Positions 1-64,000 of a DNA stretch of 64,000 nt are shown here, one piece after another. The notes under the pieces were generated by a model that worked only from the letters and a program-made list of their open reading frames with translations, did not search any database and had not been told where the DNA came from. The DNA is taken from the NCBI GenBank assembly GCA_002368795.1, contig DFFG01000003.1:1-64000 (forward strand). The letters are read 5' to 3'. How positions within the stretch are numbered: the stretch's first letter is position 1; each line of letters opens with the position of its first letter. This DNA comes from Eubacterium sp. UBA3782. Its GTDB lineage: Bacteria; Bacillota; Clostridia; Lachnospirales; Lachnospiraceae. The position numbers and the translations under genes were made by a program.

Positions 1-815
1 CAGAAGCCGAGGCTGCTCGTATTGCAGAGGAAGAGCGTCTGGCAGCAGAAGCCGAGGAAGCCCGCATCGCAGAGGAAGAGCGCCTGGCAGCGGAGGCCGA
101 GGCAGCCCGCATCGCCGAGGAAGAACGTCAGAAAGCGGAAGCAGAAGCAGCTCGTATTGCGGAACAGGAGAGGCTGGCTGCGGAATCGGCCCGCCTTGCC
201 GAAGAGCGAGCCCGCATCGAGGCAGAGCGCGCAGCCCTGGCTGCAGAGCGTGAGCGGATGCTGGCCGAGATCGAGGAGACCAGAAGAAAGGCTGCAGCTG
301 CAGCACCGGCAGAGAACGGGATGGGCGGCAGCACACATAGGAAGGCAGCCCGGGCGCAGGAGACCGGTCGCCGTCCGGAGGCAGAACCGGTCAGAAACGA
401 AATGGGAACGCCCGTCCGCCTGAAGTTCTGTCCGAAGTGCGGCGCGAAGATCCGGGTTGGCGCAAGATTCTGTGTCACCTGTGGTTATGCCCTGGGCGCC
501 CGTCTGGATGCAGCACCTGGACAGGGAAGCCGGACGGAAGAGAGCGGGTTTACGGTGAAGACAAAAGGGGACCTGCGTCCCCGCACCCCCAAGGAGATGG
601 GGATCGAAAATATAGATGAGACGCAGTACGCCTGGACAGAGGAGGAGCGGTCCGCCAGAGATCAGGCAGAGCAGGAGGAATTCCGCCGCATGCTTGCGGA
701 GGACCGGGCCAGAGAATACCGGCAGAGGGAAAACGCCTCCGGAGCCAGGGGCTTTCGCACCGACCGGGTCGAGCGGCTTTCAAGAGGCGGAAAACGCGGC
801 AGAAATGAAGAGTGA
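1..815 (+). CDS. 5'-truncated CDS. Coiled-coil protein with tandem 15-aa ARIAEEERLAAEAEx repeats, a C4 zinc ribbon (CPKCGAKIRVGARFCVTCG) and a charged tail
   Basis: Frame 3 is open from nt 3 to the TGA at 813-815. The ORF track reports only the internal Met at 258, but the repeat-encoding frame continues to the window edge. A 45-nt DNA periodicity is visible at about 15-200. Confidence 0.6.
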   Translation, partial: EAEAARIAEEERLAAEAEEARIAEEERLAAEAEAARIAEEERQKAEAEAARIAEQERLAAESARLAEERARIEAERAALAAERERMLAEIEETRRKAAAAAPAENGMGGSTHRKAARAQETGRRPEAEPVRNEMGTPVRLKFCPKCGAKIRVGARFCVTCGYALGARLDAAPGQGSRTEESGFTVKTKGDLRPRTPKEMGIENIDETQYAWTEEERSARDQAEQEEFRRMLAEDRAREYRQRENASGARGFRTDRVERLSRGGKRGRNEE

Positions 816-889
816 TCCGGAACCGCCTGCAGCGGAGCCAGTATGTCAGACAGAGGACAGAAACAGGAGAAAGGAACGGGGGACAGGCT

Positions 890-2131
890 ATGGCAATAGC
901 AGAAGTAATCAAATTTGAAGGTGATCCGAATCAGCTGGTGTGGAAGCACCCAGCGGAGGATTTCAACACGACATCGCAGCTGATCGTCGATGAGACCCAT
1001 GAAGCACTTCTTGTGCTCAACGGCAATGCCGCGGATCTGTTCGGACCCGGCCGGCATACGCTGACGACGAACAATATCCCGATCCTGCGGAAGCTGCAGG
1101 AGATCCCCACCGGAGGGGCAACGCCGTTTCCGTGCAAGGTCTTCTTTATCAATAAGGTCCATCAGATGGATATGCTCTGGGGTACCCAGGGCGCGATCCC
1201 GCTGGAGGATCCGCTGTACGATATCTTCATGCATGTCATGCTTCACGGAAGCATTTCGGTGTCGGTGGATGATTCCAGGAAATTCCTCCTGAAGCTTGTC
1301 GGCTTCCGTGACCGGTTTGATGCCAATACACTGGTATCCAAATTCCGCGGGATCATTTCCAGCCAGGTAAAGGATGCTATCTCCAAGATCATGATCCGGG
1401 GCCAGCTCAGCTACTTTATGATCAGCTCAGAGCTTCTGGAGATCAGCGGTGTCGTCAAGGAAAGACTGGATGAAGTCTTTGACGAGTATGGCGTCCACAT
1501 CGAGTTCTTTAACATTGAAGCCATCGAGGTTCCGGACAAGGATTATGCCGAGATCTCGCAGGCCAAAAAGCTTCGTAGCAGCCGCCTGATCCAGGGCTAC
1601 ACCTGGCAGGAGGAGCGGCAGATGATGATCGCCGAAAAGTTTGCCGGCAATCAGGGCGCCATGGGAACCATCGGCGGGATGATGGGCGGCCTGGCCGGCG
1701 GCATTGCCATGGGCAGCACGATCGCAGAGGTGGCAAAGAATGCCCTGTCTGCAGACCGGATCCCCACACAGGCGCCACCAAAGAATGTGGCCGGAGCAGC
1801 TCCGGTCATGGGAGCAAATGCTCCCGGAGCGGCTGCAGGGCAGACGGTCGACGTATCCGCATTGCTGCGTCAGGGCGCAGGCGCTGCCCCTGCCCGGCCG
1901 GAAGTCCGGGAGGAGAGGATCAGTCCGGAGCAGATGCCGGAAAGGCAGCAGATGGAGGGTTACGGCAGAGAAGGAAAATTCTGTCCGGAATGCGGAAGTC
2001 CGGTTGCAGCCGGAGCAAAGTTCTGCTCTGAGTGCGGACACAAGATGGAAAGCAATGTCTGTCCGGGATGCGGCAGTCCCATCACGCCGGGCGCTAAATT
2101 CTGTTCCGAGTGCGGGACCCGTCTCATATAA
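890..2131 (+). CDS. SPFH/band-7-like protein of the YdjI type (COG4260, virion-core-protein-like) with a Gly/Met-rich linker and a C-terminal double zinc ribbon (three CPxCG..FCSECG modules)
   Basis: The ATG at 890 is preceded by GGGGGA. The N-terminus MAIAEVIKFEGDPNQLVWKHP...LVLNGNAADLFGPGRHTL has the YdjI-like shape. The C-terminus carries CPECGSPVAAGAKFCSECG, CPGCGSPITPGAKFCSECG. The upstream GTG at 812 is an alternative start. Confidence 0.6.
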   Translation: MAIAEVIKFEGDPNQLVWKHPAEDFNTTSQLIVDETHEALLVLNGNAADLFGPGRHTLTTNNIPILRKLQEIPTGGATPFPCKVFFINKVHQMDMLWGTQGAIPLEDPLYDIFMHVMLHGSISVSVDDSRKFLLKLVGFRDRFDANTLVSKFRGIISSQVKDAISKIMIRGQLSYFMISSELLEISGVVKERLDEVFDEYGVHIEFFNIEAIEVPDKDYAEISQAKKLRSSRLIQGYTWQEERQMMIAEKFAGNQGAMGTIGGMMGGLAGGIAMGSTIAEVAKNALSADRIPTQAPPKNVAGAAPVMGANAPGAAAGQTVDVSALLRQGAGAAPARPEVREERISPEQMPERQQMEGYGREGKFCPECGSPVAAGAKFCSECGHKMESNVCPGCGSPITPGAKFCSECGTRLI

Positions 2132-2284
2132 CTCACTCGGGGTGGCCCCGCCTCTATAGGCGGCAAGAACGCCAAGGCGTTCCTGAAGGATTTTTGAAAC
2201 ATGGAAAGACGGGCACAGCGGCCTGTCCGATAAGAGCAGCGGCCTGTTTCTGCTGCAGTAAAAGGAAAAGGAGAACGTAAAGGC

Positions 2285-2983
2285 ATGGCAAGAGTTACAA
2301 AAAAACGGACCGCCGGTATGATCGGCCTCATCTATCTGATTGCATTTGCAGTTTTCATTATGCTCGTTTTCTTTATCTTTAAAGACAGGAGCGGCGTCTT
2401 CTGGATGAGCTTTATCTTTGCGGTGATCGCCTTTGCCGTAAAGCTTGCCAGCACCTTCCTGGCGTTCCAGGCATTTGAAGTGGAAGCCGTCTTCTTTGGC
2501 ATTCCGCTGGCCTCGCTTTCTCTTTACTACTTTTTTGCCCAGGTGTTCTGTGCAGTCGTTTTCATGATCTTCCACAGCGCACCGGCCAAGCTGGCTTTCG
2601 CCCTTCAGGTGATCATTCTGGCAGTCTTTGCCATCGTCGCGATCATCACGCTGTTCACCAGAGATGCCATCCAGGATGTGGATGACAATATCAAGATCAG
2701 CACTACCGCCATCAAGACGATGCAGGCGGATGTGGAAAGCCTTCGCGATGCAGCAGGCGATCCGGAGCTGAAGAACCGTCTGCGCAAGCTGGCTGAGACG
2801 ATTAAGTATTCCGATCCGATGTCCAACGATGCGGTGCTGGATATTGAGGATCAGATCATGCAGTCGCTCTCTGAGCTGCGGATCTACTGTGAAGACAACG
2901 ACAAGGCAAATGCCATGCAGGCATGCAGAAACACGGAGATGCTGTTCCTCCAGAGAAACCGGACGCTCCGGGCAACAAAGTAA
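2285..2983 (+). CDS. Integral membrane protein (about 4 TM helices) with a C-terminal cytoplasmic coiled-coil segment. Hypothetical.
   Basis: Good RBS AAAGGAGAACG before the ATG. The N-terminal 120 aa are hydrophobic, followed by a charged helical tail. Confidence 0.6.
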   Translation: MARVTKKRTAGMIGLIYLIAFAVFIMLVFFIFKDRSGVFWMSFIFAVIAFAVKLASTFLAFQAFEVEAVFFGIPLASLSLYYFFAQVFCAVVFMIFHSAPAKLAFALQVIILAVFAIVAIITLFTRDAIQDVDDNIKISTTAIKTMQADVESLRDAAGDPELKNRLRKLAETIKYSDPMSNDAVLDIEDQIMQSLSELRIYCEDNDKANAMQACRNTEMLFLQRNRTLRATK

Positions 2984-2992
2984 GGACAGACT

Positions 2993-4996
2993 ATGGCTTC
3001 CAGTTACAAAAGTGTAAAATGTGACAGCTGCGGCGGTTCCCTGGTTTATTCCAGAGAAAAGAAGGTATGGATCTGCCGGTACTGCGGCAATGAGATCCGC
3101 CGGGAAGAGGAATACGACGGGCTGTATACGATCAAAAATGTCGTCCGGCAGACGATCACCGATACGGCGTACGGCAGGCTGGAGCAGGCCAGGCGCAACC
3201 TGGCCGAGTGCGAGAAGATCGATACCCGCTATGTGGGTACGCTGATCGCCAGGCTGTGCGTTCAGATGTTTACCCTGATCACGCCGGGCGAGTGTCCCCA
3301 GAGCGGGCAAAAGAGCCTGATCCGGCAGATCCGGCAGAACTATGAGGACCTGCAGAAGCTGGACCAGGGCATATCTGCAGAGGAAGAGGCGCTCTACGAA
3401 TCCTTCGACGGGAACGCAGATGTCTTTGCCGTTCTGGTCGTTGTGTTTGATTCCCTGGGCGACCGGGTGCATAAGGAATTTGCCGAAAACCTTCTGGATG
3501 CGGCAAAAGTATATTCAGAGCGGATCAATGACAGCCTCCTTCGGTATGCGATGCGCAGCAAAAAGCTGGAGCTGGCTGACCGGATCCTGGATAATGTGGA
3601 CAACATCCCCTGCAGGGCTGCTTTGCTGACCGTCCTTGCGGAATATCCGGATGGCGATAGCAAGCGGCAGCATGTGCGGGATCTGTTTCCGCGTGCCGGC
3701 CTTTCAAGGGATGAGAGAAAGGCAGTCGAGGGTTATCTGAAGACCACAAAGGACTGTCCGGAGACAAAGACAGCGGTCTATGCCGCCGGCGTCGAAGCTG
3801 GTGTACCGGCATCGATCACCTGTGTGGAGGAATATCTGCTGAAGGATCTCGGAGGCAGGATCGAAGACGTCCGAAAAGTGATCCGGCTGATCGCACAGGC
3901 AAAGCCGAACGATGCGGAGCTCTACCGGCTGATCACAGCGATCTTTACCGGACACAGCTTTCCGGTGGCCCAGGCGGAGCTTTCCGAGCTGGCATCCTCC
4001 GGATTGTATATCGTGGTCAACCCATCGGATATCCTCCGGATGCTGTCCAGACAGGAGCTTTCCCTTGATGAACGGCTGGCGCTGGTCGATCTGGCCCATC
4101 AGTTTAACAGCGACGCCCGCACAAATGATACGATCCTGGCAGAATATCTGAACCGGAACCGGGATGCGGCCGATATCCGTATTCCGGTGATCGAAAAGCT
4201 GCTCACCTATGTCCGGACGATCGCAACCGCGACGCTCAGCGAGTATGTGATACGGGTAACGACCGATGGGAAGCGAAAGCCCGAGGTCCTATCCAGGATC
4301 CTCGAGCTTGACCTGAACATGAGCTTTTTCCGGAGTCTGATGCAGCAGTACATGGCCGGATCCCAGGATCCGCCGGATGTAAAGGCAGAGATAACGGCGC
4401 TGCTTGGGCGCGCCGGGCTGACGGTCGATGCCGGCACGCTGCTGGATATGGCCTGCAGCTGCACACAGGAAAATGCCCTGGAGACGATCAACCTCGTCAA
4501 CCGGATGAAGCAGAGCGGCGTGCATATGCGGAGCGACGCACTGAGCATTTACTTGGAGAAGGCGGCGGGACGGCAGTATTATGCCGGGCTGATCTCCGCG
4601 CTGTATACCGAAGGATGCATCCTGTCCGGAAGGGCTGTGGCAAACTATGTGCTCTATGCCCGGATGAATGAGGAGGTAAAGCTCCGCAATCTGGAGACCT
4701 TTCTTGCAGCCTGCAGTGAGCCGGCAGGCAGCATAGCGGTTACCGTCAGTCATCTGGGACACCGGGTCGACTGCAGTCTGCTGCAGGCATACGTGCTGAC
4801 GGCAGGAGAAAGCCTCCCGACGGCCGGTCGGATCACCGACATGCTGAAGAGTACCGGTGCAAAGCTGAATGCAAACATCCAGGTGGACCAGGCAAATATG
4901 AAATTCAAAAAATACATCATGGACAACCGTCCGCAGCTTGGCGGCCAGACAGAGGCGCTGTGTGCGGACAACAAGGTGTTTTCCATGTTTTTCTAA
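2993..4996 (+). CDS. Hypothetical 667-aa protein with an N-terminal C4 zinc ribbon (CDSCGGS...CRYCGNE) and a large all-helical domain
   Basis: Uninterrupted ORF starting 9 nt after the previous stop. The cysteine pairs sit at the extreme N-terminus. Confidence 0.6.
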   Translation: MASSYKSVKCDSCGGSLVYSREKKVWICRYCGNEIRREEEYDGLYTIKNVVRQTITDTAYGRLEQARRNLAECEKIDTRYVGTLIARLCVQMFTLITPGECPQSGQKSLIRQIRQNYEDLQKLDQGISAEEEALYESFDGNADVFAVLVVVFDSLGDRVHKEFAENLLDAAKVYSERINDSLLRYAMRSKKLELADRILDNVDNIPCRAALLTVLAEYPDGDSKRQHVRDLFPRAGLSRDERKAVEGYLKTTKDCPETKTAVYAAGVEAGVPASITCVEEYLLKDLGGRIEDVRKVIRLIAQAKPNDAELYRLITAIFTGHSFPVAQAELSELASSGLYIVVNPSDILRMLSRQELSLDERLALVDLAHQFNSDARTNDTILAEYLNRNRDAADIRIPVIEKLLTYVRTIATATLSEYVIRVTTDGKRKPEVLSRILELDLNMSFFRSLMQQYMAGSQDPPDVKAEITALLGRAGLTVDAGTLLDMACSCTQENALETINLVNRMKQSGVHMRSDALSIYLEKAAGRQYYAGLISALYTEGCILSGRAVANYVLYARMNEEVKLRNLETFLAACSEPAGSIAVTVSHLGHRVDCSLLQAYVLTAGESLPTAGRITDMLKSTGAKLNANIQVDQANMKFKKYIMDNRPQLGGQTEALCADNKVFSMFF

Positions 4997-5033
4997 GCTT
5001 CGGGCGAATATTGCAGAAAAGGAGGGATAAAGC

Positions 5034-6800
5034 GTGACGCAGGAAGAATACGAGGCTGAGCAGGCCGAAATAGAATCGTTGATTAATCAGATCAATGCGC
5101 TGATCGCCGAAAACAACCGGCTGATCGATGAGATCAACAATGCACTGCATAATATTCAGATCCTGAAGAACAACGTCGGCGTGCTGGGCAGAAACATCGA
5201 GCCCAAGATGCGCAGCGTTTCCGGAGAAGTGGAGCTTGACGCAGACAAGACAAAAGCTGTCAGCAATGCGCTCCAGGAGATGACCGAACAGTACTTTACG
5301 TTCAAGACCCTGTCCTCGGCATCCAAGAATCTGTCCCAGTATACGGACGAGTATTATGCGAAATACCAGCATTACAACAAGCTCCGCCGGATCGCTCTTG
5401 GCTATGTGATCGGGCTGGACAACAATTTTGTTTCTGATGAGACCCTGCGCAAGGAGGTCGAGAAGATCTACCTCCAGAACACGGAATACTGGCTCGCCTA
5501 TGCGGCATCGGCCGTCATGCTCTGGGCCAGCGATGAAAAAGAGGCGGCAAAGCGTGCGCTGGACAAAGCCATTTTCATGGACGAGACCAAGGCCAGCCTG
5601 TATTTCATGCTGATCAACCTCCGGTTTGGCAGGGACAAGGTTGCCAGAGAGTGGTTCCTCTACTACATGGAGCGTGTGGATTCCGGCCATCTTCCCGAGG
5701 ACTGGAAGTATCTTCTGCAGGCCTATCTGACCGGAACCTTCGGGACAGATCCCGAATTCCAGAAGCTGGTCGCGACACGGATGAATGCCATGCTGGCCAA
5801 GGAGGAGGCCACAACGGTCGACTTCGGGAAAAAGTTCAGCAGCCGGGCGTACCAGTACATCGATACGCATCTGCACACCACCAGGGAGGCCTTCCCCTAC
5901 CTGAAACAGACCTGTGCGGATCATGGCCAGATGATGGAGATGCTCTCCGACGCAGAGAAGAATGCGGTCATTGCCGCCTGGTACAATGCGCTGGCCGAGG
6001 AAAAGGACGAGCAGTCCGGCTTCATCGCCCAGAGGATCGAGAATGTTCTTTATGCGCTGGTCAGCAGCTATGATGACGGAGAGCTGGAGATCGTCAAAAA
6101 GATCCGCTACAACGACTGTATCCTGACGGCAAAGGGCGATGTGGCCAGAGCCCAGGAAAAATACGAGCTGGAGTTCCCGCCAAAGAAGAGGACGACCTTT
6201 GGGGATCTGCTGGCAGACTGGGCTTTCCAGGAGGACAGCAACCTGACGCCGCTGCTGATCCGCCGGTTCGCCATCGATCTGATGAAGGACTGGATCTTCA
6301 AGGGCTACGAGCAGTTCAACCGTGACAATCTCCAGAAGGAGAAGAAGGAATACACCTTTGATATCGACGGCTGCGAGGTGACCACATCAGAGACCGGATA
6401 TGAACGGGCAAAGACCAGGGTCGACCAGTTTTTTGAGAAGAACAAATGGAAGAGCATAACCGCCGACAAATTCGCGCTGATCTTTATGCTGATGAGTGTA
6501 TGCGGTGTGCTTCTTTTGGGCATCATGGCAGTTACGGCTGTCGGCGCCCATGGATTTGGCACAGGAGCGAGGATCGCTCTGGTTACCGGTATCCTGCTGG
6601 TCCTTGCGGGTGTATTCCTGCTATGGCGGCGTATCGTAGAAGTGCTGGCGGCACTCCAGGAAAAGAAGCGGCTCGCTCTGCAGAAGCTGGCCCACTCCCT
6701 GGAGGAGCTGGGCAGATGGCGCGAGCTGTTCCATAAAGAAGCAGACAGGATCAGTGATCTGGAGAGGGCCGTGAGCGAATTCGGTCCATCCGCGCGGTAA
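5034..6800 (+). CDS. Paralog A of a triplicated family. It has an N-terminal coiled coil, a conserved core (YWLAYAASAVMLW...LINLRFGRDKVAREWFLYY), a C-terminal two-helix membrane hairpin and a short coiled tail.
   Basis: GTG start at 5034 with GGAGGG 7 nt upstream. The protein aligns by eye to the products of 6816-8417 and 10693-12390 over about 120 aa. Confidence 0.65.
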   Translation: MTQEEYEAEQAEIESLINQINALIAENNRLIDEINNALHNIQILKNNVGVLGRNIEPKMRSVSGEVELDADKTKAVSNALQEMTEQYFTFKTLSSASKNLSQYTDEYYAKYQHYNKLRRIALGYVIGLDNNFVSDETLRKEVEKIYLQNTEYWLAYAASAVMLWASDEKEAAKRALDKAIFMDETKASLYFMLINLRFGRDKVAREWFLYYMERVDSGHLPEDWKYLLQAYLTGTFGTDPEFQKLVATRMNAMLAKEEATTVDFGKKFSSRAYQYIDTHLHTTREAFPYLKQTCADHGQMMEMLSDAEKNAVIAAWYNALAEEKDEQSGFIAQRIENVLYALVSSYDDGELEIVKKIRYNDCILTAKGDVARAQEKYELEFPPKKRTTFGDLLADWAFQEDSNLTPLLIRRFAIDLMKDWIFKGYEQFNRDNLQKEKKEYTFDIDGCEVTTSETGYERAKTRVDQFFEKNKWKSITADKFALIFMLMSVCGVLLLGIMAVTAVGAHGFGTGARIALVTGILLVLAGVFLLWRRIVEVLAALQEKKRLALQKLAHSLEELGRWRELFHKEADRISDLERAVSEFGPSAR

Positions 6801-6815
6801 AGGGGGGAAGAAAAG

Positions 6816-8417
6816 ATGTCAAATGTTTCCGGTGCAATACAGGAGCTGAACGAGACGATCAACTCCTTTGAATCAAAGGTCGACGTACATGTACAGAATA
6901 TTCACCAGTCCAGCGTAAACGTGGATGCTGCTGCAGACCGGATCTACCAGAAGATCGTGCAGTTCCGGCAGGATATGGAGCATGGCGAGCAGAAGCAGCT
7001 TGCCCATGAGAACATCATCCGTATCGACCAGATCATCAAGGAGCAGTTCAGCAATTACGAGACGATCCGCCGTACCGTCATGGGCGTTGTGAGGGACTTC
7101 GATATCAATCTTGTCCGCAACACGACGATCCAGGAGCTCTCTGAGGAGCTCTGGATCACCAGCTCCCGCTACTGGCTGTCCTATGCGCTGATCGCCATCA
7201 CCGCATGGGTAAACAATTACCCGGAGGTGGCAAGAAACGCGCTGGCTGAGAGCGGACGGAAGGATGCCGTCAAGACGACGCTGTTTTTCTGCCTTCTCAA
7301 TCTGCGCTTCAACCGGATCGATACGGCGAAAAGCTGGTTCTATGAGTACCTCAAGACCCTGGATCCGACGATGCTCCAGCAGGAGACGGCTGTCATGCTG
7401 CAGGCGTTTCTCGCAGGGATCTTCGGCAAGGACCAGGAGCTGCAGCATGCGGTGATCGATGTCATCGACCAGTGGATCTCCATCATCAATGAGAGCCAGG
7501 AGATCTGCGATGAGCTGGTCGGCTCCTACGAGAGCTATATCCGCAACATCAATCCCATGGTCGACTTCAATTACGAGGCGATCCTTACCTACTGCACCAA
7601 TGCGGAGGAGCTGAAGCGCTCCTTTACCGATGTGTCGAAATACGCCAGCATTCTGGATCTTTTGGATTCCCTGAATGTGCAGGAGGTCACCCAGAGCAAC
7701 GACAACTATGCCGAGCGTGTGGATGCCGTGCTGATGAACCTGATCTCCAACTATGATGCAGAGGAGCTGGATCTTCGGAACCAGCAGGAGTATTTCAACC
7801 TGATCGTCCGCAACGAGGGACAGGTCGACCGTGCCGAGGCCCAGTATGCGGAAGAGATGGCACTGCAGAATGAAAACTTCAACATCGGCAAGCAGATGAT
7901 CAAATGGGCGATCTATGATGACAACGACACAACAGATCCCCATGTGCGCAAGTTCGGCTTCCAGAACACCAAACAGTGGTTCAAGAGCGCGCTGGACCGG
8001 TTCAGCGTATCCCTGCAGCAGCAATTCCCCATCGAGTATAATCTGTCCATCGACACCTGGACCGGTACGAGCAGCGGGGATGACCAGGAAGAGCTGACCG
8101 AGAACATGCGCAGCTACTTTGAGACAAATAAGTTCCACAATATGTATGTCAACACCATCAACATCGCCGCGCTGATCGTACTGATCGCATCTCTGGGCCT
8201 TGCGTTTGTCACGCTGTATGCCCTGGTCGCTTCCGTCGCGGCGGCGGCCGTACTGATCTACCGGGTCATCAAGGCAAACAAGGAATATCCGGCAAGAGTC
8301 AATGCGGCTCTGGAGGCGTTAAACCAGACGCTGCTGGAGATCGCCGACTTCCGGGATTACTTCGCGCAGTGCAGCCTGCAGAAGGATGAGATCCTCTCCA
8401 CCGTGGAATTCATCTGA
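6816..8417 (+). CDS. Paralog B of the triplicated family (core YWLSYALIAITAW...LLNLRFNRIDTAKSWFYEY, C-terminal TM hairpin)
   Basis: RBS GGGGGGAAG before the ATG. It shares the motif order with paralogs A and C. Confidence 0.65.
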   Translation: MSNVSGAIQELNETINSFESKVDVHVQNIHQSSVNVDAAADRIYQKIVQFRQDMEHGEQKQLAHENIIRIDQIIKEQFSNYETIRRTVMGVVRDFDINLVRNTTIQELSEELWITSSRYWLSYALIAITAWVNNYPEVARNALAESGRKDAVKTTLFFCLLNLRFNRIDTAKSWFYEYLKTLDPTMLQQETAVMLQAFLAGIFGKDQELQHAVIDVIDQWISIINESQEICDELVGSYESYIRNINPMVDFNYEAILTYCTNAEELKRSFTDVSKYASILDLLDSLNVQEVTQSNDNYAERVDAVLMNLISNYDAEELDLRNQQEYFNLIVRNEGQVDRAEAQYAEEMALQNENFNIGKQMIKWAIYDDNDTTDPHVRKFGFQNTKQWFKSALDRFSVSLQQQFPIEYNLSIDTWTGTSSGDDQEELTENMRSYFETNKFHNMYVNTINIAALIVLIASLGLAFVTLYALVASVAAAAVLIYRVIKANKEYPARVNAALEALNQTLLEIADFRDYFAQCSLQKDEILSTVEFI

Positions 8418-8484
8418 CCGGAAAGACAAAGGGAAAATATACAAGTGACCGGCAACGGGACAGACAGTGCAGAAAGGATAGATT

Positions 8485-8694
8485 ATGGAAAACGAATTCG
8501 GATTCAATGCATATGAAGAGCAGGACGGACAGGACAATCAGATGTCGGATTTTGAGTCCCTGATGGCGGAGCGTATTCAGTCCAACTTCGCGGCAGAGAG
8601 CGGAAGCCTTTCGGCGACGGATGAGCGGCTGCAGGAAATGAACAAGCGGCTGCCGGACTGGAGCCTTGAGCCGCCCTACAGCTTCCTGAAATAA
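8485..8694 (+). CDS. Small acidic protein of 69 aa. Hypothetical.
   Basis: RBS AAAGGATAG before the ATG. It lies in an operon context between paralog B and the next gene. Confidence 0.45.
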   Translation: MENEFGFNAYEEQDGQDNQMSDFESLMAERIQSNFAAESGSLSATDERLQEMNKRLPDWSLEPPYSFLK

Positions 8695-8697
8695 ACA

Positions 8698-9180
8698 ATG
8701 ACAGCAAAGGCACCTTCAAATTATCAGGAATGGATGGCCATTATGGACGCCCTTGCGGAGGGCAGGTCCGGACCCGAAAGCCTTTCCCTGATGGAGGAGG
8801 GGACGCTGCCGGAGGGCGCGTATGTCACCGGCCGTTTTCAGCAGCGGGTCACCGATACGGTCAACCGGATGCTCCGGCGGAGCATCCGCCGTTTTGAGCA
8901 GCGCTTTTCGGAGGCCCTTTCCGAGCGGGGGACAGACACTGTGCAGCTTCTTCTTGCACGGCTGCATAAGGAGCTTGCCCTGTGCTTTTTCTTCCGAAGG
9001 ATGCCGTTTCTGGATGAATGCTTTCGAAATGAGCTGGAGACTGCCCTTTTGGGGGAGATCCGGAAATTCTGGAGGCATGAGATCCGGGAGATCCGGCGCC
9101 TTGCCGAGCTGCCAGGCCATGCAGAACTTGAGGAAGTCATGTATTCCATGAAGCGATTCGCAAAGGAATACGGAGAGTAG
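8698..9180 (+). CDS. Hypothetical 160-aa helical protein
   Basis: Starts 4 nt after the previous stop, suggesting translational coupling. Uninterrupted frame, same strand. Confidence 0.5.
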   Translation: MTAKAPSNYQEWMAIMDALAEGRSGPESLSLMEEGTLPEGAYVTGRFQQRVTDTVNRMLRRSIRRFEQRFSEALSERGTDTVQLLLARLHKELALCFFFRRMPFLDECFRNELETALLGEIRKFWRHEIREIRRLAELPGHAELEEVMYSMKRFAKEYGE

Positions 9181-9181
9181 G

Positions 9182-10696
9182 ATGGGAAATTACAGCACGA
9201 CCAAAACCGAAATTAAAAACTATATCTTTGCCAGGGTGCCCCTCATCATCATTCAGTCGGCCGAGCGGGCCAGAGTGGAGCGGATGATCGCTGAGACAGC
9301 CAGGGAGATGCGGATCGAGGTGACCTGCTACTCGGATACAAAGCAGATCTACCGCCCGGGCCAGGACACGATCCGGGATGTGGAGAGCGATCCGATCCCC
9401 TTTGCCATGGAGCTGCTTCGCCGCAAGAGGGGAACGACCTTTGTGCTGGCAGATGTGCGCAGGGTCAGTGAGGAGAACCTGTACAGTCGGGAGATCGTCA
9501 ATCTCCTGTATCTGGCCGCAGAGATGGGAGGCACAGTGATCCTGATCACGCCGGATCCTGTGTGGGCAAGGATCGCCCGGATGGGCATGCTGACCAGGCT
9601 CGATCTTCCCGATATGGATGAGCGGACCGCCGAGATCCGTGAATTCGTCCGGCGGTATGGTTCGCGGTATTCCATCGCCTGGGATGAGAACGATATCCAG
9701 CGCGCATCTGCGCTCCTGAGGGGATTTACAGAGATCCAGATCGACAACATCCTGTCTTCCGCGCTGGTGGAAAACGGCGCGCTGGACCGGCGGCATATCT
9801 ATGAGCTGACGAGCCAGAAAAGCCGGATGTACGAGGCAGCCGCAGGCGTCCAGGAGGTCAGGGTCAGCGGGGACCTGCGGATCTCAGGCCTGGACAACCT
9901 GAAGCAGTGGCTGGCAGAAAAGAAGAGGATCTTTTTTGCATCAGAGGAGGAGCTGGCCGCGCGCGGCCTGCAGACGCCAAAGGGGATCCTTCTGGCCGGC
10001 ATCCCGGGATGCGGAAAATCCTTCTCCGCCCGGATGGTTGCCAGAGAGTGGGAACTTCCGCTGTTCAAGTTCGATATCGGCAGCATCTACGACAAATGGG
10101 TCGGAGAGAGTGAGCACCGGATGGCGGATGCCCTGCAGTTTATCGACAATGTTGCGCCCTGCATCGTATGGATCGATGAGATCGAGAAGGCTCTTTCGGT
10201 CTCGGACAGCAGCAACGATACCGGGCAGCGGGTGCTGGGCCAGTTCCTGTTCTGGCTTCAGGAGTCATCAAGCCGCGTATTTCTCGTGGCAACGGCAAAT
10301 GACATCCGAAAGCTGCCGCCGGAGCTGTTTCGCAAGGGCAGGTTCTCGGAGATGTTCTTTGTCGATCTGCCGACAGCAGTCGAGCGGGCGGAGGCCATCA
10401 CCCAGTACATGGAACAGTGCCTGCACAGGACGCCCGACGCGGGCAGCCTGCAGGAGCTGGTTGGAAGAACAAAGGGATTTTCCTATGCGGATATTGAATA
10501 TATGGTAAAGGAGGCTGCCCAGAAGGCACTTCTTTACGGGGATGATGCGGTCAGCAGCGATATGCTTCTGGAACTGACAGAGAAGGTCATCCCGTTTGCA
10601 GATACCAATCCGGACGTGGTCTCCCAGCTGAGAAGCTGGGGAAATTCGCGGGCAGCCGCAGCGTCGCTTCCGGAGAAGGGAGGAAATGAGGCATGA
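9182..10696 (+). CDS. Classical-clade AAA+ ATPase. The N-terminal ~230 aa look like a degenerate ATPase-like domain. The C-terminal module has Walker A GIPGCGKS, Walker B IVWIDEIE and an SRH ([29 protein letters not shown]).
   Basis: Motifs read directly from the translation. The KWVGESE segment after Walker A resembles the Vps4/spastin/katanin-type KW(M/V)GE(S/G)E. The stop overlaps the next start (ATGA at 10693-10696). Confidence 0.75.
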
Positions 10697-12390
10697 GCGA
10701 TATAGGCAGCCTGAGGGCAGAGCTGGCCAGGCAGGAAAGGATCAATGCGGAGCTGCGCAGCGATCTGTGGGAGCTGGAGAGCGGCGTCAGCAGCGCACAC
10801 AGCCGGCTGAATGAATTCCAGAATAAGACGAACAACACGCTTTCCGGAAGCACACAGCGGATGATCAGCTCTCATAACCGCATCGTGGAGGCCTACGAGA
10901 TCCAGGGCGAGATCGACCATCTGTATGAGCGCTTCAAGCAGGTCGAGCTGGCCAACAAAAAGATCCGTGCCTGCAACAATAAAAAATATTACGAGTTTGC
11001 CAATTACCGTACCGTGCGTAAGCTGGTCCAGGGCATCATGGACAATATGGACATGAACATGGTCTCGGATGAGGTGATCTACAAGTCGGTGGAGAAACAG
11101 CATCTGCAGACCCCAGACTACTGGCTCACCTGTGTGCTGATCAGCATCATGGCCTGGAAAAATGACGACAGGGAGCTGGCAGAACGGGCCATGGCCCGGG
11201 CGATCTCGCTGGACAAGAAGGACAGCGCGATCTTCTACATGCTGTTCCACCTGCGTCTGGGCCGTGAGGAGACGGCGCTCAAATGGTTCTATCTCTATCA
11301 GGAGTGCGACCTGAAGGGCAGCGATGAGCAGACCTTCCTGCTGCTGTTTTCCCTCATGACCAAGACCCTGGATGATTTCGTGGATGATCATACCAAGTAT
11401 GAGATCTACAGCTTTATCAACAAGGTGATCGCCATGAGTGCAAGATCGGCCGGCTTCTCCGAGGAGGAGATCATCCGGCAGATCGAAAACTATCTGATCG
11501 CCATGAAAGACACCGACAACCTTCAGCTCAATCTGCTGAAGCGGTGCATGGACGATTACGGCGAGATCGCCGAGACAGTGATCCTCGCTGAAAACAACAA
11601 AACGATCCTGCAGTTCCTCATGGACGTACGCAGCGTCACGGAGATCGAGAGAAACGCCTACATCAGCAAATTCATCGACGATGTGATCGCAAAGCCGAAC
11701 CAGACCGAGCAGGAGGTCTACGATGAGATCGAATACAACGAGTGCATCATCCGGTGCGACGGCTATGTCGACCAGGCAAAGGAGATGTACCTGAAGGAGC
11801 AGGAGCGCCGGAAAAAGGAGCTGAATCTCATCAAGGAGATGGTCCGCAGGGTGTACGAGAGCTCAGGTGAAGAGGTCAACGGACAGGTCAAAAAGAACAT
11901 GTTCGTCCTGACCGGAGGCCTGCAGCGGAAGGCGATCAGCCGTTATGCCGAGGATTACCGGTCCAGGGTGACAGATGTGCATCCGGTCTCTCTGGGAGAG
12001 TACAGGACGACCGCCGATTTCCGGGATCAGGCCGGCGAGCAGCGGAAGATCGAAGAATACTACGAAACCCAAAAGGCAGAGCAGCTGGCCCAGGTCAAGG
12101 ACTGGCCCGCCTTCGTCGGCTTTGCTCTGGCCGTCGCCTGTGCAGCAGGCGCAGCCTTCGTAAGCCTTATGCTGCTGGCAGGCACCGCGCTTGGACTGAT
12201 CTTCGGCTTCGTACGGCTGCTGATGAACAGCCGGCAGAGAAAGCAGATCGCCAGTGACTGTGCAGTCAATATCAGCAGCAAGACGGATCTTCTCGACCGT
12301 CTCTTTGCAGAATACGAGCAGCTAAAGACTATCTTTTATGAATACGATGCCTACCAGGAGCAGATCGCTGCCGAACTCGGCAAGTTCTGA
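10693..12390 (+). CDS. Paralog C of the triplicated family (core YWLTCVLISIMAW...LFHLRLGREETALKWFYLY, C-terminal TM hairpin)
   Basis: Start overlaps the AAA+ gene stop. Same motif order as paralogs A and B. Confidence 0.65.
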   Translation: MSDIGSLRAELARQERINAELRSDLWELESGVSSAHSRLNEFQNKTNNTLSGSTQRMISSHNRIVEAYEIQGEIDHLYERFKQVELANKKIRACNNKKYYEFANYRTVRKLVQGIMDNMDMNMVSDEVIYKSVEKQHLQTPDYWLTCVLISIMAWKNDDRELAERAMARAISLDKKDSAIFYMLFHLRLGREETALKWFYLYQECDLKGSDEQTFLLLFSLMTKTLDDFVDDHTKYEIYSFINKVIAMSARSAGFSEEEIIRQIENYLIAMKDTDNLQLNLLKRCMDDYGEIAETVILAENNKTILQFLMDVRSVTEIERNAYISKFIDDVIAKPNQTEQEVYDEIEYNECIIRCDGYVDQAKEMYLKEQERRKKELNLIKEMVRRVYESSGEEVNGQVKKNMFVLTGGLQRKAISRYAEDYRSRVTDVHPVSLGEYRTTADFRDQAGEQRKIEEYYETQKAEQLAQVKDWPAFVGFALAVACAAGAAFVSLMLLAGTALGLIFGFVRLLMNSRQRKQIASDCAVNISSKTDLLDRLFAEYEQLKTIFYEYDAYQEQIAAELGKF

Positions 12391-12504
12391 CAGGCCAAAG
12401 GATCCAGCCAGGACGCCGAGGCGTTCTTTAACCGAAGAACAGAAGCCTGGCGGAGAGAAAAACGCAACTCTTATGAAACGTTCATATTATGAGGAGGTAA
12501 CACC

Positions 12505-13026
12505 ATGAACGAAGTAATCAAGACATTGGAAACAAGAAGAAGCTGCCGGAATTTCAAGGATGATCCCATTCCCGAGGAGATTCTTGCACAGATCATCGAG
12601 GCAGGAACCTACGCCGCCACCGGCATGGGCAAACAGTCCCCGATCATCCTGGCCATCACAAATAAAGAGGTAAGAGATAAGCTGTCCGCAATGAACGCAC
12701 AGATCCTTGGCGCAAAGATCGATCCCTTCTACGGCGCACCGGTGATCCTGGTCGTCCTTGCCAAAAAGGATGTGCCCACCTACCAGTACGATGGCAGCCT
12801 TGTCATGGGCAATCTGATGAACGCAGCAAGATCCTTAGGGATCGCCAGCATCTGGATCCACCGGGCAAAAGAAGAGTTTGAGAGCGAAGAGGGCAAGGCA
12901 CTTCTTGCCAGCCTTGGCATCGAAGGCGAGTACGAAGGCATCGGCCACTGTGCACTCGGCTACGCCGCAAAAGCTCCGAAAAAGGCAGCTCCCAGAAAAG
13001 AGAATTACGTCTATTACATCCGCTGA
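12505..13026 (+). CDS. Nitroreductase-family NAD(P)H-dependent oxidoreductase
   Basis: The N-terminus TLETRRSCRNFKDDPIPEE is the nitroreductase signature. RBS GAGGAGG before the ATG. Confidence 0.75.
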   Translation: MNEVIKTLETRRSCRNFKDDPIPEEILAQIIEAGTYAATGMGKQSPIILAITNKEVRDKLSAMNAQILGAKIDPFYGAPVILVVLAKKDVPTYQYDGSLVMGNLMNAARSLGIASIWIHRAKEEFESEEGKALLASLGIEGEYEGIGHCALGYAAKAPKKAAPRKENYVYYIR

Positions 13027-13066
13027 CAGGCAGAGCCTTCAGAGGATCTTATCCATCAGTCATGAA

Positions 13067-13106
13067 CAGGCAGACATCTGTTGACAAGGCAGATGCCTGC
13101 CTTTTA
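13067..13106 (+). terminator. Hairpin GGCAGACATCTG...CAGATGCCTGCC followed by TTTT, downstream of the nitroreductase gene
   Basis: Inverted repeat with one mismatch, followed by a T-run. Confidence 0.45.
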
Positions 13107-13110
13107 TAAT
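13081..13110 (+). promoter_or_regulatory. Sigma-70-type promoter for metA: TTGACA, 18 nt spacer, TATAAT. The -35 box lies in the loop of the upstream hairpin.
   Basis: Consensus hexamers at 13081-13086 and 13105-13110, about 27 nt upstream of the metA start. Confidence 0.5.
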
Positions 13111-13136
13111 TTTGAATCAAATGGAGGTGATGCATT

Positions 13137-14060
13137 ATGCCGATCAAGATACAGCAGGACCTGCCCGTCCGTGAGAAACTGGAAGAAGAAAATATATTCG
13201 TTATGGACGAGGACCGCGCCCTGCATCAGGACATCCGCCCGCTGCAGATCCTGATCCTCAATCTGATGCCGCTCAAGGAAGCGACAGAGCTGCAGATCCT
13301 GCGCTGTCTGTCCAACTCCCCGCTGCAGGTGGATGTAACCTTCATGATGGTCACTTCCCACATCGTAAAAAACACATCCGTCAGTCACATCAACAAATTT
13401 TATGTGACCTTCAACGAGATAAAGAAAAAATACTTCGACGGCATGATCATCACCGGAGCACCCGTAGAATTCTACCGTTTCGAGGAAGTCGACTACTGGG
13501 CAGAGCTGACCATGATCATGAATTGGGCCGACAAACACGTGACATCCACCATGTACCAGTGCTGGGGAGCACAGGCCGCACTCTACTACTATTACGGCAT
13601 CCCCAAAAAACTTCTGGACCACAAAATGTTCGGATTGTTCGAGCACAAAGTCAACAACCGCCGCATCCCTCTGGTCCGCGGCTTCGATGACGTATTCATG
13701 GCACCCCATTCCCGCCACACCGAGGTCAATTTGGATGACATCCGCAAGGTAAAGGAGATCACCATCCTGTCAGAATCCGACGAAGCAGGTTTTTTGCTTG
13801 GCATGGCCAAAGAAGGACGCAGGATCTTCGTCCAGGGACATCCCGAATACGACAGGCTCACTCTGGACGCAGAATACCATCGCGACCTCGACAAATGCCT
13901 GGAGATCCAGATGCCCAAAAACTACTACCCAGGCGATGACCCCAACCAAAAGCCCATGCTCACCTGGCGGTCCATGTCCACCAATCTCTACAACAACTGG
14001 CTGAACTTCTACGTTTACCAGACGACTCCCTACGATCTCTACGGAGCACCTTCATTTTAA
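13137..14060 (+). CDS. metA: Homoserine O-acetyltransferase (MetA family)
   Basis: The classic MPIKI..DLP N-terminus and the ILNLMP...IITGAPVE motifs. RBS GGAGGTGA. Confidence 0.85.
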   Translation: MPIKIQQDLPVREKLEEENIFVMDEDRALHQDIRPLQILILNLMPLKEATELQILRCLSNSPLQVDVTFMMVTSHIVKNTSVSHINKFYVTFNEIKKKYFDGMIITGAPVEFYRFEEVDYWAELTMIMNWADKHVTSTMYQCWGAQAALYYYYGIPKKLLDHKMFGLFEHKVNNRRIPLVRGFDDVFMAPHSRHTEVNLDDIRKVKEITILSESDEAGFLLGMAKEGRRIFVQGHPEYDRLTLDAEYHRDLDKCLEIQMPKNYYPGDDPNQKPMLTWRSMSTNLYNNWLNFYVYQTTPYDLYGAPSF

Positions 14061-14099
14061 ATCCGCTGCTTACGCAGAGAAACGTTCCACCCAGAGAAG

Positions 14100-14189
14100 A
14101 AGCCCCTCCCGGGGAAAGACATTAAAGCGAACAATCTGCAGGCCGAAGGCCGAAGCCGTTCGCGTAATGCCTTTCCCCGGGAGGGGCTT
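14100..14189. repeat. R1 element, copy 1. A nested three-stem hairpin repeat with a variable 19-bp outer stem, core ACATTAAAGC(G/A)AACA.TCTGCAGGCC..GGCCGAAGCCGTT(C/T)GCGTAATGCC.
   Basis: Near-identical core also at 26466-26556 and 54549-54623. Outer and inner stems carry compensatory changes. Confidence 0.7.
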
Positions 14190-14202
14190 TAATAACGGAT
14201 CT

Positions 14203-14247
14203 AAAAATGTGCAAAAGGGTGGGGACACTGCAAATGCAGTGTCCCCT
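14203..14247 (-). terminator. Intrinsic terminator for the MFS gene (GGGGACACTGCA aat TGCAGTGTCCCC plus a T-rich tail on the minus strand)
   Basis: Perfect 12-bp stem. The minus-strand downstream sequence is ACCCTTTTGCACATTTTT. Confidence 0.6.
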
Positions 14248-14289
14248 GGTGTTATGCGTTTATGGATGTGTTTACATCTATGAGATGGC

Positions 14290-15657
14290 TTACTGCGGGG
14301 GCATGTTTGCCATCATGCGCTCAGCATTCTCTTTTGCATACTTGGCTGCCTCAGCATCTGTAATGCGGTAGAAGATAGCCATAATAGCTGCTGCTACAAT
14401 GAATACGATGCCAGGGAGCATGAAAGTAACTCTCATGAAGCTGTTTACCCAGTTTGCATCCGGAGTAAAGCCTGCAACGTATCCGGTGGAGGACAGAAGC
14501 ATCAGACCGATGGTTCCGCCGAGAGCCATACCGATCTTCATAGGCGGAGAAGCAAGGCCGGCAGCGATTGCACGGGTATCTTTTCCGGTCTTCCACAGGT
14601 AATACTCACCTGCATCAAGGAAGATCAGGACCATGTAAGGCATGTAGGTGTAGGTACCGAAGGCGGTGATCGCCATGCAGATGATATACAGGATCCAGCT
14701 CTTGGCTGCGATAAAGCTCAGGATGATCAGGCCGATACCGAAGGTTGCGAAACCAAATACACAGGAATTCTTCTTTCCGAGCTTAGCACCCACGCTGGGC
14801 ATGATCATGGCGGCTACGAAGCCGACAACAGCAGCGACCAGAGAAGCGACGGTCAGCTTTGTGAAGTCACCGACTACATAAATGAAGTAGTAGGTATAGT
14901 TGGACTGATACATGTAGGTTGCAACGTACATTACCGTAAAGGCAACGAATGCAGCCAGCATCTGCGGGTTCTTTACGATCGTACCGATCATATCACCGAC
15001 GGTGATGGTGGGACCGGAAGCATCCTTGTTGACCTGCGGATCCTTGCCGTCTGCCAGTGCAGAGATACGGCCCAGAGCCCAGGGCATCGGAATCATGAAG
15101 ACAAGTGCTACGACGAAGTAGTTCCAGCTTCCGAAGGGAAGGACAGTGACCAGCGTCGGAATGAAGGAACAGATGAGCGTGATGACGGTGGACTGACGGG
15201 TCATGTTGATGGACATTGCGTTTCTGTTCGCCATGTTCGCTCCGGCAACAGCTGCAAGTACACCGTAGTAACCAGTCTGGATCAGGTTCATTAAGCAGTT
15301 CAGAATCGTATAGGATACGGAAAGAACAGCTACACGAACGACCATAGGTGCTGTACTGGTGTTGCAGACCTCAAGGAGGATCATGACGGCCAGTACCCAG
15401 CGGCCATAGTACAGCCAGGTCTGGTTTTTGCCCTTGTTGCCGATCTTGACCTTCTCGATGATGGCACCGGCAAACAGGGAAACAATAAAGTCAATTGTCT
15501 TTGCGATACCCAGCGCAGCGGCCAGGGTCGCGGCAGGAATCAGAAGTACCTCAGTTGCGAAGGTATTCAGGTACATGAATCCAACCATGATGGCCAGGGT
15601 AAGGAGTGAATACGAACCCATGGTCCATATTTCTTTTTTGCTGCTTGTTACTTCCAT
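14290..15657 (-). CDS. MFS transporter, glycoside-pentoside-hexuronide (GPH):cation symporter family
   Basis: 12-TM profile. Start chosen at MEVTSSKKEIW with RBS GAGAGGAG. The longer ORF start at 15720 lacks an RBS. Confidence 0.7.
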   Translation of the reverse strand: MEVTSSKKEIWTMGSYSLLTLAIMVGFMYLNTFATEVLLIPAATLAAALGIAKTIDFIVSLFAGAIIEKVKIGNKGKNQTWLYYGRWVLAVMILLEVCNTSTAPMVVRVAVLSVSYTILNCLMNLIQTGYYGVLAAVAGANMANRNAMSINMTRQSTVITLICSFIPTLVTVLPFGSWNYFVVALVFMIPMPWALGRISALADGKDPQVNKDASGPTITVGDMIGTIVKNPQMLAAFVAFTVMYVATYMYQSNYTYYFIYVVGDFTKLTVASLVAAVVGFVAAMIMPSVGAKLGKKNSCVFGFATFGIGLIILSFIAAKSWILYIICMAITAFGTYTYMPYMVLIFLDAGEYYLWKTGKDTRAIAAGLASPPMKIGMALGGTIGLMLLSSTGYVAGFTPDANWVNSFMRVTFMLPGIVFIVAAAIMAIFYRITDAEAAKYAKENAERMMANMPPQ

Positions 15658-15820
15658 TTTTTTTCTCCTCTCTCTTGACAGGTTCTTAAAAACGCCAAAA
15701 CCCGCAGTAATTTCATGCAATTATTGTAACAAAAGCGAATAATTCAGACTATGTAAGGATAGTACAAAAACTGATGCGTAATTTCGAAAAATTTTATATT
15801 TGTCTGGCGGGTTCTGACTC

Positions 15821-15850
15821 TTGTAATGAATAGCATAAAAGTGATATAAT
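15821..15850 (+). promoter_or_regulatory. Candidate sigma-70 promoter (TTGTAA, 18 nt, TATAAT) in the AT-rich region upstream of the MATE gene
   Basis: Hexamers read directly from an AT-rich intergenic island. Confidence 0.3.
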
Positions 15851-15973
15851 AATTAATTACGAAAGCGGTATAACGCTGATACAGATCACCAAAGGGAAGG
15901 CAGGAGGAGCAGGATTTGCTCCTCCCTTTTTGTATATGGCAGGTTTCTTCCCTCCTGCCGGCAAGAGGTTTTT

Positions 15974-17479
15974 ATGGCAGAACAGGAAAAAAGGACGATA
16001 AAGACAGCGCTTGACCTTATTCCCTTTGGCAGCGGCGGGCCGGATCCTGCTGTGCTCAGGGAACGAAAGAGTGAGCTGCCATCCGGCGTGACACGCAGCA
16101 TGCTTCGAAGCGATGTGCTGATGATCACCCTGCCCAGTCTCTGTGAACTGGTTCTGACCCAGCTGACCAGTATGGCAGACCAGGTTATGGTCGGGCGGCT
16201 TCCGGGGGAGGAGGGCATCATGGCCCTCAGTGCGGTCGGGATCGCCATGCAGCCGAAGTTTTTGCTGATGACGATGGGCATGGCGATGAATGTAGGTGCT
16301 ACCGCGATGATCGCCCGGTACAGGGGAAAGCAGGACCGGCGGATGGCCAACCAGGCGTTTCGGCAGGCACTCTTTCTGAATCTTCTGCTTGGCCTGGCCT
16401 TTTCGGCCCTGGGGCTTGTGGGAGCAGAAGGGCTGATCCGGTTTATGGGAGGAGAAAACCTGGCGCCAGAGACCATGCAGGCCGGGATCCGCTATGTTCA
16501 GATCGCCATGTACGGCTTTCTGCCCCTGATGATGACCTTTACCATTACCGGCGCTCTGCGAGGGATCGGTGATTCCCGTACGCCTCTGATATACAATACG
16601 ATCGCCAATGTGGTGAATCTTATCTTTAATTATATGATGATCTACGGAAAGTTCGGGTTTCCGCGCATGGGTGTGGATGGCGCAGCCTGGGCGACGAATA
16701 TCGGGCAGATCGCCGCTTTTCTGATCGCCTTGGCGACTGTGTTTGGGAAGGACCGATATCTTCGCGTGGATCTCAGGGAGCCATTCCGCTTTGACTGGGA
16801 GCTGATGAAGGATATCGCATTGATAGGGATCCCGTCCATGATCGAACAGCTCTTTATGCGCACCGGCATCATTATCTATACGCGCTTTATCGTTGGCCTC
16901 GGAGATCTTTACTACGCAACGCATCAGATCCTGATGAGTGTGCAGGCCATGACCTTTATGACCGGACAGGGATTTGCGACGGCCAGCACTACGCTTATGG
17001 GGCAGAGCCTGGGGAAGCGGCGGTACGATATGGCGAAGCTGTACATGCAGACGACCAGGCAGCTTGGCTTCTGGGTTTCGATCCTGCTGGCACTTCTGAT
17101 GGTATTCTTTAACCGGACGATCATCGGCTTCTACAACAGTACGCCGGAGATCATTGCCGTCGGCAGCCAGATCATGATCCTGATGGCCGCAAGCCAGCCG
17201 ATCCAGAATTCCCAGTTCATCATCACCGGAGGCCTGCGGGGAGCAGGAGACACCCGGTACACGGCGGTTGTCATGGCCGTGACCGTCCTGGGTGTGCGCA
17301 CGGTTCTGGCCTGGTTTGCCATACGTGTGCTTGACCTTGGCATCTGGGGCGCATGGATCGCCCTGATCGCAGACCAGTGCCTCAGGTCTCTCCTTGTACT
17401 TCTCCGTTTCCGGTCCGGCCGGTGGGCTTTTATCCTTCCTCCGACCCAGGGCGGCGGCCAGGAAAGCCAGGAAGACTAA
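15974..17479 (+). CDS. MATE-family efflux transporter
   Basis: Typical MATE N-terminal stretch and 12 TM helices. The start at 15974 has AAGAGG. An alternative start MLRSDVLM at 16100 lacks an RBS. Confidence 0.7.
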   Translation: MAEQEKRTIKTALDLIPFGSGGPDPAVLRERKSELPSGVTRSMLRSDVLMITLPSLCELVLTQLTSMADQVMVGRLPGEEGIMALSAVGIAMQPKFLLMTMGMAMNVGATAMIARYRGKQDRRMANQAFRQALFLNLLLGLAFSALGLVGAEGLIRFMGGENLAPETMQAGIRYVQIAMYGFLPLMMTFTITGALRGIGDSRTPLIYNTIANVVNLIFNYMMIYGKFGFPRMGVDGAAWATNIGQIAAFLIALATVFGKDRYLRVDLREPFRFDWELMKDIALIGIPSMIEQLFMRTGIIIYTRFIVGLGDLYYATHQILMSVQAMTFMTGQGFATASTTLMGQSLGKRRYDMAKLYMQTTRQLGFWVSILLALLMVFFNRTIIGFYNSTPEIIAVGSQIMILMAASQPIQNSQFIITGGLRGAGDTRYTAVVMAVTVLGVRTVLAWFAIRVLDLGIWGAWIALIADQCLRSLLVLLRFRSGRWAFILPPTQGGGQESQED

Positions 17480-17607
17480 TTTTTGCTAATTGGGAATTTC
17501 ATCCTTTTATAAGGAGTGGTATAGTAAGAAAAGGGCAGCCGCATGAACTGCCTTATATGGCAGCTGCATTCGCCAAATTAAGATTTAACCGCACGGAGGA
17601 GTACGCA

Positions 17608-18879
17608 ATGAAACAGGAAACAAAATGCATACAGGCAGGATATGAGCCGAAAAACGGCGAGCCGAGAATGATCCCGATCATCCAGAGCACGACCTTTAAA
17701 TATGATACCAGCGAGGATATGGGAAAGCTCTTCGACCTTGAAGTCTCCGGCTATTTCTACACCCGGCTGCAGAACCCGACCAATGATATGGTCGCTGCAA
17801 AGATCTGTGCCCTCGAGGGCGGCACAGCTGCTATGCTGACCTCCTCCGGTCAGGCAGCTACTTTCTATGCCATCTTCAATCTGGCAGGTGCAGGAGACCA
17901 TGTGGTCGCCTCCTCCACGATCTATGGCGGAAGCTTTAACCTCTTTAATGTGACCATGCGCCGCATGGGCATCGAGTTTACCTTTGTGGATCCTGACTGC
18001 AGCGATGAAGAGCTGGAGGCAGCGTTCCGTCCGAATACAAAGGCAGTGTTCGGTGAGACCATCGCAAACCCGGCCCTTATTGTTTTTGATATCGAGCGTT
18101 TTGCCAAGGCTGCCCATGCCCACGGCGTTCCGCTGATCATCGACAACACCTTCGCCACACCCATCAACTGCCAGCCCTTCAAATGGGGCGCGGATATCGT
18201 CACCCATTCCACGACCAAATACATGGATGGCCATGACGCGACTGTGGGCGGCTGCATTGTTGATTCCGGCAATTTCGACTGGGCAGCCCATGCGGACAAG
18301 TTCCCTGGCCTTACGACGCCCGATGAGTCCTACCATGGCATCACCTATGTAGAGCGCTTTGGCAAGGAGGGTGCCTTCATCACAAAGGCGACCGCACAGC
18401 TGATGCGTGACCTTGGTGCGATCCCGTCTCCGATGAATGCCTATCTGCTGAACCTTGGCCTGGAATCTCTGGCTGTCCGCATGCAGCGGCATTGCGAGAA
18501 CGCACAGAAGTGCGCAGAGTTCCTGGAGGCCAGTGACAAGGTCGCCTGGGTCAATTTCCCCGGCCTTCCCGGAAACAAGTACTATGAGCGTGCGCAGAAG
18601 TATATGCCGAACGGCACCTGCGGCGTCATTTCCTTTGGAATTAAGGGCGGCAGACCCGCGGCGGAGAAATTTATGAAGAAGCTTCAGGTCGCCATCATCG
18701 CCACCCATGTGGCAGATGCTCATACCTGCGTCCTTCACCCGGCATCCTCTACCCATCGTCAGATGACGGACGAGGAACTGGCTGCTGCCGGCGTTCCGGC
18801 AGATCTGGTCAGACTGTCTGTGGGCATTGAGAACGTGGATGACATCATCGATGATCTCAGACAGGCACTGGCAGACTAA
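17608..18879 (+). CDS. metY: O-acetylhomoserine aminocarboxypropyltransferase / sulfhydrylase (PLP-dependent Cys/Met metabolism enzyme family)
   Basis: MKQETKCIQAGYEP...NPTN and the PLP-lysine region THSTTKYMDGH. RBS GGAGGA before the ATG at 17608. The ORF track extends upstream without support. Confidence 0.85.
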   Translation: MKQETKCIQAGYEPKNGEPRMIPIIQSTTFKYDTSEDMGKLFDLEVSGYFYTRLQNPTNDMVAAKICALEGGTAAMLTSSGQAATFYAIFNLAGAGDHVVASSTIYGGSFNLFNVTMRRMGIEFTFVDPDCSDEELEAAFRPNTKAVFGETIANPALIVFDIERFAKAAHAHGVPLIIDNTFATPINCQPFKWGADIVTHSTTKYMDGHDATVGGCIVDSGNFDWAAHADKFPGLTTPDESYHGITYVERFGKEGAFITKATAQLMRDLGAIPSPMNAYLLNLGLESLAVRMQRHCENAQKCAEFLEASDKVAWVNFPGLPGNKYYERAQKYMPNGTCGVISFGIKGGRPAAEKFMKKLQVAIIATHVADAHTCVLHPASSTHRQMTDEELAAAGVPADLVRLSVGIENVDDIIDDLRQALAD

Positions 18880-19081
18880 GAGAATATGACCGCAGCCCTT
18901 GCAGAAGGCGGGGCTGGCATACGGAAGGTTTTTTGAGAGAGCTGCCGTACCAGGCAGAACAGTACACGCCATACCGGAGAGGATATCCGCAGAGCGGAAG
19001 CCTTTCCTTTTGGAATGGGTGATGTATCCGCGGTCTGGTGTGACAGCTCTTTTATTTGCCTGCTCCGGCCTGTCCGGTGTA

Positions 19082-19110
19082 TTGACATAGCGGCATCTTT
19101 CTCTTAAAAT
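19082..19110 (+). promoter_or_regulatory. Sigma-70 promoter (TTGACA, 17 nt, TAAAAT) upstream of the helicase gene
   Basis: Consensus -35 and a near-consensus -10 about 70 nt upstream of the start. Confidence 0.4.
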
Positions 19111-19178
19111 AAAACAGAACATATGTACGAGAAGATTTCCGGTCGGTGTGCAGATCCGGACAGGCAGGAGGAAGAGGC

Positions 19179-21398
19179 ATGGAGCTGGACAGAATAAGAG
19201 CAGAGGCGGCAGAAGCGGAGGATATGGACGATATGCTGCCAGAGGGCGGCGATCTTCTGGAAGGTCTGAACGATGCCCAGAAGGAAGCTGTCACGACGAC
19301 AGAAGGCTTTGTCCGCGTGATCGCAGGAGCAGGATCCGGCAAGACGCGCGCCCTGTCGCGCCGATTTGCCTATCTGGTAAATGAGCTGGGCATCATGCCC
19401 GGAAACATCCTGTGTGTGACCTTTACCAACAAGGCGGCAAACGAGATGCGCCAGCGGATCCACAATCTGACCGGGGACAACGATACCGGCTATGTCAACA
19501 CCTTCCACGGCTTCTGCGTTTCCGTCCTTCAGGAGGACAGCTACGCGGTATCCTATCCAAAAAGTTTTCTGGTCCTGGACAATTCCGACATCGATTCCAT
19601 GCTGAAGATCATCTACGAAGAGAGGGGGCTGACGCTGCGGGATATGACCTTCAGCCAGGCTCGCGACCAGATCGAGATCTATAAGCTCCTGAAGCACCCG
19701 GACTATTATCTGGACATGATCGGCATGTCCATCGAAGTACTGCACAGGAAGTATATGGAGGCGGCAGAGGTGATGGACATCATCTTTTACGGCTACCTCT
19801 ACCAGGAAAAAAAGTGCTTTGGTCTGGATTATAACGACCTGATCAAGTTTACCCTGTACATTTTTGAACAGAACGAGGAGATCCGCCTCAAGTGGCAGCA
19901 GAGGCTGGAGTATATCATGATCGATGAGTTTCAGGATATCGACCAGCTCCAGTACGATCTGATGCGGGTGCTCTGCGGCTGGCACAAAAACCTGTTCATC
20001 GTGGGCGATCCGGATCAGACGATCTATACGTGGCGGGGGGCGAACGTGGCCTTCCTAAATGATTTTGACCGGCATTTTCCGGATGTCCGGACGATCATGA
20101 TGATGCAGAATTACCGATCCGCTCCCCAGATCCTGCAGACAGCGAACAGTCTGATCGAAAAGAACCGCAGCCGGATCCCCAAGGAGCTGATCCCCATGCT
20201 GCCGGATGGTGAGAAGACGGTCTGCTTCTTTTCGGATACTCCGAAAAAAGAGGCGGAATGGATCGCCGGGGAGATCCTGCGCCTGCACGACGCGGGTGTG
20301 CCCTTCAGGGACATCACGGTCCTCTACCGGGCCCACTATGTCACCAGAACGCTGGAAGAGGTCTTCATGAAACAGGAGCTTCCCTTTACGATCTACAGCG
20401 GCGTTCCCTTCTTTGGCAGGATGGAGATCAAGGATGCGCTCTGCTATCTCCGTATGATCGCCTTTGCAGACGACCTCTCATTTCTCCGGATCGCCAATGT
20501 GCCCAAGCGCAATCTTGGCGAGAGAAGAATGCGTTTTCTGCAGGAATACGCGGCAGAGAAGGGCTGCAGCCTTTATCAGGCCTTGAAGGAGAACCTGGAC
20601 CAGGAGATCTTCCAGAGGACAAAGGCAGCGGCATTTGTAAAGCTGATCGACCGTTTTTCCGCCGACTATGCAGGACGTCCGATATCCGAGCTGCTGTCAG
20701 ATATCCTGGACAAGAGCGGGTATGAACAGATGCTGCGGACCGAGGGCAGCCAGGAGCGGCTGGACAATCTGGCCGAGCTCAAGCAGGCGGTCTATGAATA
20801 CGAGACGACCTGCGGCGAGGAGGCTGTCCTTGAGGATTATCTGAAGCACGTCGCCCTGTTTACCAATACCGATCTGGAAGACCGCTCCGACAAGGTAAAG
20901 ATGATGACGGTCCACAGCGCAAAGGGACTGGAATTTCCCTATGTGTTTCTCTGTGAGATGAATGAGGGGATCTTCCCCTCCCGGAAGACTTCCACCATCG
21001 AGGCCATGGAGGAGGAGCGCAGGCTGGCTTTTGTTGCCGTGACCAGGGCAGAGCGTCAGCTGTTTCTCTCTGAGGCAGCCGGCAGGAATTTTGACGGGTC
21101 TCCCCGCTATCCCTCCAGATTTATCCTGGATATCGATCCGGACTGCCTGGTCATCCTCGGCGCGCCGGAGGAGGGGCTGATCCGGGAGACCAGAGAATAC
21201 ATCCGGCTGACAGAGCGGCTGATGCGGGCCGATGCCGGCAGAGAGGTCTTTGCCGAGGGGCAGCGGGTCCGGCATGCCGTATTTGGCGACGGCACGGTCA
21301 TGGCCGTGGATAATGAGCGGATGGCCTACCGCATCAAATTTGACGATATGCCAACAGAGCGGAGCATTACCTTCCGCGTAAAGCTAAAACCGCTTTAA
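19179..21398 (+). CDS. UvrD/PcrA/Rep-family ATP-dependent DNA helicase
   Basis: Walker A AGAGSGKTRAL, helicase motifs, and the start MELDRIR with RBS AGGAGGAAGAGG. Confidence 0.85.
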   Translation: MELDRIRAEAAEAEDMDDMLPEGGDLLEGLNDAQKEAVTTTEGFVRVIAGAGSGKTRALSRRFAYLVNELGIMPGNILCVTFTNKAANEMRQRIHNLTGDNDTGYVNTFHGFCVSVLQEDSYAVSYPKSFLVLDNSDIDSMLKIIYEERGLTLRDMTFSQARDQIEIYKLLKHPDYYLDMIGMSIEVLHRKYMEAAEVMDIIFYGYLYQEKKCFGLDYNDLIKFTLYIFEQNEEIRLKWQQRLEYIMIDEFQDIDQLQYDLMRVLCGWHKNLFIVGDPDQTIYTWRGANVAFLNDFDRHFPDVRTIMMMQNYRSAPQILQTANSLIEKNRSRIPKELIPMLPDGEKTVCFFSDTPKKEAEWIAGEILRLHDAGVPFRDITVLYRAHYVTRTLEEVFMKQELPFTIYSGVPFFGRMEIKDALCYLRMIAFADDLSFLRIANVPKRNLGERRMRFLQEYAAEKGCSLYQALKENLDQEIFQRTKAAAFVKLIDRFSADYAGRPISELLSDILDKSGYEQMLRTEGSQERLDNLAELKQAVYEYETTCGEEAVLEDYLKHVALFTNTDLEDRSDKVKMMTVHSAKGLEFPYVFLCEMNEGIFPSRKTSTIEAMEEERRLAFVAVTRAERQLFLSEAAGRNFDGSPRYPSRFILDIDPDCLVILGAPEEGLIRETREYIRLTERLMRADAGREVFAEGQRVRHAVFGDGTVMAVDNERMAYRIKFDDMPTERSITFRVKLKPL

Positions 21399-21444
21399 AC
21401 AGACGGATGAAATATAAAAACAGAAAAAGGATGGGACGGACAAG

Positions 21445-21687
21445 ATGAGACTTCCCCGCGTACAGGCATTTTTAAAGGAAAAGAATATTACATTTAGTTA
21501 TACGGAGGAGGATGGCTGCGCCAGCATCGATTTTATCCTCCGGGGACTGGAGTATCATATCTGGGAGTTTGCCGACGGGGACGAGCCCTGCGGCGCGGAA
21601 ACAAATCTGATGCATGCCGGGCATATGGAGGATGTGACCGGCGCTTATGAGGACGAGCTGCTGCGGATGCTGGAGATCATAGCCTAA
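21445..21687 (+). CDS. Small hypothetical protein of 80 aa
   Basis: Intergenic ORF with RBS AAGGATGG. No recognisable motif. Confidence 0.35.
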   Translation: MRLPRVQAFLKEKNITFSYTEEDGCASIDFILRGLEYHIWEFADGDEPCGAETNLMHAGHMEDVTGAYEDELLRMLEIIA

Positions 21688-21836
21688 GTGCCGGAGATTC
21701 CAGACGAAAAAATATAGAGCAGGGGATGTCCGGAGCGTGCGGACAGGCAAAGCAGCCGGGTCACACGAGGATTCCGGATAGAACTGCCAAAGAAGCCGAT
21801 GACAGGATGACAAGGACCGGAGAAAGGAGAGAGGCA

Positions 21837-23249
21837 ATGGAACATTGTATTTTCCATGTGGACGTCAATTCCGCATTCCTCTCCTGGAGTGCGGTCAAAC
21901 GCCTGGAGGAGGACCCTACCGCAGTCGACCTGCGGACGATCCCTTCGGCGGTGGGCGGAGATGTGAAGACACGGCACGGCGTAATCACAGCCAAGTCGAT
22001 CCCTGCAAAAAAGTATAAGATCCAGACCGGTGAGCCGGTGGTCAAGGCGCTGCAGAAATGTCCGCAGCTGGTGCTGGTTCCTTCTGATTTCCAGACCTAC
22101 CGCAGATTTTCACGGCAGTTTATCGCGATCCTGCACAAGTATGCAGAAACCATCGAGCAGGTCTCTATCGATGAGGCCTACATGGACATGACGGAAGCTG
22201 TCTGCCTCGATGCGTCTCTTTCCGGGGAAACACCTGGGGAAACAGAGGTGCGGCAGAGGGCCAGGGCAATCGAGATCGCCGGCAGGATCCGGGATGAGAT
22301 CCGGGATACCCTGGGTTTTACCGTCAATGTGGGAATATCCAGCAACCGGCTGCTGGCCAAGATGGCCAGCGATTTCCAGAAACCGGACCGGACCCACACC
22401 CTTTATCCGGAGGAGGTTCCGGACAAGATGTGGCCTCTGCCGCTCCGCGAATTGCACGGCTGCGGCGGCGCGACCAGTGAAAAGCTCAGCCGGGTCGGCA
22501 TCCGGACGATCGGCGATGCCGCCCACAGCGATCCGGAGCTGCTCCGTTCCCTGATCGGAGACAAGGCCGGCGACTATATCCATATGAGTGCCAACGGGAT
22601 CAGCCGGACGACGGTTACGGATGAGGACGAGCCGGCCAAGAGCTATTCCAATGAGACGACCACTTCGGAGGATATCACCGGGGAGAATTTTGAAACGATG
22701 GCCATCCCCATCGTCCGGCGCCTTTCGGAGAAGGTCGCGGACCGGATGAAGAGGGACCAGGTCAAGGCTTTTACCATCACCATCAGTGTAAAGACCGAGC
22801 TGTTCCGCCGGCATTCCCGGCAGACCAGACTTAGAAATTCGACCAATGATGCAGATACGATCTGCCAGACAGCGCTTTTGCTCCTGCACGAGCTGACCGA
22901 TGGAGAGGATGGTCTCTTTGCGAGGGGGCATGCTCTGCGGCTGATCGGTGTAGGCGGATCCTCGCTGGACGACGGGAGCTATGAGCAGGTCAGCCTATTT
23001 GACTGGGCGGTACAGAACCAGGAGAGAGAACAGGAGCTGGCCAGAGAAGCTGCCCGCAGGGCAGAGGAGGCACGCGTCCGGGAAGCAGCAGAAGCAGCGC
23101 GCAGGACCCGCGAGGCTGAGGAAGCTGCCCGAAGGCAGGAACAGGAACATAAGGCTGCCCAAAAGAGAGAGAAGGCGGCGCGGCTGCAGAAAATGCTGGA
23201 GGATGCCGGAAGCAGATTCGGAAAGGACAGCATAAGAAAAGGCTTATAG
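21837..23249 (+). CDS. dinB: Y-family DNA polymerase IV (DinB/UmuC family) with an unusual C-terminal Arg/Glu/Ala-rich helical extension of about 80 aa
   Basis: MEHCIFHVDVNSAFLS...IDEAYMDMT signature. RBS AAAGGAGAGAGG before the ATG at 21837. Confidence 0.8.
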   Translation: MEHCIFHVDVNSAFLSWSAVKRLEEDPTAVDLRTIPSAVGGDVKTRHGVITAKSIPAKKYKIQTGEPVVKALQKCPQLVLVPSDFQTYRRFSRQFIAILHKYAETIEQVSIDEAYMDMTEAVCLDASLSGETPGETEVRQRARAIEIAGRIRDEIRDTLGFTVNVGISSNRLLAKMASDFQKPDRTHTLYPEEVPDKMWPLPLRELHGCGGATSEKLSRVGIRTIGDAAHSDPELLRSLIGDKAGDYIHMSANGISRTTVTDEDEPAKSYSNETTTSEDITGENFETMAIPIVRRLSEKVADRMKRDQVKAFTITISVKTELFRRHSRQTRLRNSTNDADTICQTALLLLHELTDGEDGLFARGHALRLIGVGGSSLDDGSYEQVSLFDWAVQNQEREQELAREAARRAEEARVREAAEAARRTREAEEAARRQEQEHKAAQKREKAARLQKMLEDAGSRFGKDSIRKGL

Positions 23250-23260
23250 GGAGAAGCGCA

Positions 23261-23446
23261 ATGGAATATGAATTTGATTATGTCATTTCATCCAGCTGCA
23301 TCGTATGCGGGAAATGCCTGAGTGCATGTCCCGAGCACTGCATCGATGTGCTGAAGCATCCCTGCGTGATCGATCAGGAAAAATGTGTGCACTGCGGAAG
23401 CTGTGCAGAGATCTGCCCGGTGGGGGCCGTGGCGAAGATGGACTGA
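23261..23446 (+). CDS. 2x[4Fe-4S] ferredoxin
   Basis: CIVCGKCLSACP and CVHCGSCAEICP cysteine clusters. Confidence 0.8.
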   Translation: MEYEFDYVISSSCIVCGKCLSACPEHCIDVLKHPCVIDQEKCVHCGSCAEICPVGAVAKMD

Positions 23447-23604
23447 CAGGTTCCAGGGAAATGACGACCGCCTTCCGGCAAACAAATATATGTGTATTGC
23501 TGGAATTCATCTACAAGATGTAGTATGATGGGAGAAAGCTCAGGAATACCAGATATTTCTGGCCTTTATCAGCGGTTTTTTAGGGGTTTATAAGGGGAAT
23601 ATAA

Positions 23605-25461
23605 ATGAAAGAAAACAGGGAAAACGGGTTTCCAGCTGAGGACAACGGGTTAAAGGAGATCCTTCCCATCGAAGAGCCGGAAGAGGGACAGGCTGCGGCA
23701 GAGGACAGTTCTGCCGTATCAGACGGCACCATCGAAGAAAAGGATGGCGGAGCTGCGGAGAATGCGATTGTGCAGGCGTCTTCGGAAGGCGGTCCGGCAG
23801 ACAGCAAGGCTCCTTCCGGAAATGAGACAGAGGAAAAAACATCCGGCCTCCGGATGCCGGAGTGGTTCCCAATGAGAGATGTTTTTGCGCCTGCTGCCGG
23901 CGGGGGCGGCGAAAAAGCCGCCGACAGGAAGGCTTTTCTCCGGCGGGAATGGTGGACGCCTGCAAAGATCATAGCGGCCACCGTGGCCGGTGCGGCGGTC
24001 ATCGCCGCGGCTGCGGGAATCGCCGCCTACCACAGGCATGCGGTCTTTTACGATACGCATTTTTTTGAAGGTACGATAATCAACGGAATCGATGTTTCCG
24101 GCATGACAGCAGAGGAGGTTGAGACGCTGATCCGGAATGAGACCGAGGACTATGCCCTCGCGCTTACCTTCCGCGGCGGCGACCGGGAGGTCCTCACGGC
24201 TTCCGACCTTGGGTACGCCTATGTCTCCGACGGGTCGGTCGGGGAGATGATGGACAGCCAGAACGGGATGCTGTGGCTGTTTGCAAACAGTGAAAAGAAG
24301 GATGGTGTGACCGTACAGAAAGCCGTATCATTTGACCGGGAGACGGCCAAAGCGGCGCTGGAGGGTCTGCAGGAATGCCAGAAGTCCGGTATGGAGGCGC
24401 CGGAGGATGCGGCGCTGACATGGGACGGGCAGAAGTACATCATCACGCCTGAGGTGCAGGGAACCACACTAGATACAGAAAAGGTCTTTACAGCAGTCTG
24501 TGACGCGGTCGACAACGGCACCGAAACGCTGGATATTGAAAAGATTGACGGTGCCTATGCCGCTCCGAAGGTCTATGCAGATGACGAAAAGCTGAACCGG
24601 GAGGAAGAGCAGCTGAACGAGCTGCTGACAGCGCATGTTACGCTTGACCTGCCGGAGGGCAAAAGGGTGCTGGACGGCAGCACGATGAAAGACTGGCTGG
24701 CGGTCGACGACGAGGGGAATTACTACAGGGACGAGACGCTCTGGCAGGAGAAGATCGACAGCTTTATCGAAGACCTGGAGAAAGATGTCAATACCATCGA
24801 TCGTGACCGGACCTTTACCACGACTGAGGCCGGGACAGTAACGATTATCGGCAATGATTATTATGGCTGGGAGATCGATACGGCTTCCGAGCACTACCAG
24901 CTGCCTGCAGATCTGGAATCGGAGGAGCCCGTCGAGCGCGAGCCCTTCTACCTTTCTACCGAGGTGGCAAAGAAGGATGATCACGACGGCGTCGGACCGA
25001 ATTATGTGGAGGCAGATCTGACAGCACAGCATGTCTGGCTGTATATTGATGGCAAGATGGTCTATGACTCGGACCTGGTCTCCGGCGATATGGTCGACGC
25101 AAAATATACGCCGGAGGGCGTCTACCCGCTGATGTCCAAGCAGGAAAATGCTGTCCTTGTCGGCAACAGCTATGGCGATGGCGTTTATGAGTACATGACC
25201 AGGGTAAATTACTGGATGCCCTTTACCCGCACGGGCATCGGTCTGCACGATGCGACCTGGCGGAGTGCCTTTGGCGGTGACATCTATATGACCGACGGCT
25301 CCCACGGCTGTCTGAATCTGCCCCTGGAGGCAGCAAAGACGATCTACGGCTATGTGGAAAAGGGCATGCCTGTTGTCGTCTATTACTCAGACGGCAATCC
25401 GCTGGAAACCAGGATGACCGAAGCTGAGAAGGCAGAAAAGGAAGCGGAACAAAACGGATAA
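23605..25461 (+). CDS. Membrane-anchored L,D-transpeptidase family protein (YkuD catalytic domain, HGCLNL)
   Basis: Acidic N-terminal region, one TM helix, and a C-terminal YkuD domain with the catalytic Cys. Confidence 0.7.
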   Translation: MKENRENGFPAEDNGLKEILPIEEPEEGQAAAEDSSAVSDGTIEEKDGGAAENAIVQASSEGGPADSKAPSGNETEEKTSGLRMPEWFPMRDVFAPAAGGGGEKAADRKAFLRREWWTPAKIIAATVAGAAVIAAAAGIAAYHRHAVFYDTHFFEGTIINGIDVSGMTAEEVETLIRNETEDYALALTFRGGDREVLTASDLGYAYVSDGSVGEMMDSQNGMLWLFANSEKKDGVTVQKAVSFDRETAKAALEGLQECQKSGMEAPEDAALTWDGQKYIITPEVQGTTLDTEKVFTAVCDAVDNGTETLDIEKIDGAYAAPKVYADDEKLNREEEQLNELLTAHVTLDLPEGKRVLDGSTMKDWLAVDDEGNYYRDETLWQEKIDSFIEDLEKDVNTIDRDRTFTTTEAGTVTIIGNDYYGWEIDTASEHYQLPADLESEEPVEREPFYLSTEVAKKDDHDGVGPNYVEADLTAQHVWLYIDGKMVYDSDLVSGDMVDAKYTPEGVYPLMSKQENAVLVGNSYGDGVYEYMTRVNYWMPFTRTGIGLHDATWRSAFGGDIYMTDGSHGCLNLPLEAAKTIYGYVEKGMPVVVYYSDGNPLETRMTEAEKAEKEAEQNG

Positions 25462-25506
25462 CCGCGCCGGATACGGAAACTAAAAGGCGCAGGGAGATGG
25501 CAGATA

Positions 25507-26331
25507 ATGACACCGGAAACGGAAACCATACAGCAGTATAAGGATTATATCGGAGTCTTTGACTCCGGAGTCGGCGGGATCAGCGTGCTTGGCGAGCTGA
25601 TCCGGGAGCTCCCGGAGGAAGATTTCTATTTCTTCGGAGACTCCGCAAACGCCCCCTATGGCGAAAAAACGATCGATGAAGTCAGAGAACTGACGCTCCG
25701 TGCAGCCGAAAGGATGGCGGAAAACGGCGTAAAGGCACTCGTGATCGCATGCAACACGGCTACAAGCGCCGCGGTAAAGCAGATCCGGGAGCGCTACAGC
25801 ACCCACATGCCGGTCATCGGGATCGAGCCGGCACTCAAGCCGGCGGCAGAGGGGATGGACCACGGCAGGATCCTGGTCATGGCAACAGCAATTACGCTGA
25901 AGCTGGAAAAATATCATGAGCTGTCCCACCGGCTGGAAAATCAGGCGGAGTTTATTCCGCTGGAGTGCAGCGGACTGGCCGCACGGATCGAAAAGGGAGA
26001 TCTGGATGGAGAGGATCTTAAAAGACTGCTCCGCGGACTTCTTGGTCCATATATTGGAAAGGTGGATGGCGTTGTGCTGGGATGTACCCATTATCCATTC
26101 GTCCGCAAGCAGATCCGGGAGATCATGGGGGATATCCCCCTGTATGACGGGGCAAAGGGAACAGCGAGAGAGCTGCACAGACAGCTGAAAAAGAGGGGGC
26201 TTAAAAAACCCGGGACCGGGAAGAAGGGACAGGTCGTTCTGGACTCCAGCCGGCATACCCCCGAGACCATGGCGGTCTATGAGGAGCTATGCCGCGCGGC
26301 GGCAGCCGGACTTTCCTCGGACTGCAGTTGA
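25507..26331 (+). CDS. murI: Glutamate racemase
   Basis: YIGVFDSGVGGISVL and VIACNTATSAAV motifs. Confidence 0.85.
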   Translation: MTPETETIQQYKDYIGVFDSGVGGISVLGELIRELPEEDFYFFGDSANAPYGEKTIDEVRELTLRAAERMAENGVKALVIACNTATSAAVKQIRERYSTHMPVIGIEPALKPAAEGMDHGRILVMATAITLKLEKYHELSHRLENQAEFIPLECSGLAARIEKGDLDGEDLKRLLRGLLGPYIGKVDGVVLGCTHYPFVRKQIREIMGDIPLYDGAKGTARELHRQLKKRGLKKPGTGKKGQVVLDSSRHTPETMAVYEELCRAAAAGLSSDCS

Positions 26332-26366
26332 TTCTTCAGCAGAGCTAAGAGCAGATCGAAACAAAA

Positions 26367-26434
26367 AAAGAACCGGAGACAGGTCGGAATGCATGCTGCA
26401 CCAGGACCTGACAGTCTCCGGTTCTTTGTTTTGG
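26367..26434. terminator. Strong hairpin (GAACCGGAGACAGGTC ... GACCTGACAGTCTCCGGTTC) flanked by A7 upstream and TTTGTTTT downstream. Probably the murI terminator.
   Basis: 16-19 bp inverted repeat with a T-run on the plus strand and an A-run (a T-run on the minus strand) on the other side. Confidence 0.55.
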
Positions 26435-26465
26435 GGACGAGAGATGTAATCGGTTAGCCAAGAAA

Positions 26466-26556
26466 GCACCTGCTCCCTGGAAGACATTAAAGCAAACATT
26501 CTGCAGGCCCGACAGGGCCGAAGCCGTTTGCGTAATGCCTTCCAGGGAGCAGGTGC
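26466..26556. repeat. R1 element, copy 2 (outer stem GCACCTGCTCCCTGGAAG / CTTCCAGGGAGCAGGTGC)
   Basis: Same conserved core as copy 1. The inner stems differ with compensating bases (GCAAAC/GTTTGC versus GCGAAC/GTTCGC). Confidence 0.7.
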
Positions 26557-26571
26557 TGTCCGGCAATCTTA

Positions 26572-26591
26572 GGAAGACATTAAAGCAAACA
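26572..26591. repeat. R1 fragment (GGAAGACATTAAAGCAAACA) next to copy 2, followed by a GGCCTG..CAGGCC hairpin that may terminate deoD
   Basis: 20-nt exact match to the 5' part of the R1 core. Confidence 0.5.
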
Positions 26592-26628
26592 GCAGGCCTG
26601 CGGTTTGACAGGCCAGCTGCAGTTTTGT

Positions 26629-27357
26629 TTATACAGCAGTGACAGCTGTCTTCAGTGCGATCTCCATCATCTCGTGGAAGGAGGTCCGGATCTCTGCCGG
26701 AGAGAGGTGGTCACCGGTAAAGATATGGTCAGAGATCGACAGGATGCTCAGGGCTTTTTTGTGGGCATACATGGCCTCAGCATACAGGCCTGCGGTTTCC
26801 ATCTCCACAGCCAGAAGGCCGGCTTCCTTGACCTTGCGGTTGACCTCAGGATCCGGATAATAGAAGAAATCCGAGGTGTATACGCTGCCGACGGAGGTGT
26901 GAACGCCCATCTCGTCTGCGATTCCGGCAGCTGTCCGCAGCATGCCCCAGTCGGCTGTCGGCGCGATCTGTCCGGGCAGACCATAGCGGGAGGGTACCGC
27001 AGAATTTGTGGAGGCGGACATGGCAAGGAGCACATCTCTGACCTTTACCTCGTCGGCGATGGCGCCGGCGCTGCCTATACGGATGATGGCCTCAACACCG
27101 AAGAAGGTGAAGAGCTCGTGCGCGTAAAGCACCATGGAGGGCACGCCCATTCCGCTTCCCATGACGGATACCTCGGTCCCCTGGTAGGTGCCGGTGTAGC
27201 CAAGCATATTGCGGACGTCGTTAAAGCATACAACATTTTCCAGATAATTGTCCGCGACAAATTTCGCGCGGAGCGGATCGCCGGGCATCAGGACAACCTT
27301 GGCGACATGTGTGCCATCTTTGATCTCGATGCAGGCAGAGGGTGAGGGTGTTCCCAT
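26629..27357 (-). CDS. deoD: Purine nucleoside phosphorylase, DeoD type
   Basis: The N-terminus ...VVLMPGDPLRAKF and SGMGVPS align to E. coli DeoD. RBS AAAGGAGAAAAC. Confidence 0.85.
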   Translation of the reverse strand: MGTPSPSACIEIKDGTHVAKVVLMPGDPLRAKFVADNYLENVVCFNDVRNMLGYTGTYQGTEVSVMGSGMGVPSMVLYAHELFTFFGVEAIIRIGSAGAIADEVKVRDVLLAMSASTNSAVPSRYGLPGQIAPTADWGMLRTAAGIADEMGVHTSVGSVYTSDFFYYPDPEVNRKVKEAGLLAVEMETAGLYAEAMYAHKKALSILSISDHIFTGDHLSPAEIRTSFHEMMEIALKTAVTAV

Positions 27358-27560
27358 AGCGTTTTCTCCTTTGCGGTCTATTCTATCTCATGCATACCGG
27401 CGCAGAAGTGTATGTCATACAGGCCGGCTGTGTTCTCTTATCATAGCATATTTTGCCGGATGCCGGACAACGGTTTTTGCATGAGACTGCCGTCTGTGCT
27501 ACAATTACGGAAAAGTGGGAAAACAGCAGTCTGGCGGAAGATCAGGATGAAGGCAGGGGA

Positions 27561-28880
27561 ATGATGCAAAACAGGAAGGGCAGAAGAATACAGATATGGA
27601 CGCTGGGCATCCTGATGTCTGCCGTCATGCTTGCAGCCTGCGGGCTTAATACTCCGAACCTTTACGAGGATACAAAGCTTGTGGCGGTGTCTGAGGTGCA
27701 GACTGGCGCCGGGACAAAAGAGCAGCAGGAAGGAGCGGCCCCTGGGACGCAGGATGTGCTTCCAACTGAACCGGGGACAGGTATCTCGCTTGAGCCTGCA
27801 GCTGACAGCGCCTTCACAGACCATCTTTCCGAAAAGGAATCCCTGTTCATCAACGGGGCCGGGCTGTTTTACTATTACACCCAGCTGGCCGAAGAAGAAC
27901 AGCAGCTGTACGATGCGCTCCATGCAGTGGCCATGGATCCCACCTCGACGGAGTATCACAAGACCGTCCATGTCACGGAAGATCCCTCCTCGAATGCCTT
28001 TATGCAGGAACTGACCATCGCCTATGAAGCGCTGATCTATGATCATCCGGAGCTGTTCTGGTTCCGGCAGAACGGCGGGAATTTCAAATTCTATTACGCG
28101 GGAGCGGAACCTGAGGACGGCTATTATACCGTGGCGGTCGGGCTGAGTGCTGTCTATGAGCGGTATGAGGAGGAAATGACCGCCTTCAACGCGGCGGCGG
28201 ACAGTTTTCTGGCCGGGATCGACATGACCCAGAGTAAGCCTTACATCGCTCTTGAGATCCACGACCGCCTGATCGAGCTGGTCAGCTATGACGATGAACT
28301 GGCGGCCATCTATGCTTCGGATCAGAGCTATGATTACGGATATTCTGCCTACGGCGCACTGGTGGAAAACAGCCGGGGCCAGGCGAACAAAGCCGTGTGT
28401 GATGGCTATTCCTATGCCTACCAGTACCTGCTGCAGCAAGCGGGGATCGATGCAGTCCGGGTGGGCGGCTATGCGGGCAATGAGACAGACGGCCTGCTTC
28501 CGCATTCCTGGAATCTGGTGTGCCTGGATGGGGAATGGTACGAGACGGATCCCACCTGGGATGACCGGGATCCGGAGATCGATACCGAACAGTACGGGGC
28601 GGATATCCTGATGCAGGCAGCCGCCGATGAGGAATTCTGGGACCGGATCCGCCACTACATGTATGGCCGCACGACGGCTGAGATAGAGAATTTTGTTCCT
28701 GACTGGACCTACACCTACTACACGGCAGGCGGGTATGTATCCTTCCTTGGACCGTCGGTCCACATTCGCGGCACAGTTCAGGGAGAAGAGGGGATGGTTG
28801 ACCTGCTTTCGGCTCTTGCCCCTGTGGCAGAGGGAACCAAATACAGCTACGAACATCTGACAGGAAACGGGAGGCCCTGA
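27561..28880 (+). CDS. Lipoprotein with a transglutaminase-like cysteine-protease core (Cys..His..Asp: CDGYSYAY, HSWNLV, DPTWDD)
   Basis: Signal peptide with lipobox LAACG. Start chosen at MMQNRKGRR rather than the ORF-track 27453. Confidence 0.65.
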   Translation: MMQNRKGRRIQIWTLGILMSAVMLAACGLNTPNLYEDTKLVAVSEVQTGAGTKEQQEGAAPGTQDVLPTEPGTGISLEPAADSAFTDHLSEKESLFINGAGLFYYYTQLAEEEQQLYDALHAVAMDPTSTEYHKTVHVTEDPSSNAFMQELTIAYEALIYDHPELFWFRQNGGNFKFYYAGAEPEDGYYTVAVGLSAVYERYEEEMTAFNAAADSFLAGIDMTQSKPYIALEIHDRLIELVSYDDELAAIYASDQSYDYGYSAYGALVENSRGQANKAVCDGYSYAYQYLLQQAGIDAVRVGGYAGNETDGLLPHSWNLVCLDGEWYETDPTWDDRDPEIDTEQYGADILMQAAADEEFWDRIRHYMYGRTTAEIENFVPDWTYTYYTAGGYVSFLGPSVHIRGTVQGEEGMVDLLSALAPVAEGTKYSYEHLTGNGRP

Positions 28881-28882
28881 CA

Positions 28883-29395
28883 ATGGCAGCTTTAAGCACA
28901 CTGTGTCATCTGAGAAAAGACGGAAAATATCTGATGCTTCACCGGACTGTGAAGAAAAATGATGTGAATCATGATAAATGGATCGGGATCGGCGGACATT
29001 TTGAGGCGGATGAGAGTCCGGAGGAATGTCTGCTCCGTGAGGTGAAGGAGGAGACCGGCTATACGCTGACCTCCTGGAAGTTCCGCGGCATCGTGACCTT
29101 TATCTCAGGAAACGGTGTAACGGAATATATGCACCTGTTTGATGCCGATGGCTTTGAAGGGGAACCCATTTCCTGCGACGAGGGCCAGCTCGAGTGGGTC
29201 GACATCGACAAGATCATGAGCCTGAACATCTGGGCAGGGGACAAGATCTTTTTCAAACTTCTGCATGAAGGGGCGCCTTTCTTTTCCCTGAAGCTCGTGT
29301 ATGACGGAAAAGACGGGCTCGTGTCGGCTGCGCTGGATGGCAGGCCCCTGGATCTGTCCCTGTATTTCAATCCTGACGGGAGCTGGAAGGCTTAG
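28883..29395 (+). CDS. NUDIX hydrolase (MutT-like)
   Basis: Nudix box GIGGHFEADESPEECLLREVKEETG. Confidence 0.75.
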   Translation: MAALSTLCHLRKDGKYLMLHRTVKKNDVNHDKWIGIGGHFEADESPEECLLREVKEETGYTLTSWKFRGIVTFISGNGVTEYMHLFDADGFEGEPISCDEGQLEWVDIDKIMSLNIWAGDKIFFKLLHEGAPFFSLKLVYDGKDGLVSAALDGRPLDLSLYFNPDGSWKA

Positions 29396-30008
29396 CATAG
29401 CCTTCAAGCAGCTGGTGGATCGCTCTGTGCAGATGGGGCAGATACTCTTCCAGCGGGGCAGGCGTCTCATAAAGGATACAGCTGTAGCAGGTGGAATTGA
29501 CCAGCTCGATGATCATGAAAAGGAGGATCTCCGGATCGCTGCATTCCAGATCGGGAGAGGAGTCAAGCAGGGAGAGGTAGAGCTGGTAGAACTCGGAGAG
29601 ATCTGCATACTCTGCCTTGCCTTCTGTTTTTACTGCACGGCGGAAAAAGCCCCAGGACAGGTTTTTGCTGATGAAGCGAAGCAGCATATGGTTTTCCTGC
29701 AGAGAACTTAGGATATAGTCGATCATGGCGGTCAGATACGCCTCAAGCGTGTCCGGGATCGCCCCTTTTGCGTTCTGGATGGACTGATGGGCTTCCAGCA
29801 GCAGCTGGGCAGACTTACGGGCGACCAGTTCGTCCCGCAGGTCATATTTATCTTTGAAATACAGGTAGAAGGTCCCCTTGGCCAGCCCGGAGCGCTGGGC
29901 AATGTCCGCGATCGTTGTTTTGGCGAATCCCCGGTCAGTGAACAGCTCATAGGCGCTGCGCAGCAGGGAGGACCTTTTGTTTTGTTTGTTGATCTCTACT
30001 TTTCCCAT
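29367..30008 (-). CDS. TetR/AcrR-family transcriptional regulator
   Basis: N-terminal HTH ...FAKTTIADIAQRSGLAKGTFYLYF. Its 3' end overlaps the Nudix gene convergently by 29 nt. Confidence 0.8.
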   Translation of the reverse strand: MGKVEINKQNKRSSLLRSAYELFTDRGFAKTTIADIAQRSGLAKGTFYLYFKDKYDLRDELVARKSAQLLLEAHQSIQNAKGAIPDTLEAYLTAMIDYILSSLQENHMLLRFISKNLSWGFFRRAVKTEGKAEYADLSEFYQLYLSLLDSSPDLECSDPEILLFMIIELVNSTCYSCILYETPAPLEEYLPHLHRAIHQLLEGYAKPSSSRQD

Positions 30009-30541
30009 GAAATCTACCTTTATGATTTGATCCGGATTGTCATTCTTCCGTCCGGTCCCGGCATGCTCTCCTTATTGTGAGAGCCCATCCGGCGGATCGC
30101 AGATGCGCACAGCAGAAGGTGCTTACGCACCGAGCGCGTCGCGGCAGGAACGCCAGGACAAAGGCTCTGTATAGTTTCTATATTCTGCCATTGTCACGAA
30201 AAATGCAAGAAGAAGAGGAGAAACTGCAGGGAGGAAGATGAAACCCCGCGGTACGAAAAACGAAAAAATTGCGGGCTTGATCTGTCCCAAAAGGGAGGAT
30301 TTAGAGGGCGAAAATTAAAAAACCACATGATGAAAATTAAAAACCACAAAGACAGAAAAAAGGTGCTGCGCCAAATGACGAAAACCGCTCCGTATTTCGC
30401 CGGAAGAATGCATTTATTTTGACGCAAACGCACAAATCTGGGTCTTTTTTATCCAAAAACCATGTTTTTCCGTTGTGAATGGCAGGAAGATGAATTATAA
30501 TGACAAGGATAAGCAAATGTCAATCAGGGAGGTATTAAAAA

Positions 30542-32515
30542 ATGACAGCCATTATCCCCGTGATCGCCATCATCGCCCTTGTATTTGCGGCGATCATGGC
30601 ATCATCCGTCAGGAAGGCAGAAGTTGGAACGGACAGGATGCGGGAGATCTCTGAGGCGATCCATGAGGGCGCCCAGGCTTTCCTTATGTCTGAGTACAAG
30701 GTCCTGGTCATCTTCGTTGTCGTCCTGTTCATCGTGATCGGTGTAGGCCTTAGAAACTGGGTTACAGCGATCTGCTTCGTCGTCGGTGCAGTATTCTCTA
30801 CGCTGGCCGGATACTTTGGCATGAGCGTAGCGACCCAGGCCAATGTCAGAACGTCTAACGCAGCTAGAACTTCCGGTATGGCCGCAGCACTCTCCGTTGC
30901 CTACCACGGCGGAGCAGTCATGGGCTTCTGCGTCGTTGGTCTTGGCCTTCTCGGCGTAAGCGCGATCTACTTTATCACCGGCAATGCGGACGTGCTCTTT
31001 GGCTACAGCCTTGGCGCTTCCTCTGTTGCTCTGTTCTCCCGTGTCGGCGGCGGTATTTATACCAAGGCAGCCGATGTCGGCGCTGACCTTGTCGGCAAGG
31101 TCGAGAACAACATCCCCGAGGATGACCCGAGAAACCCGGCCGTTATCGCTGATAACGTCGGCGACAATGTCGGTGACGTTGCCGGTATGGGCGCAGACCT
31201 GTTCGAGTCCTATGTCGGTGCCATCGTTTCTGCGATCACCCTGGGCATCGTTGCCTATGAGCAGAGCGGCGCTATGTATGCACTGGCTCTGGCTGCAGTC
31301 GGCATCGTTGCATCCATGATCGGTACCTTCTTTGTCCGGGGAACCGAGGGCGGCAATCCCCAGAAAGCCCTGAACATGGGCAGCTATGTTGCGTATGTCA
31401 TCGTGATCATCGCATCCATCGTCCTCAGCATTATGATGCTCGGAACTGTCATGCCGGCAGTTGCCGTTATCTTCGGCCTGGCCGTCGGCTTTGTGATCGG
31501 TCAGATCACCGAGATGTACACCTCCGATAAATATGCATCTGTAAAGCGTATTGCTCAGCAATCTGAGACCGGAGCAGGTACGAACATCATCACCGGCCTG
31601 GCCGTTGGTATGCGTTCCACCGTTATCCCGATCGTCTGCATCGCAGTCGGCATCTTCGCTGCCTATCGTGCAGCAGGCCTGTTCGGCATCGCTCTGGCAG
31701 CCGTCGGTATGCTGGCAACCACCGGAAGCACTATCGCTGTCGACGCATACGGCCCGATCGCCGATAATGCCGGCGGTATCGCTGAGATGTCCGGTCTGGA
31801 TGAGAGCGTCCGTGAGATCACCGATACCCTTGACTCTGTCGGAAATACCACAGCTGCCATCGGCAAGGGCTTTGCCATCGGCTCTGCGGCTCTGACCGCT
31901 CTGGCTCTGTTCGTTTCCTACGCACAGGCTGTCAAGCTGGAGTCCATCGATATTCTGGATCCCAGAGTTATCATCGGTCTCTTTATCGGTGGTATGCTTC
32001 CGTTCCTGTTCTCCGCGATCACTATGGAGTCTGTTTCCAAGGCTGCCTACAAGATGATCGAGGAGGTTCGCCGTCAGTTCCATGAGGACAGCGGCATCCT
32101 GGCAGGCACCAGCCGTCCGGATTACAAGAGCTGCGTAGGTATCTCCACAGTTGCAGCTCTGCACGAGATGATTGTTCCCGGCGTTATCGCAGCAGCAGCT
32201 CCGATCGTTGTCGGCATCATCCTTGGCACCGACGCTCTTGGCGGTATGCTTGCAGGCTCTCTGGTCACTGGTGTTCTTCTGGCGATCTTCATGTCCAACG
32301 CAGGCGGTGCCTGGGACAATGCGAAGAAGTATATCGAGACCGGCCATCACGGCGGAAAGGGCAGCGAGGCCCATCATGCAGCCGTTGTCGGCGATACAGT
32401 CGGCGATCCCTTCAAGGATACCTCTGGTCCGTCGATCAACATCCTGATCAAGCTGATGACCGTCGTTTCTCTGGTCTTCGCACCGCTGTTCATCGCCTTT
32501 GGCGGACTGCTTTAA
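30542..32515 (+). CDS. hppA: Membrane-bound proton/sodium-translocating pyrophosphatase
   Basis: [19 protein letters not shown] and [21 protein letters not shown] motifs across 16 TM helices. Confidence 0.9.
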
Positions 32516-32575
32516 TTTAAAATGGTCATTTCCTGCTGTGGCAGGAGAAGACAAACAGAATCAATAGCCATTGCA

Positions 32576-32605
32576 GGCGGGATCTTCGGATCCCGCCTTT
32601 TTGTG
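32576..32605 (+). terminator. Intrinsic terminator of hppA (GGCGGGATC ttcg GATCCCGCC TTTTTGTG)
   Basis: Perfect 9-bp GC-rich stem, a tetraloop and a T-run. Confidence 0.7.
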
Positions 32606-32620
32606 TACAAAAGCGAAGGT

Positions 32621-32689
32621 TAAAAAATGACCAAAATTCATTTTTGAAAGGCACAAGATTTGTGAAAAGTGATAATTGACCATTGGTCA
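32621..32689. promoter_or_regulatory. Two operator-like palindromes upstream of the MMPL gene (AAAAATGA-N7-TCATTTTT at ~32623-32645 and TGACCA-T-TGGTCA at 32677-32689)
   Basis: Perfect dyad symmetry read directly from the sequence. Confidence 0.35.
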
Positions 32690-32721
32690 TTTTTGGACTA
32701 TTCTTTTCACAAAATTTCAAG

Positions 32722-34860
32722 ATGAATCAGGAGATGATAGATGTGATACAGACTGGGAAATGGATCGCACGGCACAGGATACTGATCCTGGCCATCGGGA
32801 TCTTTCTTCTGCTGCCTTCGGTCTGGGGTATGGTGCATATGCGGACAAATTACGATCTGCTGACCTACCTGCCGGAGAGTATTGAGACGGTGAGCGGGCA
32901 GCAGACGATCATTGACGAGTATGGCATGGGTGCCTTTTCCATGATCGTAGTGGAGAACAAGGCGCTGAAGGATGTGGCAGAACTGGAGGCGGACCTCGAG
33001 GATCTGGAGCACGTAAAGGATGTCCTTTGGTACGACGATGCTGCGGATATCAGCCTTCCGGTGGAGATGCTGCCTGCCGACCTGAGAGAAAAGTTTTTCC
33101 ACGGGGACGCAACGATGATGCTCGTTCTCCTGGATGAAGGCACCTCTTCGGACGCTTCGATGGACACGATTGCTGAAATACGCGGCATCTGCGATGAGGA
33201 CTGCTATGTGGGAGGCATGACGGCGATCCTGAGTGATCTGAGAGATCTGGCTGACCGGGAGGTACCGATCTACGTTACCATCGCCGTGCTTCTTTCGCTG
33301 GTCGTGATGCAGCTGCTCTGCGATTCCTTTCTGGTTCCGTTCCTGTTCCTCGCAGACATTGGGTTTGCGATCATCTATAACCTTGGGACGAACTTTATGT
33401 TTGGGGAGATCTCCTATATTACCAAGGCAGTAGCAGCTGTTCTGCAGCTGGGCGTCACGATGGATTATTCTATTTTCCTTCTGGGCAGCTACCGGGAATA
33501 CAAGGAAAAGTATCCGGAGGACAGTGAACGGGCGATGGGACATGCGATCGCCAGCACCTTCCGGTCTGTTGTGGGAAGTTCGGTCACAACGATCGCCGGG
33601 TTTATTGCACTTTGCTTTATGACATTTACCCTGGGGCTTGATATGGGCATCGTTATGGCAAAGGGCGTTATTTTCGGCGTGATCTGCTGTCTGACGATCC
33701 TTCCTGCACTGATCCTGCTGTTTGAGCGGGCCATTGAAAAAACGACACACCGGCCGCTTCTGGGGGATCTGCAGAAGCTGTCCGATTTTATTACTTCCCA
33801 CAGCCGGCTGTGGATCCTGCTTTTTGTCATCCTGTTTATCCCGGCCCTATGGGGACAGAATCATCTGGAGGTCTATTATGATATGGCGGCGTCTCTTCCG
33901 GAGTCGCTTCCGTCCAAGATCGCGATCCGGAAGACGGAGGAGGATTTTGGAAGCACGACCATCCATATGATCCTGATGGACGCAGACCTTCCGGCAAAGG
34001 ACAAGAAGGCAATGCTCGATGAGATCAGCCAGGTGGACGGCGTGACCTGGTGCCTGGGCCTGAACTCCCTGATAGGCACGAGCGTACCGGAGGAAGTCAT
34101 TCCGGAAAACGTAAAGAGCATGCTGCAGAGCGGCGAGCATGAGCTTGCCTTTATCAGCACAGGATATTATGACGGATCAGAAGAGGTAAATGCCCAGATC
34201 GATGAGATCAACGCGGTCATGGACCGCTATGACGATGGTGCAGTGCTGATCGGAGAGGCTCCTCTGACAAAGAATCTGATGGAGATCACCGATGTGGATT
34301 TTATGCACGTAAATACGATCTCCATCGGAATCATCTTTGTGATCATTCTTCTGCTGTTCCGGTCGATCAGCCTTCCGGTACTCCTGGAGACGGCAATTGA
34401 GTTTGCCATTATGGTCAATCTGGCGATTCCGTATTATATGGGGACCAAGCTTCCCTTCGTGGCCAGCATTATCCTGGGTACGGTACAGCTGGGATCGACT
34501 GTGGACTATGCGATCCTGATGACCACCCGGTACCAGAAGGAGAGACAGCGGGGACTGGACAAAGCAGATGCCGTACAGATCATGCATCGGACCTGCATGC
34601 CGTCGATCATCACCAGCGGCGCGGCCTTCTTTGCCGCAACCTTTGGCGTGGCAGTATATTCTGAGATCGATGTGATCCGCTCGATCTGTCTGCTCCTTGC
34701 CCGTGGAGCACTGATCAGTATGGTAGTCGTTATTCTTGTTCTGCCGGGTATGTTTTTGATCTTTGACTGGTTGATCTGCAGGACATCGGCAGACTTTTTG
34801 GGAAGGAAAAAGAAAAAAGACAGAGTGGAAATGATAGAAGAAAGAGGCGAAGCATCATGA
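32722..34860 (+). CDS. MMPL/RND-superfamily transporter (two 6-TM halves with ...DYSIFLL / ...DYAILM motifs)
   Basis: Start uncertain. The ORF-track Met at 32683 lacks an RBS, 32722 (MNQEM) and a GTG at 32743 after AGGAG are alternatives. The stop overlaps the next gene (ATGA). Confidence 0.7.
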   Translation: MNQEMIDVIQTGKWIARHRILILAIGIFLLLPSVWGMVHMRTNYDLLTYLPESIETVSGQQTIIDEYGMGAFSMIVVENKALKDVAELEADLEDLEHVKDVLWYDDAADISLPVEMLPADLREKFFHGDATMMLVLLDEGTSSDASMDTIAEIRGICDEDCYVGGMTAILSDLRDLADREVPIYVTIAVLLSLVVMQLLCDSFLVPFLFLADIGFAIIYNLGTNFMFGEISYITKAVAAVLQLGVTMDYSIFLLGSYREYKEKYPEDSERAMGHAIASTFRSVVGSSVTTIAGFIALCFMTFTLGLDMGIVMAKGVIFGVICCLTILPALILLFERAIEKTTHRPLLGDLQKLSDFITSHSRLWILLFVILFIPALWGQNHLEVYYDMAASLPESLPSKIAIRKTEEDFGSTTIHMILMDADLPAKDKKAMLDEISQVDGVTWCLGLNSLIGTSVPEEVIPENVKSMLQSGEHELAFISTGYYDGSEEVNAQIDEINAVMDRYDDGAVLIGEAPLTKNLMEITDVDFMHVNTISIGIIFVIILLLFRSISLPVLLETAIEFAIMVNLAIPYYMGTKLPFVASIILGTVQLGSTVDYAILMTTRYQKERQRGLDKADAVQIMHRTCMPSIITSGAAFFAATFGVAVYSEIDVIRSICLLLARGALISMVVVILVLPGMFLIFDWLICRTSADFLGRKKKKDRVEMIEERGEAS

Positions 34861-37800
34861 ATAAAAGCAACAGAAATTCCGGCATACAAAGCCATGCAAA
34901 TGCGGCACTGGCGGTCTCGATGGCTGCTTTTCTGGGACTGCTGCCGGCAGCTCCGGCAATGGCTGCTGAGACAAAGGAAGATGTGCACAAGGACGAGACG
35001 GTATATGTGGTTGCCGACCCGGCCGGGGAAGCCAGGGACATCATTGTTTCCGATCATCTGGTCAATGACGGGGGACTGAAGGAAATCAAAGATCAGTCCT
35101 CGCTCTCGGACATTGAGAACACAAAGGGAGATGAGACCTTCAGCGGTCCGGAAGCCTCCATGACCTGGTCGGCAGACGGGAAGGATATTTATTATGAAGG
35201 AACCTCAGACAACAGCCTGCCGGTGGGCGTAAGCCTGAAGTATTATCTGGACGGACAGGAGATCACGGCAGAAGAGCTGGCAGGAAAAAGCGGCAGACTG
35301 ACCATTGAGATCCACTACGCCAACAATACCGGGAAACAGATGAAGATCGGCAGCCGCACAGAGGATATGAAGAGTCTCTTTGTCATGATGACCGGGATGC
35401 TGCTTCCCGATGATGTTTTCTCCAATGTAACGGTCGATAACGGCAAGGTCATTGATGACGGCAGCCGTCAGATCGCTCTGGCCTTCGGAGTGCCGGGACT
35501 TCGGGAATCCCTGAACCTGGAGGAGACGGCCGGAAAACTTGCAAAGGAAACAGAGAAAGAAAGCAAAGACGGCAGCATGAAAGAGATCAGCCGCCTTCTG
35601 TCCGGAGAAGGACTCACGGATACGGTGAAGATTACTGCGGATGTGAAGGATTTTTCCATGGGACAGACCATAACGGTGGCGGTATCCGACCTGTTCAATG
35701 ATCTGGATCTTTCCGACGAAGACAGCCTGGAGGACCTGTCCAAAGGCATAGACGAGCTTGAGACGGCGACCCGCCAGCTGGTAGATGGAAGCGGAGAGCT
35801 TCTGGAGGGTACCAGGACACTGAAAGACAAATATGGTGAGCTCGACAGCGGGATCGGGACGCTGAAAAACGGGATCGATACGGCTGCCGATGGCGCCGGG
35901 GCTGCCGCAGATGGAGCGGAGCGTCTGAGCAAGGGAGCAGAAGAGCTGAATACCGGTGCCAAAACAGCCCGGAAAGGCGCGAAGTCCCTGGCCGGAGGTG
36001 TAAAGGATTATACCGATGGTACACAGAAGATCCAGGCAGGTGCGGAGAAGGTGAAGGATGGAACAGCCTCTGCAGCAGAAGGGGCAGAGACACTGGCCGA
36101 AGGGATCCATGCCTACACAGGAGGCGTGGCAGAACTTGCCGGGGGAACCGGAACCCTGAAGGAAGGTGCCGATAATGCCGGGAAGGGTGCCGCAGATCTG
36201 TCGTCCGGAATCACGGCTTACACGGATGGTGTATCGTCGCTATCTGCAGGCGCCAAATCCCTGAGCACGGGCGCCGCAGGCCTGTCGGAGGGCATCGAAA
36301 ACTATTCCGCCGGTGTGGACAGTCTGGCGGACGGCATACATACCTATGTGGACGGGATCAGCCAGCTGACCGGCGCAGATACCGGAGAAAAGCTGCAGAC
36401 GCTGGTCGAGGGACTGGATGGCCTGGCTGCTGGCATGGAAGCGCTGGACAAGGAGGTATCCTCCGACGAAGGAAGTCTGTCTGCCATCGAGGATAGCGCT
36501 TCAAAGCTTGCAGAGGCTGCCGCATCACTGGATGCCGGAGCCGAAGCATTGGTCGGTACCATTGAAAGCACGGAAACCGGGACCGGCAGCCTGGAGACGC
36601 TGAAGACGTCCATAGGTCAGGCAAAAGGCGCCGTACAGGGACTGCAGAAAAGTCTGGCAGGACAGCAGGCGGCGATGGAAGCCCAGATCCGCACAGCAGC
36701 AGCCCAGGCGGCTACTTCAGCAGCTCAGAATGCCGTATCCGGTGCATATAGCACTGCCGCAGGCAGCGCAGCTTCTGCTGCCGCCACTTCAGCCGTATCT
36801 GAGAAATATGCAGCAGCACAAAGTGCAGTCAGCCAGCAGATCAGCAGCCTTCAGGCGCAGAGAGATGCGCTGGCAGCAGATAACACCGATGGCAAAAACG
36901 ACAGTGCCATCGCTGCCCTTGACAGTGCGGTAAGCGGTCTGAACAGCCTGCAGGGCAGTTTTGGAGATCCGAGCGTAAATGTTTCCGTGAGTGTGGATGC
37001 ATCTGCCGTCAATGTAGGATCTGAGGCATTTTCCGGGCTGAGCCTGGCAGACACCTTCAGCAGCCTGAATGCCAGCCTGTCCGGTATCAGCGGCAGCCTG
37101 GAGACGATCGAAGGACAGATCAAGGCTCCGGATCAGACCGGCAGTGCAAAAGCGGATCCAGGCGAAGCCCTGAAACAGCTAAAGGATGGCACCTCTGCGC
37201 TGAGCAGTCAGATGGCAGCTCTTGCCCAGGGTATTTCCGGATACAGAAGCGGGCTCTCCCAGAACACAGGAGAACTGAGCAAAGGAGCCAGGACACTGAG
37301 CACATCAGCAGAAGAAGGCATCGGCAGTCTGACAGAAGGAATGGAATCTCTCAGCCAGGGAGGTACAGCCCTGAAGGATGGTGCTGACAAGCTTGTTGGT
37401 GCGGGTGCGGACCTCAAAGCCGGCACAGCAGCGGTGACCGGCGGTGTATCCACGCTCCAGGAAGGAGCAGCAGCTCTGGAAGCCAATTCTCCGGCCCTGA
37501 AGGAAGGCGCAAAAACGCTTGCCGGCGGACTCCTGGATCTGTCAGCGGGCATCGGTCAGCTGAAGGACGGAGCAGATAAGCTGGATGGCAATTCTGAAAA
37601 ACTGAACGCCGGAGCGGATGCGCTGAAGACCGGAGCCTCCGAGCTGAAAACAGGGGCATCGGATCTGTATAAAGGATGCCAGACGCTGAACGAAAACGCA
37701 CCTGCCCTGACCTCGGGCGCAAATGAGCTTGCCGGTGGACTGCTGGATCTGTCCGAAGGGACAGCCACACTGAAAAAGGGTGCGGATGCGCTTTCTTCCG

Positions 37801-38126
37801 GAAATAGCACCCTGAGCAGCGGCATGGATCAGCTGGCCGGCGGAGCAGCTGCCCTCAAGGAGGGAAGCGGCAAGGTCACCGAAGGGATCGGAGCCCTGGA
37901 AAGTGGTGCTGAGCAGCTGTCTGATGGAATGGAAAAATACCAGGAGGAAGCGATCCTGTCTCTGACAGATGTGCTTCGGACCATCAGTACAGATTACGAG
38001 GAAGCAAAGGAACGGCTGCTGGCACTGACCTCAGACGAACTTACCTATACAAATTACAGCGGGATCCCGGATGGAATGGATGGAAGCGTGAAATTCATTA
38101 TCACGACAGAAGAGATCGGAAGCTGA
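34857..38126 (+). CDS. Secreted YhgE/Pip-like surface protein built from dozens of L-x-x-G-x-x-x heptad repeats
   Basis: Signal peptide, then about 700 aa of ...LSKGAEELNTGAKTARKGAKSLAGGVKDYTDG... repeats. Confidence 0.7.
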   Translation: MNKSNRNSGIQSHANAALAVSMAAFLGLLPAAPAMAAETKEDVHKDETVYVVADPAGEARDIIVSDHLVNDGGLKEIKDQSSLSDIENTKGDETFSGPEASMTWSADGKDIYYEGTSDNSLPVGVSLKYYLDGQEITAEELAGKSGRLTIEIHYANNTGKQMKIGSRTEDMKSLFVMMTGMLLPDDVFSNVTVDNGKVIDDGSRQIALAFGVPGLRESLNLEETAGKLAKETEKESKDGSMKEISRLLSGEGLTDTVKITADVKDFSMGQTITVAVSDLFNDLDLSDEDSLEDLSKGIDELETATRQLVDGSGELLEGTRTLKDKYGELDSGIGTLKNGIDTAADGAGAAADGAERLSKGAEELNTGAKTARKGAKSLAGGVKDYTDGTQKIQAGAEKVKDGTASAAEGAETLAEGIHAYTGGVAELAGGTGTLKEGADNAGKGAADLSSGITAYTDGVSSLSAGAKSLSTGAAGLSEGIENYSAGVDSLADGIHTYVDGISQLTGADTGEKLQTLVEGLDGLAAGMEALDKEVSSDEGSLSAIEDSASKLAEAAASLDAGAEALVGTIESTETGTGSLETLKTSIGQAKGAVQGLQKSLAGQQAAMEAQIRTAAAQAATSAAQNAVSGAYSTAAGSAASAAATSAVSEKYAAAQSAVSQQISSLQAQRDALAADNTDGKNDSAIAALDSAVSGLNSLQGSFGDPSVNVSVSVDASAVNVGSEAFSGLSLADTFSSLNASLSGISGSLETIEGQIKAPDQTGSAKADPGEALKQLKDGTSALSSQMAALAQGISGYRSGLSQNTGELSKGARTLSTSAEEGIGSLTEGMESLSQGGTALKDGADKLVGAGADLKAGTAAVTGGVSTLQEGAAALEANSPALKEGAKTLAGGLLDLSAGIGQLKDGADKLDGNSEKLNAGADALKTGASELKTGASDLYKGCQTLNENAPALTSGANELAGGLLDLSEGTATLKKGADALSSGNSTLSSGMDQLAGGAAALKEGSGKVTEGIGALESGAEQLSDGMEKYQEEAILSLTDVLRTISTDYEEAKERLLALTSDELTYTNYSGIPDGMDGSVKFIITTEEIGS

Positions 38127-38194
38127 GAATGCTTGACATTTATGTCAGGGGGAATATAATTAGCAGTGGAGGAAGGTTCCTCCGGAGAATTTCA

Positions 38195-38365
38195 TAACTG
38201 ATCTTCAGGGCGGGGTGCAATTCCCCACTGGCGGTAAAGTCCGCGAACCGAAAGGCCGAACCGGTGAAACTCCGGTACCAACAGTACAGTCTGGATGAAA
38301 GAAGATACCAAATTTGTTTTTAAATTTTGCAATGCCCTGGATCTTTGATTCGGGGCATTTTTCTG
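38195..38365 (+). promoter_or_regulatory. FMN riboswitch (RFN element) with an intrinsic terminator expression platform
   Basis: CTTCAGGGCGGGGTGCAATTCCCCACTGGCGGTAAAGTCCGCGA...GGTGAAACTCCGGTACCAACAGTACAGTCTGGATGAAAGAAGAT matches the RFN consensus. Terminator ATGCCC..GGGGCAT TTTTT at about 38330-38362. Confidence 0.85.
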
Positions 38366-38385
38366 TCCCGGGAGAGGAGAGAAAC

Positions 38386-39009
38386 ATGAGTGACACAACA
38401 ATGACCACAAGAGCAGCGGGAAAAACAGGCAACATCCGGTATATCGCCGTGACCGGCCTTCTGGCGGCAGCAGCCTATGTGCTGATGCTGATCGAGATTC
38501 CGGTCCCCATGCTGATGCCAAGCTTCATCAAATTTGACCTGTCTGATCTGCCCGCGCTGATAGGCGCCTTTGCCATGGGACCGCTGTGCGGCGTTCTGGT
38601 CGAGCTGATCAAGAACCTGCTCCATGTTCTGGTGACCCAGAGCTTTGGTGTGGGAGAGATCTCCAACTTCTTGCTGGGCGCAGTCTTCGCAGGGACGGCG
38701 GGAATGGTCTACCGGCTGAATCGGACAAAGAAGGGAGCCGTTGCAGGTGCCTTCATCGGCGCTCTGGTCATGGCCCTGATCTCGCTTCCGTCAAACTACT
38801 TTATTGTGTATCCGGTCTACTACAACTTCATGCCCGAGGATGTGATCCTTCAGGCTTATCAGGCCATTATCCCGTCCATGAAGAGCATCTTCCAGTGCCT
38901 GCTGTGCTTTAACGTACCCTTCACCTTTGTCAAGGGCATGATCGACGTGGTGATCACCTTCGTGATCTACAAGCACATCTCGCCGATCCTGAAAGGCACA
39001 GCCAAATAA
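38386..39009 (+). CDS. ribU: ECF-transporter substrate-specific (S) component, probably the riboflavin transporter
   Basis: About 200 aa with 6 TM helices immediately downstream of the FMN riboswitch. RBS GGAGAGGAGAG. Confidence 0.75.
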   Translation: MSDTTMTTRAAGKTGNIRYIAVTGLLAAAAYVLMLIEIPVPMLMPSFIKFDLSDLPALIGAFAMGPLCGVLVELIKNLLHVLVTQSFGVGEISNFLLGAVFAGTAGMVYRLNRTKKGAVAGAFIGALVMALISLPSNYFIVYPVYYNFMPEDVILQAYQAIIPSMKSIFQCLLCFNVPFTFVKGMIDVVITFVIYKHISPILKGTAK

Positions 39010-39042
39010 ACAAAGAAAAAGAAACAAAACAGAACGCACAGA

Positions 39043-39081
39043 GCTGCCGCACCCTATGCCAGGGGCGGCAGTTTCTTTTTG
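39043..39081 (+). terminator. ribU terminator (GCTGCCGCACCC tatgccag GGGGCGGCAG TTTCTTTTTG)
   Basis: GC-rich stem and a T-run. The stem shares the CTGCCGCAC motif with other terminators here. Confidence 0.6.
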
Positions 39082-39240
39082 CGCGATAAGACAGGAGAGG
39101 CGTTCTTGAATCTGCCCATTCGGCTGCGGAAATTTGCACTTGAAGAAAATAAATAGTATACTGTCAACGTAAGTCCGGGAAGGGATAGAAGGCACCAATT
39201 TTGGCTGCAGCACAGGCTTTCCGGCGGAAAGAGAAGAAGT

Positions 39241-39861
39241 ATGGCTGATATTGAAAAAATTACGAAGCTGACCGATGGCCGGTTCCTGAACATGTATCTG
39301 GTCCAGGGGCACAACAGCAAGGGCCATCACAGCAATTATTATGTGGCCTCCCGTGCAGAACAGATCGAGGATCTCAAGATCACGACGCGCCGGAACGATC
39401 CGGACGGGGTCGTTATCTACAGCCTTTACGGACCAGAGCGGGACAAGGTGATCCTGATCCGTCAGTATCGTTATCCCATCGATGATTTTGTTTACGAAAT
39501 GCCGGCAGGCCTGGTTGAAGCCGGAGAGGATTTCCATACGGCGGCCGTGCGGGAGATGCATGAGGAGACAGGCCTTATCTTTCACCCGGTCGAGGCAGAT
39601 CCGATGTTTGAAGAACCCAGATTCACCACCATAGGTCTGACGGATGAGTCCTGCGCGACGGTCTACGGCTGGTCCGATGGGGAGATCAGCGATGCCTTTC
39701 TGGAGCAGAGCGAGGAGCTTTCCGTGGTCGTTGCCGACAGGGCAGAGGCAGCACGGATCCTGCGGGAGGAGAAGGTTGCCCTGATCTGCGCTTATCACCT
39801 GATGCATTTTATACACGATCAGGAGCCGTTTGCTTTTCTGGAAGAGGGGAAAAGAGACTGA
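39241..39861 (+). CDS. NUDIX hydrolase (ADP-ribose pyrophosphatase-like)
   Basis: Nudix box AGLVEAGEDFHTAAVREMHEETGL. Confidence 0.75.
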   Translation: MADIEKITKLTDGRFLNMYLVQGHNSKGHHSNYYVASRAEQIEDLKITTRRNDPDGVVIYSLYGPERDKVILIRQYRYPIDDFVYEMPAGLVEAGEDFHTAAVREMHEETGLIFHPVEADPMFEEPRFTTIGLTDESCATVYGWSDGEISDAFLEQSEELSVVVADRAEAARILREEKVALICAYHLMHFIHDQEPFAFLEEGKRD

Positions 39862-40064
39862 CCGGCATGGCGTTCCTGGCAGGCAGGAGATGAGAAGCAG
39901 AGGCCGTGCATAGGAAAAGCCCGGACCTGGCAGATGACATCACGCCGGGATCTGGCAAATGGCGCATGACGGAGCCTGGCAGATGGCTCTGGCCTTGAGA
40001 TAATTAGCCATAAGTGGTATAATATTTTGTCGAATTTGTGAATACGTCCGTTAAGGAGATACAC

Positions 40065-41420
40065 ATGCAGATCATTATCATCGGCTGCGGCAAGGTCGGA
40101 AGGACCCTGATCGCCCAGCTGTCCAAAGAAGACAACAATCTTACAGTTATCGATCACAATGCAGAGCTTGTGCGAGACGTCTCCACGATCTATGACGTCA
40201 TGGGAATCGTTGGAAACGGCACCAGCTACAACGTCCTCAAGGAGGCTGATCTGGAGCATACGGATATGCTGATCGCCGTTACCCAGAGCGACGAAGTCAA
40301 TCTTCTGTGCTGCGTGATCGCAAAGCAGAAGGCAAACTGCCACACAATTGCCCGTGTGCGGAATCCGATCTACTCGACCGAGCGGCATTTCCTCCGCACA
40401 GAGCTCAAGCTTTCCATGATCATCAATCCCGAGCAGGAGGCAGCCCAGGAGATCGCCCGGCTGCTGCGCAATCCGAACGCCATCGAGGTCGATACCTTTG
40501 CAAAGGAAAGGATCGATCTTCTCCGGTTCCGCGTTCCCAATGATTCGATGATGATCGGCAAGGCGCTTCGCGACCTGACACAGCAGATCAACATGAATGT
40601 TCTGGTCTGCATTGCCGAGCGGAACAACATGGTCACCATCCCCAACGGCGATTACGTGGTGGAGCAGGGCGATATCCTGACCGTGATTTCTATGCCGGAT
40701 CAGGTGGACCGGCTGTTTCGGACCATCGGTGTCAAATCGAACCGGGTCAGCAGCTGCATGGTCGTCGGCGGCGGCGAGCTCACCTACTATCTGACAGAAT
40801 ATCTGCTCCGCATGGGTATTGATGTCAAGATCATCGAGAACAACAGAAAGCGCTGCGAAGAACTCAACGAGATGTTCCCGGATGCGACCATCGTCTGCGG
40901 AGACGGCAGCGATCAGGAGGTCCTCAACGAGGAACGGATCGAGAACATGGATGCCTTTGTCTCCTGTACAGGCATCGATGAGGTCAATGCCATCCTTTCC
41001 ATGTATGCCCAGAAAAAGGTGAAGAAGAAGGTAGTCACCAAGCTGAATCATGTGGAGTTCAACGAGGTAATCCAGAGCCTTGAGCTGGACAGTGTGATCA
41101 ATCCCAAGCAGCTGACGGCCCAGCGGATCATCCGCTACGTCCGTGCGACCAGAAATGTGGTCGGCAGCAATGTGGAGACGCTGTACCGTCTGATGAATGA
41201 CCGGGTCGAGGCCATCGAGTTCCTTATCAGCCCGGGATCAACGATCACCGGTATCTGCCTCAAGGATATGAAGATGAAGAACAATGTCCTGATCGCCGGT
41301 ATCGTCCGGAACGGCAGGCTGATCATCCCCCGCGGCACGACGACCTTCGAGGAGAATGACTCCGTTATCGTGGTCACGACGCATCTCGGGTTCAGTGAGA
41401 TCTACGATATCCTTCGTTAA
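40065..41420 (+). CDS. trkA: Trk-system potassium uptake NAD-binding protein
   Basis: MQIIIIGCGKVG Rossmann start, two RCK halves, RBS AAGGAG. Confidence 0.85.
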   Translation: MQIIIIGCGKVGRTLIAQLSKEDNNLTVIDHNAELVRDVSTIYDVMGIVGNGTSYNVLKEADLEHTDMLIAVTQSDEVNLLCCVIAKQKANCHTIARVRNPIYSTERHFLRTELKLSMIINPEQEAAQEIARLLRNPNAIEVDTFAKERIDLLRFRVPNDSMMIGKALRDLTQQINMNVLVCIAERNNMVTIPNGDYVVEQGDILTVISMPDQVDRLFRTIGVKSNRVSSCMVVGGGELTYYLTEYLLRMGIDVKIIENNRKRCEELNEMFPDATIVCGDGSDQEVLNEERIENMDAFVSCTGIDEVNAILSMYAQKKVKKKVVTKLNHVEFNEVIQSLELDSVINPKQLTAQRIIRYVRATRNVVGSNVETLYRLMNDRVEAIEFLISPGSTITGICLKDMKMKNNVLIAGIVRNGRLIIPRGTTTFEENDSVIVVTTHLGFSEIYDILR

Positions 41421-41462
41421 TCCATTCTATTTGAAAAACTGTTTTGGAAAGGCAATCTGGCC

Positions 41463-42905
41463 GTGAATTACAGAGTTGTAGGTTTTATATTGGCATGGGT
41501 GTTCCGTGTCGTGGGCATGCTGATGCTTTTGCCCTGTCTGATCGCCCTGGTCTACCGGGAGAGTGAGGGCTGGATCTATCTGCTCCTTGCCCTGATCGCG
41601 CTGGCAGCAGGCAGTCTTATGTCTATGTGGAAGCCAAAGAACATGGCGATCTATCAGAAGGAAGGCTATATCGCCGTCGGACTGTCCTGGCTGCTGATGG
41701 GTGCATACGGTGCCATCCCATTTGTCCTGACGGGGGAGATCCCCTTCTATATCGATGCGCTCTTTGAGATCGTCTCCGGCTTTACCACCACCGGATCCTC
41801 CATCCTGACGGATGTGGAAGCCCTGTCCCATGTGTCACTGTTCTGGAGAAGTTTCTCCCACTGGATCGGCGGCATGGGTGTTCTGGTCTTCATTCTGATG
41901 ATGATCCCCTCCGGAAACGGCGGATCTCACATGAATCTGATGAAAGCGGAAAGCCCGGGTCCGGATGTGTCCAAATTCGTTCCCAGAGTGCGGAATACGG
42001 CAATGATCCTTTACCGGATCTACCTGATCATGACGATCATGGAGATCGCCATTCTGCTGCTGTCGGGCATGCACTGGTTCGATACCCTGTGTCTGACCTT
42101 TGGCTCCGCCGGCACAGGTGGCTTCGGTATTCTGAACACCAGTGTCGCGTCCTACACCCCGCTTCAGCAGTGGATCATCACGATATTTATCACAGCTTTT
42201 GGCGTAAACTTCAGCTTTTATTATCTGATCCTGACGAAGAAATACCTTGACGCCTTCCGGATGGAAGAGGTGCGTACCTATCTGCTCATCGTCCTTGCAG
42301 CAGGCCTGGTGATCATGTGGGATCTCCGCGGCATGTACCGGACCATTGAGGAGACCGCCCGGGCATCCTTTTTCCAGGTGGCCAGCATCATCACGACGAC
42401 CGGTTTTTCTACGGTTGATTTCAACCAGTGGCCGGCAGTCTCAAAGACGGTTCTGGTCGCACTGATGGTCATCGGAGCCTGTGCGGGCAGTACTGGCGGC
42501 GGAGTAAAGGTAAGCCGTGTTATCATCGTGTTTAAATCCATCAAAGAGGAGCTTCACACCCTGGTCCATCCCAGAAGTGTGCGGCACCTGCGTATGGACG
42601 GCCACGTGATCCCGGAAAAAACGGTGCGCTCGACTTACGTATTCTTTATCACGTATTTCCTGATTTTTGCCCTGTCGATCCTGTTGATCAGCTTCAACGG
42701 ATTTTCCTTCGAGACGAATTTCACCGCGGTATGCGCGACGCTGAACAACATTGGTCCTGGACTTGATATGGTCGGCCCCGCCGCCAACTTCAGCCTTTTC
42801 CATCCCCTGGCAAAGGTCGTCCTGATCTTCGATATGCTGGCCGGCCGCCTGGAGCTGCTGCCCATGCTGATCGTCTTTTACCCGGGCGCATGGAAAAAGC
42901 ATTAG
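41463..42905 (+). CDS. trkH: Trk/Ktr-family potassium transporter membrane subunit
   Basis: 480-aa polytopic protein with TrkH-like selectivity-loop glycines (TTGFS, GSAGTGGFG, TTTGFST, GSTGGGVK). Confidence 0.85.
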   Translation: MNYRVVGFILAWVFRVVGMLMLLPCLIALVYRESEGWIYLLLALIALAAGSLMSMWKPKNMAIYQKEGYIAVGLSWLLMGAYGAIPFVLTGEIPFYIDALFEIVSGFTTTGSSILTDVEALSHVSLFWRSFSHWIGGMGVLVFILMMIPSGNGGSHMNLMKAESPGPDVSKFVPRVRNTAMILYRIYLIMTIMEIAILLLSGMHWFDTLCLTFGSAGTGGFGILNTSVASYTPLQQWIITIFITAFGVNFSFYYLILTKKYLDAFRMEEVRTYLLIVLAAGLVIMWDLRGMYRTIEETARASFFQVASIITTTGFSTVDFNQWPAVSKTVLVALMVIGACAGSTGGGVKVSRVIIVFKSIKEELHTLVHPRSVRHLRMDGHVIPEKTVRSTYVFFITYFLIFALSILLISFNGFSFETNFTAVCATLNNIGPGLDMVGPAANFSLFHPLAKVVLIFDMLAGRLELLPMLIVFYPGAWKKH

Positions 42906-42953
42906 ACAAAAAGAAGCAAAGCAATACACCAGGCAGTCATGGAGGTAGTAAGG

Positions 42954-44012
42954 ATGGCCGACTGGAGAGATAATGTAAGGCGCGTCGTGCCCTATGTGGC
43001 AGGAGAGCAGCCAAACTGGCCGGACATGGTCAAGCTGAATACAAATGAAAACCCCTACCCGCCTGCACCTGGGGCGGCAGAGGTGCTGAAAAACATGAAT
43101 ACGGAGCAGATGCGTCTGTATCCGGATCCCACAGCCGGTGATCTGGTGAAGGCCATCGCGGCGTACTACGGCGTCGATCCGGAGCAGGTCTTTGTGGGCG
43201 TCGGCTCAGATGATGTCATCGCCATGGCCTTTATGACCTTCTTCAATTCTGACAAGCCGATCCTGTTTCCGGACATCAGCTATTCCTTCTACGAGGTCTG
43301 GGCTGACTGCTTCCGGATCCCATACCGGCAGGTGCCGCTGGATGCAGATTTCAAGCTGCAGCCGGCAGACTATTCTGCAGAAAACGGAGGCATCATCTTC
43401 CCAAATCCCAATGCCCCCACCGGCATCGCCCTGGAGCCGGATGCCGTGGAATCAATCGTCCGCAGCAATCCCGGTTCGGTCGTCATCGTAGATGAGGCCT
43501 ATGTGGATTTTGGAACGGCATCCGCCCTTCCTCTTCTGGAGAAATATGACAATCTCCTGGTCGTACAGACCTTCTCGAAATCACGGTCCATGGCCGGCAT
43601 GCGGATCGGTTTTGCCATCGGCAGCCGTGAGCTGATCGCCTGTATGCAGGACGTCAAGTACTCCGTCAATTCCTACACAATGAACCGGCCGTCGATCCTG
43701 ATGGGAAAGGCCGTGATGGAGGATGAGGCATACTTCAGGGAGACCTGTAAAAAGATCATCCAGACCCGCGAGTGGGCAAAGGAAGAACTGGAAAAGCTTG
43801 GCTTTACGCTCACGGATTCCAAAACAAATTTCCTGTTCGCGTCCCACAGAAGCGTCCCTGCAAAGAAGCTCTTCCAGATGCTGAGAGAGAAGCACATCTT
43901 TGTCCGGTACTTCGACCGGCCGCGGATCGACAATTATCTGAGGATCACCATCGGCACAAAAGAAGAGATGGAGATCCTGCTGGCGGCCCTCCGCACATAT
44001 CTGAACAAATAA
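42954..44012 (+). CDS. hisC: Histidinol-phosphate aminotransferase
   Basis: LNTNENPYPP and FSKSRSMAGMRIGF (PLP Lys). GGAGG sits 9 nt before the ATG at 42954. Confidence 0.85.
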   Translation: MADWRDNVRRVVPYVAGEQPNWPDMVKLNTNENPYPPAPGAAEVLKNMNTEQMRLYPDPTAGDLVKAIAAYYGVDPEQVFVGVGSDDVIAMAFMTFFNSDKPILFPDISYSFYEVWADCFRIPYRQVPLDADFKLQPADYSAENGGIIFPNPNAPTGIALEPDAVESIVRSNPGSVVIVDEAYVDFGTASALPLLEKYDNLLVVQTFSKSRSMAGMRIGFAIGSRELIACMQDVKYSVNSYTMNRPSILMGKAVMEDEAYFRETCKKIIQTREWAKEELEKLGFTLTDSKTNFLFASHRSVPAKKLFQMLREKHIFVRYFDRPRIDNYLRITIGTKEEMEILLAALRTYLNK

Positions 44013-44017
44013 AAGCA

Positions 44018-44199
44018 GGGGCTGCCGCACCACGAAGAGAAAAGCGTGCATAAACATTCTGAAGGGAACATCCGCAGTGCCGGTACTTGGAGGAATCCTT
44101 TTTTAGGAGTCTGACGTAGTACCGCTGCACTTTGGACAGAGCGGGAGCGTTTCCCGAAAGAATATTTATGCACGTTATACTTCGCGGTGCGGCAGCCCC
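44018..44199. repeat. R2 element, copy 1 (reverse orientation). About 150-nt core with ~20-bp TIRs (AAAGCGTGCATAAAYATTCT), nested inside a 14-bp inverted repeat GGGGCTGCCGCACC/GGTGCGGCAGCCCC.
   Basis: Core shared with 46972-47147 and 57847-58014. The flanking stems differ per copy but are always complementary. Confidence 0.75.
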
Positions 44200-44267
44200 T
44201 GATTCATTTTCATGGATTGCGAGCTGTCGGATACGTTTTATGCTGCTGTGCAGCAGGTCTGCCGGAC

Positions 44268-44918
44268 CTAGTTGTGGTGGCCGATGCGGACGATGTGGCT
44301 GTGGCGCAGGCCGGTGATCCAGTCAACGTCATCGGTGAACCAGCTCATGATCTCCAGCATGCGCTTTTCCCATGCGATGGAGCTCTCCTTGTCCGCCTCT
44401 GTCGGCTCAGTCTCCATGGTCACGTCGATCTCGTCATAGCCAAAGATATATTCGCCGGCATTCCAGATGGAGAAGTTGCTGTCGGGACCAACAGTGATCT
44501 TGTCTCCGCGGGCCTCAACAAGAGCGTCGTGGCGGCGTTTGTATTCTTCCTGTGCACCGGGGATCAGCTTTGTGGCAAAGACACGATGGCGGATCAGCTC
44601 CTTGTTAGGACGGACGATGCCGAAATCCTGGTACATCAGGCGCATCTCTTCCATGGGAGAGGAGATCCATTCAAAGGTATCCCCCATGCGTTCCACCAGA
44701 TGGGTATATTCTTCCTTCTGGGCGGCGGAAGGACGCGGAGTAAAAATATCATCTTCATAATAGCCAAAGACCAGGTCGTCGATCTGCCACAGGCTGAAAT
44801 TGGAAAACTCCAGGTCGTCCATCAGATGAGTCAGATCGTTCCAGATCTTTCCGAGACCGGAACGGAAATCGTTGAATTTGCCGGGCTTGATCTTGAGCGC
44901 AAAGGCATGTCTTTCCAT
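44268..44918 (-). CDS. Tandem-domain L-rhamnose mutarotase-family protein (two about 100-aa RhaM-like repeats)
   Basis: The second repeat RHRVFATKLIPGAQEEYKRRHD resembles the E. coli YiiL N-terminus [22 protein letters not shown]. The first repeat is analogous. Confidence 0.55.
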   Translation of the reverse strand: MERHAFALKIKPGKFNDFRSGLGKIWNDLTHLMDDLEFSNFSLWQIDDLVFGYYEDDIFTPRPSAAQKEEYTHLVERMGDTFEWISSPMEEMRLMYQDFGIVRPNKELIRHRVFATKLIPGAQEEYKRRHDALVEARGDKITVGPDSNFSIWNAGEYIFGYDEIDVTMETEPTEADKESSIAWEKRMLEIMSWFTDDVDWITGLRHSHIVRIGHHN

Positions 44919-45190
44919 AGCGTTAATCCTTTCTTCCTCAGCAGATATGAAAAAGATCAGAGAGCTTTTCGAGTGCCGGCATCCGGCAGGAAGCCGCTGA
45001 TCATATGCCTATTATACTGCCCGCAGACCGGGGAAATCAAGGAGATATGGCCTCTTTCCACTGATGGCGGGAGATGATATACTAAGATGACGGCACAGAT
45101 GTTCCCACCTTCCGGGAAACGCAGAAATGGCTGTGTGCCGGCCGTATGACCGGCCGAAAAGAATGAAACAAACAGAAAGCAGAAATAAAA

Positions 45191-46081
45191 ATGGATAATG
45201 AACTGAAATTTGCGATCCTGATCGACGCAGATAATGTGACCGATAAATATATCAAGATTATATTGGAGGAGACCGCGAACTATGGCATCGCGACCTACAA
45301 GCGGATCTACGGCGACTGGACCAGCACCAGGATGAAGTCCTGGAAGCCGGTGCTTCTGGATAATTCGATCATACCGATCCAGCAGTACAGCTACACCACG
45401 GGAAAGAATGCGACGGATTCGGCGATGATCATCGATGCGATGGATATCCTGTATTCCAATACGGTGGACGGGTTCTGCATCGTATCTTCCGACAGCGATT
45501 TTACCCGCCTTGTCGCCCGTCTGAGGGAGGACGGCAAGCAGGTCATCGGCATGGGCGAGAGCAAGACGCCGCAGCCCTTTGTTTCGGCCTGCAACCAGTT
45601 TAAATACCTGGACATGCTCTACGAGCAGAGGCAGCAGGAGGCAGCCGAGGAGGCAGCGGCAGAGGAAGCGGCGGCAGCGGCAGCAGCGGCGGAGGAAGCA
45701 AAGACCACCACCCGCCGGACTTCAAAGAAGAAGACGGCCGCGTCAACGGCAAAGACAAAGGAACAGAAGGAAAAGGAGCAGAAGGAGAAGAAGGAGCTGG
45801 AAAAGAAGCGGCAGAAGGACCTGAACCGTGTCAGGAACACTCTGAATGCAACCATCGAAAAGTTCTCTGACGAGGATGGATGGATCTTCTCCGGAAAGCT
45901 GGGTGACCAGCTGGCCAAGCGTATGCCGGAATTTGATGTCCGGAACTTTGGCTTCAACAAATTCACCTCCTTTATCAAGTCTCTGGGAACCTATGAGTTT
46001 ACTTCCAGGAACGATTCCAACGGACAGAAACAGATCTACTTCCGCCTGAAGACAAAGGGTGACAAGGGCGAACAGAAATAA
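45191..46081 (+). CDS. NYN-domain (LabA-like) protein with a Lys/Glu/Ala low-complexity linker and a C-terminal OST-HTH/LOTUS-like domain
   Basis: AILIDADNV...CIVSSDSDF, characteristic of NYN nucleases. Confidence 0.65.
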   Translation: MDNELKFAILIDADNVTDKYIKIILEETANYGIATYKRIYGDWTSTRMKSWKPVLLDNSIIPIQQYSYTTGKNATDSAMIIDAMDILYSNTVDGFCIVSSDSDFTRLVARLREDGKQVIGMGESKTPQPFVSACNQFKYLDMLYEQRQQEAAEEAAAEEAAAAAAAAEEAKTTTRRTSKKKTAASTAKTKEQKEKEQKEKKELEKKRQKDLNRVRNTLNATIEKFSDEDGWIFSGKLGDQLAKRMPEFDVRNFGFNKFTSFIKSLGTYEFTSRNDSNGQKQIYFRLKTKGDKGEQK

Positions 46082-46094
46082 GGAAATACGAAAT

Positions 46095-46934
46095 ATGAAA
46101 TTTACCAAGATGCAGGGCTGCGGAAATGACTATGTCTATGTGAACTGTTTTGAGGAGACGGTGGAGGATCCGGCAGCTGCCGCGATCCGTGTGAGCGACC
46201 GCCACTTCGGCATTGGCTCAGACGGGCTGATCCTGCTCAAACCCTCAGATATCGCCGACTGCGAGATGGATATGTACAATCTGGACGGCTCCAGAGGCGC
46301 GATGTGCGGAAACGGGATCCGCTGTGTGGCCAAGCTGGCCTACGACAGCGGCTGCGTCAGAAAGGAGCGGATGTCCATCGCCACGATGAGCGGGATCAAG
46401 ATCATCGATCTGACCGTCGAAAATGGCCGGGCGGTGGCAGCCCGGGTAAATATGGGTGCGCCGATTCTCGAGCCGGAGAAGATCCCCGTGCTGACAGAAG
46501 GCCGGACAGCGATCAATGTGCCGATCACGGTAGATGACAAAGAATACCGTTTTACCGGTGTATCGATGGGCAATCCCCATGCCGTGATCTTTATGGACGG
46601 GATCCGCGCATTAAAGCTGGAGGAGTTCGGCCCGAAATTCGAATGCCACCCGCTGTTCCCGGACCGGGTCAATACAGAGTTCATTGAGGTCGTGGACAGA
46701 CACACCCTCAATATGCGGGTATGGGAAAGGGGCTCAGGAGAGACCCTTGCCTGCGGCACCGGCGCCTGCGCAGCTGCCGTTGCGGCCATACTGAACGGAA
46801 AAGTCGATGGAGACTGCCCGGTGAAGGTCCGCCTGCTCGGCGGCGAGCTGACGATCGAGTGGGACCGCAGCGAAAATACGGTCTACATGACCGGACCGGC
46901 AGTCACAGTCTTCACCGGAGAGATCGAACTGTAA
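46095..46934 (+). CDS. dapF: Diaminopimelate epimerase
   Basis: MKFTKMQGCGNDYV and GAMCGNGIRC catalytic-cysteine motifs. Confidence 0.85.
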   Translation: MKFTKMQGCGNDYVYVNCFEETVEDPAAAAIRVSDRHFGIGSDGLILLKPSDIADCEMDMYNLDGSRGAMCGNGIRCVAKLAYDSGCVRKERMSIATMSGIKIIDLTVENGRAVAARVNMGAPILEPEKIPVLTEGRTAINVPITVDDKEYRFTGVSMGNPHAVIFMDGIRALKLEEFGPKFECHPLFPDRVNTEFIEVVDRHTLNMRVWERGSGETLACGTGACAAAVAAILNGKVDGDCPVKVRLLGGELTIEWDRSENTVYMTGPAVTVFTGEIEL

Positions 46935-46971
46935 AGGCAGCCGCATATAAGGGCAGTATGCCCCAAAAAAA

Positions 46972-47147
46972 GGAGCTGCCGCACGGAAAATAAGATGGGC
47001 ATAAATATTCTTACGGGAAACGCTCTCGCTCTGTCCTCGTGCAGCGGTACTACGTCGGAATCCTAAAAAGGATTCCTCCAAGTACCGGCACTGCGGATGT
47101 TCCCTTCAGAATGTTTATGCCCTCTCTCGTTTCCGTGCGGCAGCCCC
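46972..47147. repeat. R2 element, copy 2 (forward orientation), inside the stem GGAGCTGCCGCACGG / CCGTGCGGCAGCCCC. The stem is flanked by A7 on one side and TTTT on the other, so it acts as a bidirectional terminator.
   Basis: Central hairpin GGAATCCtaaaaaGGATTCC. The TIRs are GGGCATAAATATTCT and AGAATGTTTATGCCC. Confidence 0.75.
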
Positions 47148-47150
47148 TTT

Positions 47151-48287
47151 TCAGTCGTAGTCATCCAGAAAACTGTGGCGCACACCGCCCTGTTTATAGC
47201 CCAGGACGGCGTCCAGATGAATGTTTTCCATGCTGCGGAAGATGTTGCCCTCCACGTTTTCATTTGTTTTCTTCAGCTGGGCGATCAGCTGCTTGGCTTC
47301 GATCCGCTTGGAACTGCTGTCTCCGGACGCCTCGTGGGCGATCGTCTCTGTGAAGTGGCAGGCACAGCGGATAAAATGCAGATCGTTTTCGTCCCGCCAG
47401 CGCTTGATGTCGTCCTCCCGGATGAGGTACATCGGGCGGATCAGCTCCATGCCCTCAAAATTCATGCTGTGGAGTTTGGGCATCATGGTCTGGGTCTGGC
47501 CGCTGTATAGGATGCTCATGAGGGTCGTCTCGATGACATCATCATAATGGTGCCCGAGGGCGATCTTGTTGCAGCCCAGTTCCTTTGCCTTGCTGTAGAG
47601 ATACCCCCTGCGCATGCGGGCACAGATGTAGCAGGGTGAGTGGGGGATCGTGTCGACCGCATCGAAGATGCGGGAGGAAAACATGGTCAGCGGGATGCCG
47701 AGCAGACGTGCGTTTTCCTGAATCATGCCAAGCGTCGCCGGGCTGTAGCCGGGGTCCATGCAGAGAAATACCGTCTCAAAGTTAAACTTGTTCCGGCGGC
47801 GGATCTCCTGGAAGAGTTTGGCCATCAGCATGGAGTCCTTGCCTCCGGAAATGCAGACGGCGACACGATCGCCGGGGGAGAGCAGTTCATAGTCGGAGAT
47901 CGCTTTTACAAAGCGGCTGGTGATCCGCTTGGAAAAACGTTTGCGAAGACTTTTTTCGATGAGCTCTCTGCGTTCCTCTACATCGGTGATCTGCTGAAGC
48001 TGTCCCACCAGCCACTGACCGTAGCCGCCGGACAGGTGCCAGACCGACAGATCGCCATCCTGGAGCTTTTCTGCAGTGCGCAGAGACATTCCGCCAAACA
48101 TGCAGAAAATGACAGGCTTTTTGCCGGCAGGAAGAGCAGCACGGTCGCTTTCCAGTTCTTCCCGGGTGATGTGGACCGCTCCCGGAAGACTGCCCTGGCG
48201 GAAGGATTCCTCATCCCGGATATCGATAAGTATATATTCCGAAGGATCCCAGCTTTGCAGCTCCTCCGGTGACACAGACTGGATCAT
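47151..48287 (-). CDS. Fusion of a rhodanese (sulfurtransferase) domain to a TtcA/TilS-like PP-loop tRNA thiolation enzyme (tRNA 2-thiocytidine synthetase-like)
   Basis: N-terminal rhodanese region. PP-loop SGGKDS and the TtcA-type C-terminal CxxC pairs. Start chosen at MIQSVSPEEL with RBS GAGGTG. Confidence 0.7.
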   Translation of the reverse strand: MIQSVSPEELQSWDPSEYILIDIRDEESFRQGSLPGAVHITREELESDRAALPAGKKPVIFCMFGGMSLRTAEKLQDGDLSVWHLSGGYGQWLVGQLQQITDVEERRELIEKSLRKRFSKRITSRFVKAISDYELLSPGDRVAVCISGGKDSMLMAKLFQEIRRRNKFNFETVFLCMDPGYSPATLGMIQENARLLGIPLTMFSSRIFDAVDTIPHSPCYICARMRRGYLYSKAKELGCNKIALGHHYDDVIETTLMSILYSGQTQTMMPKLHSMNFEGMELIRPMYLIREDDIKRWRDENDLHFIRCACHFTETIAHEASGDSSSKRIEAKQLIAQLKKTNENVEGNIFRSMENIHLDAVLGYKQGGVRHSFLDDYD

Positions 48288-48496
48288 AGAGAGACACCTC
48301 ACACCCGCATGCCCTGCGGGCTTTTTCATATGCATTAGAAATATGCTTATTATAGCGGCCGTGCCTGAGAATTGCAACCAGCCGGGAGGCCAATATACAA
48401 CCAGTGGGAATGCCTTGGCCAGATGTTTCCCAGGTATCGCCAATTATGGTATAATCAATTGAATTTATGTGTTTTGCCACACAGGAGGATTTTGAT

Positions 48497-48904
48497 ATGA
48501 GTAAGTATGTGGAACGGGCAAAGGAGCTTCGCGCGATCGTATCGCCCCATTATAACTGTGCCCAGTCTGTGGTCGTCCCCTTCGCGGCCGCTGCCGGTGT
48601 CCCGGAAGAGACGGCCCTGCGGTTTGCCGACGGCTTTGGCGGCGGAATGCGGCGGGCTTCCGTCTGCGGTGCGGTCACCGGAGGGATCATGGCGCTGGGG
48701 CTGTTTGGTCTGGGTGATCCGAAAACACTGGGGGCCTATCACAGGCGCCTGAAGGAACGTCACGATGGTATGCTGGACTGCGCGGATCTTCTGCGGGTCA
48801 ATGCAGCGGCAGGCAGGGAAAAGAAGCCCCATTGCGATGCTATGGTCTTTGAGTGTGTGGAGCTTGTGGAAGAGATCCTCAGAGAAAACGGAAAGCTGCA
48901 GTAA
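48497..48904 (+). CDS. C_GCAxxG_C_C-family putative redox protein
   Basis: Cysteine spacing YNCAQSV...CGAVTGG...C..C. RBS GGAGGA before the ATG. Confidence 0.5.
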   Translation: MSKYVERAKELRAIVSPHYNCAQSVVVPFAAAAGVPEETALRFADGFGGGMRRASVCGAVTGGIMALGLFGLGDPKTLGAYHRRLKERHDGMLDCADLLRVNAAAGREKKPHCDAMVFECVELVEEILRENGKLQ

Positions 48905-49122
48905 GGCTAAAACACTCTGGAGTATACGGACGCGAAATATACGGATCAAAAACTGCTTGAGTTTTTCACAGACAAATGATATACTCTCTATACTTTCAGG
49001 AAGAACAGACCGCTGTTCTGCGGTCTTCCTGAAAGCCGCGGCAGCATCTGCCGCATCTGCCGGGTTTCCCGGAATCTTTTATCCATTTTTTTATCTCACA
49101 TCAATCATCAGGAGCATGCGCA

Positions 49123-50865
49123 ATGTCAGCCAGGATCGGTCAGATCATCCATGGCCGCTACCGGGTGCTCAGCCAGATCGGAAAGGGCGGTATGTCTGCC
49201 GTTTATCTGGTGCAGGATCTCCGCTCCGGAGAGAAATTTGCCATGAAGGAAATCCTGCAAAATGACAGATATTACAGTCAAAATGCAGCCGCATTGCCGC
49301 AAAATGAAGGAAATTGCCTTGGCTTTGCTGAGGCAGAGCTTCTTTCCGGCCTGGATCATCCGGCTTTTCCCAAAATTCATGAGGTTATCCGGGACGCGGA
49401 AGGCACAGTATTCATCATTCGTGAATATGTGGAGGGAGAGTCGCTCGATCGCCTTCTGAGAAGGGGGCCCTTTTCTCCGGAAGCGGTCCGCCAGTGCGGG
49501 ATCGCCCTGGGCGAAGCCCTGAACTATCTGCACAGCCAGGATCCTCCGGTCATTTATCGGGACATGAAGCCTGCAAACATCATCCGCCGGCCGGATGGGC
49601 AGCTGGTTCTCATTGATCTGGGGATCTCCGGAAGCCGCAGCCTGAATAGGGACGCTGGTGGAAATGCAGGAACACGAGGGTATGCTGCACCCGAGCAGTA
49701 CAGTTCAGGAGGGGAAGACATTTCCTCCGACATTTATGCGCTTGGTATTTCCCTGTTTGAACTGCTTACCGGGATCCCTCCGCGGGAGGATCCGTGGGCA
49801 TACCGGTTTCATCCGATCCGCCGGATACGGCCCGATTGCCCGGAAGAGCTCGAGCGGGTGATCAACCAGTGCATACGCTTCGTACCAGAGGATCGTTATC
49901 CGGACTGCAGCTGTTTGCTTGAGGAACTGCGTGCTGTGCCGGCAATGACGTCAGAAACGACAGGCAGAACCAGGAGGCCCAGGCGATGGCAGAGATGGCC
50001 TTCGAGCATTCGTTTACAGGGGATCATAATTGTCCTGTTGGCGGTCCTTCTGGCTGCTGTTCCGGTTTCTGTTTTGACGGCAAAAGCTTTGGCTGGTGCA
50101 GAGTACCGCCAGCTGATTGCCGGGACAGAGAGCGGCAGCCTGGAGGAGCAGGAAGCGTGCTTTGCGAAAGGATTCCAGAGCGAAATGGCAGATGCTTCTC
50201 TCTATGAGCGATATCTGGACTGGTGTGAGAAAAACGAACGGTTTGGAAGCAGGCAGCTTGCCCTGCTGACCACAAGCTGGGAGAGGGATCAGGGAAAACT
50301 GGAGAGGGACAGCCGATGCGGATCGCTGGGCATGCAGGCCGGCCGGCTCTGCCTGTTTGCTGAAACGGAAGAATGGAGCATGCAGACCCGGGCGGCGGAA
50401 GCGGCAGCCTGGTTTGATCTGGCAGCAGCGAAGGGAGAGGCGGATGCCGGTCTGTACTGCCGCATCTGCAGCTTTTTCCAGAACTATGGAGCCGTTCGTA
50501 CACAGGGACAGAGCCAAGCCCCGGAGGACCTGTCAGCTATGCTGCAGGAGGCACAAGAATGGCTGACAGAAGCAGCCAGAACGCCAGAGCTGAATGATGA
50601 GCAGAAGCTGCTCCTTGCCGGGGAACTTGCCGATCTGGTGAACGTGCATCGGAAGGCGCTGGCAGAGGGAGGGATCTTCAAAGACCAGGTACTCCTCCTG
50701 TATGGGCAGATCAGGGATCTGTACAGCTCTTCTGACAGCGTTGAGGCCAGCAGGAAAGAAGAGTTGGAGATGCGGCTGGACAGGTACATGGACAACCTGG
50801 AAAGAGTCTATGAAAACATGGAAAAGCGAGTGGCAGCAGACAACGAAAGGAGAGTCGGAAAATGA
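49123..50865 (+). CDS. Membrane-spanning Ser/Thr protein kinase with an extracellular helical (non-PASTA) domain. Catalytic-loop YRDMKPAN and DLG are non-canonical.
   Basis: GKGGMSAVY glycine loop, AMKEI Lys, APE motif, and one TM at about residue 300. Confidence 0.75.
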   Translation: MSARIGQIIHGRYRVLSQIGKGGMSAVYLVQDLRSGEKFAMKEILQNDRYYSQNAAALPQNEGNCLGFAEAELLSGLDHPAFPKIHEVIRDAEGTVFIIREYVEGESLDRLLRRGPFSPEAVRQCGIALGEALNYLHSQDPPVIYRDMKPANIIRRPDGQLVLIDLGISGSRSLNRDAGGNAGTRGYAAPEQYSSGGEDISSDIYALGISLFELLTGIPPREDPWAYRFHPIRRIRPDCPEELERVINQCIRFVPEDRYPDCSCLLEELRAVPAMTSETTGRTRRPRRWQRWPSSIRLQGIIIVLLAVLLAAVPVSVLTAKALAGAEYRQLIAGTESGSLEEQEACFAKGFQSEMADASLYERYLDWCEKNERFGSRQLALLTTSWERDQGKLERDSRCGSLGMQAGRLCLFAETEEWSMQTRAAEAAAWFDLAAAKGEADAGLYCRICSFFQNYGAVRTQGQSQAPEDLSAMLQEAQEWLTEAARTPELNDEQKLLLAGELADLVNVHRKALAEGGIFKDQVLLLYGQIRDLYSSSDSVEASRKEELEMRLDRYMDNLERVYENMEKRVAADNERRVGK

Positions 50866-53297
50866 GAGAACAGGAACTGAACAAACGCATCTGCAGGACC
50901 AGACAGAGAATCAGGATCGTATCCGCAGGCATTCTGGCAGTACTTCTCTTGGGCCAGGCGCTGTACCGGCCGGTATATGCCGGGGAAGATGCCAGGAAAC
51001 AGAAAAGCAATGCGGCACAACAGGAGGCGGGATCGTCAACGGCAGAACTCCCGGATGATAAAAAAGAGACAGAAGAGCAGCTTCCGGTCCGCATCGTGCT
51101 CCGTCCGGTAAAAACAGAGGGAGAGGCAGATCCCGATCTTACCGGAGAGATCAAAAAGCAGGTGCAGGCTGCCATTGATGCCGGAACCAAGGATAAGGAT
51201 ATTCCGGAAAAGAATGCGGAGCCCGCACCTGCTGTTGGAGGAGAAAAAGCAGAGCAAGTTGAAACGTCAGAAAGGCTGCAGTCCAAAGAGGCTGAAATCT
51301 CCTGGCAGGAAACGAAAGAAACGCAAACGCCAGAGCCTGAAACTGAAGCGCCGGGATCAGAAGAGACGGATACGCCAGACGCAGAAGCGAAAGTGACAGA
51401 AACAGAAAAGACAGAAACACCGGAGACAGAAACAGAAGAGGCAGATACCACGGGGACCGGATCAGAAGGAACAAAAACAACGGATACGGAAGGGCTGGAA
51501 ACGGAAGGAACAGAAGAGACAGAAACCGAACCTGCAGAAGAGGAGATTTCTCTGCAGGAGTGGATCTGCAGCCTGATCAGCTGGAGCTATACATACGATG
51601 ACCAGGTAGAAGCGCCGGGATACAGCAGGCCGGCAGGCACCTCGCCCATCCTTCTTCAGTTCAAGGAAGATCTCCGCATCCGCTTTAATCCAGATGACGG
51701 GGAGGACAGCCAGAGCTTTCTGACCACCTTGCCTCGTGAAAATGGCGGAAATGATGAAGAAAACCAGCCGCAGGATGGTGAGAAACCATCGGGCGGAAAC
51801 AATGGCGGCAGTGATGGAAAAGAAGATGGCGGCCATGAGAATCCGGATAAGACCGGCGGACACGAAAGTGGGGAACAAAACGATAAAAATACGGAAGATA
51901 GTAACAAGAGTGGAGATAACAACACTGATAATGATGAGAATAATGACAGTAATGGAGACAAAACCCAAAATAATCAGGAAACTGGTCAGGGTTCAGGGAC
52001 ATTTTATGATCTAAGTGGAGGGGAATCCCAATCTGGTCCGGGAAGTATGAGTGGGGAAGATCCGTCCGGTGAGGGCGGCGAGGAAGGAGGAGCTCCGGAG
52101 ACTTCTGGCGAAACGGGGCCTGGACTGGATGAACAGCGTCTGCTGGAGGAAACCATCATCGATGGCGTCGAGGATGGACATTCCTATACCGGAGATGTAC
52201 AGCCGCAGGTCACGCTGTCAGAGGGAGGATATGCCAGTGCCGATGTCACATTGCGCCGCTCACGCATGGGTGAAGTGGAGGATGTGACGGGTAGTCTGGT
52301 ACTGACAGGAGAAAGCAGCGGACAAAAGGCGCAGGCCGAAGCACTAACCGCTGTTCCGGAAAATGACGGTCTGTACACTCTGGAGGTTACCTATCGGGAC
52401 GATTCCGGCAACGAGGTAAAAAAAGAAGTTTCTTTTACAGTCAACCGCTTTGGTTCCGTCTATGCGTACAACGATGCACTCCAGAACATCAAAGATGCCT
52501 GGGTCCGAAGCGTGACCGAGCCCCTGATTATATCGGAATACAATCCGGATCCGCTTCTGGAGGACTCACTGGAGATAGAGATCACCCGTGATGGCGTTCC
52601 GCTGAAAAATGTCCGGTATTCTGCAGAACAGGCAGAACGCTCTTCGGAGGGCAGGACCGGCGGATGGTATCGGTATGATTACACGATCGATCCGGCAAAT
52701 TTCCGTAAGGACGGTACCTACCGGATCTCCGTTTCTTCAAAGGATGCCGCAGGAAACCGTCCAGACTCCATCAGCAGCGAAAGCGGAGAGATCCTCTTTC
52801 GGGTGGATTCTGCCGCCCCGACGATCCGGAGCATTTCCGGCCTGGAGATGCCCTTTGTGCGGGCAGAAAGCCAGAAGGTGCGTTTTATCGTCCGCGACAA
52901 TATGGGCCTGGCCTCCGTGACGGTCTGGCTGGATGATGCGATCCTGCTTCAGGTGACGAGCTTTGAAGATCCAGGCAGCTATCATGGCGAATTTACGATC
53001 GATGAAGGAACGGAACATCATGTACGGATCATCGCATGTGATCTGGCTGGAAATATACTGGATACAGACCGCAGGGACAGAGACGGCAGGTACCTGTTTG
53101 CTCCCATATCACCCTTTGTGCGGGAGATTACGGTATCGGATAATCTTCTGGCGTTCTTCATCCAGACAGGCCAGGGGCGGCTGATCTTTGCCGCAGCCGG
53201 GATAATCATGTCTTTGGCGGCTTTGCTGATCTTCCTGGGGATCCGGGCATGGAGAACGGGCAGATACCGGGAGGAACCAACAAGATGGCTGCGCTAA
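50862..53297 (+). CDS. Cell-surface protein of 811 aa. It has an N-terminal signal-anchor, a Thr/Glu-rich acidic repeat region, an Asn/Asp/Gly-rich low-complexity region, beta-rich Ig-like domains and a C-terminal TM.
   Basis: Start overlaps the kinase stop (ATGA). RBS GGAGAG. Hydrophobic segments sit at both ends. Confidence 0.6.
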   Translation: MREQELNKRICRTRQRIRIVSAGILAVLLLGQALYRPVYAGEDARKQKSNAAQQEAGSSTAELPDDKKETEEQLPVRIVLRPVKTEGEADPDLTGEIKKQVQAAIDAGTKDKDIPEKNAEPAPAVGGEKAEQVETSERLQSKEAEISWQETKETQTPEPETEAPGSEETDTPDAEAKVTETEKTETPETETEEADTTGTGSEGTKTTDTEGLETEGTEETETEPAEEEISLQEWICSLISWSYTYDDQVEAPGYSRPAGTSPILLQFKEDLRIRFNPDDGEDSQSFLTTLPRENGGNDEENQPQDGEKPSGGNNGGSDGKEDGGHENPDKTGGHESGEQNDKNTEDSNKSGDNNTDNDENNDSNGDKTQNNQETGQGSGTFYDLSGGESQSGPGSMSGEDPSGEGGEEGGAPETSGETGPGLDEQRLLEETIIDGVEDGHSYTGDVQPQVTLSEGGYASADVTLRRSRMGEVEDVTGSLVLTGESSGQKAQAEALTAVPENDGLYTLEVTYRDDSGNEVKKEVSFTVNRFGSVYAYNDALQNIKDAWVRSVTEPLIISEYNPDPLLEDSLEIEITRDGVPLKNVRYSAEQAERSSEGRTGGWYRYDYTIDPANFRKDGTYRISVSSKDAAGNRPDSISSESGEILFRVDSAAPTIRSISGLEMPFVRAESQKVRFIVRDNMGLASVTVWLDDAILLQVTSFEDPGSYHGEFTIDEGTEHHVRIIACDLAGNILDTDRRDRDGRYLFAPISPFVREITVSDNLLAFFIQTGQGRLIFAAAGIIMSLAALLIFLGIRAWRTGRYREEPTRWLR

Positions 53298-53405
53298 GGC
53301 AGCACCGGCAATACTTCTTGAGCAAAAACTCTTTCAACAGGTTTTACTGGGATAAGAAATCCATGGAAAAAGGAAGAAAAGCCGGAAGAATCCTCTTGGG
53401 TGTGG

Positions 53406-53434
53406 TTGACAAAGAAAGGGAATACCGGTATACT
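53406..53434 (+). promoter_or_regulatory. Sigma-70 promoter for trxB (TTGACA, 17 nt, TATACT)
   Basis: Consensus hexamers about 48 nt upstream of the start. Confidence 0.45.
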
Positions 53435-53481
53435 TTGTATAGATTGTACAAAATCAAATTTTCCACAACCAGGAGGTCGCG

Positions 53482-54396
53482 ATGGCTGGAGTACAGAGTG
53501 TTGATATTTTGATCATTGGCGGCGGAACAGCAGGTTTGACCGCGGCTATTTATGCAGTTCGTGCTGGAAAGAGCGCGCTGATCCTTGAAGCAAAGGCTTA
53601 TGGCGGCCAGATCGTCAATACGCCGGATATCGAGAATTATCCCGGCATGGCGCATGTGTCCGGTTTTGATTTTGCCACCGGCCTCTATGAGCAGGCGATC
53701 GGTCTTGGTGCAAAGCTGAAATACGAGAAGGCCCTGTCCATCGAGGATAACGGCAAAACAAAGCTGGTAAAAACCAGAAGACATACCTATGAGTGCAAGG
53801 CAGTTATCCTGGCAACAGGGGCCAAGAACCGTACCCTTGGTCTGGACCGGGAAGAGCAGTTCACCGGAAGCGGAGTTTCCTACTGCGCAACATGTGACGG
53901 TTCCTTCTTCAAGGGAAAGACAGTCGCGGTAAACGGCGGCGGAAACACGGCCATCGAGGATGCGCTCTATCTGTCAGATATCTGCGAGAAGGTTTATGTG
54001 ATCCACAGAAGAGATGAATTCCGCGGAGATGCTGCCGATGTGGAGAAGATGCGCGCCAGAGACAACATCGAATTCATTCTGAATGCAAACGTTACAGCCT
54101 TGATTGGCGACCAGAAGGTGGAAGCTATCGAGGTTACGGACAAGAATACCGGCGAGAAGAGAGAAGTAAAGGTCGACGGTCTGTTTATCGCGGTCGGTCA
54201 GGTTCCTGATAATATCGCCTTTGAAAATGTGGTCGAGCTTTCCTCCGGTTATATCGCAGCCGGCGAAGACTGCAAAACCGCTACACCGGGCATATTCACC
54301 GCCGGTGACTGCCGGACGAAGAATGTCCGTCAGCTCACGACAGCCGCTGCAGATGGCGCTGTGGCAGCCCTTGCCGCTTGCGCATACATCAAATAA
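53482..54396 (+). CDS. trxB: Thioredoxin-disulfide reductase
   Basis: FAD motif ILIIGGGTAGLTAA and redox centre CATCDG. Confidence 0.9.
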   Translation: MAGVQSVDILIIGGGTAGLTAAIYAVRAGKSALILEAKAYGGQIVNTPDIENYPGMAHVSGFDFATGLYEQAIGLGAKLKYEKALSIEDNGKTKLVKTRRHTYECKAVILATGAKNRTLGLDREEQFTGSGVSYCATCDGSFFKGKTVAVNGGGNTAIEDALYLSDICEKVYVIHRRDEFRGDAADVEKMRARDNIEFILNANVTALIGDQKVEAIEVTDKNTGEKREVKVDGLFIAVGQVPDNIAFENVVELSSGYIAAGEDCKTATPGIFTAGDCRTKNVRQLTTAAADGAVAALAACAYIK

Positions 54397-54428
54397 GAGC
54401 TGAAAAAAATCAAACACAAAGAAAAAGA

Positions 54429-54506
54429 CTGCCGCACCAGGCAAGACCATGCAGGATCGTAAAAAGGGATCCACGCAAAAGCTGTCTGGTGCGGCAGCCT
54501 TTTTTG
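54429..54506 (+). terminator. trxB terminator. Stem CTGCCGCACCAG/CTGGTGCGGCAG plus CCTTTTTT, with an unusually long 44-nt loop holding an internal GGATC..GATCC hairpin.
   Basis: 12-bp perfect stem followed by a T6 run. Confidence 0.55.
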
Positions 54507-54548
54507 TGAGCGATAAAACAAAAATTGTTGGCAGCCTTGAAAGCACAA

Positions 54549-54623
54549 GCCCCGGAAGACATTTAAGCAAACAATCTGCAGGCCTGATAAGGCCGAAGCC
54601 GTTTGCGTAATGCCTTACGGGGC
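54549..54623. repeat. R1 element, copy 3 (outer stem GCCCCGGAAG/CTTACGGGGC)
   Basis: Core ACATTTAAGCAAACAATCTGCAGGCC..GGCCGAAGCCGTTTGCGTAATGCC. Confidence 0.7.
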
Positions 54624-54629
54624 ATATTG

Positions 54630-55313
54630 TTATGCTTCTTCCGAGGCGGCAGAGACGAGGATGATCTCCCCATCGGCCACTCGGAACCGGATCTCCAGCC
54701 CGGCGTACCGCATGCCATATATGCGTTTGGGGTCATCCTGATAGGATGGCCGGGGGTCCTGGGTCAGAATCTCCAGAAGGGCAGCTCGCTTTTCTTCCGG
54801 TACCGTCAGCATACATTCCTTCTTATCCACCACCTGGAGCGGCTTTTTTCTGGAGCGGGCGGTGAAGCCTGCCAGAGCCTCCGGATGGCTGTCTGCGTAA
54901 GGAATATAAGGTTTGATATCGTAGATCGGTGTTCCATCCATGAGATCAGCACCGACGACAGTCAGAACGGGTCCTTCGGGACGAAGCTCGACAGAGCGCA
55001 GGCGGACACAGGAAAGTCCGAGATGGTTTGGCCGGAAGGGAGAGCGGGTGGCAAATACGCCTACCCGCTCATTTCCTCCAAGCACCGGCGGCCGGACCGT
55101 TGGGTGCCAGGCCTTGTCTGCATTCGCCGAGAACTGCCAGATCAGCCAGATGTGGGAAAATTCTTCCAGGCCTCTGACGGCTTCGGCGGATGCATATGCC
55201 GGCTCAAACCGGATCTCCGAGACCGTTTCCGCCAGTCCGCTCTGCCGGGGGATCCCGAACTTGTCGGGAAAATCTGAGTGGATATAGGCGATCGGCTGCA
55301 GTTCCATGGTCAT
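54630..55313 (-). CDS. tsaA: tRNA (adenine37-N6)-methyltransferase, TsaA/YaeB family
   Basis: IAYIHSDFPDKFGIPRQ...VFATRSPFRPN signature. Confidence 0.8.
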   Translation of the reverse strand: MTMELQPIAYIHSDFPDKFGIPRQSGLAETVSEIRFEPAYASAEAVRGLEEFSHIWLIWQFSANADKAWHPTVRPPVLGGNERVGVFATRSPFRPNHLGLSCVRLRSVELRPEGPVLTVVGADLMDGTPIYDIKPYIPYADSHPEALAGFTARSRKKPLQVVDKKECMLTVPEEKRAALLEILTQDPRPSYQDDPKRIYGMRYAGLEIRFRVADGEIILVSAASEEA

Positions 55314-57676
55314 CCTTTCTGTTCTGTTCCGGCAGGAGCTGCCGCAAACAGGTTGGTATTCATCGCCGGAAGCTCGATTCCCAGTGCATGGCGGATCACA
55401 TCATTGACGGTATCCACCGGGACGATCTCCAGCGTCTTTTTCACTTCATCCGGCACATCGGTCAGATCTCTCTGGTTCTCTCTGGGGATCAGCACCTTCT
55501 TTACGCCGGCCCGCTGAGCAGCCATCAGTTTTTCCGGAAGGCCGCCGATGGGCAGTACGTTTCCTCTCAGCGAGATCTCACCGGTCATGGCGAGGTCAGG
55601 TGCCACGCTCTTTCCGGTCACCAGGGAGACCAGGGCTGTAAACATGGTCACACCAGCGGAGGGCCCGTCCTTGGGAACAGCGCCGGAGGGGACGTGGATG
55701 TGGATATCCTTGTCCTTGAAATCCAGCTTGTCCGAGATAAACAGGGATCTTACCAGACTGGATGCAATCTCTGCTGATTCCTTCATAACATCGCCCAGCT
55801 GGCCGGTCAGCAGCACATGGCCGCTGCCGTGCATGGCAGTGGATTCGATAAACAGGATCTCACCGCCGGCCTGGGTCCAGGCGAGACCTGTGACGACCCC
55901 TGGCGGGTTGCTCTTCTGGATGCGGTCATGGATGATACCCTTGTTTCCGAGCATCTCCGGGACTTCCTTGCCGGTGACTGTGACCGGGTGATGGCCGTTT
56001 TCAACAAAATCTGCTGCCACATGCCGGCACAGGCGGTCGAGCTGCTTTTTCAGTCCGCGGACGCCAGCCTCCATGGTGTACTCGCTGACGATCCTCCGGA
56101 TCGCTCCGTCGGTCACCTTCAGTTCACCCTTCTGCAGGCCGGTATCCCGCATGGCTGCAGGGAGCAGATGCTTCCTGGCGATGTGGACCTTGTCGACTGG
56201 TGTGTAGCCGGAGAGCTGGATCACCTCCATACGGTCAAGCAGCGGCTGCGGAATCGTATCGGTCGTGTTTGCCGTGCAGATAAACAGGACGTTGGACAGA
56301 TCGTAGGGGATGTTCATGTAATGATCCGTAAAGGTATTGTTCTGTTCCGGATCCAGGACCTCCAGCAGGGCGCTGGAAGGATCGCCGGAAAAGCCGCCGG
56401 CCATCAGCTTGTCCACCTCATCCAGGACGACGACCGGGTTCATGGAGCCGGAGCGTTTGATTCCGTCCATGATGCGGCCGGGCATGGCGCCCACATAGGT
56501 CCGGCGGTGACCGCGGATCTCAGCCTCGTCACGTACACCGCCCAGGCTGATCCGCACATATTTGCGGTCCAGTGCGTCCGCGATGCTGTGTCCCATACTG
56601 GTCTTGCCCGTGCCGGGCGCACCGACAAACAGCAGGATCGAGCCGGCCTGCTCGTTTTTCAGCGTCATAACGGCGATATGCTCCAGGATACGTTCCTTGA
56701 CTTTGTCCAGGCCATAGTGATCCCGGTTCAGGATACGGCGTGCCTTCTTCAGGTCAGCCGGCTTTGTGTCATCGATCCGCCATTTCAGCGCAGTCACGAA
56801 ATCCAGATAATTCTCCATCGTGCTCCGCTCAGGGTCATTTGGCTGGGCGTCAAGATAGCGTTTCAGGACCCGGTCGACCTCTTTGCGGGCTTCCTCGGGC
56901 ATGCCGCTGGCTTCAATCTTGGACTGGTAGTCGTCTTCCTCCTGTTTTCCCTCCGGATCCATCGCATCCAGCTCATCCTGCAGCAGGCCGATCTGCTTGC
57001 GGATCGCGGCCTTCTTATAGCTGTTTCCTTCGGTCTCGTTGTACCGGGTGTTGAGGTCCTCCTGCATGCGGATCGTTCCCTGGAAGCGCATGAGAGCATC
57101 CTTGATCATCAGGCCCCTCTCGCGGAGCGAGTCAGTTTCAAGCAGCTGATATTTTTCCTCCAGCGTCATATCGATGAAGGGGCAGAACATAGCGCCAAAC
57201 TCGTTGATGGAGCTGCAGCGCTGGATATAGGTCAGCGCAAGCTCGGCACCCTGGAAATGCTTGGTCAGTTCGGTGATGGTCTTTTTCAGGCTGTCCAGAA
57301 GCTCTTTCTCACCCTTCTCGGTAATGTCGGAGACTTCATCTCTGGTATAGAACCTGCCCTCAAGGATCGAGTCAAAGAGGGAGACATCTGCAATCTGGAC
57401 CTTTTCTCTGGTCTGGCAGTGTACCCTTGTGCCTGCGTGTGTTTTCTGAATGCTGACGATATCCGCCAGGACGCCGGCGCCGAAAAAGCTGTCGACATTC
57501 ACTTCCCCCCTGGTGACTGGTGCCTTCAGCGGAAGCAGCACGGCCTTGTTGCCGTCTATTTTGAGCCGGCTCAGCTCTTCGGATTCAAAGGGCTCTGTGC
57601 CAAGCTGGTAATCCACATCCGGAAGGATCACTGTGTCATATACCGGGATGATCATATACGTTTTTAAATTATCCAT
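55310..57676 (-). CDS. lon: ATP-dependent Lon protease (endopeptidase La)
   Basis: Walker A GAPGTGKTS and catalytic DGPSAG. Start chosen at MDNLKTYMIIPVYD with GGGAGG. The stop overlaps the tsaA start (ATGA). Confidence 0.85.
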   Translation of the reverse strand: MDNLKTYMIIPVYDTVILPDVDYQLGTEPFESEELSRLKIDGNKAVLLPLKAPVTRGEVNVDSFFGAGVLADIVSIQKTHAGTRVHCQTREKVQIADVSLFDSILEGRFYTRDEVSDITEKGEKELLDSLKKTITELTKHFQGAELALTYIQRCSSINEFGAMFCPFIDMTLEEKYQLLETDSLRERGLMIKDALMRFQGTIRMQEDLNTRYNETEGNSYKKAAIRKQIGLLQDELDAMDPEGKQEEDDYQSKIEASGMPEEARKEVDRVLKRYLDAQPNDPERSTMENYLDFVTALKWRIDDTKPADLKKARRILNRDHYGLDKVKERILEHIAVMTLKNEQAGSILLFVGAPGTGKTSMGHSIADALDRKYVRISLGGVRDEAEIRGHRRTYVGAMPGRIMDGIKRSGSMNPVVVLDEVDKLMAGGFSGDPSSALLEVLDPEQNNTFTDHYMNIPYDLSNVLFICTANTTDTIPQPLLDRMEVIQLSGYTPVDKVHIARKHLLPAAMRDTGLQKGELKVTDGAIRRIVSEYTMEAGVRGLKKQLDRLCRHVAADFVENGHHPVTVTGKEVPEMLGNKGIIHDRIQKSNPPGVVTGLAWTQAGGEILFIESTAMHGSGHVLLTGQLGDVMKESAEIASSLVRSLFISDKLDFKDKDIHIHVPSGAVPKDGPSAGVTMFTALVSLVTGKSVAPDLAMTGEISLRGNVLPIGGLPEKLMAAQRAGVKKVLIPRENQRDLTDVPDEVKKTLEIVPVDTVNDVIRHALGIELPAMNTNLFAAAPAGTEQKG

Positions 57677-57846
57677 AATACCTCCCGAACAGGGACCAGA
57701 TCCGTGATCCCTGTAAAAAACAATGGTTGTCAGATCAAGCTTATCAGCACTCACAAAATCCGAGTGCTAATTAGCTTGTACACAAAGTATATGAGCATTT
57801 CCCACAAATGTCAAGAGGGGCAGAGATTAATTCGGGCAAAGAAAAA

Positions 57847-58014
57847 GGGGCTGTCGCATTAAACAAAGCGTGCATAAATATTCTTGCGGGAAGCGCTCGC
57901 GCTCTGTCCGCACGCAGCGGTACTAAGTCGGAATGTTCCATTCCTCCAAGTACCGGCTGAGGGCTGTTCCCTCCAGAATGTTTATGCACGCTTTTTTCTT
58001 AATGCGACAACCCC
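57847..58014. repeat. R2 element, copy 3 (forward orientation), inside the stem GGGGCTGTCGCATTAA/TTAATGCGACAACCCC, between the lon start and the upstream gene end
   Basis: Central hairpin GGAATgttccATTCC, compensatory relative to copy 2. TIRs AAAGCGTGCATAAATATTCT and AGAATGTTTATGCACGCTTT. Confidence 0.75.
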
Positions 58015-58026
58015 GGCTTAAGATCC

Positions 58027-59295
58027 TTACTTCCAGACGAACCAGATGAACAGATAGCCGCAGGTTACGGCGGTCAGTGTAAAGGGTACGCCGATCCGGG
58101 CAAAGCTTTTGAAATCTACCTCGTAGCCTTCCTTTTTCAGAAGTCCGGAGGCGGCGATGTTTGCCGATGCACCGATCGGGGTCAGGTTTCCGCCGAGGGT
58201 CGCTCCGGTCAGCAGTCCGAAATACAGAAGATAGGGCTCGATGCCCAGCTTCAGGCAGATGCTGGTGATGACCGGCAGCATGGTCGCTACGTAGGGAATG
58301 TTGTCGATAAAGGCCGACGCGGCGACGGATACCCAGACGATGATCGTGTAGAGAAGGAAGATCCTGTTTCCGCCTGCAGCCACGATCAGATCGGCAATAT
58401 CCTCGATCAGTCCGACATTTGTGATGCCGCCGATGACGATGAAGAGGCCCGTAAGCATCAGGAGCGTTTCCAGGTCAATGCTGAGCGCTGCACGCTTTGC
58501 GTGTGCGTGCTCTTTGGTACGGAAAAAGTCGGAGAGGACAGCGATCAGCGCGTAGATGCAGCAGATCACACCGTTGGTCACCTCTGGCTTGTTCTTGTTG
58601 AAGGAGGCAATGATCAGGGAGACGACCATGGCAAGAAGGAGAACCGTCGGGAGAAAGTCTTTGACTTCGGTCCGGGTCTCCACTGACACGGGATCCTTGT
58701 CCTTGCGGAACAGGAACATCATGATCGGGATCGTTGCAATAGCGCCGAGCTCGACTGCAAAGAACATGCCGGGACGGCCGTTCATCCAGAAGAAGTCTGT
58801 GAAATCCATCTTTGCGTAAGCGGCAAGCATGATGGAGGTGGTATCACCTACCAGCGTTGCGGCACCCTGAAGGTTGGAGGAGACCGCAATGCTCAGGATC
58901 ATCGAAACCGGAGAGATCTTCAGCCGCCGGCAGATGGCAAGGCCGACCGGAGCGACCATCAGAACGGTGGCGACATTGTCGATGAAGGCCGAGATCAGTC
59001 CGGCAAACAGGGACATGAGGATCGTCACCCACATGACATTGGGTGCCAGATCCAGCAGCATGTCCGCGATGCGCATGGGCATCTGGGATGCGATGAAATA
59101 GTCCACCAGAACCATGGTGCCGGTGATCATCAGCAGGACATTCCAGTCGATGACGCCGGGGATCTCAGCAAAGGGAAGAACGCCTGAGACCAGAAACACA
59201 ACGGCGGTGGCAAGAACGATCCACACGCGGCGCTTCATAAACAGGATCATCAGGGCGTACATGGCAATAAAGGTGATCAGTGCAAATGTTTTCAA
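58027..59295 (-). CDS. ArsB/NhaD-superfamily anion permease (putative)
   Basis: Polytopic protein with two repeated halves. The start at 59295 is TTG preceded by AAGAGG. A downstream ATG is an alternative. Confidence 0.55.
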   Translation of the reverse strand: MKTFALITFIAMYALMILFMKRRVWIVLATAVVFLVSGVLPFAEIPGVIDWNVLLMITGTMVLVDYFIASQMPMRIADMLLDLAPNVMWVTILMSLFAGLISAFIDNVATVLMVAPVGLAICRRLKISPVSMILSIAVSSNLQGAATLVGDTTSIMLAAYAKMDFTDFFWMNGRPGMFFAVELGAIATIPIMMFLFRKDKDPVSVETRTEVKDFLPTVLLLAMVVSLIIASFNKNKPEVTNGVICCIYALIAVLSDFFRTKEHAHAKRAALSIDLETLLMLTGLFIVIGGITNVGLIEDIADLIVAAGGNRIFLLYTIIVWVSVAASAFIDNIPYVATMLPVITSICLKLGIEPYLLYFGLLTGATLGGNLTPIGASANIAASGLLKKEGYEVDFKSFARIGVPFTLTAVTCGYLFIWFVWK

Positions 59296-59320
59296 GGGTA
59301 AATGCCTCTTTCTTTTGTGT

Positions 59321-60739
59321 TTATTCTCCGTAAAGCCAGCTCTTTAGATAGCTGCGGTTTGCTTCCAGGTCGACAGACAGGACGGCGGCACCGTCGATGA
59401 AGTCGGCGCTGTAGGTTCCCTCAGCCGGGATCTGGTAGCTCTTCATATCTGATGTGTCAGCCAGCAGGCCGGAAAGGCCGGCGGTGATCAGATTCAGTGT
59501 ATTCATGTCGGTCGTCAGGCTTGCCGCTACCGAGGAAAGGACCCGGAACTGGGTAAGCGGATCGCTCTGCCGGAATTTTGCGATCGCGGCGGACAGGAAG
59601 TTCCGCTGCCGGAGCGTGCGGTCCCAGTCGGAATTGCCGACCTCCCGCATGCGGCAGTAACATAGCGCCTGCTCTGGCGTCAGGGAGTTTGTGCCGGCAG
59701 TCAGGGCCCAGGCATCGATCTGGGTAAATTCGTCCGGATCTGTCGACATGCCAAGTCCCGGGTTGGCGTTCATGTAGTCGGCTTCTTCCTGCGTCAGCTC
59801 GATCTCCACGTTGCCGACACCGGTCATGGCAGCGATAAAGCCGTCCAGATCAACGATGCAGTTTCCGTTCAGATCGATGCCGAAGTCCTCCTGGATGGTG
59901 ACATCCAGAAGCTCCATGCCGCCATAGACATAGGCTGCGTTCAGCCGGTCATAGCCATAGCCGGGGATTGGTACATAGGAATCCCGCATCAGTGAGACCA
60001 GGGATACCTGCCGTGTGCCGCGGTCGATGCTGCAGATGATCATGCTGTCCGTGCGTGTCTGTTCCTCACCGGACCGGGCATCCTGTCCGATCAGAAGGAT
60101 GTTGGTTACCAGGGGACTGCTCATGGTCGTATAACCGTCTGCTGCGGTGATGGTATCTGCCGAGGCGTCAGCTACCGGGTCGACATGGCCGATCCGCGCC
60201 AGCGCCGCATACAGAACGCCGCAGACCAGAAGCAGCAGACAAAGGAGCAGAAGAAACAGGGTCCGCAGCGGATGACTCTTTTTTTTGTGCTTCTTTTTGC
60301 TGCCGGAGGAAGCTTTGGCTGTGTGTTTCTTTTTCCTGCGCCGGCCGCCCATACCGAAATCATAGTCATCGCCCGGGCCTTCTTCATATTCCTCAGGAGA
60401 AATATCACGGCCATACCGGCGATCCTCATCGTAACGGTAGTCGTCGTCATCCTCGTAGCTGTCATCGTCATCATAGAATCCGGGATCATCATAGGCAGAG
60501 GCGTTGTACCTGCTGCCAGGCGTACGGCTTCCGGGCGGCCTGTAGCCGTCGGGATCTGCCTGCTGACCGGATTCGGCATCATGCTTTGCCTGCATGACCC
60601 GCTGATAGTAATTTAGGTTCTGCCCGCCCGCCGGGGCGCTCCAGGCTTCCGCATCCTCAAGGGATACATCATACTCAGGGACAGATATGCCCCTGTTTCG
60701 GGCTTCGCGGTCATAAAGATCCGTGTCGTGTCTGCTCAT
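59321..60739 (-). CDS. LytR-CpsA-Psr (LCP) family protein with an unusually long N-terminal cytoplasmic region rich in Asp, Tyr and Lys
   Basis: LCP core LIGQDARSGEE.RTDSMIICSI...RLNAAY. Start chosen at MSRHDTDLYD with RBS AGGAGAG. The longer ORF-track start lacks support. Confidence 0.7.
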   Translation of the reverse strand: MSRHDTDLYDREARNRGISVPEYDVSLEDAEAWSAPAGGQNLNYYQRVMQAKHDAESGQQADPDGYRPPGSRTPGSRYNASAYDDPGFYDDDDSYEDDDDYRYDEDRRYGRDISPEEYEEGPGDDYDFGMGGRRRKKKHTAKASSGSKKKHKKKSHPLRTLFLLLLCLLLLVCGVLYAALARIGHVDPVADASADTITAADGYTTMSSPLVTNILLIGQDARSGEEQTRTDSMIICSIDRGTRQVSLVSLMRDSYVPIPGYGYDRLNAAYVYGGMELLDVTIQEDFGIDLNGNCIVDLDGFIAAMTGVGNVEIELTQEEADYMNANPGLGMSTDPDEFTQIDAWALTAGTNSLTPEQALCYCRMREVGNSDWDRTLRQRNFLSAAIAKFRQSDPLTQFRVLSSVAASLTTDMNTLNLITAGLSGLLADTSDMKSYQIPAEGTYSADFIDGAAVLSVDLEANRSYLKSWLYGE

Positions 60740-61150
60740 ATGCTCTCCTGTCGGCAGCCTTGCAGCTGGCATCATACAGCACCAGCTTTTGAATGCCGCC
60801 AATATCCATATTTTACACTCTGTTCCATGATTGTAGCGGGACGGGAAGGGATTGTCAACCATACCGATAAGAGCGGAAAAACAATGCATTATATCCTGGA
60901 TTCTCATAAATGCTCGGTAATCCTCGTGATTCTGTGTATGTGTGCGTTTGGCCGGGCGGTTTTGCACAGAAACAGGAGTATGTGGGGATATAAAAAGGTA
61001 TCTCTGCAGGCTGCACATATTTTCACAGATTTTTGATTGGCCCTATGCTATAATAGGCAAAGACACGCGAGATACAGATGCGAAAACCTGCTCCGGCCAT
61101 ATGTACATGCTTCCGGAGAAGGAGCGCCGCCACCAGACTGAGGATCTTTT

Positions 61151-61852
61151 ATGGCATATATTTCAGCAAAAGACGTAACAAAAATCTACCATATGGGTGA
61201 AGTGCAGATCAGGGCCTGTGACGGGATCAGTTTTGAGATCGAAAAGGGTGAATTCGTGATCATTGTCGGGCCTTCCGGCGCCGGAAAGACCACGGTATTG
61301 AATATTTTGGGCGGTATGGATACGCTGACGGACGGAGAGGTGATCGTCGACGGGACGGACATCAGCCGGCTGAAAGGGCGCCAGATGGCGGAATACCGCC
61401 GGGAGGATGTCGGCTTTGTCTTTCAGTTCTACAATCTGATGCAGAATCTGACCGCTCTGGAAAATGTTGAGCTGGCCATGCAGATCTGCCGGGAGCCGAT
61501 GGATCCCGCGGAGGTGCTGCGGGAGGTCGGGCTGGGCGACCGGATGGGAAATTTCCCTGCACAGCTTTCCGGCGGCGAGCAGCAGCGAGTGGCGATTGCC
61601 AGGGCACTGGCAAAAAATCCAAAGCTGCTGCTGTGTGATGAGCCGACCGGAGCGCTGGATTATGTGACCGGAAAGTCGATCCTGGGACTTTTGCAGGATA
61701 TGTGCCGCAGGAAGGGAATGACCGTGATCGTCATCACACACAACAGTGCGCTTACGCCTATGGCCGACCGGGTCATCAAGATCCGCAGCGGAAGAGTCAG
61801 CAAGATGGAGCTTAATCCGGATCCCACGCCGGTAGAAGAGATCGAGTGGTAA
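61151..61852 (+). CDS. ABC transporter ATP-binding protein (FtsE/MacB-like)
   Basis: Walker [10 protein letters not shown], signature LSGGEQQR, Walker [13 protein letters not shown]. Confidence 0.85.
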
Positions 61853-61857
61853 CAGAC

Positions 61858-64000
61858 ATGAAGAATGCCGTGTGGAAGGATTTCTTCCGGGATATAAAAA
61901 AGAATAAGGGAAGATTTCTGTCCATCTTCTGCATCGTCATGCTCGGAACGGCTTTTTTTGCCGGCCTCAGGTCCACCGGGTACGATATGAAGTACTCGGC
62001 TGACCGGTACTATGATGATACCCGTCTGATGGATATCCGGGTGATCAGCACGCTGGGCCTGTCGGAGGAGGATATTGAGGATCTCCGGCAGATCGAGGGG
62101 GTATCCCTTGCCGCAGGAGGCAAAACAAAGGACGTGATCCTTCAGACGGAGGATGCCTCGCTGGTGATCCGCACCATCGCCATGACCGACGGAGTCAACG
62201 ACCCGGTGACAGCGGAAGGCAGGCTGCCTTCTGCCAGCGGGGAATGCTTTGTCGATATGAACGTGTTTCCGGACCGGGGCTATAAGGTCGGTGATACGAT
62301 CACATTCCTTTCCGGAGACGGGGAGGAGCTTTCGGAATCCTTAACATCCGATACCTTTACCATTGTGGGCATGGGGTATCTTCCTTATTATACTGACCTG
62401 ACCAGGGGCACCGGCCAGATCGGCGACGGATCTGTCGATGCCTTTGTGCTCCTTGATCCGGATGCCTATGCCATCGACTACTATACGGAAGCCTATCTTC
62501 TGGTCGATGGTGCTGCAAAGGAGATGACGTTCAGCAGCCGCTATGATGAACTGGTGGATGCGGTTTCTGATCGTGTGGACGAGCTGGCAGGGACGGCGGT
62601 TGTCCGCAGATATGAGGCCGTGAAGCGCGAGGCAGAGGACTCGATCGCCGACGCGAAGCAGCAGGTCGAGGATGGCGAAAAGGAGCTTGCCGACGCAGAG
62701 AAGGAGCTTGCTGACGGTTGGGCAGAGATCAGCGATGCCCAGGCGGAGATCGCCGATAAGGAGAAGGAGCTTGCCGACGGCAAAAAGGAGCTGCAGGACG
62801 CAGAGCAGGAGATCAGCGATGCCTGGCAGGAGGTAAATGATGGCTGGGCAGCTATTTTTGATGCTCAGGCACAGACCGAGGCGGGAAAGGCTGAGCTGGA
62901 TCAGGCGCGCGCGGAGCTTGCGGCCGGGCAGAAGGCCTATGAGGAAGGCCTTGCCCAGTACGAGGAGAACTGCAAAAAGCTGCAGGATGCCGAAGCTGAG
63001 ATCGAAGCGAAGACGGCGGAACTTTCAGCTGGTGAAAAGCAGTATGAAGAAGGCCTTGCCCAGTACCGCGAGGGAGCGGCCGCGGCAAAAGAAGGCAGAA
63101 AGCAGTATGAAGCCGGGCGGAAGGCATTTGAAGAAGGGAAGGCCCAGTACGATGAAGGGCTGGCCCAGTACGAAGAAGGCCTTGCCCAGTATGAAGAGCT
63201 TACCTCTCAGTACGAGGCCGGAAAGGCCCAGTATGAGGAGGGGCTTGCCCAGACCCAGGCGGGCAGAGCCGCCCTGGAGGCCGGGCGGGCAGAGTATGCG
63301 GCCGGGAAGGCAGCACTTGATGACGGGCTGGCCCGTTACAGCGCAGGCATAGCCCAACTGCAGACACAGGAAGCCGAATATCAGGCCGGAAAAGCTGCCA
63401 TGGAGCAGCTTAGCGCACAGCTGGAGCGCCTGCAGGCAGAGAGAGCTGCCGGTGAGGAAACCATGACCGAGGAAGAACTGGCAGCTCTGGACCGCCAGAT
63501 CGCGGAGGTATCCGCTGCGCTGGAGCAGGCCAGTGCAGGGGTCGCCGCTTATGAGAGCGCCCTTGCAGAGCTTCAGGCGACGAAGGCTATGCTCGACCAG
63601 CAGGAGGCGGCGCTCGCCCAGGCCAAGGCCGAGATGGACAGCCAGGAGACCCTTCTTGCAGAGGCAGAGGCCATGCTGCAGGAGAAAGCCGGAGAGCTGG
63701 CAGAAGCTGAGGCCGGCCTGCAGGTCATGAAATCTGCCCTGGATGAAGCAAAGCAGGCGCTGGATGAAAAGGCGCCGGAGATTGAGGCTGCCGGGAAACA
63801 GCTGGAGGATTCCGATGCAGAGTTGACGGCGGCAGAGGAAGAGCTGGCAGCCGGCAAGAAAGCTTTGGACGAAAATGCGGCCCGGATCGCATCCGGCCGG
63901 CAGCAGCTGGCCGCGGCAAAGACACTGCTGGAGAGCGGGAAGGCTGAACTCGAAAAAGGAAAAAAGACGCTGGAGGACAGCAGAAAGCAGCTCGCAGATG
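61858..64000 (+). CDS. FtsX-like ABC permease with a very long extracellular coiled-coil insert of (E/K)EGLAQYEE-type repeats. It is 3'-truncated by the window edge.
   Basis: Frame 1 is open from the ATG at 61858 to the window end. FtsX N-terminus MKNAVWKDFFRDIKKNKGRFLSIF. Not listed in the ORF track because no stop is reached. Confidence 0.65.
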   Translation, partial: MKNAVWKDFFRDIKKNKGRFLSIFCIVMLGTAFFAGLRSTGYDMKYSADRYYDDTRLMDIRVISTLGLSEEDIEDLRQIEGVSLAAGGKTKDVILQTEDASLVIRTIAMTDGVNDPVTAEGRLPSASGECFVDMNVFPDRGYKVGDTITFLSGDGEELSESLTSDTFTIVGMGYLPYYTDLTRGTGQIGDGSVDAFVLLDPDAYAIDYYTEAYLLVDGAAKEMTFSSRYDELVDAVSDRVDELAGTAVVRRYEAVKREAEDSIADAKQQVEDGEKELADAEKELADGWAEISDAQAEIADKEKELADGKKELQDAEQEISDAWQEVNDGWAAIFDAQAQTEAGKAELDQARAELAAGQKAYEEGLAQYEENCKKLQDAEAEIEAKTAELSAGEKQYEEGLAQYREGAAAAKEGRKQYEAGRKAFEEGKAQYDEGLAQYEEGLAQYEELTSQYEAGKAQYEEGLAQTQAGRAALEAGRAEYAAGKAALDDGLARYSAGIAQLQTQEAEYQAGKAAMEQLSAQLERLQAERAAGEETMTEEELAALDRQIAEVSAALEQASAGVAAYESALAELQATKAMLDQQEAALAQAKAEMDSQETLLAEAEAMLQEKAGELAEAEAGLQVMKSALDEAKQALDEKAPEIEAAGKQLEDSDAELTAAEEELAAGKKALDENAARIASGRQQLAAAKTLLESGKAELEKGKKTLEDSRKQLAD

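Follow-up and report, generated by a model that had tools for sequence, protein, structure and literature searches.

A conserved gene cluster of gut Clostridia encoding a predicted tandem AAA ATPase, putative hairpin-anchored coiled-coil proteins and a YdjI-type SPFH protein

Introduction

In Bacillus subtilis, PspA is brought to the membrane by YdjGHI (PMC8581546; bioRxiv 10.64898/2026.02.06.704340). Within this set, YdjI combines a soluble SPFH domain with a low-complexity stretch and a zinc finger at its C-terminus (PMC8581546). SPFH/zinc-ribbon proteins can also be included in archaeal ESCRT loci (PMC10936438). As for ATPases, the combination of an inactive with an active classical AAA domain is known in vWA-MoxR conflict systems (PMC7159879), and "inactive-classical-AAA + classical-AAA" proteins have been reported beside PspA and beside a membrane-anchored Snf7-like protein, from which ATP-dependent remodelling of a sub-membrane assembly has been inferred (PMC11237479).

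The locus described here lies at positions 1–12,390 of a 64,000-nucleotide stretch of DNA from Eubacterium sp. UBA3782 (contig DFFG01000003.1), hereafter the window. It belongs to a gene cluster that is real, strongly conserved, and previously undescribed in gut Clostridia. Literature searches found no described system that matches it, and the non-ATPase core proteins match no model in Pfam, NCBIfam, PADLOC, or PHROGs. An earlier note on this DNA had known of no system of such composition, and this holds: PADLOC returned only IetA, against the AAA domain, NCBIfam and PHROGs gave no match for the non-ATPase proteins, and literature searches were negative.

Results

Layout of the locus

Ten consecutive open reading frames, all on the plus strand, make up the locus (Table 1). 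The packed ten-gene arrangement proposed earlier stands, except that the first frame is a fragment of a longer gene. The spacers in gene order are 74, 153, 9, 37, 15, 67, 3, 1, and −4 nt, a range of 1–153 nt plus one overlap rather than the 2–70 nt given before, and g9/g10 is the sole ATGA overlap, where two had been counted. Because the window starts inside a protein of 804–877 aa, the 5′ end of the locus is cut; this truncation had been overlooked, and g1 had been taken for a 185-aa gene. The complete g1 gene (L003:7512-9926) encodes three N-terminal zinc ribbons, a tandem repeat, and a fourth ribbon, with Pfam Zn_Ribbon_1 matching four times (E 2.1e-28), and the protein length differs between samples (804, 832, and 877 aa). 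The repeat, 45 bp × 13.8, encodes AEEERLAAEAEAARI, and the part of g1 in the window consists of the end of this repeat and the fourth ribbon. With a g1-like protein at only 2 other loci, g1 is a variable neighbour outside the conserved core.

Table 1. Positions and features of the ten genes of the locus.
Gene	Position	Strand	Feature
g1	1..815	+	C-terminal ~270 aa of an 804–877-aa multi-zinc-ribbon protein
g2	890..2131	+	soluble YdjI-type SPFH protein, Band_7_1 and C-terminal double zinc ribbon
g3	2285..2983	+	232-aa membrane protein, four predicted TM segments
g4	2993..4996	+	667-aa soluble protein, N-terminal zinc ribbon
g5 (paralog A)	5034..6800	+	GTG start; predicted coiled-coil hairpin, TPR-like domain, membrane hairpin
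g6 (paralog B)	6816..8417	+	paralog nearest to the single copy of minimal modules
g7	8485..8694	+	69-aa acidic protein, invariant C-terminal peptide
g8	8698..9180	+	160-aa core protein, no predicted TM segment
g9	9182..10696	+	predicted tandem classical AAA ATPase
g10 (paralog C)	10693..12390	+	most divergent of the three paralogs

Conservation in Clostridia

The same gene order, namely the SPFH/zinc-ribbon protein, the 4-TM protein, the 667-aa zinc-ribbon protein, A, B, a ~60-aa protein, a ~160-aa protein, the AAA ATPase, and C, recurs in 57 of 59 species-level genome loci of Clostridia, so the arrangement exceeds what chance would give and is not peculiar to the source genome. All of g5, g6, g7, g9, and g10 are present in 56 of the 59. 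The flanks are not conserved (the 204 nearest ORFs fall into 184 clusters) and consist of housekeeping genes, with no enrichment of integrases or defence genes.

In 23 of 51 Clostridia loci, genes for a HerA-like ATPase, an acidic ~840-aa protein, and an HD protein lie between the 667-aa gene and A, an optional insert of the relatives that had been overlooked. The HerA-like protein is of the HerA/DUF87 type and has no predicted TM anchor; its gene is missing from the source window, as it is from roughly half of the loci overall. Recurrent neighbours of the expanded and the minimal forms alike are an M48 (HtpX-type) zinc-ribbon peptidase and YARHG proteins.

The SPFH/4-TM/zinc-ribbon triad

The identification of g2 as a YdjI-like SPFH protein is borne out by its domain order, which is that of YdjI (PMC8581546): a Band_7_1 domain (PF13421, E 7.9e-36), a Gly/Ala/Pro-rich linker, and two C-terminal zinc ribbons (Pfam DZR, 1.9e-12), with no hydrophobic segment in a hydropathy scan. 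The 51 related ORF matches stand first in their cluster every time. The gene kept directly 3′ of g2 in related loci, g3, encodes the small 4-TM protein noted before; the scan places four hydrophobic segments within residues 1–130 (TM ~7–130), followed by a helical, predicted cytoplasmic tail of ~100 aa, and no family was found in Pfam, NCBIfam, or PADLOC. Next to it in related loci is g4, whose N-terminal CxxC...CxxC ribbon (SYKSVKCDSCGG...CRYCGN) is matched weakly by Pfam zinc-ribbon models (E 0.013–0.05), while the remaining ~630 aa belong to no family and the hydropathy scan found no TM segment. Its N-terminus weakly resembles the start of B. subtilis YdjG, MIISYKCPNC, as read from a primer (PMC8581546).

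In Clostridia, the core is thus joined to an SPFH/zinc-ribbon, 4-TM, and zinc-ribbon triad that parallels YdjI/H/G. Like pspA-ydjGHI (samGHI), the locus combines the gene for a soluble SPFH protein ending in a zinc finger after a low-complexity stretch with two further genes, one for a small polytopic membrane protein and the other for a protein whose N-terminus carries a zinc ribbon. The genes stand in the reverse order, however, and no PspA was found in the locus, as had been stated before. The correspondence to YdjH and YdjG is merely positional because g3 lacks the TPM domain of YdjH and the 667-aa g4 lacks a TM segment, which YdjG has. The "effector" slot is occupied by three TPR/coiled-coil hairpin proteins, two small proteins, and the tandem AAA ATPase, which are absent from the B. 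subtilis operon.

The three paralogs

A, B, and C are related to one another (BLASTP 3e-44, 9e-34, and 3e-30, the latter two being C against A and against B), and a hydropathy scan revealed a ~45-residue hydrophobic stretch near each C-terminus (442–488 in B, 471–513 in C). The AF2 model of A consists of an N-terminal two-helix coiled-coil hairpin (~2 × 58 residues), a TPR-like domain, a membrane helical hairpin (479–535) whose extracytoplasmic loop is very short, and a cytoplasmic helix at the C-terminus, both ends being cytoplasmic. Of the three coiled-coil/hairpin paralogs proposed earlier, the relatedness and the hydrophobic stretch were thus found in all, and the hairpin was modelled for A. 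In this model, B-family proteins are wholly cytoplasmic and tethered by a helical hairpin, with a long coiled-coil hairpin and a TPR-like domain. Their invariant residues Y152, W153, W164, R197, R200, W207, and Y211 concentrate in four short helices (153–214).

Paralog B is more similar than A or C to proteins of Comamonas, Komagataeibacter, Streptococcus, and Fusobacterium (BLASTP 4e-39 to 5e-48). It is likely the ancestral subunit because, of the three, it comes nearest to the one copy that minimal modules in other phyla have, and the comparison shows that Clostridia carry the B gene in triplicate, as A, B, and C. The position of C 3′ of the AAA gene is conserved (58 ORF matches). The paralogs were also considered as ESCRT-III proteins and rejected: the B-family profile found only coiled-coil noise in the PDB, and 38 family members had no Snf7 or PspA_IM30 match among the Pfam families listed.

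The small core proteins

The g7 protein ends in an invariant peptide, ...KRLPDWSLEPPYSFLK. A C-terminal alignment of >90 unique orthologs from Clostridia, Proteobacteria, Fusobacterium, and streptococci revealed the motif LPxWx[LIV]xPP (LPxWxΦxPP) to be common to the phyla, while the N-terminal part is variable (55 to 195 aa). Judged from the alignment, an invariant C-terminal motif on a variable body is typical of a docking peptide, which g7 might therefore carry. No library, including Pfam, NCBIfam, PADLOC, and PHROGs, holds a family for it, and the same is true of g8 in the libraries searched. The latter is a core component always positioned between the small protein and the AAA ATPase; it matches a 184-aa Comamonas protein from residue 1 (BLASTP 4e-10), and its orthologs are mutually related at 1e-21 to 1e-47. 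Its start is most likely at 8698 since the first residues align with distant orthologs.

The tandem AAA ATPase

The earlier assignment of g9 to the classical AAA ATPases agrees with Pfam (PF00004, E 6.9e-29) and the segment DKWVGESE. Its first domain (D1, residues 1–216) is degenerate, without Walker A or B, while D2 (~235–470) has both intact, together with the pore loop KWVG, sensor N373, and Arg 384/387, and is followed by a conserved C-terminal tail, R..WG..RA..AS. The catalytic and pore-loop residues are invariant across orthologs. Alignment of D1 with D2 (hhalign probability 65%, E 5.9e-5) is accompanied in the AF2 model by a D1 topology that repeats that of D2. Sequence matches in the PDB were D2 domains of VAT/Cdc48/p97 (1e-44), and Foldseek with the full-length model returned Drg1/AFG2, NVL, Rix7, and Cdc48 (E ~1e-21, TMq 0.67–0.73, 540–580 aligned columns). 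From sequence and model, g9 is predicted to be a tandem AAA of the Cdc48/NVL/AFG2 type in which D1 is dead and D2 active. The label "Vps4-like" had to be given up, as g9 is a tandem protein with no MIT domain and its best matches are Cdc48, NVL, and AFG2. On the side of a Vps4 relation, NCBIfam CdvC scored 3.2e-24, below the model cutoff. The best PADLOC match, IetA, covers D2 only (residues 253–467), and phrog_8638, a phage family without assigned function, matches the AAA at 5e-88.

The core module beyond Clostridia

Comparison across phyla showed the core to be a four-gene unit of a B-family protein, the small LPxWxΦxPP protein, the ~160-aa protein, and the tandem AAA, a module that the earlier note had overlooked. 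In unrelated bacteria, this core of four to five genes occurs patchily in Pseudomonadota (Comamonas and plasmids of Komagataeibacter), Fusobacteriota (Fusobacterium), and Bacillota (oral streptococci), with AAA orthologs that are full length and 36–39% identical; 331 metagenome stretches hold it as well. In the minimal modules, the partner alternates between P160 (a ~160-aa Cys/His protein) and a HerA-like ATPase, the latter in many cases directly upstream of B. With 833 clusters at 50% identity in a set of 1.84 billion representatives, the system is rare, and the module is very rare in phages (1/50,697), plasmids (4/72,556), and IMG/VR (1 locus); the B family and the AAA D1 domain were found in the identical 4 plasmid records and the identical phage record. 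The Komagataeibacter carriers are plasmids of 26 and 38 kb, with the module beside an IS3 element and an integrase, and in a Streptococcus satellite-prophage record the module stands at the record end; carriage by the Javan368 satellite is uncertain. In an IMG/VR predicted provirus, it adjoins two large serine recombinases, a DUF2779 protein, and a MoxR/VWA pair. Minimal-module flanks contain HTH_3 (7), Phage_integrase (3), serine recombinases (2), and IS110 (2), and the module behaves as a discrete cassette since streptococcal loci have nothing but the module in common.

Discussion

The full-length fold of g9 resembles Cdc48/p97, NVL/Rix7, and AFG2/Drg1, and its D2 shares with them intact Walker A/B motifs, sensor 1, Arg fingers, and an aromatic pore loop. 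Unlike these proteins, g9 is a bacterial, operon-encoded protein of 504 aa, accompanied by presumed adaptors, that lacks the N-terminal double-psi-barrel/adaptor-binding domain and has lost the Walker motifs of D1, and the locus contains no ubiquitin-like or proteasome partner. By analogy, its logic would match that of Cdc48/p97, which anchored adaptors recruit to membranes, as in ERAD. In architecture, g9 is like the AEY64320-type ATPases, whose partners are also membrane-proximal coiled-coil/α-helical proteins (PMC11237479); the partners here are, however, neither PspA nor Snf7, and the B family, the LPxWxΦxPP protein, the ~160-aa protein, P160, and the SPFH fusion are not described there. 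An SPFH protein, a classical AAA motor at the membrane, and a nearby M48 (HtpX-family) peptidase recall HflK/C-FtsH and HtpX, but g9 has no protease domain or TM anchor, g2 is a soluble YdjI-type protein rather than HflK/C, and the M48 gene, a variable neighbour, does not belong to the fixed set.

The occurrence of the core across phyla, partly on plasmids and integrative elements, opens the possibility, which we consider somewhat unlikely, of an anti-phage or anti-mobile-element system of the abortive-infection type; the earlier note had brought up defence only as something to exclude. The hairpin-anchored B-family proteins would then be membrane-disrupting effectors or the anchors of such effectors, the tandem AAA and its adaptors a sensor/switch, and P160, HerA, the putative peptidase, and the HD protein exchangeable sensor/effector add-ons. 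The patchy distribution, the cassette behaviour, and the mobile-element genes beside minimal modules are consistent with this, as are the match to phrog_8638 and the P160/HerA swap, which is typical of conflict systems. The weak top Foldseek matches of paralog A, to tripartite α-pore-forming toxins, point the same way. With vWA-MoxR-"FtsH" systems and IetAS, the locus shares an inactive N-terminal and an active C-terminal classical AAA and system-specific α-helical proteins, but it contains no MoxR, vWA, or IetS protease. Arguing against defence are the housekeeping flanks in Clostridia, the rarity in phages, plasmids, and IMG/VR, the doubtful satellite carriage, and the lack of PADLOC matches outside the AAA domain. 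In the window, there is no nuclease, NADase, or other classical effector; moreover, conservation is strong in both the B family and the motif of the small protein, and fusion with the YdjGHI-like triad suggests membrane physiology.

The HerA-like ATPase, the several membrane proteins, and the abundant zinc ribbons could instead point to a translocation or secretion apparatus, in which a HerA/FtsK-type ATPase and the AAA power DNA or protein movement across or along the membrane on a platform of A/B/C and the 4-TM protein. This seems improbable: HerA is not essential to the core because it is absent from about half of the loci and alternates with P160, and it lacks a predicted TM anchor; the locus encodes no channel-forming polytopic protein, secretin, pilin, WXG100 substrate, or signal-peptide protein, and the modelled extracytoplasmic loop of A is very short. 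The already disfavoured reading of A, B, and C as diverged PspA/Snf7 paralogs served by a Vps4 ortholog is very improbable. In its favour are the long N-terminal helical hairpins of the paralogs, as modelled for A, and the classical-clade AAA with its match to CdvC below the cutoff. As in ESCRT-III/Vps4 (CdvB/CdvC), the AAA gene is accompanied by those of several paralogs that form helical hairpins and would act at the membrane, and SPFH proteins are linked to PspA and archaeal ESCRT loci (PMC10936438). The paralogs, however, lack the ESCRT-III fold and would be integral hairpin-anchored proteins rather than peripheral polymers, and g9 is a tandem rather than a single AAA.

The membrane-associated AAA remodelling module of the earlier note is kept as the best reading, and we tentatively regard the locus as encoding an accessory and self-contained AAA+ machine that is docked at the membrane and serves remodelling or extraction. 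A link to membrane stress is suggested by the YdjI architecture of g2 and by the recurrent M48 peptidase and YARHG neighbours, and the inactive-plus-active AAA proteins beside PspA and a Snf7-like protein (PMC11237479) offer a precedent. Beyond fold and architecture, we infer a mechanism in which a Cdc48-like unfoldase docks, on the inner side of the cell membrane, to proteins held there by hairpins. Through their coiled coils, A, B, and C may assemble beneath the membrane as a receptor or scaffold, with the C-terminal peptide of the small protein, which might bind the TPR-like groove or the ATPase, and the ~160-aa protein as adaptors or regulators. The hexameric ATPase would thread polypeptide through its D2 pore, leading either to scaffold disassembly or to the pulling of client proteins from the membrane, while the SPFH triad might concentrate the machine in a membrane patch, as YdjGHI do for PspA. 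The patchy, rare distribution does not fit a general housekeeping stress system; in the cell, this remodelling machine may respond when the membrane or envelope is damaged, phages being one possible cause of such damage.

Gene layout of the locus

Ten ORFs on the + strand fill positions 1-12390 of the window (g1 to g10, in order). Pfam searches agreed with the earlier note in finding an SPFH domain in g2 (Band_7_1, E 7.9e-36, together with a double zinc ribbon), zinc ribbons in g1 and g4, and a classical AAA domain in g9 (E 6.9e-29), and hydropathy analysis gave g3 the four transmembrane segments that had been proposed, while g2 has no hydrophobic segment, i.e. it is soluble. The three large proteins g5, g6 and g10 (paralogs A, B and C, hereafter the B family) are true paralogs, as supposed (BLASTP E-values 3e-44, 9e-34 and 3e-30), and each carries the expected anchor, a hydrophobic stretch of ~45 residues close to the C-terminus. 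The earlier description of the spacing, 2-70 nt with two ATGA overlaps, stood only in part: the measured values are 74, 153, 9, 37, 15, 67, 3, 1, and -4 nt, and the ATGA overlap is present only at g9/g10. The ORF previously counted as gene 1 is only the C-terminal part of a protein of 804-877 aa that is cut by the window start. The complete g1 codes for four zinc ribbons, and it contains ~13.8 tandem copies of a 45-bp unit that encodes AEEERLAAEAEAARI. In otherwise near-identical contigs of different samples the protein is 804, 832, or 877 aa long, which is a repeat-number polymorphism, and the repeat is part of a charged spacer between the zinc ribbons that is probably a single helix.

A promoter and terminator scan of the window found no convincing internal + strand terminator and no clear promoter. 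Downstream of the locus lie a nitroreductase gene, metA, and transporter genes. The stretch that separates the nitroreductase gene from the homoserine O-succinyl/acetyltransferase (HTS) gene contains a terminator-like stem-loop, which overlaps with a perfect consensus for sigma-70 (TTGACA, 18 nt, TATAAT), and no riboswitch was detected at this site; the sole Rfam family at gathering score in the 64-kb window was an FMN riboswitch (RF00050, 109.9 bits).

Coordinates of features in the window and in related loci (L-numbers)
Feature	Location	Strand	Remark
g1 tandem repeat	window 1-815; L003:8613-9271		complete g1 in L003
g2	window 890-2131	+	SPFH/zinc-ribbon protein
g8	window 8698	+	probable start
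g9	window 9182-10696	+	AAA ATPase
Stem-loop/sigma-70 site	window 13075-13110	+	terminator-like
FMN riboswitch	window 38197-38310	+	RF00050
M48 peptidase/YARHG pair	L003:5127-7315	opposite to the locus	divergent, just upstream of the window
Three-gene insert	L012:3526-9955		also in L011 and others
Split g4 ortholog	L009:7887-9889		Roseburia hominis CP159990
AAA-C interval	L031:15639-17262		one Oscillospiraceae genome
P160	L072:12075-12557		partner of ~160 aa
P160	L074:7519-8004		
P160	L073:1106-1576		
P160	L075:11923-12417		

Conservation in Clostridia

The identical locus is present on a 92-kb gut-metagenome scaffold. When one genome per species was scanned and all ORFs were mapped with phmmer, 59 loci were found in Lachnospiraceae, Oscillospiraceae, Christensenellaceae, and Acutalibacteraceae, with Hungatella hathewayi, Pseudoflavonifractor phocaeensis, and Roseburia hominis among the named carriers (cultured strains include H. 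hathewayi WAL-18680 and P. phocaeensis An569). The gene neighborhood proved to be conserved across these species-level loci, which share the order g2-g3-g4-[insert]-A-B-g7-g8-AAA-C with deviations in just two. Paralogs A, B, and C, the small protein g7, and the AAA ATPase occur together in 56 of the 59, and the triad of g2, g3, and g4 is present in 47. Between g4 and A, 23 of 51 loci, but not that of the window, contain a three-gene insert coding for a HerA/DUF87-type ATPase of ~900 aa, a very acidic protein of ~840 aa, and an HD_4-like protein, whose length ranges from ~160 to 387 aa among relatives. Judged by eye, the acidic protein resembles a papain-type Cys/His peptidase at its C-terminus (TCGETSMAN...DHW); a Pfam search for this reading gave no match. 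The flanks are unconserved, with the 204 nearest ORFs falling into 184 clusters, and the cluster is therefore a self-contained unit. Flanking ORFs in Clostridia are mostly of housekeeping type, and the sole recurrent family is that of extra zinc-ribbon proteins.

Several individual loci deserve mention. A zinc-ribbon M48 (HtpX-type) peptidase gene and a gene for a YARHG-domain membrane protein are found beside g1 in L003, and this pair, or a lone YARHG protein, adjoins the cluster in L009 (R. hominis), L014, L015, and L058, as well as the smaller modules L122 and L148 described below. The 667-aa g4 ortholog of R. hominis is split into ORFs of 292 and 372 aa, and an uninterrupted copy is present in L010, a near-identical contig that comes from a sequencing run, which suggests a frameshift or sequencing error. 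In L031, ~1.6 kb, possibly an insertion, separates the AAA gene from paralog C; the two genes abut or overlap elsewhere.

A minimal module beyond Clostridia

With paralog A as the tblastn query, distant homologs (22-26% identity over ~75% of the protein) were found in a Comamonas antarctica megaplasmid, two Komagataeibacter nataicola plasmids of 26 and 38 kb, Fusobacterium vincentii, and the Streptococcus satellite-prophage record Javan368. In every such plasmid or phage record, the homolog lies within one common small operon, which encodes a B-like protein of ~572 aa, a small protein of ~60-70 aa, a g8 homolog of ~154-186 aa, and an AAA protein of ~515-525 aa that is orthologous to g9 over the full length, N-terminal half included (36-39% identity). 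On the Komagataeibacter plasmid NZ_CP134889, the minimal module spans positions 1106-5629. The N-terminal half of this ATPase matches the same four plasmid records and one phage record as the B family does, and paralog B is the closest of the window's three to the single-copy proteins of the minimal modules. The operon of each record also encodes a further partner of ~160 aa, designated P160, upstream or downstream of the other module genes. P160 has the motif KCYLGxPYEVH and invariant Cys and His residues; the invariant residues are Cys93, His102, His113, and Glu140 in Javan368 numbering. P160 accompanies minimal modules that lack a HerA-like gene. A profile of P160 gave no relative in the PDB, and a comparison of P160 with the C-terminal domain of the ~840-aa acidic protein showed the two to be unrelated (hhalign probability 0.3%).

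A metagenome scan yielded 331 further stretches, and the 80 retrieved from these contain the module in two forms, either with P160 after the AAA gene or with a HerA-like ATPase gene directly upstream of B. In a collection of 1.84 billion representative proteins, clustering at 50% identity divides the B family into 833 clusters. The family is real, discrete, and rare. A scan of viral contigs found a single locus. Streptococcal loci other than Javan368 share just the module with that record, and the satellite itself may not carry the module. For the B family, the small protein, the g8 family, and P160, no model exists in Pfam, NCBIfam, PADLOC, or PHROGs.

The body of the small protein varies from 55 to 195 aa, while its C-terminus is an invariant LPxWx[LIV]xPP in all lineages. 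Long versions of ~150-200 aa occur in some oral and gut lineages (L105-L115, L118, L130, L134, and L137); they keep the C-terminal peptide, and their expanded middle matches the charged g1 repeat in phmmer searches, which is probably a compositional effect.

Fold and class of the ATPase

The earlier note regarded g9 as a Vps4-like ATPase. Such enzymes consist of an N-terminal MIT domain and a single AAA cassette, whereas g9 aligns over its full length to tandem D1-D2 ATPases. In its AF2 model (pLDDT 82.6), residues 1-216 make up a second, degenerate AAA module, in which five strands and a four-helix lid repeat the AAA topology, such that the topology of D1 equals that of D2; D1 lies at the very N-terminus (helix 4-16, strand 21-25), and the protein lacks an N domain. 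D1 lacks Walker A and B, with IIQSAERAR at the P-loop position and FVLADV at the Walker B position, while the catalytic and pore-loop residues of D2 are invariant. The two halves are related to each other (hhalign E 5.9e-5), and in Foldseek searches the whole protein aligns to Drg1/AFG2, NVL, Rix7, and Cdc48/p97 (E ~1e-21, TMq 0.67-0.73, 540-580 columns). The best PDB matches by sequence are the D2 domains of Cdc48/VAT. Because the D1 sequence profile matched no AAA protein in the PDB, the assignment of D1 is based on the hhalign comparison and on the AF2 model together with Foldseek. From the tandem fold, the Walker-less D1, and the invariant D2, g9 is classed as a Cdc48-type unfoldase with a dead D1 and an active D2 and without an N domain, and not as a Vps4-like ATPase. 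Its score against the NCBIfam CDC48 model is 98.5 bits with a cutoff of 802, and that against FtsH is 93 bits with a cutoff of 600. g9 also matches phrog_8638, a phage family of unknown function (E 5e-88, residues 137-499), and is the sole core protein with a PHROG; phages therefore encode a close relative of the tandem AAA protein.

Architecture of the B family

The AF2 model of paralog A (pLDDT 84.5) begins with a hairpin of two ~58-residue helices, followed by a helical domain at 130-435 and then a beta hairpin; a membrane helical hairpin (479-535), whose turn takes up ~5 residues, and a long C-terminal helix complete the chain. The model places both ends of the protein on one side of the membrane. 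On inspection of the translations, the N-termini of the family are hydrophilic coiled coils with no signal peptide. The best PDB matches of the whole model in Foldseek were AhlB, SmhB, and MakA (E 0.03-0.3, TM 0.11-0.26). Since these matches are only weak (E at least 0.03), likeness to pore-forming toxins was not accepted, and the candidate identification of the paralogs as tripartite alpha-pore-forming toxins (AhlABC, SmhABC, Hbl, and Nhe), which are secreted and have a ClyA-family fold bearing a hydrophobic head, was rejected, also in view of the missing signal peptide and the location of both ends on the same side.

Comparison with known systems

Homology to the ESCRT-III/Vps4 system was rejected because no subunit has an ESCRT-III/Snf7/PspA fold and the ATPase is a tandem protein most similar to Cdc48/VAT D2. 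The absence of PspA noted earlier was upheld, in that PspA_IM30 (PF04012) matched none of the ten proteins; a search of ORFs of at least 60 aa in the 64-kb window likewise gave no match, although this search with an E. coli PspA query is a weak test. A parallel to the triad is the pspA-ydjGHI system of Bacillus subtilis, in which YdjGHI localize PspA (PMC8581546; bioRxiv 10.64898/2026.02.06.704340). The architecture of YdjI, a soluble SPFH protein with a C-terminal zinc finger, is also that of g2 (PMC8581546). YdjH, however, has a TPM domain, while the four transmembrane segments of g3 come with neither TPM nor any other Pfam domain, and YdjG is a zinc-ribbon membrane protein, while g4 has an N-terminal ribbon but no transmembrane segment (PMC11237479 for YdjG and YdjH). 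The N-terminal residues of g4 bear a faint sequence resemblance to those of YdjG.

The tandem classical AAA cassettes of g9 are common to Cdc48/p97 type II ATPases, which in addition have an N-terminal double-psi barrel for substrate or adaptor binding and a nucleotide-binding D1, both missing from g9. In HflK/C-FtsH, the AAA domain is fused to an M41 protease with transmembrane anchors and the SPFH proteins are membrane anchored, whereas g9 has neither Peptidase_M41 nor a transmembrane segment and g2 is soluble. Proteins combining an inactive and an active classical AAA domain have been reported beside PspA and also beside a membrane-anchored Snf7-like protein (PMC11237479). These ATPases (AEY64320/CKH37208 type) have the same architecture as g9. 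The 120 g9 homologs among the matches listed are all orthologs at least 57% identical.

In the defence catalogue PADLOC-DB v2.0.0, with libraries up to 2023, IetA was matched by g9 alone (6.9e-28, residues 253-467), and the full IetAS system (IetA plus the IetS protease) was not found; other matches of window proteins were weak (ZorA tail, 2.9e-4; PDC-S64, 1.7e-3; LeoB, 0.025), and the minimal-module proteins likewise gave AAA-domain IetA matches alone. NCBIfam and PHROGs had nothing for the non-ATPase proteins. Literature searches by accession and keyword returned no description of the module, in accordance with the earlier view that no such system had been described. The parts belong to known fold classes, and both an AAA protein with membrane-proximal helical proteins and an SPFH recruitment set have precedents; what is undescribed in the searched libraries and literature is the composition, the three unmodeled core families, and the cross-phylum module.

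Possible function of the module

The conserved, transferable core combines a Cdc48-type motor with two small proteins and a hairpin-anchored protein of coiled-coil/TPR-like build, and in Clostridia the anchor protein is triplicated and the core is joined to the SPFH/4-TM/zinc-ribbon triad. In the mechanism inferred from this, A, B, and C would make up a receptor or scaffold under the membrane, the C-terminal peptide of the small protein and the g8 protein would link this scaffold to the ATPase, and the ATPase would act at the membrane by unfolding a target or extracting it. The SPFH triad would position the machine as YdjGHI do for PspA. We tentatively propose, at somewhat less than even confidence, that the core is an undescribed, horizontally mobile, cross-phylum system in which dedicated adaptors, anchored in the membrane of the bacterium, provide the docking site for a Cdc48-like unfoldase. 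Such a system would be a bacterial analogue of the eukaryotic machines that extract membrane proteins (ERAD/p97, Msp1) and could serve envelope repair or act as a new abortive-infection defence. We further propose that the Clostridia locus, with triplicated adaptors and a YdjGHI-like SPFH recruitment triad, is the most elaborate form of this system. A theme of membrane quality or stress fits the recurrence of M48/HtpX-type peptidase and YARHG neighbors and the occurrence of inactive-plus-active AAA proteins beside PspA and beside a Snf7-like protein.

That the module is a defence or conflict system is a serious rival reading, which we consider less likely than not. It is rare and patchily distributed, and its contexts include plasmids and recombinases, as such a role would have it, but it hardly ever occurs in the collections of phages and plasmids, and its flanks in Clostridia are of housekeeping type. 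The exchange of P160 and HerA as partner and the phage relative of the ATPase speak for conflict, against which stand the lack of a defence-system match in PADLOC and the streptococcal loci, where the module alone is common to Javan368 and the others; the satellite itself may not carry it.

Segregases of the Cdc48/p97 type, which pull proteins from membranes or complexes, are characteristic of archaea and eukaryotes. To our knowledge, no bacterial counterpart with membrane adaptors dedicated to it has been established. Here such an ATPase is paired, in a compact, conserved, and transferable module, with three families for which Pfam, NCBIfam, PADLOC, and PHROGs offer no model. The SPFH/zinc-ribbon set to which the module is joined in gut Clostridia serves in B. 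subtilis to recruit PspA, an ESCRT-III homolog. If the proposed membrane-docked unfoldase mechanism is true, the module would offer a tractable bacterial model, of four to five genes, for ATP-driven remodeling at a membrane and would help to explain what YdjI-type SPFH proteins recruit in the absence of PspA. If it is instead a defence system, it would be a new, membrane-acting type carried by bacteria that are abundant in the gut and mouth of humans and animals. Under both readings, the invariant LPxWxΦxPP peptide provides a concrete, testable handle.

Follow-up and report, generated by a model that had tools for sequence, protein, structure and literature searches.

The window, by which we mean the whole stretch of 64,000 nucleotides that was analysed, carries on its forward strand a gene cassette that runs from an SPFH/zinc-ribbon protein, a four-TM protein and a zinc-ribbon alpha-solenoid protein through paralogs A and B, a 69-aa peptide, a 160-aa protein and a tandem AAA+ ATPase to paralog C. 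The cassette lies among housekeeping genes, as do the Ruminococcus SR1/5 module and other loci. Its features are the following.

890..2131, + strand: SPFH (Band_7_1) protein; low-complexity linker, two zinc ribbons at the C-terminus (Pfam: Band_7_1 7.9e-36, Zn_Ribbon_1 4.3e-15, DZR 1.9e-12)
2285..2983, + strand: 232-aa membrane protein (from hydropathy), always second in the cassette
2993..4996, + strand: 667-aa protein made up of a zinc ribbon (CxxC...CxxC) at the N-terminus, an alpha-solenoid built from short helices and, at the C-terminus, a small alpha/beta domain
5034..6800, + strand: paralog A, 588 aa (BLASTP to B 3e-44, to C 9e-34; AF2 pLDDT 83)
5040..5414, + strand: N-terminal antiparallel helical hairpin of A (residues 3-127)
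5439..5729, + strand: TPR-like core of A with the YWL..AW..LNLRFGR..WF.Y motif (residues 136-232)
6468..6635, + strand: membrane hairpin of A (residues 479-534; hydropathy, AF2 helices, ortholog uncharged stretch)
6816..8417, + strand: paralog B, 533 aa (BLASTP to A 3e-44, to C 3e-30)
8133..8261, + strand: membrane hairpin of B (residues 440-482)
8485..8694, + strand: s69, an acidic peptide of 69 aa with the near-invariant C-terminus ERLKEMNKKLPSWSLEPPYSFLK
8698..9180, + strand: p160, a helical protein of 160 aa, conserved in position (public call from 8734, 148 aa)
9182..10696, + strand: tandem AAA+ ATPase (Pfam AAA 6.9e-29, AAA_lid_3)
10693..12390, + strand: paralog C, 565 aa (BLASTP to A 9e-34, to B 3e-30)
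12103..12213, + strand: membrane hairpin of C (residues 471-507)

Three paralogs with a common anatomy

The open reading frames of 588, 533 and 565 aa described in the first-pass annotation agree with the public gene calls in coordinates and length. A begins with a GTG preceded by a good ribosome-binding site (AAAGGAGGG), and the start of C overlaps the stop codon of the AAA+ gene by 4 nt (ATGA), a junction also present in 38 related loci. The same annotation placed three diverged copies in one operon. We found a single operon, but not a contiguous series, as the 69-aa ORF (8485-8694), the 160-aa ORF (8698-9180) and the AAA+ gene (9182-10696) stand between B and C.

A, B and C are true paralogs, with a similarity far beyond chance (27% identity over 400 aa in the BLASTP alignment of A and B). 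Every motif previously listed corresponds to a conserved column of their alignment: Y114/R118/G123, Y152-W153-L154, W164, L196-R197, R200, W207-F208 and Y211, followed by a later block of I363, G368, V370, A373 and Y377. Across 63 orthologs A96, R118, W153, L154, W164, R197, W207, E350 and G368 are invariant, and together with the conserved columns these residues rule out that the motifs are a compositional artefact. Nor does the family correspond to a well-characterised Pfam entry, since none is listed at E <= 1 for any of the 63 members; searches of Pfam, NCBIfam, PADLOC and PDB families gave no match to A/B/C. B is the best conserved copy (mean ortholog identity 63%) and also the nearest to the single-copy homologs of other phyla, with BLASTP values down to 7e-49, compared to 7e-35 for A and 9e-28 for C.

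The three proteins have in common an N-terminal helical hairpin, a TPR-like core, an all-alpha body, a membrane hairpin and a tail of 50-57 aa. What had been read as a shared coiled coil of about 100 aa is indeed a helical N-terminus, but in the AF2 model of A (pLDDT 83) it takes the form of an antiparallel hairpin made of helices 3-59 and 66-127. The two adjacent TM helices and the C-terminal tail proposed earlier are recovered by both hydropathy and AF2; in A, the model places the helices at residues 479-504 and from 510 onward, the second running into a long C-terminal helix. In each of the three ortholog groups, the hydrophobic element spans a median of 40-43 residues without charge (40 in A orthologs); each protein has a single such stretch of about 40 aa, with a central Pro or Gly in the sequences inspected, and a tail of 51-57 aa comes after the stretch. 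Hydropathy, AF2 and the uncharged stretches of the orthologs agree with a hairpin anchor and a cytoplasmic bulk, and the model supports an anchor formed by a tight C-terminal hairpin. The suggested resemblance to reticulon/caveolin-style membrane shapers is an analogy at most. We rejected membership of these families: neither Reticulon nor Caveolin is among the Pfam matches listed at E <= 1 for the 63 members, and the single uncharged stretch corresponds to one hairpin, whereas a reticulon domain has two long hydrophobic ones.

A conserved cassette around a tandem AAA+ ATPase

The SPFH gene opens the cassette, a position kept in related loci; its reading frame is open from 812, with the ATG at 890 as the likely start and a public call of 413 aa. 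The 232-aa protein has about four TM segments in its hydrophobic N-terminal half (residues 7-130) and a helical C-terminal half predicted to be cytoplasmic, and is without a Pfam or NCBIfam match. In s69, an alignment of 21 orthologs revealed invariant L49, E51, K54, L56, P57, W59, L61, E62 and P63, and its P-x-W-[DNS]-[LI]-x-P-[PA] ending was also found in small ORFs of Fusobacterium, Streptococcus, Comamonas and Komagataeibacter modules. p160 belongs to no known family and has no match in Pfam or PDB, and its profile detects homologs in single-paralog modules (E 1e-13 to 6e-8).

The ATPase combines a degenerate AAA-like N-domain (residues 1-232) with an active classical-clade AAA domain carrying Walker A (GxPGCGKS), Walker B (DEIE), the pore loop (KWVGESE) and the SRH arginines, with G273-S280, D332/E333, K305/W306/G308 and R384/R387 as invariant columns. 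The two domains align with each other over the sensor-1, SRH and lid region (hhalign E 9.7e-5), and the best PDB relatives are VAT and Cdc48 D2 (1e-44). By these motifs the protein qualifies as an intact, predicted classical-clade AAA+ unfoldase of the Cdc48/VAT/FtsH/Vps4 group. An assignment to Vps4/CdvC was rejected, given the degenerate AAA-like nature of the N-terminal 232 residues and the absence of an MIT match.

The gene order is fixed in 59 genomes and 80 metagenome loci. In 100/100 of the related loci whose sequence extends 6.5 kb or more past A, the obligate companions B, s69, the AAA+ gene and C occur once each, and a second full-length copy of any paralog is absent from all related loci examined. 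Furthermore, the pairwise identities of the cassette members track those of A (r = 0.91-0.98; 0.94 for B and 0.98 for C). Because the full set is always present, second copies are missing and identities co-vary, A, B and C probably belong to a single assembly as subunits with non-redundant roles. The hetero-oligomer anticipated by the first-pass annotation is to this extent upheld, while nothing specific speaks for its coat or filament. Such a strict three-paralog stoichiometry makes the cassette a natural case of subunit specialisation after duplication.

Outside Clostridia the A/B/C subunit is a single gene. Modules with one paralog reside on small Komagataeibacter and Comamonas plasmids, beside IS and TA genes, at the accessory end of the Streptococcus satellite phage Javan368, and in Fusobacterium. 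Their core set, composed of an A/B/C-type protein, a peptide with the PxW..P ending, p160 and a tandem AAA+ ATPase, recurs in four phyla with a patchy distribution and variable accessory genes, and in other Firmicutes it is again accompanied by DUF87 ATPases and zinc-ribbon proteins. We did not identify the SPFH protein, the four-TM protein or the solenoid in single-paralog modules, and found no relatives in 2.9 million viral contigs. The triplicated type comprises 782 clusters at 50% identity and the single-copy type at least 1,908 at 90% identity, and members of the family are frequent in gut Clostridia of humans, ruminants and termites as well as in oral streptococci.

Toxin modules of related cassettes and the proposed function

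A HerA-like ATPase (Pfam DUF87/HerA_C, PADLOC HerA/mad8, PDB HerA) is encoded between the solenoid gene and A in 51/101 cassettes. This protein has about 900 aa, including a 400-aa unknown N-domain, and co-diverges with A (r = 0.92). Directly after its gene, and just upstream of A, comes a toxin gene. The toxins are devoid of a Sec signal and start with a long, acidic, disordered leader; in 66 proteins the N-terminal region contains 25-43% D/E and is followed by six unrelated C-terminal types. These include Tox-PL1 glutamine deamidase (2.8e-11) and Endonuclea_NS_2 (9e-25), both with scores above the Pfam cut-offs, a C39-like peptidase, RelA/SpoT-like and HExxH domains. With a constant N-terminal region and swappable C-terminal domains, the long-variant cassettes can be classed from their sequences as a polymorphic toxin system. 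The small gene downstream, a putative cognate immunity gene, varies with the toxin type: a 75-aa family follows Tox-PL1, a 98-aa family the zincin, a 160-aa family the C39-like type and an HD fusion of 380 aa the RelA/SpoT-like type. In the acidic leaders, motifs resembling D-[VI]-x-x-[LM]-M-D-[DE] occur 25 times against 2.3 expected, and s69 carries a similar motif.

The window has the short form of the cassette, in which HerA and toxin are lacking, as they are in 49 of 101 others, and searches of the 64 kb with the HerA-like, toxin and F2 proteins (tblastn) gave no match. Its cargo, if any, would therefore be encoded elsewhere, and for the same reason a role of A/B/C in toxin handling is a matter of guilt by association.

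The cassette context, the HerA-like/toxin module and the occurrence of single-paralog versions on mobile elements suggest a machine for conflict or effector deployment rather than a membrane shaper. Our best reading, to which we give a probability of roughly 0.4, takes A, B and C for copies of one membrane-anchored subunit that diverged long ago and are not redundant. Together they would make up the membrane platform, a hetero-oligomer, of a previously undescribed system for effector deployment that is driven by the AAA+ ATPase. Their hairpins would be anchored in the cytoplasmic membrane, with the helical hairpin, the TPR-like domain and the all-alpha body facing the cytoplasm. This platform, possibly a conduit, would partner the tandem AAA+ unfoldase, the 69-aa peptide and the 160-aa protein, and the SPFH/zinc-ribbon scaffold, the four-TM protein and the zinc-ribbon alpha-solenoid would complete the machine. 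The TPR-like domains may serve as docking sites for the conserved peptide and for the motifs in the acidic leaders; unfolding and threading of the cargo may fall to the AAA+ ring (helped by HerA where present), and the hairpin oligomer may pass it across the membrane or release it there.

A bolder form of this proposal, which we regard as doubtful, sees in the cassette a new Sec-independent protein-export system of Gram-positive gut Clostridia. Here, the A/B/C hetero-oligomer would be the conduit, and polymorphic toxins, recognised by their acidic disordered leaders, would be threaded by the AAA+ ATPase with the help, in long variants, of a HerA-type pump, while an SPFH cage and the alpha-solenoid organise the site; the five-gene module with one paralog, found on plasmids, a satellite phage and chromosomes of four phyla, would be the ancestral minimal form. 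Against either form of the proposal stands that no cassette component is homologous to known secretion-system parts, with EssB/EssC/EsaA/Ecc and WXG/LXG missing from the Pfam and NCBIfam matches listed for the cassette proteins, and that extracellular domains are absent from all of these proteins. The location on plasmids and a satellite phage and the defence-like HerA would be no less expected of an anti-phage system inside the cell than of export.

Such a system would act by abortive infection against phages or mobile elements. The AAA+ ATPase and HerA would sense infection or be triggered by it, A/B/C would permeabilise the cell's own membrane or release or activate the linked toxins inside, and the genes downstream would be antitoxins. 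Besides the plasmid modules near IS and TA genes and the one in Javan368, this explanation draws on the patchy spread over four phyla with variable accessory genes, on an effector polymorphism typical of conflict systems, on the lack of any extracellular part, and on the matches of the HerA-like ATPase to the PADLOC HerA and mad8 models and of the AAA domain to IetA models. However, the matches returned by PADLOC 2.0 are generic AAA (IetA/TRIP13) and HerA/mad8 domains, together with the A coiled coil against the ZorA tail and a marginal one of B against LeoB (E 0.025), and apart from the latter two, the system-specific A/B/C, p160, X160 and s69 match no PADLOC model. The absence of relatives from the viral contigs and the housekeeping surroundings of the window cassette, the Ruminococcus SR1/5 module and other loci also argue against it, and defence effectors do not usually join long acidic leaders to toxin domains of a typical interbacterial kind. 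We consider defence a somewhat unlikely explanation. Less likely still is a role in membrane remodelling, repair or coating, in which A/B/C would polymerise under the membrane like PspA/ESCRT-III, the SPFH and zinc-ribbon partners would recruit them (as YdjI does for PspA) and the AAA+ ATPase would recycle them (as Vps4 does). The set of SPFH, zinc-ribbon and membrane proteins parallels B. subtilis ydjGHI-pspA (PMC11237479, PMC8581546); "inactive AAA + classical AAA" proteins, the tandem architecture of the window ATPase, have been reported beside bacterial PspA/Snf7, as have bacterial Vps4-like ATPases beside TPR+TM proteins, and the cassette offers an N-terminal hairpin of ESCRT-III size and an alpha-solenoid partner. 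Yet the matches listed at E <= 1 for the 63 members include neither PspA_IM30 nor Snf7, and CHMP4B matches as a generic hairpin would, its Z not exceeding that of unrelated coiled coils. The alpha1-alpha5 fold of the PspA/Vipp1/ESCRT-III superfamily (a hairpin with packed alpha3-alpha5) was not found, the likeness being limited to a generic helical hairpin, and we rejected membership. Remodelling would also leave unexplained the co-diverging HerA and toxin module and the occurrence on plasmids and a satellite phage, and the single-paralog modules have no recognised SPFH protein, four-TM protein or solenoid.

We find it very improbable that the three paralogs assemble a pore in a target membrane as a tripartite alpha-helical toxin of the ClyA/AhlABC/SmhABC type. 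Such a toxin would be in keeping with an operon of three paralogs that all have long helices and a hydrophobic hairpin of helices, and AhlB, SmhB and MakA are among the top Foldseek matches with a probability of up to 0.8; these matches are not significant (E 0.06-0.3, TM-score <= 0.25), and there is no Pfam match. A/B/C exceed ClyA-type toxins by about 200 aa, possess a TPR-like domain and have their hairpin in a C-terminal position; a signal peptide was not noted in them, single-copy homologs exist, and their genes are embedded among those of cytoplasmic ATPases.

The fixed partnership with an intact predicted unfoldase, and the HerA-like ATPase and swappable pairs of toxin and putative immunity gene in half of the related cassettes, suggest either a new toxin-delivery route of Gram-positive gut bacteria against competitors or a new multi-gene immune system. 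Either would be of broad interest for microbiome ecology, and the P-x-W-[DNS]-L-x-P-P peptide ending and the acidic leader motifs provide directly testable handles.

Comparison with known systems

Type VII secretion (ESX/T7SSb) resembles the long-variant cassettes in that its polymorphic toxins, some of them with Endonuclea_NS_2 domains, are independent of Sec and come with cognate immunity genes, in its FtsK/HerA-superfamily ATPase and in its presence in Firmicutes. ESX also has an AAA+ ATPase, EccA, which carries a TPR domain. In contrast, a WXG/LXG domain and Ess/Ecc components were not identified in the cassette, its HerA-like protein scores as HerA rather than as the three-domain EssC, and its toxin leader is long, acidic and disordered.

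Pairings of SPFH and AAA proteins such as HflK/C-FtsH join an SPFH scaffold to a classical AAA+ unfoldase that works at the membrane. The cassette shows the same pairing, but its ATPase has neither a protease domain nor a TM segment, and its SPFH protein ends in zinc ribbons and has no TM helix. PVC/eCIS payloads, which are loaded by a Cdc48-like tandem AAA+ ATPase, possess disordered N-terminal leaders. PMC3482391 links a Cdc48-like AAA+ ATPase to polymorphic toxins, and the tandem AAA+ of the cassette is similarly Cdc48-like and, in the long variants, toxin-linked; phage-tail, sheath and baseplate genes are missing here, and the partners are membrane-anchored instead.

The HerA defence systems (Sir2-HerA, DUF4297-HerA, MADS mad8) likewise combine a HerA-clade ATPase with a variable toxic effector, and the cassette, like them, has relatives on mobile elements. 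They differ from it in that its large HerA-like protein, with the additional N-domain, is optional and that it forms a membrane-associated set of 9-12 genes absent from PADLOC.

In B. subtilis ydjGHI-pspA, the SPFH protein YdjI recruits PspA to the membrane. Compared to that operon, the cassette is without PspA, TPM and an NTF2-like domain, its partners are unrelated in sequence, and it has an AAA+ ATPase, to which relatives add a HerA-like ATPase and toxins. In both, the genes for a Band_7_1 SPFH protein with C-terminal zinc ribbons, a zinc-ribbon protein and a membrane protein precede those for membrane-associated proteins of coiled-coil type.

Finally, comparative genomics has described bacterial "inactive AAA + classical AAA" ATPases beside PspA/Snf7 and Vps4-like ATPases beside TPR+6TM proteins (PMC11237479). 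The partner in our cassette, in which a hairpin and a TPR-like domain are joined to an alpha body and a two-helix anchor, is neither PspA/Snf7 nor TPR+6TM, and the peptide, p160 and X160 partners are not reported in that work. In both cases, a classical-clade AAA+ ATPase with a degenerate N-terminal AAA domain has as its neighbour a membrane-anchored protein that is helical or contains TPRs, a complex close to the membrane may be inferred, and the ATPases are alike in domain architecture.

Homology and predicted anatomy of the three paralogs

The membrane-anchored proteins A, B and C are encoded among closely packed plus-strand ORFs between positions 800 and 12400 of the window:

5034-6800, plus strand, paralog A, 588 aa
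6816-8417, plus strand, paralog B, 533 aa
10693-12390, plus strand, paralog C, 565 aa

They are 22-28% identical over 300-450 residues (pairwise BLASTP E-values of 3e-44 for A/B, 9e-34 for A/C and 3e-30 for B/C), and all the motifs named in the first-pass annotation were recovered in their three-way alignment. Furthermore, nine columns (A96, R118, W153, L154, W164, R197, W207, E350 and G368) are invariant when 63 orthologs (21 per paralog) are aligned. This rules out a compositional origin of the shared motifs, and we therefore conclude that A, B and C are true paralogs of a new family. The closest named relatives of A occur in a Ruminococcus sp. MAG (64% identity) and in Roseburia hominis (60%). 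All A/B/C homologs with a source name are annotated as 'hypothetical protein', and none carries a precomputed Pfam domain. Scans of all cassette proteins against Pfam, NCBIfam and PADLOC gave no meaningful match for A/B/C, and the Pfam scan of the 63 orthologs assigned no family. The sole recurrent weak match in the latter, DUF2207_C, lies over the TM region and was set aside as compositional. Likewise, PDB sequence profiles did not match A/B/C, the 667-aa zinc-ribbon alpha-solenoid protein encoded upstream of A, the 160-aa helical protein p160, or F2, a family of proteins from the longer cassettes described below.

The AlphaFold2 model of A (single chain, 31-sequence alignment, pLDDT 83.3) has an all-alpha body and, as a separate part, a small beta-hairpin (440-451). 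Helices 3-59 and 66-127 form an antiparallel hairpin, the YWL..AW..LNLRFGR..WF motif lies on six short helices (136-232), and two membrane helices follow (479-504 and 510 onward), the second extending as a long cytoplasmic helix to ~570. Across the A, B and C orthologs, the hydrophobic element is uncharged, has a median length of 40-43 residues and precedes a tail of 51-57 aa, with Pro or Gly at its centre in the sequences inspected. Given this hydrophobic hairpin and tail, both termini must be cytoplasmic, leaving almost nothing exposed outside the cell. The TPR-like and helical bulk of A/B/C is thus in the cytoplasm, held by the hairpin anchor.

An obligate cassette with its own AAA+ ATPase

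The cassette opens with an SPFH protein (Band_7_1, two zinc ribbons), a protein of 232 aa (about four TM segments) and the solenoid protein, followed by A, B, the 69-aa peptide s69, p160, a 504-aa AAA+ ATPase and C. We found the identical order in Roseburia hominis, Hungatella hathewayi and Pseudoflavonifractor phocaeensis, in MAGs labelled mostly Lachnospiraceae, Oscillospiraceae and Christensenellaceae, and in 80 mostly gut-type metagenome contigs, while the flanking genes vary between loci. Wherever the sequence extended at least 6.5 kb past A (100 loci), B, s69, the AAA+ gene and C were all present, and no locus held a second full-length copy of A, B or C. The one-each co-occurrence of the cassette genes is therefore obligate. 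Moreover, B, C, the AAA+ protein, the solenoid and SPFH diverge in step with A (r = 0.91-0.98 between pairwise identities). Such co-occurrence and parallel divergence are to be expected if the proteins are non-redundant parts of a single machine.

The ATPase is a classical-clade AAA+ protein, and among solved structures the D2 domains of VAT and Cdc48 come closest to it (1e-44). Its Walker A, Walker B, KW.G pore loop and SRH arginines are all invariant, which makes it a substrate-threading unfoldase. The N-terminal 232 residues align with the protein's own AAA domain over sensor-1, SRH and lid region (hhalign E 9.7e-5), so that a degenerate AAA domain precedes the active one; this N-domain matched no PDB sequence and, in the related loci compared, had no relative outside the cassette. 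The C-terminus of s69, ...LPSWSLEPPYSFLK, is near-invariant. The cassette thus has an intact unfoldase of its own, together with a conserved peptide as partner. The acidic s69 ORF (8485-8694) was absent from the first-pass annotation; its C-terminal LP.W.LEPP is kept across phyla, and its N-terminal DFE.MMEQRI resembles repeated acidic motifs in toxin leaders of related cassettes.

At 10693-10696, the start of C overlaps the AAA+ stop (ATGA), which suggests translational coupling; the junction is identical in 38 related loci and differs elsewhere. In a single Oscillospiraceae locus, a 449-aa ORF (L024:15719-17068, minus strand) separates the AAA+ gene from C; it is probably an insertion sequence that breaks up the cassette. 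A 185-aa zinc-ribbon protein (258-815) lies just upstream of the SPFH gene, overlapping the upstream extension of that ORF, and is not kept in related cassettes. Zinc-ribbon proteins, some with weak Lectin_C matches, recur beside modules with three paralogs or one (L001 17387-18526; L150 16294 onward). Further ORFs of the window are:

1427-3472, minus strand, antisense ORF, 681 aa, overlapping cassette genes
4917-5924, minus strand, antisense ORF, 335 aa, overlapping cassette genes
6873-8138, minus strand, antisense ORF, 421 aa, overlapping cassette genes
34857-38126, plus strand, ORF of 1089 aa, no Pfam match at E <= 1e-5
50862-53297, plus strand, ORF of 811 aa, no Pfam match at E <= 1e-5

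A GC-rich, purine-skewed coding strand most likely accounts for the three antisense ORFs as shadow ORFs; over the cassette, public annotation contains plus-strand genes only. The 1089-aa ORF overlaps the preceding MMPL-family transporter gene (32683-34860) by 4 nt. Genes sampled between 12505 and 64000 are ordinary chromosomal ones (MFS and MatE transporters, UvrD helicase, DinB-type polymerase, L,D-transpeptidase, H+-pyrophosphatase and Lon), so that here the cassette lies outside any obvious defence island or prophage.

Toxin-bearing variants and single-paralog modules

Of 101 cassettes, 51 have a three-element module that separates the solenoid gene from A:

L024:4595-9967, long-variant module
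L051:6132-9934, long-variant module, Hungatella hathewayi WAL-18680 (named isolate)
L017, L019, L055 and about 45 further related loci, long-variant modules

The 64-kb window holds no homolog of any of the three elements, and its cassette is thus a short variant. The first element is a HerA-clade ATPase of ~900 aa (Pfam DUF87/HerA_C; PADLOC HerA/mad8; PDB HerA), whose divergence follows that of A with r = 0.92 (0.95 for the AAA+ protein in the same comparison); it is an old component, lost by the short variants. The second has a disordered N-terminal region with 25-43% D/E, in which D-[VI]-x-x-[LM]-M-D-[DE]-like motifs are repeated (25 observed versus 2.3 expected); the N-termini inspected are acidic and lack an evident signal sequence. 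At its C-terminus, this element carries swappable domains that are unrelated to one another, with six types among 66 proteins: 25 HExxH, 19 C39-like, 14 Tox-PL1 glutamine deamidase, 5 RelA/SpoT-like, 1 Endonuclea_NS_2 and 1 unknown (a seventh type in the clustering, a singleton, is a neighbouring ORF picked by mistake). The third, a small downstream gene, belongs to a family that is specific to the toxin type (75, 98 or 160 aa, or a 380-aa HD fusion). Swappable C-terminal domains with a type-matched small gene constitute the polymorphic toxin-immunity signature in the sense of PMC3482391. We rejected F2 as a YezG immunity protein, the match being confined to 1 of 12 members.

Full-length relatives (E 7e-26 to 3e-35, 23-24% identity) emerged from tblastn with B. 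They lie on plasmids of Komagataeibacter and Comamonas, in a Streptococcus satellite phage and in a Fusobacterium vincentii entry deposited as a plasmid of 2.1 Mb. In these and further loci, the module carries one A/B/C-type gene:

L146:9674-14257, single-paralog five-gene module, Streptococcus satellite phage Javan368
L147:1106-5629, single-paralog five-gene module
L148:8471-13006, single-paralog five-gene module
L149:8950-13423, single-paralog five-gene module
L150-L154, single-paralog five-gene modules

Chromosomes of four phyla, as well as plasmids and a satellite phage, bear these modules, and the single-copy type comprises at least 1,908 clusters at 90% identity. The modules share with the window the tandem AAA+ protein (AAA+ profile E 1e-143 to 1e-157), a homolog of p160 and a small ORF ending in P-x-W-[DNS]-[LI]-x-P-[PA], the motif of s69. 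Their fifth conserved protein, X160 (156-168 aa, motif KCYLGxPYEVH, no match in Pfam or PADLOC), occurred in 9/9 of the single-paralog loci examined, and in neither the window nor any of the 145 triple-paralog loci. Other Firmicutes variants additionally carry a DUF87 ATPase, zinc-ribbon proteins and large variable proteins. Linkage to HerA-type ATPases is therefore recurrent; in Clostridia, polymorphic toxins and their matching downstream genes are repeatedly linked as well. Among the window paralogs, B is closest to the single-copy proteins (7e-49, versus 7e-35 for A and 9e-28 for C) and holds the ancestral position in the order paralog, peptide, p160, AAA+. A and C are thus derived duplicates restricted to the Clostridial cassette.

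Possible functions and comparison with known systems

From context alone, we rank first, with a probability of roughly 0.4, a machine that deploys effectors. A, B and C may assemble into a hetero-oligomeric membrane platform or conduit, where their TPR-like domains would dock s69 and the acidic toxin leaders and the AAA+ ring would process the cargo. We favour export, since the toxins belong to interbacterial types, lack an evident signal sequence and are accompanied by matching downstream genes.

A close, if somewhat less likely, rival is an intracellular system against phages or other elements. In its favour, plasmids and a satellite phage carry the minimal modules, and the HerA-like protein is similar to the HerAs of defence systems; however, PADLOC matches no system-specific protein, and a scan of viral contigs yielded no relative. 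The first-pass annotation had proposed a coat, filament or reticulon-like membrane shaper, an idea that retains some plausibility only as PspA/ESCRT-like remodelling, which we regard as improbable. Although published PspA contexts (PMC11237479; PMC10936438) offer parallels to the SPFH, zinc-ribbon and tandem-AAA themes, the 63 orthologs gave no PspA or Snf7 profile signal, and remodelling would leave the toxin module and the mobile-element contexts unexplained. It is also unlikely that the three proteins form a tripartite pore toxin of the ClyA type.

Megablast searches against phages and plasmids returned no match, and full-text literature searches yielded no account of either the cassette or its family. 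Only the generic SPFH, AAA+ and HerA domains match known systems, the other components being without match. Therefore, we rate the cassette and its A/B/C family as new in kind.

Follow-up and report, generated by a model that had tools for sequence, protein, structure and literature searches.

Ycf46 is an AAA protein of cyanobacteria and red-lineage plastids, and Ycf46-like ATPases are conserved in plastids, cyanobacteria, Actinomycetes, Proteobacteria and Firmicutes; we know of no substrate or mechanism for them. The FtsH-HflK/C system exemplifies the cooperation of SPFH proteins with AAA machines. Ycf46 has been tied to KaiC, to CO2 utilisation and to a stress operon (bioRxiv 10.1101/2025.07.21.665879). 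These roles are inapplicable to an anaerobic gut Clostridium. SPFH proteins also accompany Vps4 systems in archaea (PMC10936438), and in B. subtilis the soluble SPFH protein YdjI, which carries a low-complexity linker and a zinc finger, recruits PspA, with YdjI recruitment requiring membrane proteins (PMC8581546). An "inactive AAA + AAA" ATPase was described by Ravi et al. (2024, mSystems) beside PspA or a divergent Snf7, as in AEY64320.1 of Clostridium sp. BNL1100, and the architecture was found in Firmicutes and many other phyla (PMC11237479).

Here we analyze an ATPase gene in the first 64,000 nucleotides of contig DFFG01000003.1 (forward strand; the window) from Eubacterium sp. UBA3782, a member of the Lachnospiraceae. 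Its architecture, two classical AAA modules of which the N-terminal copy is inactive, is already noted by Ravi et al. 2024 (PMC11237479), as judged from the published description of AEY64320.1. The operon context of the ATPase appears to be new. Unlike in the published case, a jackhmmer search with E. coli PspA against all ORFs of the window and of 80 genome loci centred on the AAA gene (L001-L080) gave no match, and no PspA or Snf7 homolog was found there; the partners of the ATPase form a new TPR-like/hairpin family. The clostridial cassette ties one Ycf46-like branch to fixed partners: three membrane-anchored paralogs (here parA, parB and parC), a pair of small proteins and an SPFH protein of the YdjI type.

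Architecture of the ATPase

The features of the cassette and its ATPase are collected in Table 1. The second half of the ATPase (D2) matches Pfam AAA (PF00004) over residues 269-395 (E 6.9e-29) and AAA_lid_3 (PF17862) over residues 423-458 (E 1.3e-6), and it carries the features by which a classical AAA module is recognized, namely Walker A and B, a sensor-1 Asn, a two-arginine SRH and an AAA_lid_3-type lid, in which a G(F/Y)SGADI-like segment, GFSYADIE (residues 432-439), takes the place of a sensor-2 arginine. All catalytic and translocation elements are retained (K279, D332/E333, the aromatic pore-loop residue W306, sensor-1 N373, R384 and R387), and conservation of G273-S280, D332/E333, N373 and R384/R387 exceeds 90% across a diverse set of 59 family members. 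The top matches of D2 in a PDB sequence search are VAT/CDC48/NVL/Afg2. A hydrophobicity scan of the ATPase revealed no real TM segment, consistent with a soluble protein.

Table 1. Cassette genes and ATPase features, with positions in the window.
Feature	Position	Strand	Residues	Description
SPFH gene	812..2131	+		Band_7_1 E 7.9e-36, Zn_Ribbon_1, DZR
4-TM protein	2285..2983	+		232 aa; about 4 TM segments and cytoplasmic helical tail
Zinc-ribbon protein	2993..4996	+		667 aa; soluble, N-terminal CxxC...CxxC, large helical body
parA	5034..6800	+		588 aa; coiled coil, TPR-like helical domain, two C-terminal TM segments, amphipathic helix
parB	6816..8417	+		533 aa; best-conserved paralog
69-aa protein	8485..8694	+		Conserved ORF; the gene calls of the public contig include it
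160-aa helical protein	8698..9180	+		Directly upstream of the AAA gene
AAA gene	9182..10696	+		ATG start, 504 aa
D1, degenerate AAA module	9182..9841	+	1-220	Alpha/beta subdomain 1-143, lid 144-220
N-terminal segments cited in the initial annotation			19-36 and 84-95	Located in the translation
D2, active classical AAA module	9878..10591	+	233-470	Pfam AAA and AAA_lid_3
Walker A GIPGCGKS	9998-10021	+	273-280	Motif mapping
Pore loop 1 KWVGESE	10094-10114	+	305-311	Motif mapping
Walker B IVWIDEIE	10163-10186	+	328-335	Motif mapping
Sensor-1/SRH	10286-10345	+		FRKGRF, residues 383-388; SRH arginines R384/R387
Lid of D2	10397-10591	+
C-terminal segment and stop codon	10592..10696	+	471-504	Family-conserved P(F/L)...LR.W motif
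parC	10693..12390	+		565 aa; architecture as parA/parB, membrane hairpin ~471-512

The first half (D1) is a full AAA fold minus the P-loop: QSAERARV stands where the P-loop would be, with D91 as a Walker-B remnant. When D1 was searched by sequence against the PDB, no match was obtained at E values up to 10, and its nature as an AAA fold is revealed only by profile and fold comparison. Because the P-loop is lost, canonical ATP binding by D1 is not possible. The first half of the ATPase is a burnt-out copy of the second. The initial annotation had read a canonical C-terminal module with FRKGRF and an inactive D1 joined to an active D2; the Pfam match and the SRH arginines bear out the first of these points, and the profile and fold comparison of D1, together with the intact motifs of D2, the second.

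Placement within the classical AAA proteins

From the pore loop KWVGESE, held to be nearer to Vps4, spastin and katanin than to FtsH or proteasomal equivalents, a meiotic-clade affinity had been proposed, which would make the ATPase a meiotic-clade disassemblase recognizing the paralogs through MIT-MIM-type contacts. The heptad does not bear this out, since it is identical in Thermoplasma VAT D2 and variable within the family, other members of which carry SLVGESE, KFFGETE, GVVGSSE or SYVGQSE; the equivalents in p97 are KLAGESE (D1) and MWFGESE (D2). A KW(V/L)GESE pore loop is no marker of the Vps4/katanin clade, and a tempting mis-assignment is thereby corrected.

Per-domain phmmer scores of D2 against references of PDB-verified identity were 86.6 bits for VAT D2, 80.2 for FtsH, 74.0 for p97 D1, 73.6 for p97 D2, 66.8 for VPS4B, 65.7 for PAN, 56.9 for spastin and 47.0 for katanin; spastin and katanin score lowest of the nine classical references, and VPS4B comes sixth. 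The SRH segment LLRKGRF(D/S)E aligns with RPGRFD of FtsH, PAN, p97 and VAT, including a two-residue xG insert at whose position VPS4B, spastin and katanin have a two-residue gap. The phylogenetic placement that the initial annotation had called for was obtained from a neighbour-joining (NJ) tree of the AAA module (252 columns, 200 bootstraps, nine references, one outgroup), in which the meiotic trio of VPS4B, spastin and katanin groups at 99% to the exclusion of the family, whose D2 branches outside a cluster made up of FtsH, p97 D1/D2, VAT D1/D2, PAN and the meiotic trio. By this simple tree of nine references, in which its D2 is monophyletic with 100% support, the family is probably a separate lineage of classical AAA proteins.

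Pfam detects no MIT domain in the ATPase, the N-terminus of which is an AAA fold, and no Vps4_C match; the P(F/L)...LR.W segment does align with the Vps4_C region, but it aligns likewise with p97 D2. A search for a MIT-interacting motif in the paralogs had been suggested; a scan of all operon proteins gave no MIM1-like motif. The NJ tree, the phmmer scores and the SRH indel rule out membership in the meiotic clade, and a disassemblase of that clade is highly improbable.

Assignment to other named families fares no better, as NCBIfam scores lie far under the respective cut-offs (CDC48 TIGR01243, 98.5 vs 802.65; FtsH TIGR01241, 93.2 vs 600; PAN, 87 vs 500; CdvC, 85.5 vs 650). The initial annotation had set its proposal against a housekeeping protein that lies within a clade such as FtsH and has orthologs outside this operon; full-length relatives are indeed found outside the operon context, but the family does not fall within FtsH, CDC48 or PAN. 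The nearest solved relatives by sequence are CDC48/p97/VAT (E 1e-44), with which the ATPase shares a two-tier arrangement, and VAT D2 in particular combines the best per-domain score with the identical heptad and an RxGRF SRH. Unlike these proteins, however, the family has no double-psi-barrel N domain, its D1 lacks the P-loop, it branches outside p97/VAT, and the MDG inter-subunit signalling motif is replaced by W(L/M)QE with a two-residue deletion. It differs from FtsH in having neither N-terminal TM segments nor an M41 peptidase.

Conservation and composition of the cassette

The core order parA-parB-69aa-160aa-AAA-parC is kept in about 20 Clostridia genome loci (L001-L020, L026) spanning Oscillospirales, Lachnospirales and Christensenellales, and a reduced cassette is found in Streptococcus oralis. 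The cassette occurs commonly in metagenomes of gut and rumen Clostridia. Of 61 metagenome loci centred on a paralog, 60 have AAA downstream of parB, at a distance of up to 2.5 kb; in the exception (L162), two paralogs are followed by housekeeping genes, with no AAA within 10 kb. In the window, GGAGAG stands 7 nt before the ATG of the AAA gene, 1 nt separates this gene from the stop of the 160-aa gene, and its own stop overlaps the parC start (ATGA), a layout that indicates translational coupling to both neighbours. A promoter and terminator scan of the operon gave no informative internal signals. Conserved order, near-constant adjacency and coupling support the functional tie to the neighbouring coiled-coil paralogs that had been put forward earlier, and the near-constant neighbourhood with three related membrane-anchored proteins suggests an undescribed membrane-associated machine.

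The ATPase might instead be a stand-alone general chaperone, its adjacency to the paralogs incidental, as would fit the Oceanospirillales relatives and a second Christensenellales copy that adjoin housekeeping genes (coq7-like, galE-like, tex). Against this, AAA is immediately downstream in the same 60 of 61 loci, the order is fixed across Clostridia orders and reaches Streptococcus, and coupling occurs on both sides. An incidental position of the ATPase is very unlikely, and a stand-alone chaperone is hardly credible.

Genes for the SPFH/zinc-ribbon, 4-TM and zinc-ribbon proteins often lie upstream of the core. The SPFH gene is an accessory upstream member of the operon; its product is soluble and YdjI-like, with an Ala/Gly/Pro-rich linker, a C-terminal double zinc ribbon and no TM-like segment in a hydrophobicity scan. 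The public gene call starts this gene at 888 (413 aa). The 232-aa membrane protein, with hydrophobic segments within residues 7-130, matches nothing in Pfam, NCBIfam, PADLOC or PHROG and has syntenic orthologs at 33-62% identity, and the 667-aa zinc-ribbon protein, for which Pfam, NCBIfam and PHROG give no significant family match, has orthologs at 23-52% identity; among the 42 metagenome loci with enough upstream DNA, 40 carry one upstream of parA.

The paralogs match no known family, and PHROGs are blank for the partner proteins of the ATPase. In parA, orthologs of which are present at all operon loci, the coiled coil is N-terminal, the amphipathic helix C-terminal, and TM-like segments fall in 475-541; identity to parB and parC is 22-26%. 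The parB protein, 47-79% identical across orders, consists of a long N-terminal helix, TPR-like repeats, a helical domain, a beta-hairpin, a membrane hairpin (~442-487) and a 50-residue C-terminal helix; Roseburia hominis is among the carriers of an ortholog. The 69-aa protein is acidic in its N-terminal part and carries a C-terminal motif that looks invariant, LPxW(S/N)LEPPY(S/N)F(L/I)(K/R), and orthologous ORFs of 70-90 aa occupy the same position in nearly all metagenome loci; it is possibly an adaptor or ligand. This ORF was absent from the initial annotation. The 160-aa protein, a candidate cofactor of the ATPase, has orthologs at 20-40% identity and no family match in Pfam, NCBIfam, PADLOC or PHROG; at the same position of the Streptococcus locus stands a 155-aa CDS with a weak match to it (24% over 62 residues, E 2e-5).

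Proposed mechanism and alternatives

The reading that we favour, with a probability of about 50%, is that a soluble Ycf46-like two-module AAA+ protein acts on a membrane-bound assembly of the paralogs and that the cassette is a membrane maintenance or stress device; that the partners are membrane-bound and the ATPase soluble counts for it. By analogy with other classical AAA proteins, the ATPase would form a stacked hexamer in which the dead D1 ring may serve as an assembly or docking platform, like NSF D2 and Pex1/6 D1, and the threading of polypeptide would fall to the pore of the D2 ring. The products of parA/B/C, with large cytoplasmic coiled-coil/TPR-like bodies held to the membrane by the C-terminal hairpin, would form a hetero-oligomeric complex for the ATPase to assemble, remodel or recycle, with the 160-aa and 69-aa proteins as putative adaptors and the SPFH protein as a putative membrane scaffold. 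It is plausible that the ATPase remodels the paralogs or works with them; for the disassemblase activity proposed at the outset, they are candidate substrates.

A membrane device of this kind would be analogous, not homologous, to PspA/YdjI or ESCRT-III/Vps4. The likeness to Vps4/ESCRT-III lies in an ATPase possibly acting on a membrane-bound helical assembly with an SPFH protein nearby, and in a similar pore loop and C-terminal segment; the differences are an ATPase outside the clade, with no MIT or Vps4_C match in Pfam, and partners that, as modelled, do not have the ESCRT-III fold, the structural model of the paralog resembling generic TPR proteins only and neither ESCRT-III nor PspA. Like PspA-YdjGHI, the operon includes a protein of YdjI architecture, encoded by its first gene, but the cassette has neither PspA nor a TPM-domain YdjH.

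In its most specific form, the machine would be an undescribed remodelling or repair device in which the three paralogs build a lattice on the inner membrane face, scaffolded by SPFH, and a Ycf46-like unfoldase with a dead D1, targeted by the 160-aa and 69-aa proteins, disassembles or recycles it. We hold this lattice possible, and tentatively so. Were it true, the cassette would match ESCRT-III/Vps4 or PspA in function while consisting of unrelated components, and it would provide the first concrete substrate class for the Ycf46 family.

An alternative is a membrane quality-control motor, in which the paralogs are not substrates but anchors or adaptors that recruit the ATPase via their TPR-like domains, other proteins are extracted or unfolded, and access is controlled by SPFH, in the manner of HflK/C with FtsH or of the membrane adaptors that serve Cdc48 and Msp1. 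In its favour, the ATPase is soluble, the paralogs join membrane hairpins to a conserved TPR-like, typically peptide-binding, domain, the SPFH protein is encoded at the operon head, D2 is most like VAT/CDC48 D2 and FtsH, and the motor is reused with other partner sets. The cassette contains, however, no protease and no obvious client detectable by Pfam or NCBIfam, and three conserved paralogs in fixed order, one of them coupled to the ATPase, look stoichiometric rather than like a simple anchor. It further differs from FtsH-HflK/C in that the ATPase is soluble and of another lineage. We regard such a motor as somewhat doubtful.

Comparison with defence models brings in a conflict or anti-phage system, with an IetA-like ATPase that senses or licenses membrane-acting hairpin paralogs and with variable cargo inserted in the cassette. 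The top PADLOC models of the ATPase are IetA (E 6.9e-28), and NCBIfam IteA scores 79.6 bits; phrog_8638 matches residues 137-499 (E 5e-88); and relatives occur in radical-SAM/WD40/Hsp70 sets of conflict-system style. The gap between the zinc-ribbon gene and parA exceeds 3 kb in 31 of 40 metagenome loci, and genes for a C39-like peptidase and an HD_4 protein are inserted there, 5' of parA; a RelA/SpoT-like domain considered for a large inserted protein (cluster c34) was discarded, Pfam showing a weak Peptidase_C39_2 match only. The record "Streptococcus satellite phage Javan368" has a reduced module at its end. Yet the IteA score is far under the 510-bit cut-off of NF042959, no other operon protein has a meaningful PADLOC match, and Pfam finds no IetS-type protease in the cassette. 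IetA has a single, similarly diverged classical AAA module; its models, of ~260-395 positions, match D2 only, and the PADLOC match reflects the shared AAA module only. Moreover, the window neighbours of the cassette are housekeeping genes (nitroreductase, metA, MATE, UvrD), the paralogs are unusually conserved, and neither parB nor the N-domain had a relative in pattern scans of IMG/VR. A known defence system was rejected on weak IetA, TRIP13 and ZorA-tail matches, the only ones from PADLOC, and a phage-borne cassette on the blank IMG/VR scans and a single full-length match in phage GenBank records, at the edge of the Streptococcus satellite record. On balance, an anti-phage role is unlikely. 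Given how common the cassette is in metagenomes of gut and rumen Clostridia, involvement in either membrane homeostasis or phage conflict would matter for the physiology of abundant gut commensals.

Relation to Ycf46 and relatives in other settings

D1 alone matches a relative (P0265) at E 2.4e-21 and retrieves full-length proteins of 489-530 aa. The 90% cluster of this relative includes WP_020511526.1, with the UniRef name "Uncharacterized AAA domain-containing protein ycf46", and it is through this automatic cluster name, rather than an alignment to cyanobacterial or plastid Ycf46, that we classify the ATPase as Ycf46-like. The proteins have in common a length of ~500 aa, a non-P-loop N-terminal half and an AAA module in the C-terminal half. 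Some relatives of the ATPase adjoin genes for DUF2997 (L037) and DUF1257 (L048), small proteins of a type that we take to be the partners in cyanobacterial ycf46 operons. DUF1257 is the Ycf35 family (PMC4284462). The Eubacterium locus differs in having neither a DUF1257 nor a DUF2997 gene, its partners being the three membrane-anchored paralogs.

Besides the DUF2997 or DUF1257 set, full-length relatives are found in a radical-SAM-like/HEAT-WD40/GrpE-like/Hsp70 set and among housekeeping neighbours. Such different contexts point to a generic motor with exchangeable partners. When 50 operonic neighbours of distant relatives were scanned with Pfam, WD40 models dominated the output.

Domain architecture of the ATPase

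The ATPase reading frame opens with ATG, encodes 504 aa and contains every protein string quoted in the initial annotation, which had proposed an inactive N-terminal AAA module (D1) followed by an active C-terminal one (D2). Pfam matches are confined to the AAA domain (PF00004, E 6.9e-29, residues 269-395) and AAA_lid_3 (residues 423-458). D2 is intact and has an aromatic pore loop; its catalytic residues are complete and more than 90% conserved across a 59-member family alignment.

Residues 1-230 have no match in Pfam, NCBIfam or PDB sequence searches. The family alignment (members 30% to 70% identical) was divided at residue 232, and the resulting N-domain profile aligns with the D2 profile in hhalign (95.6% probability, E 1.1e-8), pairing residues 99-197 with the D2 sensor-1 strand, second region of homology (SRH) and lid; the 'DLP...ER' lid start is common to both. 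The AlphaFold2 model of residues 1-233, built from a 93-sequence alignment (pLDDT 86.5, pTM 0.79), has its strands and helices arranged in AAA+ order, with a four-helix lid. The segment after D1 beta1, QSAERARV, has neither a Gly-rich loop nor a Lys, and few D1 positions are conserved across the family, D91 (a Walker-B remnant) and P143 among them. The profile match, the modeled fold and the missing P-loop thus identify D1 as a duplicated AAA module that is dead, and the inactive-D1/active-D2 arrangement stands.

Features of the operon (nucleotide positions in the window) and of the ATPase (protein residues)
Feature	Position	Strand
YdjI-like soluble SPFH protein with double zinc ribbon	812-2131	+
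4-TM protein	2285-2983	+
Zinc-ribbon/helical protein	2993-4996	+
Paralog A	5034-6800	+
Paralog B	6816-8417	+
Conserved 69-aa protein	8485-8694	+
160-aa helical protein	8698-9180	+
ATPase	9182-10696	+
Walker A, GIPGCGKS	residues 273-280	
Pore loop, KWVGESE	residues 305-311	
Walker B, IVWIDEIE	residues 328-335	
SRH arginines within FRKGRF	residues 383-388	
Paralog C	10693-12390	+

The protein has more than 5,900 database matches, the best 120 of which are all about 500 aa long, 57-100% identical and named 'AAA family ATPase' at most. More distant proteins, related over their full length and 30-35% identical, come from Actinomycetes, Oceanospirillales, Bacillales, Chloroflexota, Planctomycetota and other groups. 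Searched by itself, the N-domain retrieves 125 clusters (50% identity level, E up to 1e-3), among them full-length proteins of 489-530 aa; the 90% cluster of one such relative (P0265, E 2.4e-21) contains WP_020511526.1, named 'Uncharacterized AAA domain-containing protein ycf46' in UniRef. The two-module architecture is already known, since Ravi et al. 2024 (PMC11237479) describe an 'Inactive-Classical-AAA+Classical-AAA' protein. The ATPase is of a known, uncharacterised kind: Ycf46-like, with an inactive D1 and an active D2.

Mycobacteriophage 'AAA-ATPase' genes and one Aeromonas phage gene match residues ~137/181-498 at ~32% identity, and phrog_8638 (unknown function) matches residues 137-499 (E 5e-88). 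These matches cover the D1 lid and D2, so a shortened version of the family is present in phages.

Placement among AAA clades

The best PDB matches of the whole protein are VAT, NVL, Cdc48, Afg2 and p97 (E 1e-44), and the NCBIfam models differ little in per-domain score, all falling far short of their cut-offs (CDC48 98.5, FtsH 93.2, PAN 87.0, CdvC 85.5, IteA 79.6). Reference AAA modules were checked against PDB entries: VPS4B (1xwi), spastin (5z6q), PAN (3h4m) and p97 are identical to theirs, and katanin p60 matches 5zql apart from the E-to-Q mutation of that entry. FtsH and ClpX were taken from E. coli K-12, and VAT D1 and D2 from the PDB-search output. In a neighbor-joining tree of AAA modules (252 columns, 200 bootstraps, ClpX root), the family D2 is monophyletic (100%), all nine references group together without it (100%), and the meiotic trio of Vps4, spastin and katanin is united at 99%. 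The phmmer bit scores of D2 are highest for VAT D2 (86.6), FtsH (80.2), p97 D1 (74.0), p97 D2 (73.6) and VAT D1 (72.5), and lower for VPS4B (66.8), PAN (65.7), spastin (56.9), katanin (47.0) and ClpX (16.8). The family SRH, LLRKGRFDE, carries an xG insert as in RPGRFD-type proteins, which the meiotic trio lacks, and the reference alignment shows no MDG inter-subunit motif in the family and a conserved C-terminal P(F/L)...LR.W segment. Together, the tree, the scores, the insert and the missing MDG motif place the protein in a classical AAA lineage of its own, neither meiotic nor FtsH/CDC48/PAN, as judged by a simple method with few references and one outgroup.

KWVGESE had been taken as a sign of Vps4/spastin/katanin affinity. 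The heptad is identical in VAT D2, and the pore-loop sequence varies within the family; with D2 outside the 99% meiotic clade, the SRH insert and the lower scores, the Vps4-like reading is rejected as a claim of membership.

The operon and its membrane-anchored partners

Gene linkage between the ATPase and its partners is tight and reciprocal, with translational coupling: a single nucleotide separates the upstream stop from the ATPase start, which is preceded by GGAGAG, and the ATPase stop overlaps the paralog C start (ATGA). Housekeeping genes lie downstream of paralog C. The ATPase is soluble and its partners are membrane-anchored. Paralog B has 652 homologs, none named and none with a Pfam domain; its model (pLDDT 78.9) shows an N-terminal helix of roughly 95 residues, TPR-like repeats plus one more helical domain, a beta-hairpin, a hydrophobic hairpin (residues ~442-487) and a C-terminal helix of 50 residues. 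The 69-aa frame between paralog B and the 160-aa gene, which the initial annotation does not list, recurs in this place at nearly every related locus, and the C-terminus of its product, LPxW(S/N)LEPPY(S/N)F(L/I)(K/R), looks nearly invariant; speculatively, the TPR-like domain of the paralogs could take this free peptide as a ligand.

The SPFH protein shares its SPFH/low-complexity/zinc-finger architecture with B. subtilis YdjI, which is recruited by membrane proteins and required for PspA foci (PMC8581546). In some archaeal loci, Vps4 is accompanied by SPFH/coiled-coil/zinc-ribbon proteins (PMC10936438).

A large frame at 1-815 (+) continues upstream beyond the window start (877 aa in a public contig with gene calls) and encodes a protein with a zinc ribbon close to its C-terminus and repeats of EAEAARIAEEERLAAE type; these are highly charged and probably form a single alpha-helix or a coiled coil. 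The stop codon of this frame overlaps the GTG at which the SPFH frame starts (812), ~70 nt before the publicly called start (888). Cassettes at other loci have no conserved counterpart of this gene upstream.

Conservation of the cassette

The order paralog A, paralog B, (69-aa gene), 160-aa gene, ATPase, paralog C is kept in ~20 genome loci of Oscillospirales, Lachnospirales and Christensenellales. Reverse queries with paralog B retrieved 80 metagenome loci; the ATPase lies downstream within 2.5 kb in 60 of the 61 with enough downstream DNA, and the zinc-ribbon protein upstream in 40 of the 42 with enough upstream DNA. The sole exception among the 61 (L162, 1-3162), a contig that begins at paralog A and is informative on its downstream side only, has two divergent paralogs (37-40% identical to A and B) directly followed by nifS/nifU-like genes and tRNA synthetase genes (metG-like, gltX-like); the 10 kb downstream contain no ATPase gene. 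The fixed association of a Ycf46-like ATPase with a new membrane-anchored paralog family seems undescribed so far, and provides a practical handle on the function of such ATPases.

The gap between the zinc-ribbon gene and paralog A exceeds 3 kb in 31 of 40 metagenome loci (~5 kb where inspected, among L093-L165). At three genome loci (L011, L014, L020) it holds genes for a large acidic-repeat protein with a weak Peptidase_C39_2 match (E 8e-5) and an HD_4 (RelA/SpoT-type hydrolase) domain protein (E 7e-9), an insert absent from the window's cassette. Streptococcus oralis has a reduced cassette: a single paralog-like coding sequence (24% identical to paralog B, E 8e-39), a 155-aa one in the position of the 160-aa gene (a weak match, 24% identity across 62 residues, E 2e-5) and the ATPase at 36% identity. 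In Streptococcus satellite phage Javan368 (MK448457.1), the last four coding sequences (9674-14257) specify a paralog-like protein of 573 aa, a weakly matching 154-aa protein in the 160-aa position, an ATPase homolog that is full-length and 36% identical, and a truncated product; the module is either satellite-borne or host DNA inside the predicted satellite boundary. The C39-like/HD_4 insertion in many loci, the Javan368 record and a weak IetA similarity of the ATPase would fit a conflict system, a reading opposed by the housekeeping genes flanking the cassette, the high conservation of paralog B and pattern scans of IMG/VR, which gave no relative of paralog B or of the N-domain.

Proposed function and other contexts of the motor

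We propose that the ATPase forms a stacked hexamer in which D1 would serve as docking or assembly ring and D2 would thread substrate. The paralogs may form a hetero-oligomer at the membrane, whose assembly, remodelling or recycling would be the task of the ATPase, with the 69-aa and 160-aa proteins as putative adaptors and the SPFH protein as a possible scaffold. The earlier suggestion of a disassemblase acting on the paralogs is reasonable but only a proposal; alternatively, the ATPase could be a quality-control motor at the membrane, with the paralogs as its anchors.

The motor is evidently modular and re-employed with differing partner sets. In Chloroflexota, Planctomycetota and Verrucomicrobia its neighbors are radical-SAM-activase-like, HEAT/WD40, GrpE-like and Hsp70 genes; HEAT/WD40 (~700-900 aa), GrpE-like (~175 aa) and Hsp70-like (~530 aa) proteins recur beside distant full-length relatives at eight loci (L049, L050, L058, L059, L063, L065, L067, L077), some with a radical-SAM-activase-like (Fer4_12) protein, in what looks like a separate uncharacterised system. 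Brevibacillus and Paenibacillus combine the ATPase with a TM protein, a radical-SAM-like protein and a DUF2997 protein, one candidate-phylum MAG with DUF1257 and TPR genes, and Oceanospirillales relatives have housekeeping neighbors. Five Christensenellales loci (L021-L025) hold a full-length copy (35-36% identical) without paralogs nearby, several between galE-like and/or tex-like housekeeping genes; MAG MGBC129052 holds both a stand-alone (L023) and an operon copy (L016). In the tree, the stand-alone copy L024 joins L016, the operon copy from Christensenella, at 100%, a grouping that suggests a lineage-specific duplication that left the cassette.

The one Rfam match in the window that passes the gathering threshold is an FMN riboswitch (RF00050; 109.9 bits, E 1.1e-24) at 38197-38310 (+).
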